Assembly (NCBI RefSeq): GCF_032191835.1
Contig: NC_083229.1
Coordinates: 39,308,001 to 39,372,000 of the forward strand
Direction of reading: 5' to 3'
Source: Heteronotia binoei
Lineage: Eukaryota
Length of the DNA stretch: 64,000 nt
The position numbers and the translations under genes are program-made. Position 1 is the stretch's first letter. Each line of letters opens with the position of its first letter. The notes under the pieces are model-generated. The model was not told the origin of the DNA, made no database searches, and saw only the letters and a program-made list of their open reading frames with translations. Below are positions 1 to 64,000 of this stretch, one piece after another.

Positions 1-1228
1 CTTTCCAGTTAATTATACCATTGTCCTGAGGTTCCCAAAGCCAATTCATACATTATGCTACAATAAATCAGGATCTGCTTCTAGCAGATCAAAAATAACC
101 CTCAAACGTTTTCCAGATATGAGTTTCCAGCTCAAGCAGTTACATTATTAGGCACCTATCAGTCAAAACACACTGATAATTGGATATGAAATGGTCTACA
201 AAAGAAAGTTGCCAGAAAAAAACAAATGTTTGAACTTTTCTCCCATCAGAGTTTATCTGTGCTTGATGATACCTAAAAGTTCTGCAGCAAGATAGCCCTC
301 TTTTTGCCACTGTGAAACATTGCTGACTTTCCTATTCAAACCATGGGAAAGTGACCTGTTTTTAATAATAATATGCTGCCATGTGCCAAGAACTGAAAAG
401 CTGACCAAGCTTGCTTTGTCTTGAACCACTAAAATTCAGACTTGAACTCCTGTTCCAAATATTGAATATAGCCAAAAAGAAAACCAGCCTGTGAGTGGCT
501 TCCTCATTGGAAGAAAGCCTGCTGAAAGAGGTCAGTTGTAACTGTCTAGTGTAGGTAGGTGTAGGGTCCCAGGGCTTTGGATTCTCTCTCAAGATACTCA
601 GCTCCAAGGTCCACACTCAAGTCCAGCATATTGGGCAAAGTTCCTTTAGGAGAAGGTGAGGTAATTTCTCATGCAAATGAAGATTAAAATCTTCTGGAAG
701 TCAGTAAACTACAGCAAAATAAATAAACTCAGCCAACTTACTCAGACCTCAAAGACAGGGGAATGTCCTGCTTGCCCAAAAAGGTGTATGTGATTTAAAC
801 CCCACCCCACCGCTTGGCTTTATTGTAAGAGAAACAGTGCCCCTCCATCCATTCAGTCCAGCTGTTAATTAAGATGACTCAGCTGTGCAGCTCTAGCAAG
901 ATGAAAACCAGAATTCCTGCAACCACTTTCAAGGTCAGTCTGCCCCCCCCCCCCTGCCCTTATGCCTCCTTTAGTTTTTCAGGGTTGCTGTTTGGGGTCC
1001 GAACTGGTCTCTTCCTTACAGTAGGTTTGAGCTTCCACAGTCTGTAAACTGATTCAAAGCACAAAGTCACCAAGTTAGCTCTAAACTGACTCACATGTAA
1101 TCCATTGTGGCCCCTGATATTTCTCTTCATGTCCATTCTGGTCCCTGGCATCTACTAATAGACAAGGCTGCAGGATCACAAATGTTATTACTGGGAAAAT
1201 CAATATGAAGTATTACTTTATCCTAACA

Positions 1229-1510
1229 GAGAGCCAGTTTGGTGTAGTGGTTAAGTGTATTGACTCTTATCTGGGAGAACCGGTTTGATTCCCCACTCCT
1301 CTGCTTGCAGTTGCTGGAATGGCCTTGGGTCAACCATAGTTCTTGTAGCTGTTGTCCTTGAAAGGGTAGCTGCTGTAAGAGCTCTCTCAGCCCCACCTAC
1401 CTCACAGGGTGTCTGTTGCGGTGGTGGGGGGAGGTAAAGGAGATTATGACCGCTTTGAGACTCTGAGATTCAGAGTATAGGGCAGGATATAAATCCAATA
1501 TCATCATCTT
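1229..1510 (+). mobile_element. Squam3-like tRNA SINE
   Basis: 'gagagccagtttggtgtagtggttaag...ctcagccccacctacctcacagggtgtctgttg...gatataaatcc'. Confidence 0.8.
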
Positions 1511-1933
1511 CAATATCTTCTAAAATGAACACAATACTTGGTTTATAAAGGCTTTCAAATGTTCTAAAGCAGGGGTGGCCAACAGTAGCTCTCCAGATTC
1601 TAAAGTGTTTAATGGGGTTCAATCCTCACCTTGCAAAAGGGAGTCATTTGGCTCCAACCCATAAAGATACTACTATTCACCTGTTACCAAAATGGAGGGA
1701 AAGGGCCTGCTGTTGAAGGCTTTCACAGCCGGAAAATCTACAACTAAAGGGCCTGAGAAATTTAGTAGCCACCTAATGTGCTGAGGATTCAAACTAGGGC
1801 TTTCCTAATTCATAGTTTATTTGCTATTATATTAACAATTATTAACAGCACAGCACCCAGATCTCTTAAGTCTTAGGTAAAAACTGAGACCTCTCATGCT
1901 ACAAGATCAAATGAACCACACCTGAGATACTGG

Positions 1934-2051
1934 CAGGGCTTTTTTTTAGTAGAAATTAACAGAAACGCAGTTCAGACTTGCTTGGTATTAAAGGTGTGGC
2001 CTAATATGCAAATAAGTTCCTGCTGGGCTTTTTCTACAAAAAAAGGCCCTG
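1934..2051. mobile_element. Palindromic hAT-type MITE (CAGGGCTTTT family), internally deleted
   Basis: TIRs and 8-bp TSD gatactgg/gattctgg. Confidence 0.8.
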
Positions 2052-2644
2052 GATTCTGGCCTTCCATCTCTCACATTCAAATACTTTGAACCCAACAGAC
2101 TAAACAAATGGGAACTCTAATTAAAAGGGACCACCAAATCCACGAGCTGTGTGTGTGTGTGTGTGTGTTTGGGGTGGGAGGGAAACCAGCATCCTTAAAT
2201 GGCTTACAATCTCAGACACTATAACATTCTGGAACTGTCAAGTCTGAAGAGAATTATGGTGCTGTCACGACAAAGATACTCCCATTCAGTTTGCCTCAGG
2301 AGCAACTCTCAAGGTCTCCTTTGGTCTACAAAGATTAATAGACTACACTGTAAATGGCCTGTGCAAATTTACAACTCTGTTAACAGGAGGAAATAGAATT
2401 TCCCAACCTGAGCATATATATATATCATACATTTTTGCTTACTCTAGCTGCCAGGTGAAAAAAAATTCCCAATATAGCCTTTTGCTTGAGGCACCTCAAA
2501 AAAACTCTGACCTAACAGATTCCTCTCACCCCTCAGTTTTAGCTTCACACACTGAACTGTTGGCAGAGTAATTAATACAGCAATAATGCACAACTTGATT
2601 CAAGAGTAGGTAAAAGTTTATTTACAAATTAACATGCTGGACAG

Positions 2645-2959
2645 CAGGGGTGGCCAAACTGTGGCTCAGGAGCTACATGAAGCTCTCTCACACATCTGGT
2701 GTGACTCTTGAAGCCTTCACTGCCCTGTCACCAGGTGTGGAGAAAGCCTTGGTCTCTTTAAAGCACTTCTCCAAGCCAAGCCAGCCAGTGGCTTGAAGAA
2801 TGCATTTAAAGTTAAAGTTGCTTTCTTTCCACCACTCTCTCCATGCCCCATCTTCCTTCCTTCCTACTCTCAAGAATCTGATATTCATGTCTTGCAGCTC
2901 TCAAGCATCTGACATTTATTCTATTTGGCTCTTATGTTAAGCAAGTTTGACCACCCCTG
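2645..2959. mobile_element. hAT-type MITE (CAGGGGTGGCCAAAC...)
   Basis: TIRs caggggtggccaaac / gtttgaccacccctg; TSD weak. Confidence 0.7.
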
Positions 2960-3013
2960 CTTGGTAGTAAAGAGGAGAGGCAGAGATCAGTTCCTAACTA
3001 TATCTCTAGCGTA

Positions 3014-3511
3014 TAGGGTTGTCAAGTCCAATTCAAGAAATATCTGGGGACTTTGGGGGTGGAGCCAGGAGACATTGGGGTGGAGTCAGGAGCCAGGTTG
3101 TGACCAGCATAATTGAACTCTGAAAGGAGTTCTGACAATCACATTTAAAGGGACTTGCTCCTTTTAAATGCCTTCCTTCCATGGGAAATAATGGAGGATA
3201 GGGGCACCTTGTTTTGGGGCTCATAGAATTGGACCCCCTAGTCCACTCTTTTTGAAACTTGGAGGGTGTTTTGAGGAGAGGCACTGGATGTTATGCTGAA
3301 AATTTGGTGGTTCTATCTCAAAAAACAGGCCCCCCAGATACCCACAGATCAATTATCCATTATACCCTATGGGAATCAGTCTCCATAGGGAATAATGGAG
3401 TGCCCAGCAGACATTTTTCTCCCTCCCCAATGCTTTCTGATGACCCTGAAGCAGGGGGAGGGCCTCCAAACTGGGGAATCCCCTGCCCCCACCTGGGGAT
3501 TGGCAACCCTA
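3014..3511. mobile_element. hAT-type MITE (TAGGGTTG...GGCAACCCTA)
   Basis: Terminal inverted repeats and 8-bp TSD ctagcgta/ctagcgga. Confidence 0.88.
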
Positions 3512-4874
3512 CTAGCGGAGAGAGTGGGTAAGAATAAATGTGATGTGTGAAACTCTGAGGAGGAAATTGCCCTGAGAGTAGCCATCTGGAAACAGACAAG
3601 GAATTACACTTACCAGGAGAGAGAAGGTGCTGACCTCACTATCCTATCGAATTGTCTTCTTGCTGCCCCCCTTCAAGGTCTTCTTCTCTTCTTCTTTGTA
3701 CACCAGACATATGTCTTTTTCAAAATGAACTATATCCCTGAGCCTCAAACACAGGGCTGCTTAAGCACCTTGATATCAAAAAACTAAAAAAAAAAATCAA
3801 GGCTTCTCTTTGAGCTCATATATTTAGTACCAGCCCTGATTTGAACAGCAGCATGGTACAAGTCCTGTTCACAAGTTACAGTAAACACACATACAATCTA
3901 TGTAGTGTATACTTAATTTTTCTTTATATGTGCATTGAATAATTCTTATATTTAATGTATGTACAGCTTAACATGTGTTTGAAATCTCACATTTAGCCAG
4001 ATGCTGGTCCCTGGTTTTCTGTATAAAGTTAACGTGTATTGGCTATTTCTTACAAACAGGTGTACACATGTACATACAAGATGAATATGCATTCATGGTA
4101 ACATGTGAACAGGACAAGGATATGGGATACCCAGATCTAACCCCACTCCCCCCCACCCCGTTATGCCAAGGAAGCACATTGGGTGCACTTAGGTTAGGCT
4201 GAGAAAGAGCAATTGGCTCATCTCACAGGATGGATGTTGTGAGGATAACACAGGAGAATGATGGGTTTTGGGAACCCATTGGGGAGAAAAAAGTAGAAAA
4301 AAATAGCTGAAATAACTAGCAGGGGGTTACAAGACCTATTACAGGATTTAGTATATGTGCTGCTGAAGCAAGCATTATTACAGGATTTGATATTGAACTG
4401 ACATATATCTAAATCATTAATAGGACTGAAATCTATTATCTTCCCTGCCACCTCCAGCCAGAATAGCAATTCACAGAACCTCCTTCCCTCACCAAAATAC
4501 CAGACCCCGATGCCTGCTAAAGAAGTGGCTACATCATGTGCAGTTCTGGTTTTCTAAACCATAGAAGGAAGCTGCCCCCATCAAACTGCAAGCAAAATTA
4601 ACTTTTTTGGGGGGGGAGGGGGTTGTACTTTCTATGTGCATGAATGCCTGGAAGTCATGGCAACTGGTGGTGACCCCTACTGGGACATGGAGGATGTTCA
4701 GAGAAGTGGCTTGATACAGCTTTCTTCTGCTTCCCACTCCAGGTATCCCATCCAAGTATTTCCAAGGGTCGGTCCTGCTTAGTTTCTGATATTGGATGAG
4801 ACTGGGCTTGCCTGGACTATCCAGGTCAGGGTTGACTAAATTAACTTTGATCAAAATGATACAGCTTTACAAGA

Positions 4875-6165
4875 TAGGGTTGCCAGGTCCAATTCAAGAG
4901 ATATCTGGAGACTTTGTGGGTGGAGCCAGGAGTCATTGGGATGGAGCTAGGAGCAAGGTTATGACAAGTATAAGTGAACTCCAAAGGAGTTCTGGCCATC
5001 ACATTTAAAGAGACCACACACCTTTTAAATGCCTTCCCTCCATTGGAAATAATGGATAGGGGCTCATCGAATTGGATCCCCTGGTCCAATCTTTTTGAAA
5101 CTTGGAGGGTCTTTTGATGAAAGGCGTTGAATGTTATGCTGCAAATTTGGTGCCTCTATCTAAAAAAAGTAGCCCCCCGCCCCCGAGCCCCAGATTGCCA
5201 CAGATCAATTCTCCATAGGAAATAATGGCGTGCCCAGCAGACATTTCCCATCCTCTCCCCCCCCACTTTCTGATGACTCTGAAGTGGGGGAGGGCCTTCA
5301 AACTAGGGGATCCCCTGCCCCCACCTGGGGATTAGAGTAACACAAAGAGTAACATGGAAAAGCGAAGCAGGAACAAAGCCCGAAGGCATTCACGAAAAAC
5401 CAGCCTCTAATTATGAAAAACTTTATACAAAGTACTTGCTACAAAAACAACAATACTTCTAATAAATACAATTACAAAATACCTCGGAACCAAAGTCCTT
5501 CCGTTCAATGCCAAAGTTCATTAGTTGTATAGTGGAAGTCCGGGGAAATCCTTGACAAGCCATGAAATAGGCGTCCAATGCTTCGACAGTCCTTTCGACA
5601 AGGAAGGTGTGTAGATGAAAGGCAGCACAACGCTATTTCGCATAGGTAGCACAGCACAATTTCGCAAGAGGGAAGCACATATAGCCCTGTTTCACCTGTG
5701 GCTTTAACAAGCTTCGCTGATCTTGAATAATTCATACATTGCAATAGCTGAACTTTTTTTTCTTCTGCAGATTAGAACAATTCTAGAACGAATAAAAAGT
5801 TCAGCTTGTTAAAGCCTCAGGTGAAACAGGGCTATATGCTCTTCCCTGTTGCGAAATTGTGCTGTGCTACCTATGCGAAATAGTGTTGTGCTGCCTTTCA
5901 TCTACACACCTTCCTTGTTGAAAGGACTATCGAAGCGTTGGACTCCTACTTCACGGCTTGTCAAGGATTTCCCCGGACTTTCACTATACAACTAATGAAC
6001 TTTGGCACTGAACGGAAGGACTTTGGTTCCGGGGTATTTTGTAATTGTATTTATTAGAAGTGTTGTTTTTGTAGTAAGTACTTTGTATAAAGTTTTTCAT
6101 AATTCGAGGCAGGTTTTTCGTGGATGCCTTCGGGGTTTGTTCCTGCCCCACCTGGGGATTGGCAA
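4875..6165. mobile_element. Second copy of the TAGGGTTGCC MITE, interrupted near its right end by a fold-back insertion (5334-6146)
   Basis: 4875-5333 aligns with 3014-3500; the MITE end resumes at 6147 (cccacctggggattggcaa). Confidence 0.8.
5334..6146. repeat. Long fold-back inverted repeat (arms ~5367-5758 and ~5794-6146)
   Basis: Arms are reverse complements, about 95% identical by eye over the first 155 bp; flanked by a 14-bp direct repeat. Confidence 0.9.
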
Positions 6166-6374
6166 TGTAGTCTATTCAGAAGTCATTTTATTCAATGGCA
6201 TTTGTTCTTATGAACCACAAGACCAGCTCCAGTAAATGCAGCACATGTGCTCTGGTGGCAGGATATTGTTAGTAGGCAAGTTATGTCAATCAGAAGTAGC
6301 AATGCAAACCAGTTTTATCCTAGACAGAGGATGTTATATTCACATTCCAGTACTAATATTAGGGTATTCATTAG

Positions 6375-6551
6375 CAGGGCTTTTTTTGTAGCAGGAACTC
6401 CTTTGCATCTTAGGCCACACCTCCTGATGTAGCTAATTCTCCTGGAGCTTACAATAGACCCTGTAAGAAGAGCCCTGTAAGTTCTTGGAGGATTGGCTAA
6501 ATCATGTGTAGCCTAATATGCAAATGAGTTCCTGCTACAAAAAAAGCGCTG
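6375..6551. mobile_element. Palindromic hAT-type MITE (CAGGGCTTTT family)
   Basis: Near-perfect palindrome; perfect 8-bp TSD ttcattag. Confidence 0.9.
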
Positions 6552-6914
6552 TTCATTAGCAATCCAGACCCTTGCCAAAGCTCAGAAGCACTTGGTTGCC
6601 AGGACAGCCTCAATTACTGACACAAATATCTGTTAGCATGACAAGCATACTGTGCTCCTATGAGCCAGGACTGGCTTATCCCATTAGTCGACCTGGGAGC
6701 TACAGTAATAGTATGTAGGCAGAGACAAAAGTGCCACACTCAAGGAAATGGCAGTCCACTCTATAAGAACAAATAGAAAGCTCTTCTCATGCTGTCCACA
6801 CAGCTGCCTTCCTTTTTCCTAACCATCCTGTCACAGACACCCATTGAAGGACAAGGCAAAAAAGAAGGCAATAGAAAGTTATCCAGCTCTTATTTAATGT
6901 ACATAGAAGCAAAG

Positions 6915-7375
6915 AGATCCAGGTAGGCAACCGTGTTGGTCTGAAGCAGTAGAACAAAGTAGAAGTCAAGTATCACCTTTAAGACAAACAAAGTTTTATT
7001 CAGAATGTAAACTTTCATGTGTATGCGTATTAAACTGCATGGAATGGAACTCCATCAGCCTTACAAGCTCTGCTCACTGTACCGGATTCCTTGTCTGAAG
7101 AAGTGTGCATGCACACAAAAGCTTACATTCTGAATAAGACTTTGTTTGTCTTAAAGGCGCTGCTTGACTCCTGCTTTGTTCTACTGCTTTAGACCAACAT
7201 GGCTGCCTACCTGGATCTATCTACATGGAATGCACCACATTAAGCCACATGGAATGGAAATCCATCATCTTTACAGGCTCTGCTCACTGTACCTGATTCG
7301 TCTGAAGTGTGCATGCACACAAAAGCTTACATTCTGAATAAAACGTCATTAGTTTTAAAAGTGCTACTTCACTCG
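6915..7375. mobile_element. Penelope-like non-autonomous repeat: one inverted plus two direct units with decayed hammerhead motifs
   Basis: CTGAAGAAGTGTGCATGCACAC[A]AAAGCTTAC at 7095-7126, second copy at 7302; inverted copy 6915-7030. Confidence 0.75.
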
Positions 7376-7937
7376 TACATAGAAGTAGTTACCCTTTCAG
7401 CTCTTTTTGACTACTTTGTCAACTGCATTCTGCAAATAAAGCAATGTATGGCTTTTCTGGTTGACAGAGTCCACAATCCACATGATAAAGAGCTTTGAAG
7501 CTGTTACTGTACTGGAGGCAACTTCCAAAGCTGAAATCCAACAATGCAACCATTAGAAAACCTTGCCTATTGTTTGCACAGAACTATACCTTGGCATTTA
7601 GAACCAGTAAACTCTGTAAAAGTCCTGACTCTTGAGACCCCAAATAAGGTATTATTTTTCCTATGGGGACACCTTGTGGCCAGTTTCTAGATTTTCAGTA
7701 TTGAATATTATTTGCAACTGGACTTAAATGTGCCATCATCTGCTATGAAACAACTTGCAACACACAGTTTAAGATGTCACAATCTATAGGACCAAATTGT
7801 GTTGTCCAAGGAACAAGTGTATCATGTCAGCATTAGCACAGGGGGTAACAAACTATGTGTAAAGTAACCTAGATAGAACATCAATTCTTTCTACAAAAAT
7901 ATATTAGAATACCTAATTGTGCTAACAAATTTACAAA

Positions 7938-8190
7938 GAGAGCCAGTTTAGTGTTGTGGTTAAGTGCACAGATTCTTTTCTGGGAGAACCAGGTTTGATT
8001 CCCCACTCCTCCACTTGCAGCTGTTGGAATGGCCTTGGGTCAGCCATAGCTCTGAGTTGTCCTTGAAAGGACAGCTGCTGTGAGAACTCTCTCAGCCCCA
8101 CCTACCTCACCAGGTGTTTGTTGTGGAGGAGGAAGGTAGAGATTGTGAGCCAATCTGAGATTCAGAGTGAAGGGTGGGATACAAATCTAA
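7938..8190 (+). mobile_element. Squam3-like tRNA SINE
   Basis: Same family as 1229-1510. Confidence 0.8.
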
Positions 8191-8789
8191 TTTCTTTCTC
8201 CTCTAATTATAGGCTGCACGTAGTTATAGGCTGCAGATAATGAATTTCTCCTTACTTCCTTTTGTACCGCCTCCACTTCCAAGGGTCAAGGAACCTTTTG
8301 AACAACATGGAAGAAGGTGGTGAATCAATCCCAAGTATTGCACAAGCTATTGCTCACTTTGTGGAAACACTCATGTACACCCACACAAGACTTCTGCCAA
8401 TTCCCCCTCAATCCTCAGCCACCTGAACTGCACCCAAAGGAGCACAGGACCATCAGAAGCAGCTTTTCACAGGGGAATGTGAAGGACCATTCCATGAATT
8501 CATTCCATTCACAGGTCTTTGGATCCATCGGTAGTCTTTGGAGGGGACTACTCACATGCAGCTGCCTTATACTGAATCAGACCCTTGGTCCACCAATGTC
8601 TGTATTTTCTACTCAGCCTGGAAGCAGCTCTCCTACATTTCAGGCTGAGATCTTTTACATCACCTGGCTGTTCATATGACTTCACTTCATTTAATTATAA
8701 GGCAGCATCTTTAAATTTATATTTTGTCTTGCCCTGCATCTCTTACATTGGAAGATCATTCCAGAGAGTAGCCATATTTGGTCTGGAGA

Positions 8790-8880
8790 AGAACTAGATC
8801 TGAGTCTAGTAGCACCTTAGAGACCAACAAGGTTTTTGGTATGAACTACTGAGAGTCAAAAAGCTCCCTTGTCAGATTAG
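8790..8880 (-). mobile_element. Penelope-type repeat, second subfamily
   Basis: Minus strand reads ctgacaagggagctttttgactctcagtagttcatacc...ttgttggtctctaaggtgctactagactc. Confidence 0.65.
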
Positions 8881-9092
8881 AGTCAGCCACTTGGACTTGT
8901 AAGAATGAACTAAAAAAGTCACTCAGGACGTGGGCAATTCATTTCCTTTGTGCAGGAGTCAATAACCTTAATCCCAACACATCTTGTTGGTTACCACTTA
9001 CCTTGTCACAGCAGGCAGCAAAGGTCCTCTTCGAACACATCGTTAGGAGAATTCAAAAACATACATCACATTAATTTTATATTGGGATGAAG

Positions 9093-9098
9093 TTTATT
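9093..9098 (-). terminator. Candidate POP1 polyadenylation signal AATAAA
   Basis: First AATAAA noticed on the minus strand downstream of the stop (~735 nt away). Inferred, not confirmed. Confidence 0.45.
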
Positions 9099-9830
9099 GC
9101 CTTCTGATACTATGTACAGGTGTTGATTGGAGTAGTATCACACACCCATTTGCAGAAGTCATATAATTTCACATTCCCATCATATTGCATGGCTTAAAAG
9201 TACAAGCCAACCAAGTTTTACCCACAATAATGAAGACTGTTCTGCAAAGCAGAACACAATGGAAGTTATGTTCAGAAAAACAAGGGCCAACCCTTATAAC
9301 AATTGGCATGAGTAAGTTCAGACAAAATGCACTTTTTCTGAATAGGAATGGGGAAGACTGTATGTGTACCGTTTTGTACATAGCTTGGTCATAAAAAGCA
9401 GCCGATTCAAACAGCCTGTTTTGTAAATGCACAGGCTCAGCAAACCAGTATGCCTCACCGATATGTAGGAGTGATAAAAAGAGCTAATTTTTGTGTGAAA
9501 TGGTGATTTCAGCTGCACAAAAAAATGGGAAAGCAGCTCCTTCATTGAGGCAAAACATTTATATAACAAAATGAAAGCTTGTAACACAAAGGTTGGCTGC
9601 TTGTTTTTATAAAAATATTATATGCACATTCAAAAAAATTCTAAGCAACAAAGCTTTTACTTTGACATGAGTTTTCAGTCCACTATAACATCTGTTTCAA
9701 ATTGCATATTGACAAAAGTGAGGTACACTTTTTTTGGGGGGGGGGGGTGGGAAAGAATAATTGCATCTAGATGAAGAAGCCATACACTTTCACAGAAAGG
9801 CTTCCTCAGAAGCAGCGAGTTCCAACCACA

Positions 9831-10479
9831 TTATACTTCAACAATAAGTCTAGCAAATCTATACTGAAGTGATGCTGGATTCCTTAACAAAACAAGCCCT
9901 CTTTGGTCTTCTGGCTGATTCAGCAGCATCCTCAGTAGGCCTGTCAGGCTAACAAATCCTAGCGCTTCCCCACAGCCAAAGGCCAACGAGAAGTCTCCTT
10001 GAGCAACAAACCCCAAGAGAACTCTGGAACAGTGGGATGTCACATCTGGCAGTGGCTCAGGCCATAAGCCCAGAGTTAGATCTTCTTGCTTGGTTACATT
10101 CGTGGCACTAGATGTAATATTCTGGGCTGCCTTCCCAATCTTCTCCCTCTTTTTTGTTTCCTTTTGTTTTAAAACCATTTTCTTGAAGACATCGCTGTGT
10201 TTAGGTTCCTGGGGACCAAAGAAGTTCTTGTCTTTGCTTAGCTGAAGCAAATCTTCTTTTGAGGGGATGCAGATCATGGTGTGCAGTTCAGGGCTACCTC
10301 TTTTAAGAAGGATCAAGCAGACCCAGACTAGTGCCCTAGGATAGCAATGAACAACAGGCAAGAGGGCATCTTCAGTCAATTCCTGTTGATCCAACTTGGA
10401 AACACGGTGCCGGATATTTTGAGTTTTGACATGCGCAGGCCGACACCAGGCCGATATCCGCCGTAATAGTTTCCTGTTC
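9831..10479 (-). CDS. POP1: POP1 last exon, coding part (649 nt to TAA)
   Basis: tttcaatag| [13 protein letters not shown]...[26 protein letters not shown]...RLIVEV*. Confidence 0.97.
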
Positions 10480-13400
10480 CTATTGAAAGGATACTGTGTG
10501 TTAGCTCATTCTGTAACACAGTATACATATTTACTGAGATGGATAACTGCTAATATTCATAGCAGCAGTACATCCATATTCTATTGCTAAATTTGCTAAG
10601 TGGATGAGGGTGTGTATACACAAAGAATAAAAACACCTAGACCGCACAGACTTAGTTTAGGGTTGAAACAATGCACTTTATATGCATACAGAAAACAGAA
10701 GTATTGTCTTTTGCAGTCTGTGGGGGCACACACAGAATCCATGTGAAGTGGACCAGTAGAATGACTTGGAAAGTTGGCAATTAAGAGCATCACAGCTGGC
10801 TTGCACCCTGAACGAAACCACATATTTGCATGAAAGGAAGAGCTATGACAAGCACCTGTATGCTTCCCTCCCTAAAAACAAAACCCATTACTTGTTGTGC
10901 AACTCAGGAGGCAAGAGACAAGGGGAAGGGCCATGGCTCAGTGGTAGAGCATCTGCTTTGCATCCAGAAGGCTCTATCATTCCTTTTAACCTGCAAGCTC
11001 CTCCCTCTACTTCCTCTGATGGCCTCACCCCTGCCTTTCCTGCTCCTTTGCCATCTCCTCTTCTTCCCAGCCACATGGCATATGGATGCCTGAGGCTAAC
11101 AGGCCGTAGCTCAGCAATTCAGCCTTGCCCAATGTTTGCTGGGTGTATTCCTGCACATGGCTGCTTGGCCACCTGTGGCTCCAAAGCCAGCCCCCTTGCT
11201 TGGACGGCTCCTTTCCAGGTGCAAGTTCCTGTCATTATGGTTCTTCTACCTGCTGGAGGAGCTGCAAGTAAGAGGTACCAGACTGGTCCCTCACTTCCCT
11301 GCTGGCATACAGCTGCCACAACACCATTTAAAAGTAGTGAATGAATTTATTTCAAGAGCAGTTTGGCATGGGCTCTACTATTTAAAAAAAACAGAGCTTT
11401 TTAAAGCAATGGAGTTATGAGAAATTTGGGAGAAGTTATGTTAGGGCTAGTGGTTAATTTTTTGGTTTGGGGACAACAACCATGGTTACCTGATATTTAT
11501 ACACTACAATAGTTTAGTCACAACTTTAACAAAATCACAAGAGAAACTGTGAAGAGCTTAGACCTATGTTTTCTGGCAGCATTTAATTAGAAAATATGGT
11601 CATTAAAATACAAAACCCTGAAGGCTGAAAATTCAGTTCCTAAATTTTGTAGCTGACTCTGAGAGCCAAAGAAAATTTATGGGAGGCTTAAGAGGATGCT
11701 GTACTCCAAGGCACACTTCAGTCCCAAGACAGCTACAGGCCAGTCTCCATGAATAACTCTTGTGGGCTGGAATTGTATTTCCCCTCATTTATTTATTTGA
11801 GGCATCTATATTCCACTTTTCTCCTCAGTGAGGATCCAAAGCTACACTGTTGTCCCTCTATTTTCTCCTCACAACAGCCCTGTGAGTAGGATTAAGCTGA
11901 GTACGCGGCTGGCCCAAGATCACTCAGCGAGCTTCCATAGCATAGCAGTGACTCAAATACAGGCAGACCGACCCTAGACTGTCTGGCACCCTAGGCAAGG
12001 CTAACTTCTGATGCGCCCCCCCCCCACACTGATAATGTCACCAAGTCACATGGGGGCGCACAATTTGGTGCTACCAGAAGGCTAGTCACCCAGATCCTAG
12101 TTAAACCACTGCACCATGCTGCCCAACAAATAAACCAGGGATTTGTTCCACTTACCTGAGGACACAAAAGGCACAATTTGATGTAGTTTCATCTTTCTCA
12201 CAGAGGTCTGTCATGTCAGTCACATTTTCCATCTGCATGTTGTCTTGAGAGGATGCAGCGATCTCCCTCCCTAACTGGCCTGTCATGGAAGAGTCTGGTA
12301 TAAACACCCCAGGGCTGCGGCCACAAGAAGCCTCTTCTTCAGCAGCCAAGTCCTCACTGCCTAGGCCTGATGAGTCCTCCTCTTTCTGGCTAGCTTCATT
12401 CTGAGCCTCCCAATCCAGGGTGAGCTTCTCCCAGGGGCAGAAAAACGGTGCCAGGGTCCCATGCTTGACATAATTTGCTCTTTTTGCAGGAGGGCGCCTA
12501 TGACAAAAAATAACATCCCCTCTTCAGAATCTGTGAAATAACATTCTAATGCAAATAAGAAGTTACATTCTTACAAACCTCTACTCAATCTAAGATTGGT
12601 GCTGAAGAGTGCCGTTATGTCACAGCTGATTTATGGCGACACCACAGGGTTTTTCAAGACAAGAGGTGTTCAGAGGTGATTTGCCATTTCCTGTCTCCCT
12701 ATCGTGACCCTGCTATTCCTATTCAACTATCAGCCAGGGCCAACTCTGCTTAGCTTCCAGGATCTGACAAACTGGACTAACCTGGGATATTCAGGTAAGG
12801 GCACTCTAAGATTACTTCTTTTAATTGGAATTTTCCCCTGACGACTAACTGAACCAACTAAGAAAAGTACTTTGTCTTAATGTTAGCCTTTAACGTTTGT
12901 TTGGGTCCCCCAAAGGAAGTTTTCCTGAAGAGTTATCACAGCTAGAATTTATTCCACCTATGCTTACAATCAGTTTGATAAAATGCTTTAATGTAGAAGT
13001 TATTTACTAGTTACACATATAGGGTCCATCATGGCTAACTCATCCATGGATCCAAAAGGAGACTTTAAAGATCAAAACAATTTACTTCAGGCATTTACCT
13101 CTTAAATTTTTCAAGAAGACACCTCTCTGCTTCTCTGGCAAACTGGATACTAGCAGGACAGTCTGGGTAGTCATTGGGAACATGAGGAGTTCTTTTATAC
13201 AGGGAATGTTTCAGACCCTCCTGCAAGCCACCCACTCTGGCACCTCGATAGATCTACAAGGCAACAGCATTTGATTATCTCGGATGCTTCTAACTGCAAG
13301 ACAGTCCCTTTCTCTTCTTCAACTACTCCCCCTCCTTTTCCATTATCAAGTGGAGGTTTTGAACTAGTTCACTAAAAGGATTCTTAATTGAAGACTAAAA

Positions 13401-16400
13401 GCCCAGTACAAAATTTCAAAGTAAGATTAGCCAATAACCAGATATGGATTGTTTTACTATACAGAAGCACAACCACAAAATCCCTCATCTGTAGAGAGAA
13501 TAAAATAAAATGCAGATGCAACCTCCATGGTGATATAATTTGTAAGCAATGCAAGGATGTGAACAAGAGCAGAACAAGGCAGTGTTCCTAATGACAGAGT
13601 TTGCAGGAGGTCTAAAAAGAGGGAAAAGAGTATTTCATAATACTTCTATAATCATCTCTGTAATATTCCTAGAGAAACATGTTTACATTAAAAGTTATTC
13701 TGGATTCACCATTTGCAACTTCTGCTTTCAATTTTATTTATTTTTTATTACAAAAATAGAGCCTCGATCCCTTTCCTGTAGAATTTCTGCATCTCGATAC
13801 ATGTTCCGAGACCTGCTTTCATGCAAGCATAGCTGACATAACACATAAGTTCTCTTACTTGTGCTTAGGTTTTTACAAGACAAGTGAACTTCCATGAAAA
13901 AACTCTAGGAAACAAAGGCAGCCATACATTTGGGAAATGCAGAAATGCATTGTAAGAGACCTCTGAGCACCTGAGACTGGAGTATTGGACAAGTGGCACA
14001 CTGCTCCCCCCCCCCCAAAAAAAAACCCATCAGTAAAAATGAGACCCAGCATGTGAGCCCAAATTCTGCTGCCTCTGGTGGCTCCACTGTTCCAAGAACA
14101 GGATATGCCAAGTTAGTCAATACACACAGCATTTTCCAGTTCATGGAGGCAGACCCCATCTCTTCTGAAACCATACTGCTGAACAGCACAAGGCATACAA
14201 AAAATAAGTCATCTGCATTTGTTGCAGTCTGGGCTACAGCCTACACAGAGAGAGGGAGGGAAGGCAAGTCAAGGCAGGTCATGGACCTCTTTCAATTCCT
14301 CCCCTCCAGTAGCTTTTACTGCCACCACCAAGTCCCATCTCCTCAGCTGCCTCCAACCCCTAATCCTTTTCTTTATAGGACCTGACGGAAGTCAGAATTA
14401 TCAGAGGGTGGGATAACTTTAAACAAAGGGTAGGAAAAGCTTTAGAGACCAGCATGCTTATAAGGCAAATCAAGTTTTTATTGATTTTTTTTAAAAAAAC
14501 AAAACACTAATATATACTAGGGGGAAAAAAAATCTTTCAGTAGTTTCCATACAACCCGCCCCCCCTTAAGAACATTCAGAGTAAGGAAGAGAGGATAAAC
14601 ATATCCAAGTCAAGTCTAACCAAACTGTTCCTGTCCTGGCAGGTGATAAAATACAGCAACTCCCTTTAGCTCAACTTCATCCTTGTACCAGCCAAGCTCT
14701 CCCACTGAGCTTTCTTCTCAGCTCTTGCCTCTTGGAGTTCTTACTCTTCACACTACTTGGTTCCGCTTGTTTATATAGCTTATATCTTGTAATTCCACAT
14801 AGAACACAGCCAATCAGTGAGGGGAGCCCTATATTCTCAAAACTGCCTTTGAGTTACATTTATCCAGTCCAACAAGACAGCCTGTCTTGGTGTCTCTTTC
14901 CGGTGAACTCTGTGTGAAATAGAGCATAACTATTTTCTTCCCTGCCCACAAAGCAACCCTATTAAATGTAACAAGAATCAAATGCAAATATGGTGGAAAT
15001 TCTTCCATTCCTTCACAGGACTAAATAATCCAGCCATGCTAAATCAGTATTGCTAAGCAAATGGGAAAAATCAGAAACACATCAAAGCAATTAATGTCAA
15101 TTTCCCTCTATATTTCAAACTGAGGGACCACTTACAAGAGGAAGCCAGAAAGCCATGCCCCAACCTTTGGGTAGCAAAATATCCCAGCCACTTCCCCAGC
15201 CTGGTCGATCTTCTCCAGCTATTTTTCCAGGCTGCTGAACCAGCAATATAGGAATCTTGGATTCTTGTGGGCCTAAATCAAGGTATGATCCGGGTACCAA
15301 GAGTTTACTTTTAAGATTATTCAGGTCCTGAGATAATAAAAACAGACAAAATTATAAAATCTANNNNNNNNNNNNNNNNNNNNNNNNNNNNNNNNNNNNN
15401 NNNNNNNNNNNNNNNNNNNNNNNNNNNNNNNNNNNNNNNNNNNNNNNNNNNNNNNNNNNNNNNNNNNNNNNNNNNNNNNNNNNNNNNNNNNNNNNNNNNN
15501 NNNNNNNNNNNNNNNNNNNNNNNNNNNNNNNNNNNNNNNNNNNNNNNNNNNNNNNNNNNNNNNNNNNNNNNNNNNNNNNNNNNNNNNNNGCACTTAAGCA
15601 TACTTTCACGTTCACTTCTCCCTAAAGGCAACATTTATAAACTGGTGTCTATGAACTCTAGGAGTTCTTTGTAAGGAGAGAGGGCAAGCCCGTCACATCC
15701 ATCTGAACAATATGATAACAAAGTCCTCTCCGTTTTCTAGGAAAAAAGGGCAGGGAATCTGCCTCAGAGAAATGGGACTCAATCAGTTCACAGCCACCTG
15801 CAGTCAATCACCTAGCTTCCAGACTGCTTCACAAGGGGTCCATTTTATGACTGGCCCCAGGCCTCATGGCAGCCATTTTGTGGTGGTGTCTCTTTAAAAT
15901 TCCAAGTGTGCCCACAGGCTCAACAAGGTCACAGAAACAGACATTAATGTTTACCTTCTTCATAGTTATTGTTGTTAAGAAGTTACCTTTTCTGGCATTT
16001 TATTTTCTGTGACACTGTTACAAATATTCCGGTCCCAGAGAAAACTCTGTGCACATTCTGCAGAAACACCTTCTAAGATCAACTGTCTGATTTTTTCACC
16101 ATCTAAGAAAACAAAGAACCAAACAATAAGCAAAAGGAGAGGGGAAAAAAAACATCAGCAAGCTAATGGAAAGATTATGAAAAGCTCTTCATCTTGCTTG
16201 TTTCCAGATTGTGGTTTGAAAGAACCTATTGATATGTTTCTCTTAGGAGAGTAGCAAACATTGTACTTGGCGTAAATGGATTTAGGATTTTCCATAAGGA
16301 GTAGTTTAAGCTTAGGGAACGATCACCTGCTTAGAAAAATTCAGCTCTTATGAGCCATATCAAAGGATCTCTGTCCACTTGCCCATTCAGCAGCTGGTAG

Positions 16401-19400
16401 GTGTTAAGGTGTGTGTGTGTGGGGGGGAGAACTGACAGAGGGGCTGGAAGTTTAGAAGGATCATTTTGTTGAAAAAGTTGCAAATCAGTTGCATCTTCAC
16501 TTTTTTGAAAAGCAAGAGGTTTCAGCAGAAGGAAGACAAATGAGATTGGTTCTCGCATGATAGAAAACTTTCGTCCTCTGCACAAACCAGTGAAGCACAG
16601 TGGTTAGAATGTCAGATCAGGATCCAGGTTTGAGTCCCCATTCTTCCTTAGAAGCTTACTGGGTGATCATAGGACAGTCATACATTCTTAGCCTAACCTA
16701 CCTCATAGGGTTGTTGTGAGGACAAGATGAAGAACAGCAGAATGATGTAAGCTGCTTTTGCTCCCCGTTGGTGAGAAAGAGGGCAGACATGAAGTAAATA
16801 AAAAACAATTTCACGTATCTGCAGCAGCAATTCAGAGGACTCTTTCTAAAACACACACTAGATCTATACACTAAAAAAATATGAAAGAATGCTACTGTTG
16901 CTGCCATTACCTTGAAAAGACTGCAGAATCTTTATTATGACTTCAGTGCCTTGCTTAGAACATACATAAAAGCATCCTTTATCAAGCAAGAGAATGAAAC
17001 AGTGAAATACAAATACATATCTGTTACTGTGAAAAAATGCATTTTCAAAGGTTTGAAATGAGCAAAACCTTCACTTTGAGTTTTAAAATTTTTTTTCTAT
17101 TTCTGGACAGAGAACAGCCAGGAAGGGTGGAAGTAAGTTCTATTCCTTTCCAGACTTACCTCAGCCCACCTTCATACAAATGCTAACAGGTCCAGACAAT
17201 GGGATAGTCAAGCCACCCCCCCCCCCAAAAAAAAAGCTGGGAACAGAGATTTGGAGTCATCTCTAGACTTCAGAAAGGAAATTCTGGAGACTTCAGGACA
17301 AGTTTCTTTGACTTGGTCTGACCAGGTCATTGGGAGGGGAAAGAACAAAACTCCTGGAAGTAAGAAAGGAGAGCTCCTTTGCTGTTGAGTCCATCAGAGC
17401 AGACAGAACTCTTAACTGAGGTCTAGAGGAGAAGGCCATTAACCATATGCTGGCCTGAAGAGCTGGAAGAAGCTGCAGGGTATGAAAACTCTGTAAAGAT
17501 GTATAACATTTTTGCTAAGGAGCTTGTCCAATATTTTAACATCTGAAAGGGATATATAGATAGGACAGAGGTACTGTATTTTACCTATTTCTTTTGAATC
17601 CCTTGCTCAGTCTGGTGCTGTGCTAAAAGTATGCTTGTGAACATTTTCTTTTTTAATAAATACTTTATAACTTTTGATGCTGATAATGGTTCTCTCTGCC
17701 ACATAGACCTCAGCCATTTTAGACATGACATTTTAAAAGGAGTGCCGGGGGATGGGCGGCAGTTGGCAAGTGGCTATTCAGGGGCATACAAGGTAGTAAA
17801 CTGTCCCCATGGTGACCAGGTGCTAGGCAGTGGGAGACACAGAGGCAAGATCTCAGAAGGAAGGGAAGCTAGGAGTCCTAATCTCCTAGGGGACAATTCT
17901 TTACAAAGATCAGGTTACCCGAGAGAGAAAAGCCAGATGTTGGATAAACCTTGGAGAGCAGGGTGAAGCAAGCCTGTTCCACCACAGTTACAATACAGAA
18001 AATACCACACAAATGCAAATAAAGGCTATGGTGCCCAACTTCAGGAGAACGTCTCTTTTAAAAAATGGAAAAGTGGACCTTTAACTAACTAGACGGAATG
18101 CTGTTCCCCCATATAGCACTGCATCCATCTAAAGCAAGGGTTTCAAACTCATTTGTTATGAGGACCAGATCTGACATAAATGAGACCTCATTAGGCCAGG
18201 CCGAGCCATGTTGGGCTGGGCCATGTGTGTACCTATTTAAGGTTAGGTAACAGAGATATAAATTTTATAAAAAACATAAACACCATTTTTTTCCTAAAAA
18301 AAAGTAAAACATGCTTAAAACATTAGCACTCATTGGTCTTAAAGATGCTTTATTTTTATTTCCTGGGCAAAGAAAGCTCTGGCTCTTCCTTCCTTCCCCA
18401 GGGAACTGGGGGGGGGGGGGAGGAGCCTCAGCCAATAGAAGGAAGAGAGGCTTGGCTTAGTAGCTCTGCTATGCGATTGAGAGAGCCTGGCAAAGCAAGC
18501 TATTCCTCCGCTCTTCCTCCCCAAGGGAGAAGCCTCAGTCAATGCAGAAAATAAGAGGTTTTGCTCCATAGCTCCTGTGCAATTGAGCAAGCCTTGCGAA
18601 TCAAGCTGTTATGCAGAAGGAAGCAAGATATAGGGAGAAGGAAGCAGATGACAGACAGTTGCTCAGGGTCCTGATAGGAGCCCTCTGGGGGCCTAATTCG
18701 GTCTCCAAACTGCATGTTTGACACCCCTGATCTAAAGCCTTGTCTTTTCCCTTTTTGGTTTTCTGCCACTAACGTTGGCCTCAAAGCACTGCCTGCAGAA
18801 TCCCGCAAAACAACAAGGGTTGTTATATTCAAAAGCAGATATACCCCAGCCAGTGTACAGTTAACAGATTCGCAGATGAGAAAGTGCTGGTGTACCTTCT
18901 CCACCTCCAATATCCATAATTAAGAAGCAGTCATTTTACAAGACCTTAAGTGACACAAAACAGCTTGATAATTTGTTAATTTAGACTCAAAGACAAGCTC
19001 CTTCATCACTGGTTATGGCTCTGGAAATGAAGCCTAGCTGCTTTAGAGGAGACAGGAGGATGAAACATACTTTTGTCATGTGACACCCAATAATATTGCA
19101 ATGAAACTTGCTGGGTCCTAGGAAGCAGAGTGGCACCTCACAAAGTGGCAAGAATTTTGGAAGTGCTCCTGATTCACCTGGCAGGGAAGGGCCAAAGCAT
19201 GCGTGTTTTACTCGGAGAAGGACCAAGCTTCAATTCCTGGTGCCAGCTAGAAGGATCTCAAATCACAGGGAAGGGAAAGGGAAATAGAAGTGGGAGAGTA
19301 GTTGTGGTTCAGAAGAGGTATGGCTGGCCCTGATGAACAATTCTCCAACTTGGTTAACTTCCCAAGGAAGATTAAATATAGACAAACTTGAGTGAGGAAA

Positions 19401-22400
19401 AGGCCAATGTGTCTTCATATAAAGCTCTTCAGTTTTTCTAAAGATCAAGAGGATTTTCTGCCCTTTACCTGCACTATTACTGAAAGAGAAGCAACTGCAT
19501 GCAAAGAAATGGTTAGAAGTAAAATCATGAACTTATGAAACTTGCAAATGTCATTGATGGGACTGGTTCTTAAACAAATTACAAAAAAGCTGCCTAAAGC
19601 CGAATATCTATCATAGGTAAGGAACTTCGAGCACCTCCCTCCATGACACGTATGTTATCTAGCACTAAGTGTACTTTTATAGGACACGATAGAAGCTGAG
19701 TGTACATCTCAGGTTACAGCACCTGTTGGCCTCGCCAGGATTCGAACCTGGATCATCTGTATAGTTTAACAGAGGCTTCCACTGAGCACAAGACCAGTTT
19801 GGTGCAGAGTCCCTTCCTCGCAGCTGCTATTTTCAACATAAACCTCATCTAGCATGTGTGCATCTACCTAACAAGTCTACTGTCTGGAACACTTCAGAGC
19901 CATAAAAAGGACAGTGACAAAGTAAGTAATTTGGAGGTGTTTTTTTAAATGCAAGAACTCAACTTAACATGGTGGGTTATGTTACAGAGAACACTTTACC
20001 TTGATATTTTTCTGGATTTGGCATGGCCTTTGACCTCTTTTTTGGCAGATTGAGTCGTGGATCCCCAACAGTCAAACCCAATACAGTACCTGATGGTAAG
20101 TCTGAAGCACTTAACCCTTAAAAACACAACACAAGAAAGAGATGCACCCTTAAACAGTTTCATCAAGAAATATCACCAGTATACAGACATATGCCACATT
20201 GCTGTATCACATTTCACATTGGATCTACCAATAGGCACGCCTCTATCCTTTCAGAAATTTCAATGCAAGAATGTATTTGAGGCCTCTGGAATAGGGACCA
20301 CTTGCACCATAGACCTGGAACACTATAGGAGGCAATTATCTTTGGCTTATGTATCCAAAACAGAAAAATTAAACAATAAGGGAGATGTATGAATGTTTTC
20401 CAGTCTGATATTAAACTGACTCCATCCTCTTTGGATCTCTGGTATTTCAGGACAAAGGGATGCATCCTAACCATATTTTGCAATAGAACACAGCACCATC
20501 AGCAGAATGCTGCTTTTTCCCACAGTCTCCCCTCTCTCCCACTGCAGACCCCTATTTGCCCCCCCACACACACACACCAGCACCTGGGGCACAGCAATGA
20601 TTGCTTTGGTGAGTACACTAGACAGGATCCAATCTCATGTATTGACTAGCTTGCAAAAAACAAAAGCAGAACTTAACACATGAGCTGTAGTTTTCCCTCC
20701 TTGAAGATCAAAGTCCTACATCTCCAAATGGCAAGGACTATGCAACTCTAAAAGAGATACCTAACCTTATCACAGTATGTTATGTTTCTGTTCTCTTTAT
20801 GACTGGATGTCTGTACCCCTTGAAAACTGCAAAGGTAGGCTTTTGTTTGAATGACACTTTATTATACCAGGATAAACATTCACCAGCCATCCCTAAGAAG
20901 CCATATTCAAAGCCAAGTAAATACTGATAACCTTCTGATGAACCACACAATTAAGAATCTACTCGTGGAATTCTCACTAGAAAGAAAGGGGGAAAGCTAT
21001 ATTTACCTTGCAAAAGATCAAAGATGGCTTCTTGACGGTTATGAAGAGACACTTGCTCAGGATTTCTGCAATTTTCCACCCACCAATTGTTAACTTCAGA
21101 ATCCGTAGCACCCAGGTCCTAGAAAGACAGTGAGTAAGCCAGAGAGAAAGATATAGGGTTGGATCCTATACAGCATTAAAAAAAAGGTAAAGGTAGTCCC
21201 CTGTGCAAGCACGTCGTTTTCGACTCTGGGGTGACGTTGCTTTCACAACGTTTTCACGGCAGACTTTTTATGGAATGGTTTGCCATTGCCTTTCCCAGTC
21301 ATCTACACTTCCCCCCCCCCAGCAAGCTGGGTACTCATTTTACCGACCTCGGAAGGATGGAAGGCTGAGTCAACCTTGAGCCGGCTACCTGAACCAGCTT
21401 CTGCTGGGATCGAACTCAGGTCGTGAGCAGAGGGTTCCAAATGCAGTACTGCATCTTTACCACTCTGCGCCACACGGCTCTTTTGTATAGCATTTATGTC
21501 CACACAAAAAGGCTTCAAAATTGGAGACAGAGGTTCTATTAGTGTTGCCTAACTGTTCTTCTCAGCTTATGCCATATGGTTTTCATCATACTGGGGGCCC
21601 CAATCCATGGCACTGCCTTTACAGTCCTCATAAGTGGTTGTTAAGAGAGCGGGGAAAGTCTGCCTCTCCCTTCTATTGGCTCTGGATAGGATCCAACCTT
21701 TGGCCTATTGCATAGCTTAGCTCTTCCTTTAAACTAAAGATCTGTCATGTCACATTTGTAATTCTTGCCTAGGGTGCCAGCAACTATGTGAAAACTGGTT
21801 AGTGTAACCCCATAGAACTTTGCTGGGCAAAATTTTTCCAAAGCATGCCAGTCCAAGAATGAGCTGCCACATTGGGTTGGATACAGAGATCTGTCAGTAG
21901 GAGATTTCCCTGTCTCCCCATGGCAGTAGTGCTTTCTGACCCCTGAAAAGTTGATTCCAGGGTTTGCAGGATTCACACAGACTAATGGCCACATGGGCTG
22001 AGAGGTTACCGCTGGGAAAGGGAAGGGGAGAGAGTCATGCTTCCTGCCTCTTTGATCAGAAAAGCTCTCCTTGTGAAAGAGGAAGGAGTGATTTTGAAGA
22101 AGATATTGGATTTATATCTCGCCCTCCACTCTGAATCTCAGAGCGACTCACAATCTCTTTTATCTTCCTCCCCCACAACAGACACCCTGTGAGGTGGGTG
22201 GGGCTGAAAGGACTCTCACAGCAGCTGCCCTTTCAAAGACAACCTCTGCCAGAGCTATGGCTGACCCAAGGCCACGCCAGCAGGTACAATTGGAGGAGTG
22301 GGGAATCAAACCCGGTTCTCCCAGATAAGAGTCTGCACACTTAACCACTACACCAAGCTGGCTCTCTTTCTCCCTCCTCACTGCTATCTACCAACCCGCG

Positions 22401-25400
22401 TGGCCGTGAGTCCTTACAGGTATCATGACCCTGGAAATAAAGTTTCATATAACTGAAAGGGTGGGGGCAGAGCCACAATCCTTGTTCTGGATACAACCCC
22501 ATGGCAGCATCTATGCATCAGTCTGTGTTTAGAACACTTCTGCCTCTAGGGTGCTGGAAAAGGGACCAAACGCCAGAGCACTGCATGATACAGGGAGTTA
22601 CCCTTTGAGTCTCCAGTTCATAACCAGGAGGGCCAAAGGTTCTGGGAACTTCTGCCTGCTACCAGCTGCATGCAATATTTCTACACAGTTTCCATTTTAT
22701 TTTTAAAGGAGGTTTTTAAAGGAGGTTTACTCCTCTTAAGACTCCATTTGTAGGCAATCCTTAAGAGTGTGGCTGACTTAATCAGTGGTACAATCATTCA
22801 GAGCACAAAATGCTTCATGGACAATTTCTGAGAGATTCTGCACACTAGTATAAACAACAAGCAATTAGCAGTAACACAATGTTCTGACTTTTATAGATAT
22901 TAATATTCTAGTATTTTATTCTGCAAACAAACATGCCAACAGTGGATCTTCTTACAGTATGGACAGAGGCAGCTTTGAGTGCCTCTGTAAGGACACAGTG
23001 CAAGAGAGGACCAATCAGTCGATACCGGAGGATCTCCATGGTCAAGTCACTGGAAGAAACAAGAGTTATAAAGTGAAAAATGAAGCTTGTAATTGTCAGA
23101 TCATTCAAGCTAAGTGCAAAAGACAACCAGCTCAAGTACTTATATTCTACTACTTTAAAAAATACCTGATCATAATCCCAGTAGTTTGTGATACCCAGCA
23201 ATATGGCTGATGGGGGTCTCTGGTTCCATCACCAATAATTTTTTTCATGGGGACAACCATTTTGCTGCCATCATTCCTCTTCCTTTTCTGGCCAACTTTT
23301 TCAGTGATATCAGTTTTGTTTTCTTCTTGGGACAGCGTCACCACTGGCTTTGGGTTACAGGGTTCCAAAGGCTCAGAACAGTGGCAGACTGCTTTCAACT
23401 CAGCCAGGATGTCCTAAGTGAGACAGGAGGGGGTGGGGGGAGGTTCAAATTTGATGAGGTCAACTTCTCAAGAGATTAAAGCCAAGGCATTACTTGTGGA
23501 GTCCTCTGGAGGCCTGCAGATGGACTTTGAAGGTAAATATGACTGATACATATAGTATCCTGACCTATATGGCTATTAGACCACGCAGGAACCATGACCT
23601 TGGTAATAAGCTTTCCTTGGGATCAAAATGTATTGCTGTGGGGAGAGGAACATGGGAAAGATCTGTGACTCTAAGACTGTTGGATCGCAGCCAAGGCTTC
23701 TGCAAATATTCTTGTGAAAAGATTCATTTAAAACAAAAACTAATTTCAGCAGTACAGTCCAGTGTAATTTTGGGATAATTCATGTTTACCCAATTGATCA
23801 TTCTCTTGGCACCCCCCCCTCCACCCCCTAAGATTAACACAAGACTCTAAATGCCCCGGGCATTGGACTGCTCATGAGGATCTGTCACTGGGAGCTTCTT
23901 TACATGGAGGCCCAACTCTCACACCACATGTTATGTCATATGTATGATGGAACAGGGAAATGCACAGGCAGCTAGTCTTCTACTGCTGGTAGCACAATGA
24001 CAGCAAGGGAAGTTTGGAAACTGGCCCCAAGTTTCATCTGCAGAAGCAGAGGCCATTGACTTCTGTCGGATGGTCACCACACTTCCCAGCATTTCACACA
24101 TTTTAAAGGAAAACACAATTGCAAGGCTTGTACCTCCTTAAAGGCTGGATGCGTCCATATCCACAGTTGACGGCTGGCAGAAGCAATGGCAGATTCATTT
24201 TTTTGTTTCCAAATGAAAGTAATGGGACCGAGAGCACCGTCAGGGTACTGATCTTTTCGGTACAATGTGAGAGCACCCTGACGTCTCCCACCTAGGTAAG
24301 AAACAGCTGCAAACGTTGGCCCTAAGGAAAGACATGTTGAAAAAGCAAGATGGTGTTTATCTTCCAAAGTCACACTATAAGCACTCATCAGGACAGGGGT
24401 TGGGATTTTGTTGAACTATTACCTGTGTCTACATTGCACATTTGACCAAGTGCTGTTAGGAGTTCCTCCTCTTTTCCAGTCAGCTCCAAGCAACAGTAGT
24501 ATGATAAATCCTGAAAGAAAAGCTACTGAAATTAAATATGACATGAGCAGTAAGAGGCAGCCAGATGATTATTAAAAAACTGTTTATCAATTTTGAGTCA
24601 CTTTTCCAGTTTAACTGATGCCCTCAAAATAACCGTAAACTGCGGAGGCGAGCTATCTGCTCAATCCAGTGAAACACAATAGGTGGTGACTGAGCACATC
24701 AAACTTCCTTCTAATTGACCCAGACCCCAGGCCCTTGCACCATCCTCTAGGTCAGTACTGTCTAGCGTGACTGGCAGTGGCTCTCCAGGATCTCAGGGGT
24801 CTTTCACATCACATTTTTAGCTGGACTGAGCCTGGAACCTTCAGGATGCAAAGCAGATAGTTCACCACTGGGACCCAGCCCCTTCCCTCCTTCGGCAGTT
24901 CGCTGGCAGATGTCTTTTTAAATTAAAAAAAAAATCTGCTGCTGATGGCAAAAGGTGTACAAGTGAGTCAGCCCAAGCTAACTAAGAGTTTGGACAATCC
25001 TGTTGCTGCAACCAAGATGATGCCATTGCTGTTACTTCACAGACCCCATGCTTTCAAAACAAACAATGAAACAGGCTGCGTAGCCCAGTTTCACCAGCTT
25101 TACCTTAAGATATGATATCTGGGTAGGAACAAGGGGAAGGTGCTTTTCATATGGGATATACATTGAAAGTTAAAAACATAGAAATCGAAACCAGCACTGC
25201 GAATTTGTCCCACAAGCTAAGCAGAAGTGCTAGTCAAAAATCTTCCTTGCTAGATTAAAACTCTGTACTACTGTATGAACAGCATAAAGAGTTAACTAGA
25301 GGTGCACAAGACCAAAATGCTGTTATTCAGTTAACCAGCACCAACAGATGTGGGGCAGGGGAAGAGATCATCAAACGAAATTGGTCAGATGCAGCCAAGT

Positions 25401-28400
25401 TAGTCAACTTCAATTTTTTTTGTCCACCCAACAGGGGCTTCTAATTGCTGTCACATGGATTCTATTTCTCTAAAGCTACTTGTGGGGAGCCTGCCTGCGG
25501 GTAAGGCAAGATAAAAATCAAATCAAACAAACAAAGAGAGCCATGTGTGGTTTGAAGGCCAGGCCATTTGTACATCCCTTCTTGCCAAGGTACAACATTT
25601 ATAAACATTCACAGCACCTGAAGCAGGCAGTGGTTTGCCATGGCTCGATAGCAGGCCCGATAGCATTTGGTTGTGGGCTTGTCTCCTAAGCAGTAGCCCC
25701 ATTTCTTCACCATGTGAAATCGTTTTGCATGCCAGATGTGTGTTTCCAGCCAGATGTTCTTCTTCTGTCTGCGATTGAACTCGGCCACCAGGTTTATATG
25801 ACGTCGCCTGGCTTTACGACATTTGCTCTTTGGGAGTTCTTTTTTCTGATGTTCAGGTTTCTCCGCCTGCATAGTTGGGACATGGAGTAACTTTTTAATG
25901 CTGTTACAAGGACAGGAAACCAGGTTTAGCTCCTCTAATACAGCATAATCAAAGATCACATTGAGATACAGGGATCTCCCTGAAAATTTTCAGTTCTGGG
26001 GACAAAGTCGTCTGTAAACAGCCTATACTCCGAAGCAGAGCAAGGTGTTTCTTTACAGTGACAGACAAGGCAACACAACTCAAAGATAAGCAAAAGTATT
26101 TATTGAGCTAGCAGGCAGTTTCAGAATAGAATGGTGAAAATAAAAAAACAACATTATAAAATATAACTAATACACTTACATCACATCATAATCACCAGCC
26201 GGTAAACAGGACGGCTCTTTGCCAAGAAAACAGTAGTAAAAAAGCGGTTTTGGGAAACAGTATAAATCCCCCTAAGCTGGCTAATGACAAACCAAAAATG
26301 GACATCCCAGAAGAAACAATCAACCAACTGACTTTCCTAGTGCAGCTGAGAGTGGCCATTAATTAGGAGGAGATTAGAACAACTCCTTCCAAGGTCACAC
26401 ATAACCAAAACACTGCTGAAAGAATAATAGTTAGCAAGCAGCCCAGAAATCAAAACCACCATGTGTATGTGTGTATGTATGTGTATATATATATATATAT
26501 ATATAAAAATTAGATTTTTAAAATCCACAATACCCTTAAAGCAAACTGGGAAAACCCTGTCGTAGTTAGCTGCTCATGAGGTGCTAATGCCCAGATTTGT
26601 AACAATTCCTTCTGTATAACTTGTTTGCCAGATCACTGCTCAACCTGCCCTAACACAGATTTGGAAGTGAGCTGATAATGTTTTTTGTACTTTCCTTTAA
26701 GGTCAAGATCAAACATATTTCACAGATAAAGGTAGGCTTAAGATGTCTGATATAACATCTAGGGGTGTGCATTTGGATCTACCCAAACCAAAAACATACC
26801 CCAAAAATACTTATCATATTATTAGCTTATTTTGGTATCCCAAAGATATCCGGGTTCTTTTGGGAAAACAACAGCAACAAAAAATTCCTGAAAAAAATCC
26901 TGGGTATATTTGGGGTAGAACTGAAAAACAGCTGAGATGAGGAGCACATTGTTTTTGCCTCCCAGCTGTTTGTTGAGCTTTTTGCAGTCCCTGGAGAACA
27001 GTTTGGTGTAGTGGTTAAGTGTGTGGACTCTTATCTGGGAGAACCGGATTTGAATCCTCACTCCTCTACCTGCGCCTGCTGGAATGGCCTTGGGTTAGTC
27101 ATAGCTATCGCAGGAGTTGTCCTTTGCTGCTACTTTAAAAAAACTCCCCCCCTTCTTTGGTCTATTGCACATGAACTGAAAAATACCAGTTAAAAAAAGT
27201 TGCACACCCCTAATAACATCCACTTCAGAATTAAGCTGATCTAGGCATCACAAAATACCTCTATAGAGGCTGCCTAGAGATCCCATGTTAACTAAGAAGT
27301 TCCCTGGCCTCCTCTGGAAGTGCTAGACTCCGTATCTGAAAACAATTTCCCACTTTTTCCCTACAAACTTATGTTGCATTGTACCTCATGTTTCTAGTGC
27401 CTCCAAATAACCTCAGCCAACAACCCAATTCTGATCTACCTCTCAGTCCGTAAGCAGCAAACCATCAACTAGCTCCTTCACTATCACTCTAAAAGGTAAA
27501 GGTAGTCCCCTGTGCAAGTACCAGTCATTTTCGACTCTGGGGTGATGTTGCTTTCACAACGCTTCATGGCAGACTTTTTAATGGGGTGGTTTGCCATTCA
27601 CTCTACATGACTGTATTATTTAAGAGGAAAGGAAAAACACACACACCAGCAGGTTAACAAGAAAGCAGTTCCACAGATATGGATCTTCTAATGAAAAAGC
27701 CTTCATAATTTACCTGTCAATTGTTCAGCTGATATTAACAGCCATGAAAGTATACAGCACAAAAGCAACCTGCCAAGTAGATATAGGCTGTATAGAACTG
27801 CACTTCTTTAGCTACTGGAAGCCAATGCAGTTCAAAGAGCATATGGAAGGAGGGTGGGGATCCAGCCCAAATATCTAGAGGAGAAGAGCAATCATAAGTC
27901 ACCACCTTCCAGAATAAGGGAAAAAGTCCCACGGTGGGCCTGCCACATCCTGTGATGTGACCAGGGGTGGTATTCTAGATTAGGCCACATACCCCTGATG
28001 TAGCCAGTCCTCCAAGAGCTTACAAGGCTCTTTTTTGTAAGCTCTTGGAGGACTGGCTACATCAGGGGTTTGTGGCTTAATATGCAAAGGAGCTCCTGCT
28101 AGAATTCCACCCTGGACGTGACCATATGGTCATCTGCAATTTCAGTCCTGCATATGCTTTCTACAAATTAATTCAGAAATGATAAACAGAGTATACAGAA
28201 GCATCCTCTCCCCCATAACCCACAAGACCAAAAAAGCACCTCTGCTCTGGCAAGTTCACGGAGCCGCCTGGGCAGGCGCTTGACATTGTGGCTCATTGCC
28301 CGCCTTCTCATGTGTCTTGGCAGAGACTGAAACACTAAAGTATTGGAAGACTTCTGCGTAACCGCCTTCAGCATGGCCTTTATTTCAGCCGCACGAGCTC

Positions 28401-31400
28401 GAACAAAAGGAGAAACTGAAATTAAGAGCATAAACTTCAGAACAATCAAGATGACATATTCATTCAATTCATTTATTGCCCACTTTTCTCACTGAGATTC
28501 AGGGTGTATTACAGAATTAGAAAACAATGTAACAGAGAACAGTATAATATTAATAAAGAATACAATATTATAAATATCTGCTTAAAATTGTCACTGACTA
28601 CAATCCTACATGATGGAATTCTCATCTGAAGAACATTACTTCATAAAAAAGTACATTCAACCAAATTCAAATATCTTACATTAAGTGGTAAAGACTTCGT
28701 TTGCAGTTTTTAATAGTTCTATTTTTGCTACCTGCCTTGGGTTCCACTTGCTGACAGAAGACATCACAATACAAACTGCAATGCTTAGCCTAAATTTTTA
28801 TTCTCCACTGTGAAAATAAAGTCTATCACAGCACATGAAGAAGATTAAGGTATGAATATAAGCAGTCATGACAATTCTAACGAGTTATGGTGTCTTTTTC
28901 ATTCTTCTCCTGCTTTTTTTTTGCCTACCAGGTAAGTACAGGCTTGTTAACAGCCCCCTGCATTATTGCCTAAGGCAAGAAGAAAACTGTTGCCAGAAAA
29001 CCAGGCAGGGAAGCATTACAGGAACTCCTTTCTTTTAACAGGCCTGAGATCAGCTGCACAGCTTGTTTAGGCAGGCTAATACAAGTTGTCTGTATCCTGG
29101 CATATCAGGTGGGACTCATTTTATCAGAACCAGCCTAACAGTTATTTACATGCATGGTATATTTTCACCCTGCCCTTCTCTAAGGAGCACAGGGCTCCCC
29201 AGACAAGGATCTCTCCAGTCCTCCATTTTATCTTCACAACAACCTGGGGAAGCAGGTTAGGCTGAGAGAAAAAGTGACTGGCCCAAGGCCACCCAGTGAG
29301 TTTCATGGTAAGGAGGATCTGGGTCTCCTAACCCCTTCTCTACCCACTACAACAGACTAACTCATTTTCTCTCAGTAGTCACAATTTTGTCATAAATTCT
29401 AGGCAATCTCTGGCTAAGGAAAACAAAGCAATGAATTCCAGCCTTGCTTTCTGCCTGTAGGAACACACTCTGGAGGGAGGATTTCCACTGACTGCCCCCC
29501 CCCCCCCGTCTTCCTCATTTAACACTCCATGCTGTTCCTGGGGGGCCCTGAACTCAGAAGAAGAGACGATGAGATACAGCTGAAGAAGGCTGAAAAGCTC
29601 ATTTCAGCAAACTGAGGTTTGGATCCAACTCAACATATATTAGTCTATGACCAGCAGAGGAACATAAAACTCCACTGATCTGTTAAATGTTTCTATCACA
29701 ATTAATTATATTCTCTTTAAATCCCTCAGCATGAGGACCAGTTTATATTTTTAACCTGCTATAGATCAAGATATACAGAGACTTTACACATCACCAGTTT
29801 TCCAAAACTGCATTATTACATAGGAAACATCATAGTGTATTCGCCCCTATAACAGGGTTTATAGCTTAACATTTAAGTACATGGGTCTTAAAGCAAGGAT
29901 GAATATTCCTTCATGGATATTTACCTGTTAAATATTTAGGCACTCCATGGGATGTGCTTTGATGAGAGAATCCTCGTGAGGTTTCAGAACATAATTCTAT
30001 AAAGTCAAAAGAATTTTTTAATTAGAAATGAAACTAAAATGGTGTTCTGAGATAGCAAGCTATGTGCATACCACAAAATATATTAGTAATCCAAATGATG
30101 ACAGATTCACTTGCCATTGATTAGGTACATAAGAAGTTCAAACCCAATTGGATCTGAACAGCATTTAAACCACAATGCATTTACACAGCACTGTTATGAA
30201 GACACTACAGAAGAGATTCATATGGCATTGCATTTACAAACTTACTACAGTCAACCAACCAAGCAACAAACAAACCTAATGTTAAACCACAGTCCATATT
30301 TAAATCCAAGGGATATAATCCAATAAATATTTACCTGGTTTAATAACTCAATGACCCTCGGCTGTCTGACCCAAGCTAGCCCATCTCGGAAGCTAAATGA
30401 GATCAGCCATGGGTAGCATTAGGATGGGATTGTACCAAGGAAGTCCAGGGTTGTTATGCAGAGGCAGGCAATGGGAAATCGCCTCTTGCCTTGAAAACCC
30501 TATAAGGGCTGCCATAAGTCTGCTGTGACTTGATGGCACTTTCCAGCAATAACTCAGTGACATTCACTCCAAGTACTGCTACTGACATCTATGCAAAACC
30601 CTGGAAACTGCTGCAACAATAAGCCCCACTTGAATAGACCTAAGTAGGATTCTAAGTAGACTTGCTCAAAATCACTCTCAAAATCTAACACACTGCCATA
30701 CAGATCAAAAGTGTTGTCAGTGTGTTAGCAGCAGAAACCTCAAACCTATGAGAATCCATAATCAGTACCAATTTCTGCTCACTATTTACTATTAATGTAA
30801 GCTGCTCAATGAAAAATAAGAACGTGCGACTGAACAACAAGCTGCTCAAAGCACATTTGTTCAGTTTTTGTTGTTCAGTAGCACAGTCAAGTCCATCTCA
30901 TGGACCAAGTCATGCCAGGCCCTCCTGTCTTCCACAATCCTCCAAAATTCGCTCAAATTCATGTTAGTTACATCAATAACGCTGTCCAGCCATCTCATCT
31001 TTTGCCATCCCCTTCTTTTGCCTTCTGTCTTTTCCAGCATCAAGATCTTCTCCAGTGAGTGCTCCCTTCTCATTGGGTGGTCAAAGTATTTGAGCTTCAG
31101 CTTCCGGCCTTCCAGGGAACAGTCAGGGTTGATTTCCCTTAGGACTGACCAATTTGATTTTCTTCTAGTCCAAGGGACTTGCAAGAGTTCTTCTCCAGCA
31201 ACACAATTTGAAAGCCTCTATTCTTCTGCACTCACAAGGACCAAAACGTGATGGTTGTTTTAATTTACCCTACAGATCCCTGCTTTTTGTTGCATCATCA
31301 CACAACTGTGGCATGAGGCTGTGCAGTTGACACAAAGAAAAAATTATGCTTCCTTGTTCTTTCTGGTCCATGTAGGGCATGCTCAGAAGCAGCAGCTCAA

Positions 31401-31805
31401 TGGTGGAGAGGCCTGCAGAGCAACCTCCCATTTCTCCAAGCCCCAATGCCAAAGCCTTGCCTCTGAGTTCTGCATCTGCCAAGCAGCACCCCATAAGAGA
31501 CAGAGACCTAGTTCTGGTCTACTACATATAGGACTTCATAGCTCAGTCACTTTACCAGTCACCCTAATGATTAAATGTGGCATTATTGTTTTATAAAAAA
31601 CTAAAACAGAAAAACTCCAAAGCTACATGAACATTACAACCAGTAAATTATAATGATGACCTTGTTTCTTGCGTTGGTGAGCTCCTTCACCTCCATTCTG
31701 ACGCCATATTTCACGGGGACTAGGGCCACCATCAGATGGAAAGATCACACTGGCAGGCTGATTTTTCATTTTCTTGGCCCTCTTCTTTTCTTTTGCTTTT
31801 GACAT
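9831..31805 (-). CDS. POP1: POP1 (RNase P/MRP subunit), full spliced CDS: 15 coding exons, 2943 nt, 980 aa
   Basis: Exon lengths 145+72+176+249+88+188+248+94+112+117+116+192+155+342+649 = 2943 nt with consistent phases and GT-AG junctions. Contains hallmark motifs [51 protein letters not shown] and C-terminal [21 protein letters not shown]. Confidence 0.97.
12156..12497 (-). CDS. POP1: POP1 exon 15 (342 nt)
   Basis: ttttgtcatag| [25 protein letters not shown]...CAFCVL |gtaagt. Confidence 0.95.
12600..12800 (-). mobile_element. 5S rRNA-derived SINE
   Basis: Reverse complement of the same family (gcttagcttccaggatctgac; gatttatggcgac...gtttttcaag). Confidence 0.65.
13099..13253 (-). CDS. POP1: POP1 exon 14 (155 nt)
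   Basis: ccttgtag| [13 protein letters not shown]...NDYPDCPAS...LLEKFK |gtaaat. Confidence 0.96.
14455..14950 (-). mobile_element. Possible solo LTR in POP1 intron 13
   Basis: CCAAT 14811-14815, TATATAAA 14777-14770 and AATAAA 14482-14477 in LTR order on the minus strand; ends not resolved. Confidence 0.35.
15136..15327 (-). CDS. POP1: POP1 exon 13 (192 nt)
   Basis: tctcag| [14 protein letters not shown]...[22 protein letters not shown] |gtaagt. Confidence 0.97.
15364..15589. other. Assembly gap (226 N) in POP1 intron 12
   Basis: Run of N. Confidence 1.
15987..16102 (-). CDS. POP1: POP1 exon 12 (116 nt)
   Basis: ttttcttag| [39 protein letters not shown] |gtaact. Confidence 0.95.
18135..18729. 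mobile_element. hAT-type non-autonomous element
   Basis: TIRs caagggtttcaaac / gtttgacacccctg; perfect 8-bp TSD atctaaag. Confidence 0.9.
20000..20116 (-). CDS. POP1: POP1 exon 11 (117 nt)
   Basis: tttttaag| [39 protein letters not shown] |gtaaag. Confidence 0.95.
21007..21118 (-). CDS. POP1: POP1 exon 10 (112 nt)
   Basis: tctttctag| [37 protein letters not shown] |gtaaat. Confidence 0.95.
21181..21482 (-). mobile_element. Sauria-type (Squam1) SINE, full length
   Basis: tRNA-derived head (gtggcgcagagtggtaaag...cctgagttcgatccc) and Bov-B-like tail 'cacaggggactacctttacc'. Confidence 0.9.
22093..22368 (-). mobile_element. Squam3-like tRNA SINE
   Basis: Reverse complement of the same family. 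Confidence 0.8.
22956..23049 (-). CDS. POP1: POP1 exon 9 (94 nt)
   Basis: tttcttccag| [32 protein letters not shown] |gtaaga; preceded by a 116-nt intron. Confidence 0.96.
23166..23413 (-). CDS. POP1: POP1 exon 8 (248 nt)
   Basis: cacttag| [10 protein letters not shown]...[26 protein letters not shown] |gtattt. Confidence 0.95.
24134..24321 (-). CDS. POP1: POP1 exon 7 (188 nt)
   Basis: tttccttag| [16 protein letters not shown]...[13 protein letters not shown] |gtacaa. Confidence 0.96.
24423..24510 (-). CDS. POP1: POP1 exon 6 (88 nt)
   Basis: tttctttcag| [29 protein letters not shown] |gtaat. Confidence 0.96.
25618..25866 (-). CDS. POP1: POP1 exon 5 (249 nt)
   Basis: gcag| [10 protein letters not shown]...[20 protein letters not shown]...NHCLLQ |gtgctg. 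Confidence 0.97.
26462..26503. repeat. (GT/AT)n-(TA)n microsatellite
   Basis: tgtgtatgtgtgtatgtatgtgtatatatatatatatatata. Confidence 0.9.
27492..27605 (-). mobile_element. Sauria-type SINE, 5'-truncated
   Basis: Tail 'aaaggtaaaggtagtcccctgtgcaag' in antisense. Confidence 0.85.
27640..27900 (-). mobile_element. L2 LINE fragment
   Basis: [13 protein letters not shown] resembles the L2 LHWLP motif. Confidence 0.55.
27962..28114. mobile_element. Palindromic hAT-type MITE
   Basis: Palindrome; TSD gatgtgac/gacgtgac. Confidence 0.85.
28240..28415 (-). CDS. POP1: POP1 exon 4 (176 nt)
   Basis: ttcag| [16 protein letters not shown]...RLRELARAE |gtgctt. Confidence 0.96.
29925..29996 (-). CDS. POP1: POP1 exon 3 (72 nt)
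   Basis: ttttgactttatag| (E)[23 protein letters not shown] |gtaaat; the end matches human ...TSQEIPKYIT; phase 1-1. Confidence 0.88.
30350..30545 (+). mobile_element. 5S rRNA-derived SINE
   Basis: 5S-like head 'catctcggaagctaa..gatcagcc..ggtagcattaggatggga' plus body 'gcagaggcaggcaatggg...cttgaaaaccct...gtgacttgatggcact'. Confidence 0.7.
30861..31200 (-). mobile_element. RTE/Bov-B LINE 3' fragment
   Basis: Translation VPWT.R.SN.SVL.EINP.CSLEG..LKLKYF.H.MRRE.SLEK..ML...RW LDSV..EDRRAW is typical of the Bov-B ORF C-terminus. Confidence 0.9.
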
Positions 31806-32147
31806 TTCTGCAATAAAATGAAAAGTTTATTCTCAGGCAACCAACAGCCACTGGCTCCAACAGACTTATTGTTATTTAGTAGGATGTTGTAAGGAAGTTA
31901 TGCCTTCAAAGGTTTAAATAACTACTACATTTGGAACCCATTCCAGGAACATCCAAGGAGCTGAGGGCAGCCTACACGGCTACCCCTTCCTCATTTTATT
32001 CCCTCCCCTGACCATCTTCATAAAATGTCTGGCTGACAGCAATTGGCTCAGAACAGCCTCATGCCACAGTTGTGTGATGATGCAACAAAAAGCAGGGATC
32101 TGTAGGGTAAATTAAAACAATGTCTGGCTGACAGCAATTGGCTCAGA
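31255..32147. repeat. Perfect 68-bp inverted repeat pair (31255-31322 / 32053-32120) plus 29-bp direct repeat (32024-32052 / 32119-32147)
   Basis: Base-by-base comparison: 68/68 reverse-complement identity. Confidence 0.95.
31661..31805 (-). CDS. POP1: POP1 first coding exon (exon 2; exon starts at 31807, cag|aaATG)
   Basis: [17 protein letters not shown]...KKQ matches the vertebrate POP1 N-terminus. Phase-1 donor G|GTCATC is weak. Confidence 0.9.
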
Positions 32148-32944
32148 GCCTTACAACTAACTGGGAATTGGAGTTGGGGTGGGGGGAACTCTGACAAAAA
32201 TTAATAAGATGTATACAAAAAGGACAATTTACCATCATATTATAACTCCACAACCATTGCACTTTTTAATTAATATAGCCAGTGCTTTTTTTCTTGGAAA
32301 AGTGGTGTCGGAACTCTCAAGAGGGAAATGGAGAAACACAAGGGTGCCTCTCACGAACTTGTAAACATTTTTTGAGAATGTTCTTTCCACAGAGGTTCCA
32401 GAATGCTGTTCTTTCCACAAAGAGGTTCCAGAACGCTGTTTCCCCCAGGAAAAAAGCCCCTAAATATAGTACTTGGCAACTTTCCCCTGCATTTTTTCGC
32501 TGCAGAATCTCAAATACACTCACACTGCAGAGAGTGAGTCAGCACCTACTTCCTACCTTGGCTGCAGCTCATCTCCCCTGCAGCATCAGCAGATACGGTT
32601 CAAAGCCTCAGCTGCCTCTCAGGGGCTCAAGAATTAGCCCATTACAACTCAAAAGCAGGGAAACAAACAAAGGCAAAATTTTGGATTTCCCCAAGTCATT
32701 TAGCCAGTAGCATCTCTCACTCTGTATATCTACATGCCCATACACACATGCAACTTTCCTTTTATTAAATATTTTTAAATAAGACAAGAAACGTCTCCAT
32801 TAATGTCTGATTTAACATATGGATCTTGTGAGATTTGCTAATGTACGTTCCAATTTCTCCCACCACAAAAATTTAAACAGCAGTAAGCGTCTTCTAGTTA
32901 CAGAATTAAAAGCCACAGGACATCAACACTAGACATTAAGGAAA

Positions 32945-33113
32945 AGGAAAGGTCCCCTGTGCAAGCACCAGTCGTTTCCGACTCTGGGGTGACGTTGCTT
33001 TCACCTGAAAGCACCTGAAAACCCAGCTTCCACACCCGGGGATCGAACTCAGGTCGCGAGCAGCGCTTAGGACTGCAGTACTGCAGCTTTAACATTATGC
33101 GCCACGGGGCTCT
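32945..33113 (-). mobile_element. Sauria-type SINE with internal deletion
   Basis: Head and tail present, central body missing. Confidence 0.85.
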
Positions 33114-33687
33114 TAAACTGGACATTAAACCTTCGAGGAAGCATTTTCGCTAAACATTCAAGGGCACGTGATACTCTGTGCAAATCAAACGAGGGGGGCA
33201 CTCTATATGCTTGCAGAGTTACTCTTATTGCAATGAACACCCCCCCCCCCTTCATCACAAAACTCAGGACTATTCACAAAGGGCTCTCTCTGACAAGAGT
33301 GAGATTGCTTGGCTTCGGAAAGTTGCAGCGTCATGTGTTTCACCTGGCCCACTTCGACACACAAATCACGCAGAAGTCTGAGACATTTAGATGAGGGTGG
33401 CGGCAGCAAATACAGAATCTCTTCCTACAGTCAATCAAAAGCCTCGTGAGGGCCCAGCCTGCTTGTTGCTTGGGTCTGCCAGTTTGGGGAGGGGCAGGAT
33501 CTCAACAGGGGTCATCATAACACCATAGAGGCCACCCTCCAAAGCAGCCATTTTTGCCAGGGCAACTGAACCCCATACTCTGTGGATCAGATGTAAATAC
33601 CGATCTATCCAGCAATCCATCCATCCCACTATACCCCACTCTAGCCTTAGTTTAAGCAAAGCTTTGTGCAGCGGCACCCGAGCCTAC

Positions 33688-33830
33688 CCGCAGCCTCCTG
33701 AGCGCAAAGCTCCCGACCCTACCAAGTCAAGCCTCAGGCACACACCAGCTCCGCGCCTTCCCTCCGCAAGGCTCCTTCCACAAACCAACCACGTTGCAGT
33801 CACTTCCGGCAAGAGCTGCTACGCATGCGC
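33688..33830 (-). other. POP1: Predicted non-coding first exon of POP1 (boundaries uncertain)
   Basis: Exon 2 has an acceptor 2 nt before the ATG, so an upstream exon is needed. Candidate donors are CGG|GTAGGC at 33688 and TTG|GTAGGG at 33723, inside the CpG island. Confidence 0.4.
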
Positions 33831-34155
33831 ACTCTTTCCCCATGGCGTCGGGCGCCTCTGGTCCCTTGCAGAGAGCCACCCCAAACTACATGTCCCATAA
33901 TCCTTAGCCAGAAGGGACGGTTGCAGGGAAGGGGGAAGAGACCTTCGAAAAAAGGAGCGGGGAAGCGACGGCCGGGTTCTTCGTCTGAATGGCGCTGGGG
34001 CGGGGCGTGATTGGCCGGGGAGAGGCGGGGCTGGAGCAATGCCGGGGGAGCTGCTGCGAGTGTTCCTTCGCACGGGGTGCAAAGTTCAGAGAAGCACAAA
34101 AGCGGCTCAGTCTCCGCTGCACCCGCAACGAAGAGGAGCTGGTGTTGCTGTGGGG

Positions 34156-34220
34156 ATGGCCACGTTAGTCAAGAAGATCATCCATACTGCTAAGGCTCCG
34201 GCGGCTGTGGGGCCCTATAG
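34156..34220 (+). CDS. RIDA: RIDA exon 1 coding part
   Basis: [21 protein letters not shown](S) |gtatta. Confidence 0.95.
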
Positions 34221-37200
34221 GTATTATTGTTGTTCTTTGCTTACTTTGAATATCTGTTCCCCATTGGCGGCCCAAAAGGGCTTATAATCATTTTATCCTC
34301 ACAACAGCCCTGTAGGGTAGGTTAGTATGACCGGCGTAAGGTCGCCCAGCGATCTTTCATGACAGACGATCCTAACTCTCGCGGATCCTAGTCCGACACT
34401 CTGACCGCTGTGCGTTGTGGTATGAGAAAGTATTGTTTTGAAGCAAAATGGGAGCGGGGTGTACAGTGGGATTGGTTATCATAGGTGAAAATGGCGCTGG
34501 CGCAAAGTTTCTTAGAGTCTGTAATGATCTGTTTTGCTTTCTGTTTGTATGGAGTATCCTCCAAGGAGTTCAGATTGGTGTACGTGTCTTTTCTCCAACA
34601 CACTTTATTCTCACAACAGCCTTGTGAGGTAGGATGGTCTGAGAGAGTAAGGGTTATTCTGTGGTTATTCTTCATGGTTATTGTGAGTCTCATGGCTTGG
34701 AGGGGATTTGAATCCCAGGCGTGAGCACCAGCTGTCTGAGCAGCTGTAGATGCAAGAGTTTATTGCTGCTGTGTGTGTCTTATCAGATTTTTATTTTGCC
34801 ATTACTTAAAGGTGTTCAGGGAGTAGTACACCTTTGTAATTTCCTCTGTTTTATCCTCAGAAAAATCTTACAAAGTGGGCTAGGCTGAGGGAGGGAATCG
34901 ATTGTGCCTGTAAGGACATCTGAACCCATGTCTTCCTAGTCCAGTACCCTAAACATTACACTAGCCTTCACTAGGTTATAATTTTGGATGGGGGGGGGGG
35001 GGTTGTTATGGACCCTGACCAGGAGCTCCATAAGTTCTCAGAACTTCCAAAGAAACAATAGGATACAGGAGGTGGTGGCGGCTACAAGCATAGCCAGCTT
35101 CAAGAGGGGGTTAGATAAAAATATGGAGCAGAGGTCCATCAGTGGCTATTAGCCACAGTGTGTATATATGTGTGTGTGTGTGTGTATATATATATAAAAA
35201 AAATTTTGGCCACTGTGTGACGCAGAGTGGTGGACTGAATGGGCCATTGACCTGATCCAACATGGCTTCTCTTATGTTCTTATCTGGATTTACTTAAAAG
35301 GAGATCTTTAATAAAAGCATCAGTTACAGAAAATGCAAGCTTCCATCAGCTGGGCTTTGAGCCTGCTCAGCGAAACTTAGCTGGACCCATAGGCGTAAAC
35401 TATGGGGGAAGGGCTCAAGCTCCCTCTCCCTGGATTTTCCGGGCAACCAACACAGGACTTGGGGGTTCAGGCCTCCCCCAGGCAACCAGTGCCAGGCGTA
35501 GTGGCAAACTCTTTTGAGTGTATGAAAATGTTTCCCAATTTAAATTTTCAAGAAGGAGAGATAATGATCTTAAAAGGCATGAATGGGGTGGATGCATTTT
35601 TCTCCTGGGACATTCTGAGGCAGGAAAACTCCCCACTGTGTGTGATTTTCCTCCTGGGCTGGAAAGAAAGAAGTCAGTAGTGTAATGATGTTACAACCTC
35701 CGCTTCTTAGAAATGCTAATTGAACTAGCACAGACAATGAACAGATAGATGGATGGAGAAACTTATTGTGAAGGTATCTGTTGGGATTTGGCAACTTCAC
35801 TTTCTGAAGTCATGACACAATTACGGTATTTTTCGGACCATAAGACGCACTTCCCCCCCCCCCCCCAAAAAAAGTGGGGGGGAAAGTGTGTGCGTCTTAT
35901 GGTCCGAAGGTACTACCTTCTTCAGGCAAGCGCTGGGATTGCTCCACATGGCCCCACCACAAACCCAGCGCTTCGCAAGCGCCGGCTGCGGAGGGGGCAG
36001 CATGCTTCCTCTTTGCCTGTGTGCCTGGCTTCATCTGTGATGCTTAAAGCAAGCGCTGGGATCGCTCCCTCCGATCCCAGCGCTTGCTTTAAGCATCACA
36101 GATGAAGCCAGGCACACAGGCAAAGAGGAAGCACCCGCCCCCTCCGCAAACCCAGCGCTTCGCGAGCGCCGGCTGTGGAGAGGGCAGCGTGCTTCCTCCT
36201 TGTCTGTCTGCCTGGCTCCACCACTGATGTTTAAAGCAAGCGCTGGGATCGGAGGGTGGAGAGAGCGATCCCAGCGCTTGCTTTAAGCATCAGAGGTGGA
36301 GCCAGGCAGACAGACAAGGAGGAAGCACGCTGCCCCCTCGGCAGCCAGCGCTTGCAAAGCGCTGGGTTTGCGGTGGGGCCACGTGGAGCAATCCCAGCGC
36401 TTGCCTGAAAAAGATGGAGCCAGGCAGGCAGGCGCGGGGGAAGCGCCGGATCGGAGGCAGAGGCAGCGGATTGCCCCCCAGGAGGAAGGTGCATCCTATG
36501 GTCCGGAGCGCCTTATGGACCGGTATATGTTTGTTTATGCATGCTGATGTCTTAGCTTTGCTAGTTAGAGCCAATTGGCTACTCTGCATGTATCTCCTGC
36601 CAGAGGCTAGGTGTCAATATGCATATTAACCAGTGTTGGTAAGCTCTAATTGGGTAATCAATACATTGGCAGACCTGAGTCAAGGGGGTGGGGAAAGAGA
36701 TTTGGTAGCCTTCCTGGCAATAAGATGCTCTTGCAACACATCTGTCAGGAGATACAGATCTCTCAACTGAGATCTAGAAAAGGTGGCTATTTTTTCATCC
36801 ATCCAGCTGATCTAGAGTGTTGCAGGACACTTGATATTGTAAGGTAATTGTGAACTGCAAAAGTTTTCAGTTGTATTTTTGGACTTTCCAGATAAATAAC
36901 TAAAGTTTTGATATCCAGCACATATCAATCTTTATACATTTAGTGTCTGTTGGAAAAGAAAGTATAGCCCTTAACCCTGGCTGGCTACACCCACTTTTAA
37001 TGTAGCAACAGTCTTTGGTGGATTCAACATACTTGTTTGGTTCCAATTTACATTTAGGGGGAAAGTAAGATTGAGTGTGTGGGGGGACATGAAGATCAGA
37101 GGCCTTTAAAAATTTCCTAATGGATTCATGTGGGGTAGCCATGTTGGTCTGAACAGCAGAACAAAGTTTGAATCCAGTGGCATCTTTAAGAACCAACCAA

Positions 37201-40200
37201 ATTTTATTCTGGGCATCAGCTTTTGTGTGCATGTACACCGTTTCATTTAGATTACACACATGCTGAGTTTATTTTGTGGGTAGAGCAGGGTATAAGTTGA
37301 ATAAATGAAATGAAAGTTTGATTTCTGAGTATAAGTGAAAACTTGAGTGATTTAGGTATCAAAAGATTCTCTGAAATCCTGATAAACTGTAGCATATGCT
37401 GAACCCAGCATGTAGTAACTCGAGTATGCTGTTGCCTTCTCATCTCAATTTATACCCCATCATACCCCCAAAATGGGCTCAGGATGGCTTACATCAATTT
37501 ATACCCCATCATACCCCCAAATTGGGCTCAGGGTGGCTTACATCATAAAACCAACAAGATAAAAGTAAAACAATGATTAGGATCAATGATTAATAGCAAC
37601 CCCCCCCCCCATGCCTCATGTCAGATCAATATTTGTGTGTATGTGTAACCCCAGAAACTCTGAAAAATACCAAAAGGTAGGAAGGCACCACTATGGACAC
37701 CACTTTGTTGGTGTTAAAGGTGTCACTGGACTCAAACTCAGTTCTCTCATCTGTTAACTGCTTTATTATTTGTATACCAATTTACTGTGATTTACACATT
37801 TTACCCAATGTGTTATTCCAATCTTAGCTGGATTTATTGCTCAGATACTTATTCCTCCCCCTTGCCTATAAGTAATACTTGAGGAAATCTGTTTCAGTGA
37901 ATCTTAAGGAGTGGCCATACTAAGCTTCTCAGTTCTCACCTGTACCCATAATGGAATATTATTTGACTTGTAGGTGCCACTGAACTCAAACCTCATTCCC
38001 ATATCTGTTAACTCTTGATTTGCATGGTAATTATATGTCATTCACAGCTGTAATCACCCAGTATTTATGCATCTTGGCTTTCTTGACAGCCACCCAACCC
38101 CTGTAAGTAAGGGTTGAGGAAACTGCTTTCAGTGTATCTGACGAAGTGTGCTTGCACAGGATAGCTTATACCCAGAATAAAACTTTGTTGATGTTAAAGG
38201 TGTCACAGGACTCAAACTTTGTTAATGATTGGAGAAGAAATTGGGGGGAAGAGTAGCACTGTATTGCTATGTTGCATAAATATTACTATAGGATTTGGGG
38301 GTTCTTTTGGTAGATAGAAAGCCCCGTGGCAGAGTGATAAAGCTGCAGTACTGCAGTCAGCCCTCTGCTCACGACCTGAGTTCAATCCTAACGGAAGCTG
38401 GTTCAGGTAGCCGGCTCAAGGTTGACTCAGCCTTCCATCCTTCCGAGCTTGGTAAAATGAGTACCCAGCTTGCTGGGGAGAAAGTGTAGATGACTGGGGA
38501 AGGCAATGGCAAACCACTCCATAAAAAGTCTGCTGTGAAAGCAACGTCACCCCAGAGTCGAAAATGACTGGTGCTTGCACAGGGGACTACCTTTACCTTT
38601 TTTTTGGTAGATAAATATTTTATGCCTTCTTCAAGCAACTATTGGGCTGGGGAGGTGGGATATGGCAGGAGAGGATGCTTGTGGGAGCAGAAGTGGAAAC
38701 AGGGGTTTAGGAGAATATTTGATTGTACCGTAATTTCTAAAAGTAATTTCTAAAGAAAACAGTTTGCATTGTTAATTAAAAGTTAAAGTTGTATTTCAGC
38801 TGTCTGAAGATGATTTGTTGAAGCCAAATGCATTTTGCAAGTTGAACCTAAAGAGCAGAAATTTACCGTGCACAGGAATGCAGTCATTTCCCATCAATTG
38901 AATCATGTGATTTGCATTAATGATTTGCTCTGAATATCTGTGTTTTTAAGGTGGCATTTCTAAGCAATGTTATAAGAGGGCAAGGTATATAAAATCGTAG
39001 CTGGTATAAGTGTCAGTTTTCTTTGGGGTCATGATCATGGGCACTGTTCTGAATTGCCTCAAAATATACTTGTACTCACTTGTAAGATATGAGTTTGAAG
39101 TGAGAAGAACATTGCCACTACTCTGAACTTTGTACATTGCTCAGAATTTGATCGCTCAGAAACTGTTTTGTATTCTGCCCTGGGTCAGAGACCCATGAAT
39201 TTATCAAACAAAGGTATCTGTAATACCATAGTTTTGTAAATTTCAGTACAATGGTACTGAATTAATGAGGCAGAAACAAGACACCTGTAAGTGAACGTCC
39301 AGGGAAACTTATAAAATGTTCCCCTAAAGCTTTTCTGTATTGCCTTTTACTGTCAAATTTGTGACCATTCGTTTGTCCTATGCACGATATGTATATTTGC
39401 AGATCTTAAAGTGGCTATTTTTAAAAGTGAATTTCAAAAACAGGACACAGCAGGAGATACCACTATAACCACAGGCCAGCTCCCACTTTTTCCTGGGTTT
39501 GGCCTGGCCTATGGGCATTGTTGGGGGGGGGGCTGCTCTCTAGATTTATGGGGAGGGAGCTTCTCCATAAATCAATAGGTAGTGATAATGGAGGCTCCTC
39601 CCTATGATGTCACTGGATCCAATGCCTCTGGCCGAGCCCCGCCCCCCCCCCCCCCCCCGGGAAATTGAAAAGTCTATGCCCTTGACTGGATCTGGAGGCC
39701 ACAGACATGACCTATACATCTTATACCCTAAGTGCTGGCTACAACAAGTCAAAGAACTATTAATTAAGCTATCCCAAACACTTGGATGAGCCAAGCTGAT
39801 TTGCACCCGGCTTGCAGTCAGGGAAGAAACATCCCTGGCTTTGAAAATAAACTCTGCTAACAAGCATGAGAGAGAGTTCTCTTGGGAGCTGCCTATCACC
39901 ATTCTCACATATCAAAGATGGACTCAGCCAGATCACACAGGGTATTGTGGGGAGTTGAGAGGAACAAATCCAGTCTTATTACTCAAAATTCCCTCATCTA
40001 AGATCTTAGAAGTTTGAATAAGTTGTTTCCCTACTTTCTTTAAGTGACTTGCAGTTGCTCTTAATATGAATTTCTCTTGGGATTATTTGCATTTCTTCTT
40101 GGGGGCTGGTTTTCAAAACCACATTTTTATTTTTGTTGATTTATGAAGTCTTATTGTTTTCTTCCATACTGGGCAACTTTTCCAAATATGTCGAGACCCT

Positions 40201-43200
40201 ACCCTATAAATGACCTATTTTTGCAGCCACAAGGACCAGCCAGTTTACTCTTGGGTATAGCAATTATCTTCCATTTTTTCTGTTTGACAGACTAATCCTT
40301 GAATAGCTCAACTGCCAGAAATGCATGGTTAATTAGTAATTTTTAGGGGTTACAGTTCCTGTTAGTCTGCTTGGTAGTTGAATGTAGATTTTTTTTCTTT
40401 GAACAAAGAAAGACTCATGCAAAGAATGAAAAAGAAGAGTTGGTTTTTATATCCCACTTTTCTCTACCTTAAAGAGTCTCAAAGCAGCTTACAATCACTT
40501 TCCCTTCCTCTCCCACAACAGGCACCTTGTGAGGGCTGAGAGAGTTCTGAGACAGCTATGACTGACTCAAGGTCCCCCTGCAGGTTTTGTATGGAGGAGT
40601 GCAGAATCGAACCTGGTTCTCCAGGTTAGAGTCCACCACTCTTAACCACTACACCATGCTGGGTAGTGTATGTAACAGTATTAACTAGTTCTGACAAAGT
40701 TATTAGTAAACTGGAGGACTTTTGTGTTAAAAGGGTTTCAGTTGTGAGCCCTGCATGAAGGTATGAAGATATGATTCTTTTATTAATGTGATATCTTCAC
40801 AGATTTCAAGAGATAGTTTGTGTGAGGCCCAATCATGTTACTGTACATGCTCATGGGGGGGGGGGGGGCCTACCTGAATATCTCTAAGCTTCTTTTGTAT
40901 GGAAAAATAAATTTCTATTCAAGGTTTTCTGATCACAGCTCTTGAATCAGGCTCCTGGAAAAAAACCCTGCTAATTTAACAGATTATTGGGAAGGACCAT
41001 TTTGGGAACTTTTGCTATACATTTTAGGTTTCTTTACTTTGAAGTATGTCCTGCTTTATAGTGTTTCAGTTGTAGTTTACTATTTTATTTATGGGGTTTC
41101 TATCCCGCCAAAGCAGGCTCAAGGCAAGTTACAATAGAATATAATGCCATATATAATAAAAAACATTAAAATAAAAAATCCTCAGTATAAAATAGTATGT
41201 GGCTTGGAGCTCATTCTGAATGTTGGAAATGAACATATGATATCCAGGGTGAACTATAACAAGATCCGGGTGGGTTGCCATGTTGGCCTGAAGCAACAGA
41301 ACCAAGTTTGAGTCCGGTGGCACCTTGAAGACCAACCAAGTTTAATTCTGGGAATAAGCTTTGTGTGCATGAATGTATCACCAGATACACTGAAACAGTT
41401 TTCCTCAAGCCTTTCATACACACGGGGGGGCCCCTATTTATAGTTTAGGCTATATATAAATCAGGTATTGAAATTAGCGAGATACAAGATGTCTGTTCAC
41501 ATATATACACCTAATGTTTGTATCTGAAAAAGTCCTGCAATTTTGACTGTTCTTAAAATGGTGTTCCCTTTAGCACCCAAGTTGTAAAAATTACCTGATG
41601 GATAGCTTTTTTCACAAAACATTGTAGCTGGGGTGATGTTCCTGTTCATTTTGTAAGTCATTATTGATGCTTGGGGAATGAGGAAGATGCTCAGGGATGG
41701 GGAATGAGGAAGATGCTCAGGAATGAATGGTTTCGTTCCTCTTCTGTTAAACTATAATGATTTAAATATGTCTTTCCCACCTACTTCCAAGGAAGCTGTT
41801 GATCTTCTGAACCAGTGCTTGGAATCAGTAGTGGGCTTAGATGAGAAAGAACAAATAGAAACTTAATTCTGACAAGACAGAGGTGCTTTGGGTTAGTAGA
41901 AAGGCAGAGCTGGGATTTCAGATCTGTCTGGTATTGTATGTGGTTATCCTTCCCTTGAAAAATCAAGTATACAGCCTGGGAACTTGGCACAGCAGTTATG
42001 TCAGGAAACCAGGTGGCAGCAATGGCTCGGAGTGTTGTTGCCCAGCTTTGGCAGGTGCGTCGACTGCATCCATTCCTAGGACTGGGCTAGCTATTGGGAG
42101 CATGTGACCCTGAGATTCCAGCAGTTACACTACAGATTCACTCCTGAGTCCAATTCAAGGTGTTGGTTTTGACCTTGAAAGCCCAGGGGGGTGCATCTGG
42201 CCGTCTCATTTTCAATCTTTAGGAGGCTGTCAAATATGGTTTCCTTTAGGTCTGCATTTAGTTGATTTTACTGAGTTGTGATTTTAAAATTTTGTTTTTA
42301 TATTTTAATGTATTTTAGTCTGTGTTGTAAGCTGCCTTGAACTCTGTAGCTCTTGCCACTTAGTAGTTCATAACTCTAAAAGAGTTAGGATTTCTGGCTG
42401 CCAGACAATCTTAGGATCTCCAGGCTATACTACGCACAGTCATATTGTTGTTACAAATGTCTACTTCCTGCCCCCCCTTCCCCATTAGCAGTTAAGAGAC
42501 TTGTTTATTGCCTAAGTGAGCTATGATCCTTTTGTGAATGTGCACTAGCAATTTTCTCTTTAGATAAAATTCACTTTTAAATGTTTATGCACAGTTTGTA
42601 TTTTGTACTGTGATTTCTACCGTGTACTGCTTGATTTTCTGTATATGTTAGATATATTATGGCATGTTTCTTATTAAGTGGTTTGGAGAAAGTGCTGAAA
42701 CTGCTAATCTTGAGCTGATTAACTGCACCTTGTTTACCTGTTTTTGACACTGCAAGCTTGGAGCTTTTTGTTTATGGCCAAATTACACATTACATGCCAT
42801 TATCTTCTCTTGCCTTAAAAAAAAAAATCACTGTCTTGAATGGAGCACGAGTGGGGAGGAGCTGCTTAACCATTTCCCCTGTCCTCCTCATGGGATTGCT
42901 GAATCAATGTATTGTTACCTCTCGAGGCTGGAAATGATGCCCACTCATATACTTGGGGATAGAATTTTTTACAAAGTCAAGCCATTTCAAAAGGCAAATG
43001 CTGGACATGAGCTAGGCAGTGCTCAATGGTAAATCTCTTTCTCTCTCTCGGTACTCTACTATTGCATCTTAGTCAAGCCGTGTTGATAGACCGGACCATG
43101 TATATAGCAGGACAGATTGGCTTGGATCCTTCAAGTGGGCAACTTGTACCTGGAGGAGTAAAGGAACAAACTAAACAGGTAAAAATGTGACTTCAGTTAT

Positions 43201-46200
43201 TCTAATGGTCAATCTGGTGCCATGATTCATGCTGCATGCTCTAAAGGCATGTCCACAGGGCTCCATTTTAGCAGGAGTCTAAGTAGCCGGAAGAGCTACT
43301 GAAAAGCTTCACTTAATTGTCACTTTCACACCTGGGAGCCCAGAGGAAGGGGATTTGAAATTAAGGGAACCTGAGTGGTTTATGACTAGTGTGTCCAGTA
43401 GACTTCAATGAACCTTCAGGACAACCTTCTGTGACTGGAGGTATCACAATATTGGCTCTATTATTCAATTCACTGTAAGTGTCTAGGTTTTTATAAGTCC
43501 CTACAGGATGTTTTGTCAAATACAAATAACAAACTCCTTTGTGTTTCTTACCATTAGGCACTTAAGAATATGGGGGAAATTCTGAAAGCAGCATACTGTG
43601 ACTATGGCAACGGTGAGTTACTTTTGGGTGATCTTATTTTTCTTATTTGGAGAGGATAAGTAAATGTTTTTACCTTGGCTGTCCTGCAGTTTGTATAAGA
43701 TCCCAAGTCTTCCAGGGCACTTTTTGGCACACACAACTGGGGCATCTTTAATTTGCAGCTCTTCTTTCAAGCAAACCATCTTCCCATCCTGTGGTATTCC
43801 TGTTCTGCAGGTGTTAGATTTTTGAATCTGCCCTACTTCACCTTCATTTTGGATATACTGTACTTGTCATATAGGTTTCTAACAGTGCAGTCCTAAACAT
43901 AATTACACTATTCTAAGTAAATTGGGTTTAGAAGGGTGTATCTCTGCTTAGGCTAGCGTTGTAAATTTATGCATTCTGGCACTGAATAAACCATTAGTAG
44001 CTGTTGTTTAGTACTAGTTTGTTGTTTGAGTGGCATAAAAAATATTATTCTTGCCCCAGGAAAACCATAGTCCAAACAGACATCTTTCTGGGCAGTGAAG
44101 AAAACCATAAGGGTACCTGTCCTTCTCGGGACTTGTGCTGATTTTTTCCATCTCAAGCTTGGCTGTTTCATCTCTATGTAGAATGTATGTGGGTGAACTG
44201 GATTTGTAAACAGTGAGTTCAAAAATAAGGATTCTTAAAATGGAGGTTGGGTTGTAGAATACCTGTGAAACGAGCAGCTGAAATGTCATCAGTTGATGAT
44301 GCCTGGAAAAGGAGTTCTGGTATGGACTATTCTAGGAGCATTTAAAACCTGTTGCATAGAGTCTGTACCATAGGAGCAGGTTCCATATGGTGAACTAAGT
44401 TCCAGATTACTAGTGTTGGTGATGTTAATCAGTATGGGGAGGGGGAAAAATGCTCTGGGATTCATGGACTGTTTGTGCTAAATCAGGGGCTCTCAAACAT
44501 CAGGTTCCTCATGTTGTTGCAATACATTTTGGGGTAATAAAACATGAGGAAGTTTTGTGTACAGTTCAGTTGAACAAGATGCACCATATATGCAGAAGAA
44601 TCACACAGTTGCTGCAAAAATACAACACAGACTTAGCTAGTCAGCAGTCCATGTTCCTTCAAAATTGGTGGCCAGAGAGCCAGTGTGGTATAGTGGTTAA
44701 GAGCTGTGGACTCTAATCTGGAGAACTGGGCTTAACTCCCTACTTCTCCTCCACATGAAACCAGCTGGGTGACCTTGGGCCAGTCGCAGTTCTTGTAGAA
44801 CTTTCTCAGTCTCATGTACTCATTATTTTGTGGGGAGAGGAAGGGAAGGTGATTATAAGCTGCTTTGAGACTCCTTAGAGTGGAGAAAAGTGGGATATAA
44901 AAACCAACTCTAATTTTACATTGAGAAATATAAATAATTGTGCATCTTGGTGTGCCTGACACTGCTGAAAGGTTGTCATGATGCACCATCTTTTGGAACA
45001 CCTTTTCTAACAGTGTTTTCTGACTTGTAGTGGTAAAGACGACTGTTCTGATGGGTAACATGAAGGACTTCGATGATATGAATGAAGTATACAAGCAGTG
45101 TAAGTATTACTTGTTATGAATGATGCCTAAAGACTGCCAGCTTTGGGTAAAGTCCTGTATAGAACATTGTAAGATGAAACACAGGTGGAGGTTAGATCTC
45201 CTCATGCCATTTGCTTGAGCACACACATGGACATAACAACTCAGTTGCTGTCAGCTCCCATAGCCGTGGTGGTGGAGGGAGACAACACAGTATGAGTGCT
45301 TCTTTTTCTCCCTGGCAGCCTTGTGGAGGAGTGGGATAGATTTCCAGGAAGGAAGGACTAAGCCCTTTGTCTCTCCATTACAGATCCCCTCGCCCCAAGC
45401 ATATGGCTGCTTGTGACGTATAAAAAGTATGTCACGGCTCTTTCTCACCACCATCTTTGGTTGGTGCTGTTGAGCCCTGCTGGGGATAGGCTTCCAAGCA
45501 ACACCATTACAGGCAGGTTGTGATCCAAGGCCACTTTTGCTTGCTGCAGGCAAGGTCTCTACACCCAGAGGGAGCACACAACCCTCTTGAAGATCGAGGG
45601 GGTTTATTCCTGCAATGAGACAGAATTCTACTAGGGCAAAAAAAAAACACCTTTGTGTACAAAGCAAAAAACAACACAGTGACTTCTGGAGGCAAACCCA
45701 ACAGAACCAGAGTGATCTGGGAGAAGGTGACCCATCCCCACAGAAACAGCGACATGATGCAAACAGCTCTGCTTCAAGTTGCCTGTCAAAGCCATTGGAT
45801 GCAGAATCTGAGTGATGCTGTAGCCGTCTGGAATCTAAATGTGGACAGAAAATAAAATTTACAGTGTGTGTATATGTCACAGATGCCCACGTAGTATCTA
45901 ACCCATCCATAATAGTGAATTGTATGGTTACTGTTTCTTAGTCTTCTTGGGTTCTGAAATTTTAGGGTACGGACTATGAATGGTCTCTTTAAATGATTTT
46001 TTTCATCTGACCACAAGGGACAGAAAGGTATTTCTTCAATAGAACCTGCAGTCCTCATAGTTTTAAATCCAGCATTTTTTGCCATCATGTCACAATCTCT
46101 CTGTCTACATTCCATACTTTAAAACAAAAAGTCACCTTTCATAGGCTCTGATGATACTGTCATCTATGCCCATATCTGCTGCTGGATCATAAATTGATAA

Positions 46201-49200
46201 ACTGTGCAAGGTGCGTGAATTATCCAAATTAAATTAATAACGTATGTTTAATCATTCTGTTCCAGTTAGCCATGGAAAGAGAACTGTATGGTATTAAACA
46301 TTTAACCATACAAAGAAAGGTGTCACAGTTTGGAGGAACATTTCACTTTACCAAAAAAAAAAAAGACAACTAAGAGTAACATGACAGAAGTTTATAAAAC
46401 TAAGTTTGGAGAAAGCATATTGGAGTCTCCTTCCTGCCCTAGGTCTGTTCAATAATTCTAGAACTAAGTGGATTCAGTTTGTACAAAAGAGCTCCATGAA
46501 AATTTGTGGCATTCACTGACATCAAATGCAGTGATGGTCTGACTTGGATGGGGAGGCTAGCCTGATCTGCCTGGTCAGATCCCAGAAGCTAAGCAGGGTT
46601 GGACCTGGCTAGTATTTGGATGGGAAGGCCAGGGTTGCTATGCAGAGGCAGGCAACGGCAAACTCCCTCTTTTTAGTCTCTTGTCTTGAAAAGTCTAAGT
46701 TGCTATAACCTAGTAGCACTTTACACCACCACCCTCACCAAGATGCAGTGATGCCTTGTCTTAAATGCCTTTTAAAAGATTTGAAAAATTCATAAACGTA
46801 TAGGGCTGTCAGTGGTGTAATGATGCATGCTGGCTAAATGGCATTTCCCTGAGGTGGTATCCTTTTGGTTACCAGTGCTAAGGGTGGAGATGTAACATTT
46901 CCAGAACTTTTGAAGCTAAGATGGGGGGGGGGTGGAGATTAATGTGCAATACTTACTTTCCTATCAAACCTAAACTTTTCACTGATTTAGCAGCATTCAG
47001 TGCTGTTATTTATAAAATAGTTAACATAGAAAGTTATACTAGCTGGCACATTTATGGAATTTAAAAGTATATCTTTGTTTCCTATAAGAAATTGCAAATA
47101 TACCTAATGCTTGAGATGGAGTTGCAAACTGCAGCATCTTGTGCCCCTTTAGCATGTGCTGCTAAATGTGCTGTATAAAACATTGAGTTCTCAGTAGGCT
47201 GGGTTGTTTTCAGAACTGAATTGTTTTGCTAGATAATGTGACTGCAGAATGCACCTAGAATTATGTTTTGTTTAATGGGGTCTTTTCTAATTGCTTTTAC
47301 CATAGCCTAACGTTGCTTTGTGATGAAGTCCCTTCTCTCCCTCTCTCTCTCTCTTTTGATTTAATATAGCCTAATTATCCATTCAGTTATGTTTTCTACA
47401 TACAGTTTTCAAGGGTGACTTCCCAGCCAGAGCAGCTTACCAAGTTGCAGCTCTGCCAAAAGTAAGTGTTGTGTTTCAGTAACACTGGATGTAAACACTC
47501 TTCTATTATTTATGTATTTATTTGATTTCTAGACCAACCTCTCCCAAAGAGCTCAGGATAATGTACACCATTTGTAAAAACATACAATAGCTAATTTGAA
47601 AACGTATAAAATGCAATAGAAAATTTAAAAGCATCAACCACATCAGACATCAACCAACCAGTAATTGGTTGGGGGGGGGGACCAGTAACAAATTATGTGT
47701 ATACAACTGCTTCCACTCCTTTGGATTCATAATTAGTGGCAAAAAAGTAGGTTTGCACTACAGAACTCAAGTAGACCTGATTGGGTTAAGTCAGCGGTGT
47801 CAAACTCATTTGTTATGAGGGCCAGATCTGACATCAGTGAGACCTCGTCGGGCTGGACCTTGTGTGTCATAAAACGTAATGTCACGTAGCAGAGATGCAA
47901 ACTTTATAAAGAGCACAGACAAACACAAAGATTTTTTCAAAACTTGAAATAAAGCATGCTTAAAACATTAGCAGTCTTGTAATATTTTGTTTATTTAACA
48001 GTCTCTGGTAACTGACACCTCTTCTGAATTATTGCATCAAAATATGGAGACAGTAGGTGCATTAACACTACACTAAATAATGCATTTTGCAACTGGATTT
48101 TTACTGTGTAAGAATATCAGAAATCCAGTTGCAAAATGCATTATTTAGTGAAGGGTGAATGCACCCCAATGTCTGTGCTGTAGCAATCTTGAGTATAATG
48201 TTCAGGTGTTGTTCATGAGAGCCAGTTTGGTGTAGTTGATAAGTGTGCGGACTCTTATCTGGGAGAACCGGGTTTAATTCACCACTCCTCCACTTGCACC
48301 TGCTGAGATGGCTTGGGTCAGCCATAGCTTTCATAGAAGCTGTCCTTGAAAGGGCAGTTGCTATAAAAGCACTCTCAGCCCCACCTACCTCACAGGGTGT
48401 TTGTTGTGGGGGGGTGGAAGGTAGAGGAGATTGTGACCGCTCTGAGATTCAGAGTATAGGGTGGGATATAAATCCGAAATCATCTTCATGTGTGTATCTG
48501 TAAGTTGCAATCCTACTTTTGATTTATTGCCATTCATTACAGAAATCTCATGGTCAATTCTCTGTAACCTGGGACCCAGGGGAAAACATGAAGTGGCTGG
48601 GCATTGTGAGTACATAAGTCGCTTCATGAATACAGTGAAAAGGAGGAGGGAACCCAGCTGCACCCAGGAAAGCCCTGACAAAATCAGCTTTGAAAGGGGA
48701 GGATGGCTGAAGAAAACACTGAGAACAGAGAAGGAGGAAGGGAAGGCAAAAAGCTCTTACCTTGAATAAAACTGTGTTGGTTTTAAAGGTGCTTTTTGTA
48801 TTTCTCCAGTGGGATTGAGGCAGCTGAGCAAAGCAACCTCTCCTCACTCTTCCTTCTTCCCCAAGGGAGGGGGAGAGAGGAGTCTCAGCCAATAGAGGAG
48901 CTTGGCTCTATAGCTCTGCTGTGTGATTGAGCTGTGCCATGCTATCTTAATCACATAGCAGAGCTACAAAGCCAAGCTGTTTCATTGGCTGAGACTTTTC
49001 CTGCCTCTCCATCCCTTGAAGAGGAAGAGGAAAAGAGTGAAGAGAAGCTGCTTTGCTTGGCTGCCACAATCCTACGGCGGAAAACAAAAATGGTGATGAC
49101 AAGCAGAAGAAAGGGAGAAGGAAGCAGATCATGCCAGGCTGTATAGAAGCCCTCTGGGGACTGGATCAGGACCACAGGCCAGACATTTGACACCCCTGGT

Positions 49201-49810
49201 AAATTTAATATCAGAATTCATACTGTAATGTCTTGCTGTAATGGGGACAGAAAATGCCCACAAGTAACATTATGCTTTGTATGGCCTAACGGCCTGGTCC
49301 TGTGACCTGCTGGAGCCATACACATTCTGATCTTTTCTTTTAAATGGAGAAATGTTTTCTACCTGCCAGTGCCTTTAAAGAGGCATAGAAATGGGAGCTC
49401 CAATATATTCTTCAAGGTGCACATGATACTACTTTTCTCTTCAGTTGTTCTTCTATATGCACAGAGTATCTTTAATGGACGCATCTCAAATGAAGCTCTT
49501 CTCCTCTCTAGTTAGAGCTTACCATTCGATTCTGCTTACTGTATCGCCTGATCCTCATAGATATCATGGTGCAGTGGTTAAGAATTCAACCTTGACCAGA
49601 GGAAAAATGAGTTCAGGTTCATTCTGCTATTGGGGAAGACGTGGAGCATCACATCACAGTATTACTGTGAAAACAAAACAAAATGTGGAAAGCACTTTCT
49701 AATGTACTTACCTGAGATCTTCCTTGCAGGGGGCATGTGTTGAGATTGAAGCTGTTGCCATCACTGGACCACTCTGTGATGCCAAGTATGATGCTAAAGG
49801 CAACCTTTAG
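34156..49810 (+). CDS. RIDA: RIDA (HRSP12/UK114) 2-iminobutanoate/2-iminopropanoate deaminase, 6 exons, 432 nt, 143 aa
   Basis: Exon lengths 65+106+55+69+56+81 = 432 nt, all GT-AG. Rid-family residues Y21, G35, N61, N93, R107 and E122 are retained ([20 protein letters not shown]). Confidence 0.97.
35060..35283 (+). mobile_element. CR1 LINE 3' tail with internal (GT)n/(TA)n
   Basis: 'gcttcaagaggggGTTAGATAAA...ccatcagtggctattagcc...gatccaacatggcttctcttatgttctta' is a typical reptile CR1 end. Confidence 0.8.
35824..36523. mobile_element. Tc1/mariner-superfamily (Tc2/Kanga-like) MITE with an internal double hairpin
   Basis: Left end ta|cggtatttttcggaccataagacgcac; degenerate right end 'cttatggaccgg|ta'; TA flanks. 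Confidence 0.65.
37122..37260 (-). mobile_element. Penelope-type hammerhead repeat copy (degenerate)
   Basis: Minus strand reads ...catgcacacaaaagct...cagaataaaatttggttggttcttaaagatgccactggattcaaac. Confidence 0.7.
37640..38225 (+). repeat. Three degenerate tandem Penelope-type units (~226-254 nt period)
   Basis: Each unit ends GGTG(T/C)CAC(T/A)G(G/A)ACTCAAAC (37719, 37973, 38199); hammerhead-like core at 38134-38171. Confidence 0.65.
38319..38602 (+). mobile_element. Sauria-type SINE, full length
   Basis: Same family as 21181-21482. Confidence 0.9.
40430..40660 (-). mobile_element. Squam3-like tRNA SINE
   Basis: Reverse complement of the same family. Confidence 0.75.
41258..41400 (-). mobile_element. 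Penelope-type hammerhead repeat copy (degenerate)
   Basis: Minus strand reads ...catgcacacaaagcttattcccagaattaaacttggttggtcttcaaggtgccaccggactcaaac. Confidence 0.7.
41780..42340 (+). mobile_element. L2 LINE 3' fragment (degenerate)
   Basis: [11 protein letters not shown] and '...caattcaaggtgttggttttgacc...' resemble the end of L2 ORF2; tail tgtaagctgccttga. Confidence 0.6.
43073..43178 (+). CDS. RIDA: RIDA exon 2
   Basis: catcttag| [35 protein letters not shown] |gtaaaa. Confidence 0.96.
43558..43612 (+). CDS. RIDA: RIDA exon 3
   Basis: ccattag| [18 protein letters not shown] |gtgagt. Confidence 0.96.
44674..44910 (+). mobile_element. Squam3-like tRNA SINE
   Basis: 'gagagccagtgtggtatagtggttaagagctgtggactctaatctggagaac...gggatataaaaaccaactc'. 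Confidence 0.8.
45031..45099 (+). CDS. RIDA: RIDA exon 4
   Basis: cttgtag| [23 protein letters not shown] |gtaagt. Confidence 0.96.
45438..45870 (+). pseudogene. RPL35A: RPL35A processed pseudogene in RIDA intron 4
   Basis: Intronless, disabled translation (I)TGRL*SKATF...[24 protein letters not shown] / [27 protein letters not shown] / [17 protein letters not shown]. Pyrimidine-rich 5'UTR-like leader; AATAAA at 45851. Confidence 0.95.
46370..46830 (+). mobile_element. CR1 3' fragment interrupted by a 5S-derived SINE (46555-46725)
   Basis: CR1-like 'catgacagaagtttataaaa...gatgcagtgatg...ttaaatgccttttaaaagatttgaaaaattcat'; the insert resembles 5S rRNA (gatcccagaagctaagcagggttggacctggctagtatttggatggga). 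Confidence 0.65.
47406..47461 (+). CDS. RIDA: RIDA exon 5
   Basis: catacag| [19 protein letters not shown] |gtaagt. Confidence 0.96.
47792..49198. mobile_element. Longer copy of the same hAT family with nested insertions
   Basis: Ends align with 18135-18729; contains a hairpin (48056-48165) and a SINE; no clear TSD. Confidence 0.7.
48217..48490 (+). mobile_element. Squam3-like SINE nested in a hAT-type element
   Basis: Same family. Further older or partial copies at ~11800-11950, 16590-16800, 26993-27122, 29150-29360, 34285-34410, 34585-34720, 53955-54170 and 59940-60100. Confidence 0.8.
49730..49810 (+). CDS. RIDA: RIDA exon 6 coding part
   Basis: ccttgcag| [26 protein letters not shown]. 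Confidence 0.95.
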   Translation, partial: GACVEIEAVAITGPLCDAKYDAKGNL

Positions 49811-50338
49811 CCCAGCAGCTTGGAACTGGTCATCTCTTCCAGACTCAGATCCTACATGAGTTGTTCTGAATACAAGGAGTTAATTCCATCCCACCCACTG
49901 CTGCTATTGTGTCCTATTAAGGTTCTAGGCTGATGCACAATTTGGTAGGAATGACGCTTCTTGTAGAACTTAATGTCACAAGCTGTTTGGAGAAGGTTTT
50001 ATTGCTTCAAATAGTATTTTGATGGATAGGCACTAGTGATTTATCCAGATACTGTGAATAGAATTTTGATATAATTAATATGGAAACTTAGTTGTGACCC
50101 TTAAGAGGCAAGCTGGCATTACGTTATTACACTATGTAATCAAACCTTTTTAATAAGAAAAAAGTAATGAATGTTACACTAGAATTACAGTAGTACAGAA
50201 CTAAATATTGGTAGACTTAATGTTACCAATTTACCTGATATGCTTACCTCCATCTACTAGACAAAGTAGTGTTCAAATATGCAAACATCTTTTTAACTCA
50301 CGTTTTCAGCCCTGATTTATGTATTTTGATGAGATTTT

Positions 50339-50344
50339 AATAAA
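50339..50344 (+). terminator. Candidate RIDA polyadenylation signal AATAAA (second candidate at 50620-50625)
   Basis: First AATAAA noticed after the RIDA stop, ~530 nt downstream. Confidence 0.5.
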
Positions 50345-51133
50345 ACAGCATTATATAACGTATCATTTGAGCCTTAATTTTTGATGAGAGCTATGTCTGT
50401 TTTCCAGTATCAGCCTTTCAAGAATATAAAAACCTGCATTGGTGCTTCCTTCATGTTGTACTGCATCATTATTTTTTGGTCTTCTGTAGCTATGTGTCAC
50501 TGAGATAATGAAGTAATTTCAGGTTACTTGTAAACTTGCCATTTAGAAGACTGTTTAAGCAACATATTTGATGGGTTGTAAAGAGTTATTTTAAGCCAAC
50601 CAGTTTGTGGAATTCAGGCAATAAACAATGATGAAACCTGTCCTCTGATGCAAGGAGCATTCCTTTATTTCAAGACGCTTTTGTGACAGAGGAAAAGTGT
50701 AGCAACATACATGTTACATTAAGTGTTTTGTTCCTTTATGATGGAGTGCACTCAGACTATAATCCAAGTCAGTTTACATATTCAATGTCCAATGTTTATT
50801 TTATTGTCAACCTGGAAGTAGTTTAGACAAATCTTGGCTCAGTGGTAGAACACACATTTTTGCCTGCAGAAGGCTGAGCATTCAATTCCTCTTTCAGGGA
50901 CAAGGACTAGAAAAGTCCTTTCTCTGCACAAAACCCTTAGAGTGGCTGGCAATCAAGTAGACAAGTAACTCAGTCCATAGGTAAGCAAATATAACTTATA
51001 CACATACTATTGACAATCCCTTCTCCCAATACTAAACCATTTGGATGAAGGAAGACAAATGTATTTTATATTAAACTTGCTGTTCTAAATATAGGAGGGG
51101 GTTGGGTAAAGACCTTATTATCAAGATTTCCAC

Positions 51134-51389
51134 CTAGAGACAAGTTAGTTCCTACCTGGTTTACAAGTAGGTAAGTGCAGGCCCGTAGCCAGCAGGGAAG
51201 CACCGAGGGCAGTGGCTCTATAGAATCTGCAGCATCCCCACTCGATTTTCCCTAATCTTGCCATTCAATGAAAGGGATGACTGGGGGTGCTGAAGAGTCT
51301 ATAGGGGACACCACCCCCTTGCCTCCCCTGCTGGCTATGGTCTTGTACTTACCTACTTATAAACCAGGTAGGAACTAACTTGTCTCTAG
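51134..51389. repeat. Nested inverted repeat: ~45-bp outer arms around a MITE-like core
   Basis: ctagagacaagttagttcctacctggttta(c/t)aagtaggtaagt and its reverse complement; inner TIR-like ggcccgtagccagcaggg / ccctgctggctatggtc. Confidence 0.8.
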
Positions 51390-54340
51390 ATATGCCTGTG
51401 ACAACGACTCTATGTAACCTGAAGGTCAGTCTTTATCGAGAAGCTTCTTGTGTGTTTTAAGTGCCATCAAGTTGCTTCTGACTTATGATCTCCCTATGAA
51501 TTAATGACCTCTAAAGCAACTGGCTGGTTCTCAGATTGTCACGAAAGATTCCAAAAGCAATAACCCAGCCAATAGCGTACTTAGACCACTTCAGTGACAA
51601 CACAATGGCACAAGTTCCATCCATTGCAGCACTTTATTTCAGCATTTAAGATCAGGGTGTCAACTTGCAAAATGAAGACAGTTTGCTGCAGACTACTTCA
51701 AAAGGCACAAAAACAAGCCATATTAAACATATGATTGTTGATCAATGCATATCTAGCGTGTGTCCTATATAGTACATCACTGCCCTGGATTCAAAGGTTC
51801 CTGCTCCAGTCCCAATATGGAAATGATTAACTTTCCTCAAGTTTACAGACTTCTTCAAGCCATGAAACTATTATAGTCACATGGTGAACAGCCCTGTTTT
51901 TAAAAAAAGATGTAAAACTGACTGCTACCATTTACAGTTACCATTTTAAGACTAAAAATAAGGAAATCAAAGGATGTTCTTATCATACTTTCACATAGCT
52001 TTCAAATAGCAAATAGAATCTGCAAGTGTATTTGGAGGGAAAACCTAGTCGAGAAAAGGTCCCAGAAAGGCACACACTAACTGAACACAGCTTAACTTTA
52101 TTGGTTGCAATTTTTACCTCTGAAGAAACTAAATCCTGTAGGCTGTGAAATGCAGTATTCAACTTTAATGCAATTAGACTCTTAAATTATCTGTGTGCTA
52201 TTATTTCATTAAAATATATTACTTTTTAAAAAAGCATTATCACTGCATTATAATAGTGATCAAGTATATTTAATTGCTGTGCTAAATAAATTATTTCTCT
52301 TGTTCCTTTTTAATGTACAGAAGTGTTGATCTTAATTGTTGAGGATGGCTATTTCTTCCCATTTTTAAAATAGATGCATCTGCCCAAATTAGAGTAGCAA
52401 TATTAAGCCCTAGCTACTGTAAACATATATGAATAATTGAAGCTTCACACAAGAATTGTCCTAGTACATAAACAGATTGTGACTGTAAGATTGCATCAGA
52501 ACCCAAGTACTTTTATCCCAGTTTAGAACGCTGGGGGAATTAATATGATTTTAAAATGCATGCAACTTATGTAATTCACCTATTTTAGTTAAGCTATTGC
52601 ATCGCAACATACAGTTCTACTCAAATGAAATTTACAGAAGGCACTATACGGCAAATTTGTTAAGGTTCAACATTGCAATTCCTCAGTGATGTCTTGGCAA
52701 CTTGACTTCCCAAAATAAAATCCTTTCTCCCCTACTGCTCAAGTTCTCATGGCAAGTCCGTAAAAACTTATAAAATCCAGATTTTTCTCAAATTGGAGTA
52801 ATAGTAATTTGAGTACCTAAACAAAGATGAAGTCCATGCAGAAACCATGATTCACTCTTCATTATTAGTAGCTTCTGTAATATTAAAAAAATTCTATAAG
52901 GACTTTTGTATAACACATTTTAGGAACAGATATTTGAAATGAAGATGAATCAGGAATTCACCCAGCAGGTATGATTCCACTAGCCATGTGCATTTTTGAG
53001 TGTCTTAACAGGGCTGTAGTTAATCCAATAGCTTTCAGGTGACCCATGTCTACTTTAGAGATATTCTACCTAAACTGTCATCTGTAGACTGAGACTTTTA
53101 CATTCATAGTTGTCAGAGTAACCACTGGGAGAGCGCAAGCTTCAACAAGAACACAGTCCTGGATTAAAAGAACATTCACTCACAGTCCTGTTTTTAAGAA
53201 AGTGAGGATTCCCAAAATAATGCTTTGAGCATTATAAACTGAGCATTTTCCTGCTATTTGGGGGTTAATCCCAGAAACTAGTTTTCAATACAGTTAAGAT
53301 GAGGCCTTCAGTTTCACAGAAAGGAAATATATCCCATCAAGGGTGAGTGATGGAAATTAAAGAACTGTGCTTTGGCTGTAATTTTAGATCTTGCATGAGT
53401 GATGAACCCTTTTGCTCTCCTTTTCATCTGTTCTTTTTGTCTCTCATCAGCCTGTACTTCGCTTTGTCCTCCTTACAGCCAAGAAAATAAGCTCCCAAAC
53501 ATCTACCCATATCAGAGTCCTCACTGCCCAAGCAAGATGCCAACAAAAGAAGCAGAGTAGGGGTGGGGGAATCCCAAATCCTCTATGCAGTAATAAAATA
53601 TGTTTGGCAAACAGTAACTATGGGATTAAACATATTTAATTAAGCTGCTTATTTTCCAAGGCTACGTCCTTCAAAACATATTTTCCAGCAGGCTTATCTA
53701 CTATGGGAAACTTAGGAACAAACTAGGTGCAAGAGCAGCAGCAGCAGATCAGTGTGTAAGCCTGGAGCACCCCAATAATGCAGGAGGAGGAGGACAGACG
53801 GCTGGGCTCCCATACAAAGACAAAGGATGCAGCTGGTATCTACATCACTCACCCCCACACCTCTTGCTGTGCAAATCTTATCTAACCCCCCCCCCCACAG
53901 TGCAGTAATGGGCAATCTTGCTATAACACATTTTTGGCCTTTATTCAAGGGAAACCCAGCTGGTGTGCTGTAGTGCTTAAAAGTGTCAGACTAGTATTTG
54001 GGAGACCCAGGTTTTTAATCCCCACTCATGCCAAAGAAGCTTGCTGGGTGACCTTCACATTCAGCCTAACCCACAGGGTTGTTGTGAGGATAACATAGAA
54101 GAAAGGAGAATTATGTAAGCAGCTCTGGGTCCCCATCAGGAAGAAAAGTGGGTTATAAATGACTTAAATAAATAGTAAAAATATAAATAAATATAGATAT
54201 TGTAAATATACATGCAACAAGGAAGTCATTTGCAGGATGCTGTTTAAACATCTATATTTAAATGGGAGTAGCAACTCGAGTTGCTAACAAAAAGGTTAGA
54301 AATGTCAATACAGCTTGCAGAGCTCCTAATATTTAGCCTT

Positions 54341-54468
54341 TCACTTCTCCGTCAACATACCTATCTCTGTTGCTGCTGTAGCTTCTCCTGTTTCTTCTTC
54401 TTTTGTTTCAGAGCCCTCACTTACTATCTCAGAGTGCATCTCAGTTTCCACCTTTTCTCCCATCTCAC
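54341..54468 (-). CDS. ERICH5: ERICH5 C-terminal exon
   Basis: gttccag| [42 protein letters not shown]; closely matches human [37 protein letters not shown]. Confidence 0.88.
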
Positions 54469-54703
54469 CTGGAACAGTAACCATAGAGATCGAGTCAGGG
54501 AACACTGAACAAGCATTGAGTGCTGCAGCACCTTACAGGACGACATTCTCCTATGACTTGTGCTTTCCTTTAACTTCAGCAAGGACAAAAACTGCAGGGA
54601 CAGATTCAGCATCTGCCAGTTGCTGAGCAGGCATTTGCTGTGTTCACTAGTAAATCTATCACTGCCCCGGCTTAAATTTACTGCTCTCTTAATTATTCGG
54701 ATA

Positions 54704-54995
54704 GGCCCTGTGGCACAGAGTGGTAAAGCAGCAGTACTGTGGTCTGAACTCTCTGCTCACAACCTGAGTTCGATTTTGGCGAAAGCTGGATTCAGGTAGA
54801 TGGCCCAAGGTTGACTCAGCCTTCCTTCCGAGGTTGGTAAAATGAGTACCCAGCTTGCTGGGGGGAAAGTGTAAAAGACTGGGGAAGACAATGGCAAACC
54901 ACCCCGTAAAAAGTCTGCTGTGAAAACATTGTGAAAGCAACGTCACCCCAGAGTTGGAAATGACTGGTGCTTGCACAGGGGACCTTTCCTTTCCT
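54704..54995 (+). mobile_element. Sauria-type SINE, full length
   Basis: Same family. Confidence 0.9.
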
Positions 54996-55928
54996 AATTA
55001 TTCAGCTTAGTCTCTTAATTTATTTTTTTAGAAAAGCACAATATCATGTTAATAAAGATAGTATTGCTAAAGCCCATGACGTGAACTTTGTCCTTGTGAA
55101 CGAACACAGTCAGACAGGGACCTTGATGTAAACAGAACTCTCTTTCATTCAAGTGTCAGATTAGTTTGGATGACCCTGAGGCCTTCACTAAATAAATACA
55201 ACTGCGTTTGCTACTCCATGTTGCCCACACCATATCAAAGTGAAACAGGAGGATATTTTAAAGGAAGATAGTTATCAAGGTAAACAGTCAATAGGTTTGG
55301 AGTCAGTCTTCATCCTTTCACAAATGTTGGGGTCAAACAGTGGGGAGTCATTATCACCTTTATACTTTTCAGAGGTATCCTTCTAGTTACAGTTTTATTC
55401 AGGATGCTGGACAAGCAAGAACACTGATTTAATACAGCAAGGCAGTTTTTCCAGACAAAGTTATATTAGTGTGACACCAAGCATTCATAATCTGATAATG
55501 TTGTAGTTTAAATTAATTATACCAACGAAATAACAGGGTATTTTGACTGAGCTGTCTTGGAACTGACCTGGTTATTTTGATGTTGTCAAAATAAGTTTAA
55601 AGAAAGTTCTATAAGCCACACAGTTTATTCTTCTACAAGTTCCCCACTATATAGTTATCATAAGTAGTATACACTCCGTTTGGGAAAGTGCCTGAAATGG
55701 GAGTGTAAGGAAAGTGAGCAGTGAGCTCATTCGTTCTACAGAACTGTTAACAGATCTCACTAGACAATACTCATAATTCTATTATTTACAAATGCTACAC
55801 ACAATCCAAACTCACTGGACAAGATTCTGCCCTCAGATGTTCACGTACACCACCATCTCCACTGAGCTCAGTGGAATTTGAATATAGCTCAGAACCTGAC
55901 TTTCTGAATCTGTAATAACATTGGTTAC

Positions 55929-56423
55929 CCTCAATTAGCTGTTCCTCTTCCTCTATCTGCAATTCCTTCACCATTTCTGTTACAAGATTAAAGTCTTCCT
56001 CTGCTGTCACCAAAGGTTCAGGTGTGCTCCCCTCTGTTGGTCTGACAAGTTCAGGTTTAGCGTCCTGTGTAATTTCTGGAGGCTGAGCATTGGCAGCTTC
56101 TGTGATGGAAACAGGCTCATCACCCTCTGTTAGTTCCACAGGTTGAGGCTCACTGGCTTCTACAAGGCCTGTAGGCAAAGGCTCACCCCTGCTGAACTTC
56201 TCTTCCGGTGCCACTGGCGGAGGTTCTGTACCTTCTGGGTCTACTCTTTGACAGGCAGAAAGAGCACATTTTGTTATTTCTGGAAGCAAAACATCTGCCT
56301 TCTCTTGGGGAAGATTCTCACTTAATTTTGTTCCATCAGATGCAAGATCTACTTCATCCATTCCTCCAAGTTTGGTCTGGTCAGGTATGGTTTCATTTTC
56401 ATCAGTGAGGGGTGAATTGTCAT
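55929..56423 (-). CDS. ERICH5: ERICH5 large acidic exon (exon 2; acceptor position uncertain)
   Basis: Glu/Pro-rich open frame ending ...EEEEQLIE G|gtaacc (human ...NEEDQRIEG). Phase 1-1 if the first available AG (56425-56424) is used. Synteny with RIDA and POP1 supports the call. Confidence 0.8.
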
Positions 56424-57085
56424 CTGATGTAGCAGTGTCATTCATTATGCATTTTAAAGAAGTAGAAGAAGAAAGGGAGGGGAGAAGTAAAGTTATTATT
56501 GAGAAAGTTCAGCAGTGAATTCACATTACTTCTTAGTTATTGTGTGGTGGTATAGAGTGTGTTGGGCAAATATCTAGGAGGATCCAGGTCTAAATACCCA
56601 CACTGCCGGTATCAGATTTTTAATGTTTATACCCCCAGCTTCTACATATCTGCTGATATGACCATTATTCTTTTATGTACATATCTGAATGGATTAATTA
56701 CAAATGCGACAAAGGAGATATACCATCACCTCTACCAGCTTCAGGATTACTTTTTGGCAATCCTGATTACTATGATTATCGTGGTGCACGTTAATTGGAA
56801 GAGGTTCTCATACATATGCACAACTATGCGTGTTTCTCACACACAGCAGAAAGCTCCTTCTATCTGGGTGTTTAGGTACCAGCTGGGTTTGATGTTATTT
56901 CAGAGAGATTTATTTTTAAAACATAAATGAACTTTCATTTGTACACGGAGTTTAAATGGGCAGATAGTTTCCTTTCGCAGACTAATTTGTTTTTGGAAGT
57001 CTGCTTATTTCTTGAATAGCTACTGGCTGCTTTTATTTTGTTTCTTTTGATAGCGTTTTGTGCAGAGTTATATGCAAGCTATTTT

Positions 57086-57241
57086 NNNNNNNNNNNNNNN
57101 NNNNNNNNNNNNNNNNNNNNNNNNNNNNNNNNNNNNNNNNNNNNNNNNNNNNNNNNNNNNNNNNNNNNNNNNNNNNNNNNNNNNNNNNNNNNNNNNNNNN
57201 NNNNNNNNNNNNNNNNNNNNNNNNNNNNNNNNNNNNNNNNN
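57086..57241. other. Assembly gap (156 N)
   Basis: Run of N. Confidence 1.
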
Positions 57242-58240
57242 ATTATGGCACATTCCAACCATCCTGTACTCAGTTGTGGAAATGTGGCAATGCAAACATC
57301 TGTGAGGATCACATGCAACCCCCCTTGCTCAGTTCTTTTTCGGCTCTTCCCTATTTATACTCTGTCACCATCTTCTTGCTAAGAAACCTGCAACATAGGG
57401 CACAACAGGGAGAGCTGAAATCTTTAATTATCGTCATTACTAACTGCAGTGTACAGTTTGGCCCCAACAAGCAAAGACACCATAGATAGAAATTCTTTGG
57501 CTTTTCCTTCCAGCCCTACAGTAGGTGTTTGTGAAAGAAAAATGGTCTTTTCATTCTAGTTTTTAACTCTGATTTTCAAGACAAAGCTACCATGGCTGTC
57601 ATTTGACCAAGACCATGAATCTGCAACTGAAACAACCTCAGTAGCATAAAAATTAAATATGCCCTTTCTTTTATTACTGTTTACATCCTGCTTTTCTTCC
57701 TTCACAAAACTTAACAAAGCAAGGCAGTCCCCATCCAAGCACTAATAGGGCCTAGACATTTTAAGCTTCATCTGCCCAGCCATATTGGTCCCCTCCACCA
57801 AGCCATGCCCCAACCACCAATCAGCTGGCTAGTGGGAGGACTTACCAATAGAAAGAAGGCCTAGGATACATTGCTGGCATTGCACAGGAAGTTGCATCAT
57901 CATGCTTGCGACTTCCGGGTGACACTTTGGTATTGAGGCAAAAACTCTATGGAAGAAGCCAGTTTTACCGTAGACTTTTTGCCCAAACATCAGAGCATTA
58001 CCCAGAAGTTTCTGTAATGACGATGGCACTTCCTGCGCAATGCGTCACTTCCTGTGCCAGCAATGTGGCCTAGGCCTTCTTCTTTCTATTGTTAAGCCAC
58101 CCATCCCCTGCCATTTGCCAGGAGGGACCTGGCAACCCTATTCTGGAGCCTAGCCCTGATTGTTAATTTTTCTTAAATTATATTAAGAAATTGGCAGCTT
58201 AGAAAGACCTGCTAACACCACATTAATAACTTGAGCGGTC

Positions 58241-58669
58241 TGTAGGAATGAGTCATGATCTCTGGCCTAGAATGCAGGAAGAAGCCTACCTAGGAGTTGC
58301 TAGTGGGCCTACATTTCCCAGGATCCCTTCTGCCCCTTTGCTGGGCTGAAAGAAATTTTGGAGGGAAAACTTGCCCAGAGGGGTGAGACCTGGGAGGAAA
58401 GCATAAAAAGGCCAAGCTCCAGACAGGGTTGTTCTTTCTGGAAAGGCTGCAGTCTGAAGAGAAGGCAGCAGGAGAGAATCCCTCATCCAAGGAGGGTGAG
58501 TGAGTCTATTGGAATTAGAGAAAGGGAACATTTAGGTAGTTGTTTCCTTTACTGTTTCTATATTCATTGTAGCACTAAAAAGTTTTACAACCCGCATATT
58601 GTTTTTGAGCATTTATAATAAACCTGTTGTTATTATTAAACTGCCTGGGTCCTCACATCTCTTTGGTCA
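58241..58669 (+). mobile_element. Probable solo LTR
   Basis: TG...CA ends, 5-bp flanks cggtc/cggtt, TATA-like cataaaaa and AATAAA near 58616. Confidence 0.5.
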
Positions 58670-58889
58670 CGGTTAAAAGGTACTTGCTAATAAAGAAGAC
58701 AGGTGGATGGGTGCTCTGGGCCCACCCATGCAGACCCTCACCAGAGTGGTAGCAGCCAGTAGAGGCCCTCCATGGTCCCCTGCTGTGTGACAGAATGAAA
58801 GGGAGAGAGATTGCAAAGTTCCCCACAACTGCTTTGCAACACCATCGCAACCTTCTGACTGAGATATAAGGACTCAGATCTCCATTCCA

Positions 58890-58980
58890 GCTTGTATCTG
58901 ACAAAGGAAGCTTTGACTCGAAAGCTTCCACCCCCAAAATCTTGGTTTCTATGGTGCTACTGAACTTGAATCTAGCCATT
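58890..58980 (+). mobile_element. Penelope-type repeat, second subfamily
   Basis: gtatctgacaaaggaagctttgactcgaaagcttcc...tggtgctactgaacttgaatctag. Confidence 0.65.
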
Positions 58981-60273
58981 CTAGTACAGACCTACATGAC
59001 TACCCTCTGAAACTATCCCCACAACTGCTGTTACAGAAGTTCTTATATAGAACTACATCAAATATAGGTTGAAGATGCCACAGTTTCTACAGCAGAAGGA
59101 ATACCCAGGCATCCAACCAGTTCTTCAGGTCATGTGCTAATATAAAACACGACTTGGCATTTCCCACTGAAGGCTGCTACAGTTCAAAAGCCTTCTTCAA
59201 AGGTATGCCAACAAGAATTTATCAATAAACAAGGATTAGTTTGTTGAAATAAAACCAGTCTACTAACTTAGTATCCTTGAACTAAGATTTGCTTTGTTTT
59301 TCTTTTCCAGAATAAATAAAAAGTTACTTCTTGTGGGTGAGACTAAATGAAATTCAGAACATCTGTGACCAGAACCTGCCCTGAAGAAGGGAAATTGGAT
59401 CACAGCCACAACACTGGAAGAGGCAATTATCTCTGTAAGTCTTTACTCCAAATGAAGAATGCTATCCTGCAGAGGTCAAATAGCAATGTGTGTGTGGGGA
59501 GAAATGATTTCACAGAGGGAGAGCTACCTTTACTAATAACAGTCTTGGTATAGTTCATACAAACCTCTTCCATGGCTGCATTTACTGTTACAACAAACAA
59601 ACCCACAGGAGATCCTGACAAAAAATTTTCCATAAAGCGTCTAGTTGTGCCCTGCAATTTGATCAAGAAACTTAACCCAAATAAAGCTAAGATCTCCCAT
59701 TGATTTCTGTGGCACAAAGTAAACAGGCTGTTATTTTACAGCTGTGGGCATGTATGCAAAGTGTATCCCAGGACCAGGATCACCAACATTAAGCTTAACC
59801 TACCTGCCCCAGCGTTCCCAAATTTTCTCTAACTTTTTTTCCTTTGTAAGTGAATGACTGTCATTCATGCCACAGGAGACTCTAAAACTCCATAGTTCTA
59901 CCTGGAATAATGCTGACTCTAGCCTGAAGCAATATGTACTTACGTAAATACTTATATCCTGCCTTTCTCCCTGGTGGGAACCCACCAACGCATACAACAT
60001 CATTCTCCCATCTTCCATTTCATTCTCACAAGACTGGCCCAAGGTCACCCAACAAACATCCATAGTGGAGTGGTAGTTTGAACTTGGTCCTTCCAATGAT
60101 AGTTAGACACTCAAATCATAATACCATTTTATTTATTTATTGAATTCAATTTTTAAACTGCCCTTCCCTGTGGAACAGGGCTCAGAGTGGTGCACATTAA
60201 TGTAAAAGTACTTATATATAATAAAATCATATTTAAAATCCCTACCATATTACAGCAATAAATAACCTGTAGT

Positions 60274-60441
60274 CAGGGCTTTTTTTTGTAGCAGAAACAC
60301 CTTTGCATATTAGGCCACACACCCCTGATGTAGCCAATCCCCCAAGAGCTTACAGCAGGCCCTCTTGACCCTTGGAGAATTGGCTACATCAGAAATGTGT
60401 GGCCTAATATACAAAGGAGTTCCTGCTATAAAAAAGCCCTG
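60274..60441. mobile_element. Palindromic hAT-type MITE
   Basis: Palindrome; TSD cctgtagt/cctataat (6/8). Confidence 0.8.
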
Positions 60442-60479
60442 CCTATAATCAATAAGACAGCAATGAAACTGCTAAAAAT

Positions 60480-60720
60480 ATACCACTGCCTCATGGAGGA
60501 GGTAAGAGAAACAGGAGTGCCAGTAGATGGAAACTGTCGCTGCCCTCAACCAAATGCCTGGTTGAACATCTCTGCCTTGCATGTCCCGCAGAACTGCATT
60601 AAGTCCCACAGGGCATGGATGTTATTCAGCAGAGAGTTCCACCAGGTTGGGGGCAGGGCCAAAAACACCCTGACCCTGGTTGAGGATAGATAGATGCCAT
60701 CTCACTGGCACATTTAGGCC
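60480..60720 (-). mobile_element. L2 LINE fragment
   Basis: 'gagagttccaccaggttgggggc...gaccctgg' resembles the L2 3' region in antisense. Confidence 0.5.
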
Positions 60721-62032
60721 TTCACTCTATACATACCCTGCCTACAATAATTATAGCTATTTCACTAATCATGTTAGCCCCCACCCAAGTGGTTTAGAAG
60801 CAAGAAGGTAGAGCGAAGATTGCTTTCAGGCTTCAACATGCTAGAGGTGTAGTGAAGGGAAAAAAATCTCTTCATGAGCTATCAAATTAGGCACAGTTTT
60901 CTACTCAAATTAATTCTGACAAGTAATTGAACTGTACCTTATTGTGCATGAAATATCTTGAGCAAAGTAACCTTAAGGGTAAATGTCAGTATTGTAACTG
61001 CGTTTGACCTGTCTGTTTTCTAGTAAAATGATCATAAGTTTTTAAAAAGTCAATTATATCCTGCTCCACAGCTTCAGTACCTTCTGTCCTCTCCGTCCCT
61101 TGAAACTCCAAAAAGTTTAAGGAGAATAGTCTGTTGATAAACTCCATTTTTTCCTTTGTTAATCTTTAAATATACAGGTTAATTATCTGACAGCTGTGTA
61201 TGTTTAAACTTGTCATTCTTCCTTATGGATAAAAGAATCAAATAAAGATACTTTAAATGCCACTTCTAAAGACGTATTTTAGCATATTTGTATGGCATTT
61301 TATTGCACATGAAAGGTTCATCTGAGACTGTTGAAATAACACTTTTTCTCCAGTGCATCTTCTGCTGAAGTTAAATTATTGGAAATTAAGTAGAGAAGGA
61401 TCACATGAACACATAGTTGCTCTATCAGAATCAAGTCAGCTATTGTGTTATATGTTATGTTAACCCATGATTGGAAGGCACATGATCTGGCAGCCTGATT
61501 GAACCAAAGTAGATTCAGATCTGGCCAATGCCTGGAAGAAAAGCCCAACGTATGCAGTCTTGAGTTCCAAAGTGGAAGGAAAGGTAGAATACAAATTAAA
61601 ACAAAGAAGACTATTGCCAGTGCAAAGCAATTGTTAGCAATCTGCCCATCAAAAGGCAAATTATTACTAAGGAAAGTGATGCTTACTTGAACCTGGGAAA
61701 AAACCTCATTGAATATACTTGGAAACCCTTCTAAGCAAGCATGGCAAGGTGAGAAATTACAAGCAGAGCTTTTTTCTGAGGGGACACCAGTTCTGGAACC
61801 TTTTTGTGGAAACAAAATTCTCCAAAAATGTCTAAAAGTTCATGAGGGGCCCAGGGGAGCATGACCGTCTTTGATCCAACAAAGTATGTTAAAAAACAGT
61901 TGCTTCAAGATCATCATTCAGTGTTAGGCACCAAAAGCAAGACCCGGAAAAGAACTGAGGAAGTTGGTGACTGAAGTTTGGAAACTGCTTTAAAGCAGAG
62001 GTAAATCCACAGCTGTAAATAGTAAATCCATC

Positions 62033-62324
62033 TGCCCCGTGGTTCAGAGTGGTAAACTGCAGTACTGCGGTTGGAGCCCTCTGCTCACGACCTGAGTTCA
62101 ATCCCAGCGGAATCTGGTTCAGGTAGCTGGCTCCAGGTTGATTTAGCCTTCCATCCTTCCGAGGTCAGTAAAATGAGTACCCAGCTTGCTGGGGGGAAAG
62201 CATAGATGACTGGGAAAGGCAATACCAAACCCCATCAAAAGCCTGCCGTGAAAACGTTGTGAAAGCAACGTCACCCCAGAGTCAAAAACGACTGGTGCTT
62301 GCACAGGGGACTACCTTTACCTTT
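62033..62324 (+). mobile_element. Sauria-type SINE, full length
   Basis: Same family. Confidence 0.9.
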
Positions 62325-63664
62325 AAATCCATAGCACATTAAAACAATATTGTTTCAAAGAATCCCATGTGTTTCTCCTTCTTGAGAATTCCAACAACTC
62401 TTTTTCCAGAAAAAAAGTGCTGTCATTAAGAACAGTATTAGCGGCATCGCTAAGGTTTGTAGAAGGTATTAATCCCGCCCCCACACACAATTAAAAACCT
62501 CTAACTCCGACATCATTGTGTTGGATTCTGTTGAAGATACTGACAGTACTTACATTCAGTTTAGTTTATCCATCCAATATGGCCTTCACTGCAATTCCAA
62601 CAGCAGTGACACTATGGAACCAACATACTTTAGTTCCCACTGCCTCCAGTAGCCAGTATAGTATAGTGGTTAGAGAGCTGGATACCCAATTTCAAATCCG
62701 CCATGGAGAAGGCAATTTTGCCTTCCTTAATAGCAGGGCATGGAATATACAGTTGAGCAGACATTTTCTCAAACCAACACCTTGAATTTGGCATGGAAGG
62801 TAATGGATAATGGTGGCATTTTGCATGTCTGTAAAATCATGGTAAATGATTCTTGGTTATGGCCACAGACAGCAGACCTGCCACATTTTGGACTGGCTGA
62901 AGTTTTTGGACAGCCGCCATGAAAACTCTACACAGGACATATTACTGTAGTCAACAGTCCTTATGAACCAGAAGGGAGTCCAAAAGCTGATGCTCTTCTA
63001 ACCACAATCACCACCTGACAATCCAGGAGCAAATATTTCCAAAATTTATCTTTCAAGGCAAGTAGGATCTCTTCTAAGCAAAGATGGTCCGTAATGTTCT
63101 GAATGCTTGGCTCCACTATAAGCAACTCTCACAACTTTTAGACAGCATTTTTTTTAAATTGCCATTGTAGCTGCCAATTAATTGCAGCAGCACTGGGGCT
63201 TCCACATATCAAATGTCCTCACATTCTCTCTGCCCCAGCCCCCTACAGCCACCAATCCTGGGGGGAGGGTGTTTGTGCTTTTCAAATTTTTAAATAATTG
63301 ACAAATTATTATAACATAGCAATTTGTCAATCACTCACAATAACGCCCCCCCCAAAAAAAAACACATTCCAAATAAAATGCAGGGAGGGGAACATCAGCC
63401 ATGGGAGGCTGCAGCGCAGAAGATGGCACCAAGTGAGTAAAAGTGGGAAGATCTGGACTTTCCTCCCACCCTAGTTTTTAAAGAAAAACATGTTTAGGAA
63501 CTTAGGGAAAGCCATGAGATGCACAAGAGCAGCATGATGCTGTGTGGGAGTGAAACAAGACTCACTTCCCATTAACACAAAGCAGGAGCAAACAACCAGT
63601 GTGGAATCTACCTTTCTCTTGACCGGTCCAAGCGGGCAATCATGTTGGTCTGTATCGATACAAC

Positions 63665-63765
63665 AAAGAGTCCAGTGGAAGTGTGTGTGCGCACAAAAAC
63701 TCATACCTTGAATTACCTTTGTTGGTCTTAAAGGTGTCACTTGACTCTACCTTTGTTCTTATTTA
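63665..63765 (+). mobile_element. Penelope-type hammerhead repeat copy (degenerate)
   Basis: gaagtgtgtgtgcgcacaaaaactcatacc...ttgttggtcttaaaggtgtcacttgactc. Confidence 0.6.
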
Positions 63766-64000
63766 GACTGGGTTTCAGTTGATTCACCTTCATTCAGCCC
63801 ATCAATAATTCTGAACAGGTACTCCATGACCATACAACTAAACCTTCGTAAACATATGAAAGACAGCTCACCCTGCCTGCCCCTCCAATCCTGGAACAAT
63901 CTATACCAGCGGTTTTATGTAAATACTAACTCACATAGGAGAATGTAAGAGAATCTTCAGAGACTCTACAACATCACCACTGAGAAGTTGAACAGTAACC

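What the first reader, a model, noticed from the sequence alone, without database searches (positions are those of the whole stretch)
31255..32147. Template-switch insertion creates a perfect 68-bp inverted repeat that brackets the POP1 start-codon exon
Seen: 32053-32120 (intron 1) is an exact 68/68 reverse complement of unique sequence at 31255-31322 (intron 2). It sits between two copies of a 29-bp direct repeat (32024-32052, 32119-32147), with 2-nt AA microhomology at the return junction. Known: this is the signature of fork-stalling/template-switching or polymerase-theta templated insertion, and intronic inverted repeats flanking an exon promote skipping or back-splicing. Inference: in the pre-mRNA a 68-bp duplex would loop out ~730 nt containing exon 2 (31661-31807), which has the ATG and a weak GTCATC donor. 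The result could be a 147-nt circRNA or an exon-2-skipped mRNA whose next in-frame ATG is Met87. The perfect identity suggests a very recent, possibly polymorphic event in an essential gene.
Basis: partly seen in the sequence, partly recalled or inferred. Interest (0 to 1): 0.72.

Follow-up and report, generated by a model that had tools for sequence, protein, structure and literature searches.

The report
Inverted templated insertion flanking POP1 exon 2
A 95-base insertion in the first intron of a gecko's POP1 gene, a backwards copy of 68 bases from 730 bases away plus a 29-base repeat of the target site, is a clean example of a known kind of repair or replication error, and no evidence here shows that it disturbs splicing.

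Summary
Window 32053-32120 is a 68/68 reverse complement of 31255-31322. It sits between two perfect 29-bp direct repeats that overlap it by AA. Neither repeat has another copy in the window, and none is expected by chance.

RNA contigs from two public runs confirm the gene model: exon 2 at 31661-31807 holds the ATG and uses the weak AAG|GTCATC donor. The arms lie in intron 1 and intron 2.

The anatomy fits one mutational event: an inverted templated insertion with a target-site duplication. I favour repair of a staggered break, of the Pol-theta "inverted TINS" plus small tandem duplication type. The return point lies behind the departure point, a class that Löytynoja and Goldman did not see among replicative short template switches.

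- The source is not plain unique DNA. It probably lies in a decayed RTE/BovB-like LINE fragment.
- Perfect identity only bounds the age at about 8-32 My.
- No DNA reads were available, so assembly error and zygosity remain untested.
- The RNA contigs show only linear exon 1-2-3-4 joins, with no skipping and no back-splice. The circRNA and skipping idea is therefore plausible but unsupported.

The scan noted a similar event elsewhere in this genome (402 bp inverted, 11-bp duplication). This is a known kind of mutation, of modest interest.

The parts
31255..31322 (.). Source (template) arm, in POP1 intron 2, 338-406 nt downstream of the exon 2 donor in the transcript
   Evidence: 68/68 reverse-complement match to 32053-32120. 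It has no flanking duplication, so it is the ancestral copy. It probably lies in the frame-shifted continuation of the LINE fragment at 30864-31217 (my reading translations, a lead only).
32053..32120 (.). Inserted inverted copy, in POP1 intron 1, 245-313 nt upstream of the exon 2 acceptor in the transcript
   Evidence: It is flanked by the 29-bp direct repeat. The left junction has 0 nt of microhomology and the right junction has 2 nt (AA).
32024..32052 (.). Direct repeat copy 1 (target-site duplication)
   Evidence: 29/29 identity to 32119-32147; only two copies in the window.
32119..32147 (.). Direct repeat copy 2; its first two bases (AA) are shared with the end of the inverted copy
31661..31807 (-). 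POP1 exon 2 (147 nt) with the ATG at 31805-31803 and the weak donor AAG|GTCATC (5 of 9 matches to CAG|GTAAGT)
   Evidence: RNA contig joins 33688>31807 and 31661>29996 in runs X1 and X2; splice contexts and translation.
31808..33687 (-). POP1 intron 1 (1880 nt, GT..AG); holds the insertion
   Evidence: Join that skips 1880 nt with ends CT..AC on the + strand, in X1 and X2.
29997..31660 (-). POP1 intron 2 (1664 nt, GT..AG); holds the source arm and the LINE fragment
   Evidence: Join that skips 1664 nt with ends CT..AC, in X1 and X2.
33688..33772 (-). 3' part of POP1 exon 1 (5' UTR; no ATG in the 85 nt seen)
   Evidence: X1 contig record 7; ATG scan.
29925..29996 (-). POP1 exon 3 (72 nt), with two out-of-frame ATGs that open 2- and 6-codon ORFs
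28239..28415 (-). POP1 exon 4, start of the POP1_N domain; holds Met87
30864..31217 (-). Decayed RTE/BovB-like LINE fragment (C-terminal ORF2-like stretch), highly repeated in RNA contigs
   Evidence: 118-aa stop-free stretch. Thousands of 90-99% contigs lie on 30750-31149. The best feature hit in the ESM Atlas is 'Endonuclease-reverse transcriptase family protein', score 0.91 (weak). There is no Pfam hit.

Best explanation
This is a real germline mutation made in one event: a 95-bp insertion into POP1 intron 1. It consists of a 66-68-nt reverse-complement copy of sequence 730 bp away in intron 2, followed by a 27-29-bp re-copy of the target site.

The most likely route is error-prone repair of a break with staggered, overlapping 3' ends about 29 nt long. 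One 3' end was extended on a nearby template in inverted orientation, either by snap-back on its own resected strand or on the sister chromatid. This is the Pol-theta "inverted templated insertion" type. That end was then joined to the other end, through 2 nt (AA) of microhomology at one junction and none at the other, so both overhangs were kept as a tandem duplication.

The by-product is a perfect 68-bp inverted repeat in the two introns that flank the start-codon exon. In the pre-mRNA the arms should pair and loop out 730 nt that include exon 2. This could allow some back-splicing or skipping, but normal linear splicing is what the data show, and I expect any effect to be minor.

Shown: the repeat anatomy, the gene model and linear splicing. 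Inferred: the repair pathway, the RNA duplex in vivo and the small effect.
For: - **Repeat anatomy:** exact 68/68 inverted and 29/29 direct repeats with a 2-nt overlap, unique in the window, 0 expected by chance. It is the only perfect pair among 19 inverted pairs.
- **Polarity:** only the 32053-32120 copy is flanked by a duplication, so it is the derived copy.
- **Order of switch points:** 3-2-4-1, with the return behind the departure. Löytynoja and Goldman report that types in which 4 precedes 1 were not observed and would need re-opening of the new duplex (PMC5453318).
- **Breaks with protruding ends:** these give tandem duplications. The Pol-theta-made ones carry microhomology and sometimes in-cis templated inserts (PMC5730883).
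- **Inverted templated insertions:** a recognised POLQ-associated scar (PMC13269935). Snap-back synthesis by Pol theta is documented (PMC4912351).
- **Simple small tandem duplications in the same window:** 49 bp x2 at 37445-37542 and 26 bp x2 at 41672-41723.
- **Gene and splicing:** Pfam identifies POP1. RNA contigs give exon 1-2-3-4 joins with GT..AG ends.
- **RNA pairing:** the duplex is present in the MFE and centroid folds, z = -8.4, duplex energy -127.5 kcal/mol.
Against: - No DNA reads or second assembly could be examined, so the two novel junctions are supported by the assembly alone.
- The insert is long and distant for typical Pol-theta templated inserts. Kent et al. report a median of 7 bp in vitro, and the MUSIC screen maps templates to the break flanks.
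- One junction has no microhomology.
- TINS are defined there as deletions with insertions, whereas here nothing was lost.
- The pathway cannot be read from one scar.
Confidence: 0.62

Rival explanations
1. Replicative template switching (FoSTeS/MMBIR, or a long-range version of the four-point template switch). A nascent strand left its template at 32052 and copied 68 nt from the opposite strand at 31322 down to 31255. It then returned through AA microhomology 27-29 nt behind its departure point and re-replicated the 29-mer.
For: Two switches explain every base of the insertion. The return junction has 2 nt of microhomology. The four-point model only requires that fragment 2->3 be copied in reverse complement (PMC5453318).
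Against: Types in which point 4 precedes point 1 were not observed in the human-chimp comparison and would require opening the newly made duplex. The first switch has no microhomology. A 730-bp distance is beyond the short-range events that the model was applied to.
Confidence: 0.2
2. Assembly or library artefact. The 95-bp block comes from a chimeric molecule or a consensus error and is not in the animal's genome.
For: No independent DNA evidence was obtainable. Strand-displacing polymerases are known, from my own knowledge, to produce inverted chimeras. Several perfect inverted repeats were noted elsewhere in this assembly, which could reflect a systematic artefact as easily as a real process.
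Against: The block is clean at both junctions, with a precise target duplication. That is a biological repair signature, not a typical chimera, which joins two long segments. A consensus built from many reads should remove single-molecule chimeras. Simple small tandem duplications of the same class, slightly diverged at 96% and therefore old and real, occur in the window.
Confidence: 0.12
3. RNA-templated insertion. A staggered nick pair, for example from a LINE endonuclease, was repaired by reverse transcription of the nascent POP1 intron 2 RNA. Priming was on its A-rich stretch, and the result is a short, 5'-truncated cDNA flanked by a 29-bp target-site duplication.
For: The insert on the + strand has the sense of the POP1 pre-mRNA. 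Its 3' end is A-rich (7 of its last 9 bases are A) and abuts the second repeat, with AA shared. LINE ORF2p makes staggered nicks with 3' overhangs and target-site duplications, and such ends yield diverse alterations, templated insertions among them (PMC11702581).
Against: There is no poly-A tail, and the insert is not the 3' end of any element. The inferred bottom-strand nick context (CATT/TTAT) is not L1-like. 29 bp is longer than the 12-18-bp L1 duplications reported. A DNA template 730 bp away is the simpler source.
Confidence: 0.05
4. The new duplex substantially diverts POP1 pre-mRNA into a 147-nt exon 2 circle or an exon-2-skipped mRNA translated from Met87.
For: Inverted repeats of 30-40 nt in flanking introns are sufficient for circularisation in minigenes (PMC4201285). 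The arms lie 245 and 338 nt from the splice sites. The exon 2 donor is the weakest of the three examined, at 5 of 9 consensus matches. The duplex is predicted to form. Met87 is in frame, and the two preceding ATGs open only 2- and 6-codon ORFs.
Against: Both RNA runs give only linear exon 1-2-3-4 contigs, with no exon 1-3 join and no "goes back" join at exon 2. Not all repeats support circularisation, and stronger hairpins sometimes inhibit it. POP1 is an essential RNase P/MRP subunit (my own knowledge), so a strong loss of the start-codon exon should be selected against. Contigs cannot show rare isoforms, and the carriers' genotype is unknown, so this counter-evidence is weak.
Confidence: 0.12

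Closest known systems
Inverted templated insertions (iTINS) of polymerase-theta-mediated end joining (Schimmel et al. 2019; MUSIC screen, PMC13269935)
   Same: The inserted tract is identical to nearby sequence in reverse-complement orientation. There is short microhomology at one junction. Snap-back or sister-chromatid templating explains the orientation.
   Different: Here the insert is 66-68 nt and its template lies 730 bp away, not a few to tens of bases copied from the immediate flanks. Nothing was deleted; instead 27-29 bp of the target was duplicated. One junction has no microhomology. POLQ dependence is untestable here.
Small tandem duplications from double-strand breaks with protruding ends (Schimmel et al. 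2017, PMC5730883; Vaughn and Bennetzen 2014; Schiml et al. 2016, the last two as cited there)
   Same: There is a head-to-tail duplication of a few tens of bases at the repair site. TMEJ-made duplications were reported with microhomology and with occasional in-cis templated inserts.
   Different: The two copies are separated by a long inverted insert, so this is a compound scar and not a simple duplication.
Template-switch mutations, four-point model (Löytynoja and Goldman 2017, PMC5453318; Mönttinen and Löytynoja 2022, PMC8794818)
   Same: One event copies a nearby fragment in reverse complement and creates a perfect inverted repeat, and so an RNA hairpin, de novo.
   Different: The switch-point order is 3-2-4-1, with the return behind the departure. 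That type was not observed in their data. The distance of 730 bp and the length of 68 nt are larger than their short-range events.
Intronic inverted repeats that drive exon circularisation (Liang and Wilusz 2014, PMC4201285)
   Same: Complementary tracts longer than 30-40 nt lie in the two introns flanking an exon with canonical splice sites.
   Different: No back-splice junction was seen. The repeat is a unique de novo pair, not Alu-type elements. The exon is short (147 nt) and carries the start codon.

Membership tests
Template-switch mutation (four-point model) | A fragment (2->3) copied from nearby sequence in reverse-complement orientation explains the change in one event | tested here: met
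   68/68 reverse complement of 31255-31322, and the whole 95-bp insertion is explained by two switches.
Template-switch mutation (four-point model) | The switch-point order is among the observed types, with point 1 before point 4 | tested here: not met
   The order along the + strand is 3 (31255), 2 (31322), 4 (32024-26), 1 (32052). The mirror reading also has 4 before 1. [quoted passage not shown]
Template-switch mutation (four-point model) | Short range, within one replication fork | tested here: inconclusive
   The template is 730 bp away. The authors state that they do not model long-range switches but give no hard limit in the passages read.
Pol-theta templated insertion (TINS / iTINS) | The insert has a match of at least 6 bp to sequence near the junction, inverted for iTINS | tested here: met
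   A 68-nt inverted match; definition from PMC13269935. "Near" here means 730 bp, further than usual.
Pol-theta templated insertion (TINS / iTINS) | The insertion accompanies a deletion (a subclass of delins) | tested here: not met
   No target bases are missing; 27-29 bp are duplicated instead.
Pol-theta templated insertion (TINS / iTINS) | Microhomology at the junctions | tested here: inconclusive
   2 nt (AA) at the right junction and 0 nt at the left junction.
Pol-theta templated insertion (TINS / iTINS) | Dependence on POLQ | not testable with these tools
   This needs genetics.
Small tandem duplication from a staggered double-strand break | Perfect head-to-tail duplication of the sequence between two nicks, at the repair junction | tested here: met
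   29/29 direct repeat immediately flanking the insert. The form matches TMEJ-type duplications with in-cis inserts (PMC5730883).
Inverted-repeat-driven circRNA locus | Complementary repeats of at least 30-40 nt in both flanking introns, able to pair | tested here: met
   A perfect 68-nt pair. It is in the MFE and centroid folds of the 981-nt pre-mRNA piece. Threshold from PMC4201285.
Inverted-repeat-driven circRNA locus | A back-splice junction (exon 2 donor joined to exon 2 acceptor) in RNA | tested here: inconclusive
   No "goes back" join at 31661/31807 in three runs. These are contigs, which drop rare forms, and the genotype of the animals is unknown.
LINE target-primed reverse transcription insertion | The insert ends in the element's or mRNA's 3' end or poly-A and sits at an endonuclease target motif, flanked by a target-site duplication | tested here: not met
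   The duplication is present (29 bp). The insert is an internal fragment about 400 nt from the LINE 3' end and has no poly-A. The nick context CATT/TTAT is not L1-like.
POP1 (RNase P/MRP subunit) gene | POP1_N, POPLD and POP1_C domains in order on one strand | tested here: met
   Pfam: POP1_N E = 3.6e-21 and 2.5e-18, POP1_C E = 2.2e-62, and POPLD weakly (just under its cut-off, on exon pieces).

The most novel reading that the evidence does not exclude
The insertion is a real, possibly segregating allele that acts as a natural minimal experiment. A de novo 68-bp perfect intronic inverted repeat measurably diverts an essential gene's start-codon exon into a circRNA or into skipping, and serves as an ADAR substrate. 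It would also be one of a recurrent class of "inverted local copy plus target duplication" events in this gecko genome (a 402-bp event with an 11-bp duplication was noted elsewhere). That recurrence would point to a lineage-active source of staggered breaks, such as LINE endonuclease nicks repaired by inverted templated synthesis.
Probability: 0.1. Interest if true: 0.55.

Novelty: new member of a known kind. Interest (0 to 1): 0.3.

Why it matters
If real, this is an unusually clean and fully resolvable example of how a single repair or replication error creates a long, perfect RNA hairpin from nothing. It does so across an exon, in a compound form (inverted insert plus target duplication) that the standard short-range template-switch catalogue did not contain. 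It offers a natural test of whether a minimal de novo inverted repeat is enough to change the splicing of a weak-donor exon. Beyond that it is an ordinary neutral intronic mutation. Nothing here shows any consequence for POP1.

Tried and rejected
1. **Public reads.** Laying them confirmed the exons but left both arms and both junctions uncovered: depth was 0 in 31350-31549 and 31950-32149, and no contig fitted two places.
2. **Metagenome contig scan.** A pattern that would catch both the filled and the empty site gave 0 matches.
3. **Exact-product look-ups.** I looked up three ORFs, one over exon 2, one over the insertion and one over the source arm. None is on record.
4. **Transposon with terminal inverted repeats, or a fold-back element.** Rejected. 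The arms are 730 bp apart and enclose a conserved exon. Only one arm is flanked by the duplication. 29 bp is too long for a cut-and-paste target duplication.
5. **Copy from another LINE family member.** Rejected. The local LINE copy is decayed. No other copy is detectable in the window. RNA contigs at 90% likeness or more do not reach the arm.
6. **Microhomology at the left junction.** A nearby AGCCT/AGGCT similarity cannot produce the observed junction. Dropped as coincidence.
7. **Big protein searches.** Not used. Pfam settled the gene, and the length window would not return full-length orthologues from exon pieces.
8. **Spliced models.** Exons were translated one by one, each in its own phase.

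Full report
**1. The observation**

Reading 31100-32300 and the repeat finder confirm every coordinate.
- Window 32053-32120 is the exact reverse complement of 31255-31322: 68 nt, 100%, 730 nt between the arms.
- It is flanked by two perfect 29-bp direct repeats, 32024-32052 and 32119-32147. Bases 32119-32120 (AA) belong both to the end of the inverted copy and to the start of the second repeat.
- Allowing 3 mismatches, the 68-mer and the 29-mer each occur exactly twice in the 64-kb window. None is expected in 100 dinucleotide-preserving shuffles.
- A sensitive blastn finds no diverged copies.
- Of the 19 inverted pairs of at least 30 nt within 5 kb in the window, this is the only perfect one. 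The others are 74-96% complementary and look like transposon structures.
- The net change is a 95-bp insertion after 32052: 66 unambiguous inverted bases, 2 shared bases and 27 re-copied bases.

**2. The gene**

Minus-strand stop-free stretches between 9.8 and 28.5 kb hit Pfam POP1_N (E = 3.6e-21 and 2.5e-18), POPLD (weak, on exon pieces) and POP1_C (E = 2.2e-62).

It found three metatranscriptomic RNA runs from one study. Laid on 28150-34149, contigs from runs X1 and X2 give three joins with GT..AG ends on the minus strand: 33688>31807, 31661>29996 and 29925>28415. This fixes:
- exon 1 (3' part, 33688-33772)
- intron 1 (31808-33687)
- exon 2 (31661-31807)
- intron 2 (29997-31660)
- exon 3 (29925-29996)
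- exon 4 (28239-28415)

Exon 2 matches the window at 147/147 bases in X1 and 146/147 in X2. The one difference, at 31746, is a third-position synonymous change. Exon 4 differs at two bases in both runs. The animals are therefore the same species or a close relative.

Exon 2 starts two bases before the ATG. Its donor, AAG|GTCATC, matches the CAG|GTAAGT consensus at only 5 of 9 positions, against 6 for exon 1 and 8 for exon 3, yet it is the donor used.

By per-exon arithmetic the next in-frame ATG is codon 87, in exon 4. Exon 3 carries two out-of-frame ATGs that open ORFs of only 2 and 6 codons.

**3. What the source is**

The source arm is not ordinary unique DNA.
- Just left of it, 30864-31217 (minus strand) is a 118-aa stop-free stretch. 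From memory, it resembles the C-terminal end of RTE/BovB-type LINE ORF2.
- Thousands of RNA contigs at 90-99% likeness pile on 30750-31149.
- Its best ESM Atlas feature hit is an "Endonuclease-reverse transcriptase family protein" at 0.91, which is weak evidence. Pfam finds nothing.
- Reading on in a shifted frame through 31218-31322 still looks LINE-like to me. This is a lead, not a test.

This does not weaken the local-copy reading. The element is decayed. No second copy is detectable in the window. No contig reached the arms: "fit two places" is 0 for all three runs. A 68/68 match 730 bp away therefore means the local copy was the template. Only the intron 1 copy is flanked by a duplication, so it is the derived one.

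**4. How it arose**

Two template jumps explain every base. In the four-point notation of Löytynoja and Goldman, the order along the + strand is 3 (31255), 2 (31322), 4 (32024-26), 1 (32052). The mirror reading also puts 4 before 1.

Those authors report that exactly the types in which "4 precedes 1" were not observed, and that they would require the return switch to open the newly synthesised duplex (PMC5453318). That argues against a simple intra-fork switch.

The alternative is a double-strand break with overlapping ends, with both ends retained.
- Schimmel et al. showed that breaks with protruding ends give tandem duplications. [quoted passage not shown]
- Inverted templated insertions are a recognised, poorly understood POLQ-associated scar, proposed to arise on broken sister chromatids (PMC13269935).
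- Pol theta performs snap-back synthesis in cis (PMC4912351).

Geometrically, the + strand 3' tail ending at 32052, once resected by 800 nt or more, could fold back and copy 31322 down to 31255. The product would then pair through AA with the other end's tail.

Points that fit this poorly:
- the insert is long and its template is distant;
- the left junction has no microhomology;
- nothing was deleted.

I therefore give staggered-break repair about 0.45 and replicative switching about 0.2, within roughly 0.65-0.7 for "real single templated event". These two sub-figures are a rough split, and the break-repair figure sits below the 0.62 filed for the best explanation as a whole.

A LINE endonuclease could have supplied the staggered nicks, since ORF2p makes sticky ends with 3' overhangs that are prone to rearrangement (PMC11702581). 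RNA-templated synthesis from the nascent intron is also conceivable, because the insert has pre-mRNA sense and an A-rich 3' end. Against both stand three points: there is no poly-A, the nick context is not L1-like, and the duplication is longer than the 12-18 bp typical of L1. I give this about 0.05.

The same window holds two simple small tandem duplications at 96% identity (49 bp x2 and 26 bp x2), so products of this general class exist here.

**5. Real or artefact**

I could not test this. No DNA run was found. A metagenome scan for the filled or empty site found nothing. Three exact-product look-ups found nothing. The precise target duplication and clean junctions look biological rather than chimeric. 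I leave about 0.12 for an artefact.

**6. Age**

Zero differences in 95 paired bases gives a 95% upper bound of about 8, 16 or 32 My for rates of 2, 1 or 0.5 x 10^-9 per site per year. The medians are 1.8-7 My. "Very recent or polymorphic" is possible but is not implied.

**7. Consequence**

As RNA, the arms pair in both the MFE and the centroid fold of a 981-nt piece (z = -8.4). The duplex alone is -127.5 kcal/mol. The arms lie 245-313 nt upstream of the acceptor and 338-406 nt downstream of the donor.

Liang and Wilusz showed that 30-40-nt inverted repeats suffice for circularisation in minigenes. They also showed that not all repeats work and that stronger hairpins sometimes inhibit it (PMC4201285).

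The only RNA data show linear 1-2-3-4 joins, no 1-3 join and no back-splice. They are contigs from animals of unknown genotype, so they neither prove nor exclude a minor isoform. POP1 is essential (my own knowledge) and exon 2 holds its start codon, so I expect at most a small effect.

**8. Comparison, novelty and earlier notes**

This is a new instance of known mutation classes: inverted templated insertion, small tandem duplication and template-switch mutation. It is a compound, unusually long and clean example.

Earlier notes of this scan, which I did not check, call the genome a gecko's. They describe a 402-bp inverted local insertion 1.65 kb from its source with an 11-bp target duplication, which a follow-up judged to be a known kind of mutation. 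They also list other perfect intronic inverted repeats elsewhere in the genome. The scan has therefore seen this kind of event before, on other DNA of the same genome. Recurrence is worth a census, but on its own it does not separate a real process from an assembly habit.

**Verdict**
- The mutational interpretation is largely right, but the pathway is more likely break repair than fork switching.
- The functional and "recent" claims are unsupported.
- Interest is modest.

Noticed in passing
window 30750-31217 (minus strand): Decayed RTE/BovB-like LINE fragment in POP1 intron 2. RNA contigs at 90-99% likeness pile up here (summed depth up to about 30,000), so the family is abundant and transcribed in these animals.
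   Followed up: partly
window 32933-33112: A second very highly repeated element in POP1 intron 1 (summed contig depth above 100,000). Loose ends show (AAGGTA)n-like tails and several "goes back" joins. It is probably a SINE.
   Followed up: no
window 37445-37542 and 41672-41723: Two simple small tandem duplications (49 bp x2 and 26 bp x2, each 96% identical). This is the class expected from repair of breaks with protruding ends, here without an insert.
   Followed up: no
window 28297, 28315 (exon 4) and 31746 (exon 2): Exonic differences between the window and the RNA contigs: T>C at two sites in both runs, and a synonymous C>G in one run. The RNA animals are a different individual, population or close species.
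   Followed up: partly
window 32074-32120 (minus strand, pre-mRNA sense): In the transcript the inserted arm reads as a pyrimidine-rich tract ending in CAG, a possible cryptic 3' splice site about 270 nt upstream of exon 2. No RNA contig uses it.
   Followed up: no
window 15364-15589 and 57086-57241: Two runs of N (226 and 156 bases), the first inside a POP1 intron.
   Followed up: no
window 33700-34200: A G+C-richer stretch (0.48) around POP1 exon 1. It is probably the promoter, and perhaps bidirectional, since the GC skew changes sign at about 34 kb.
   Followed up: no
window 35830-36420: A cluster of nested inverted and direct repeats (arms of 71-156 nt, 85-94% identical) just upstream of POP1. 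It looks like a fold-back or composite repeat.
   Followed up: no
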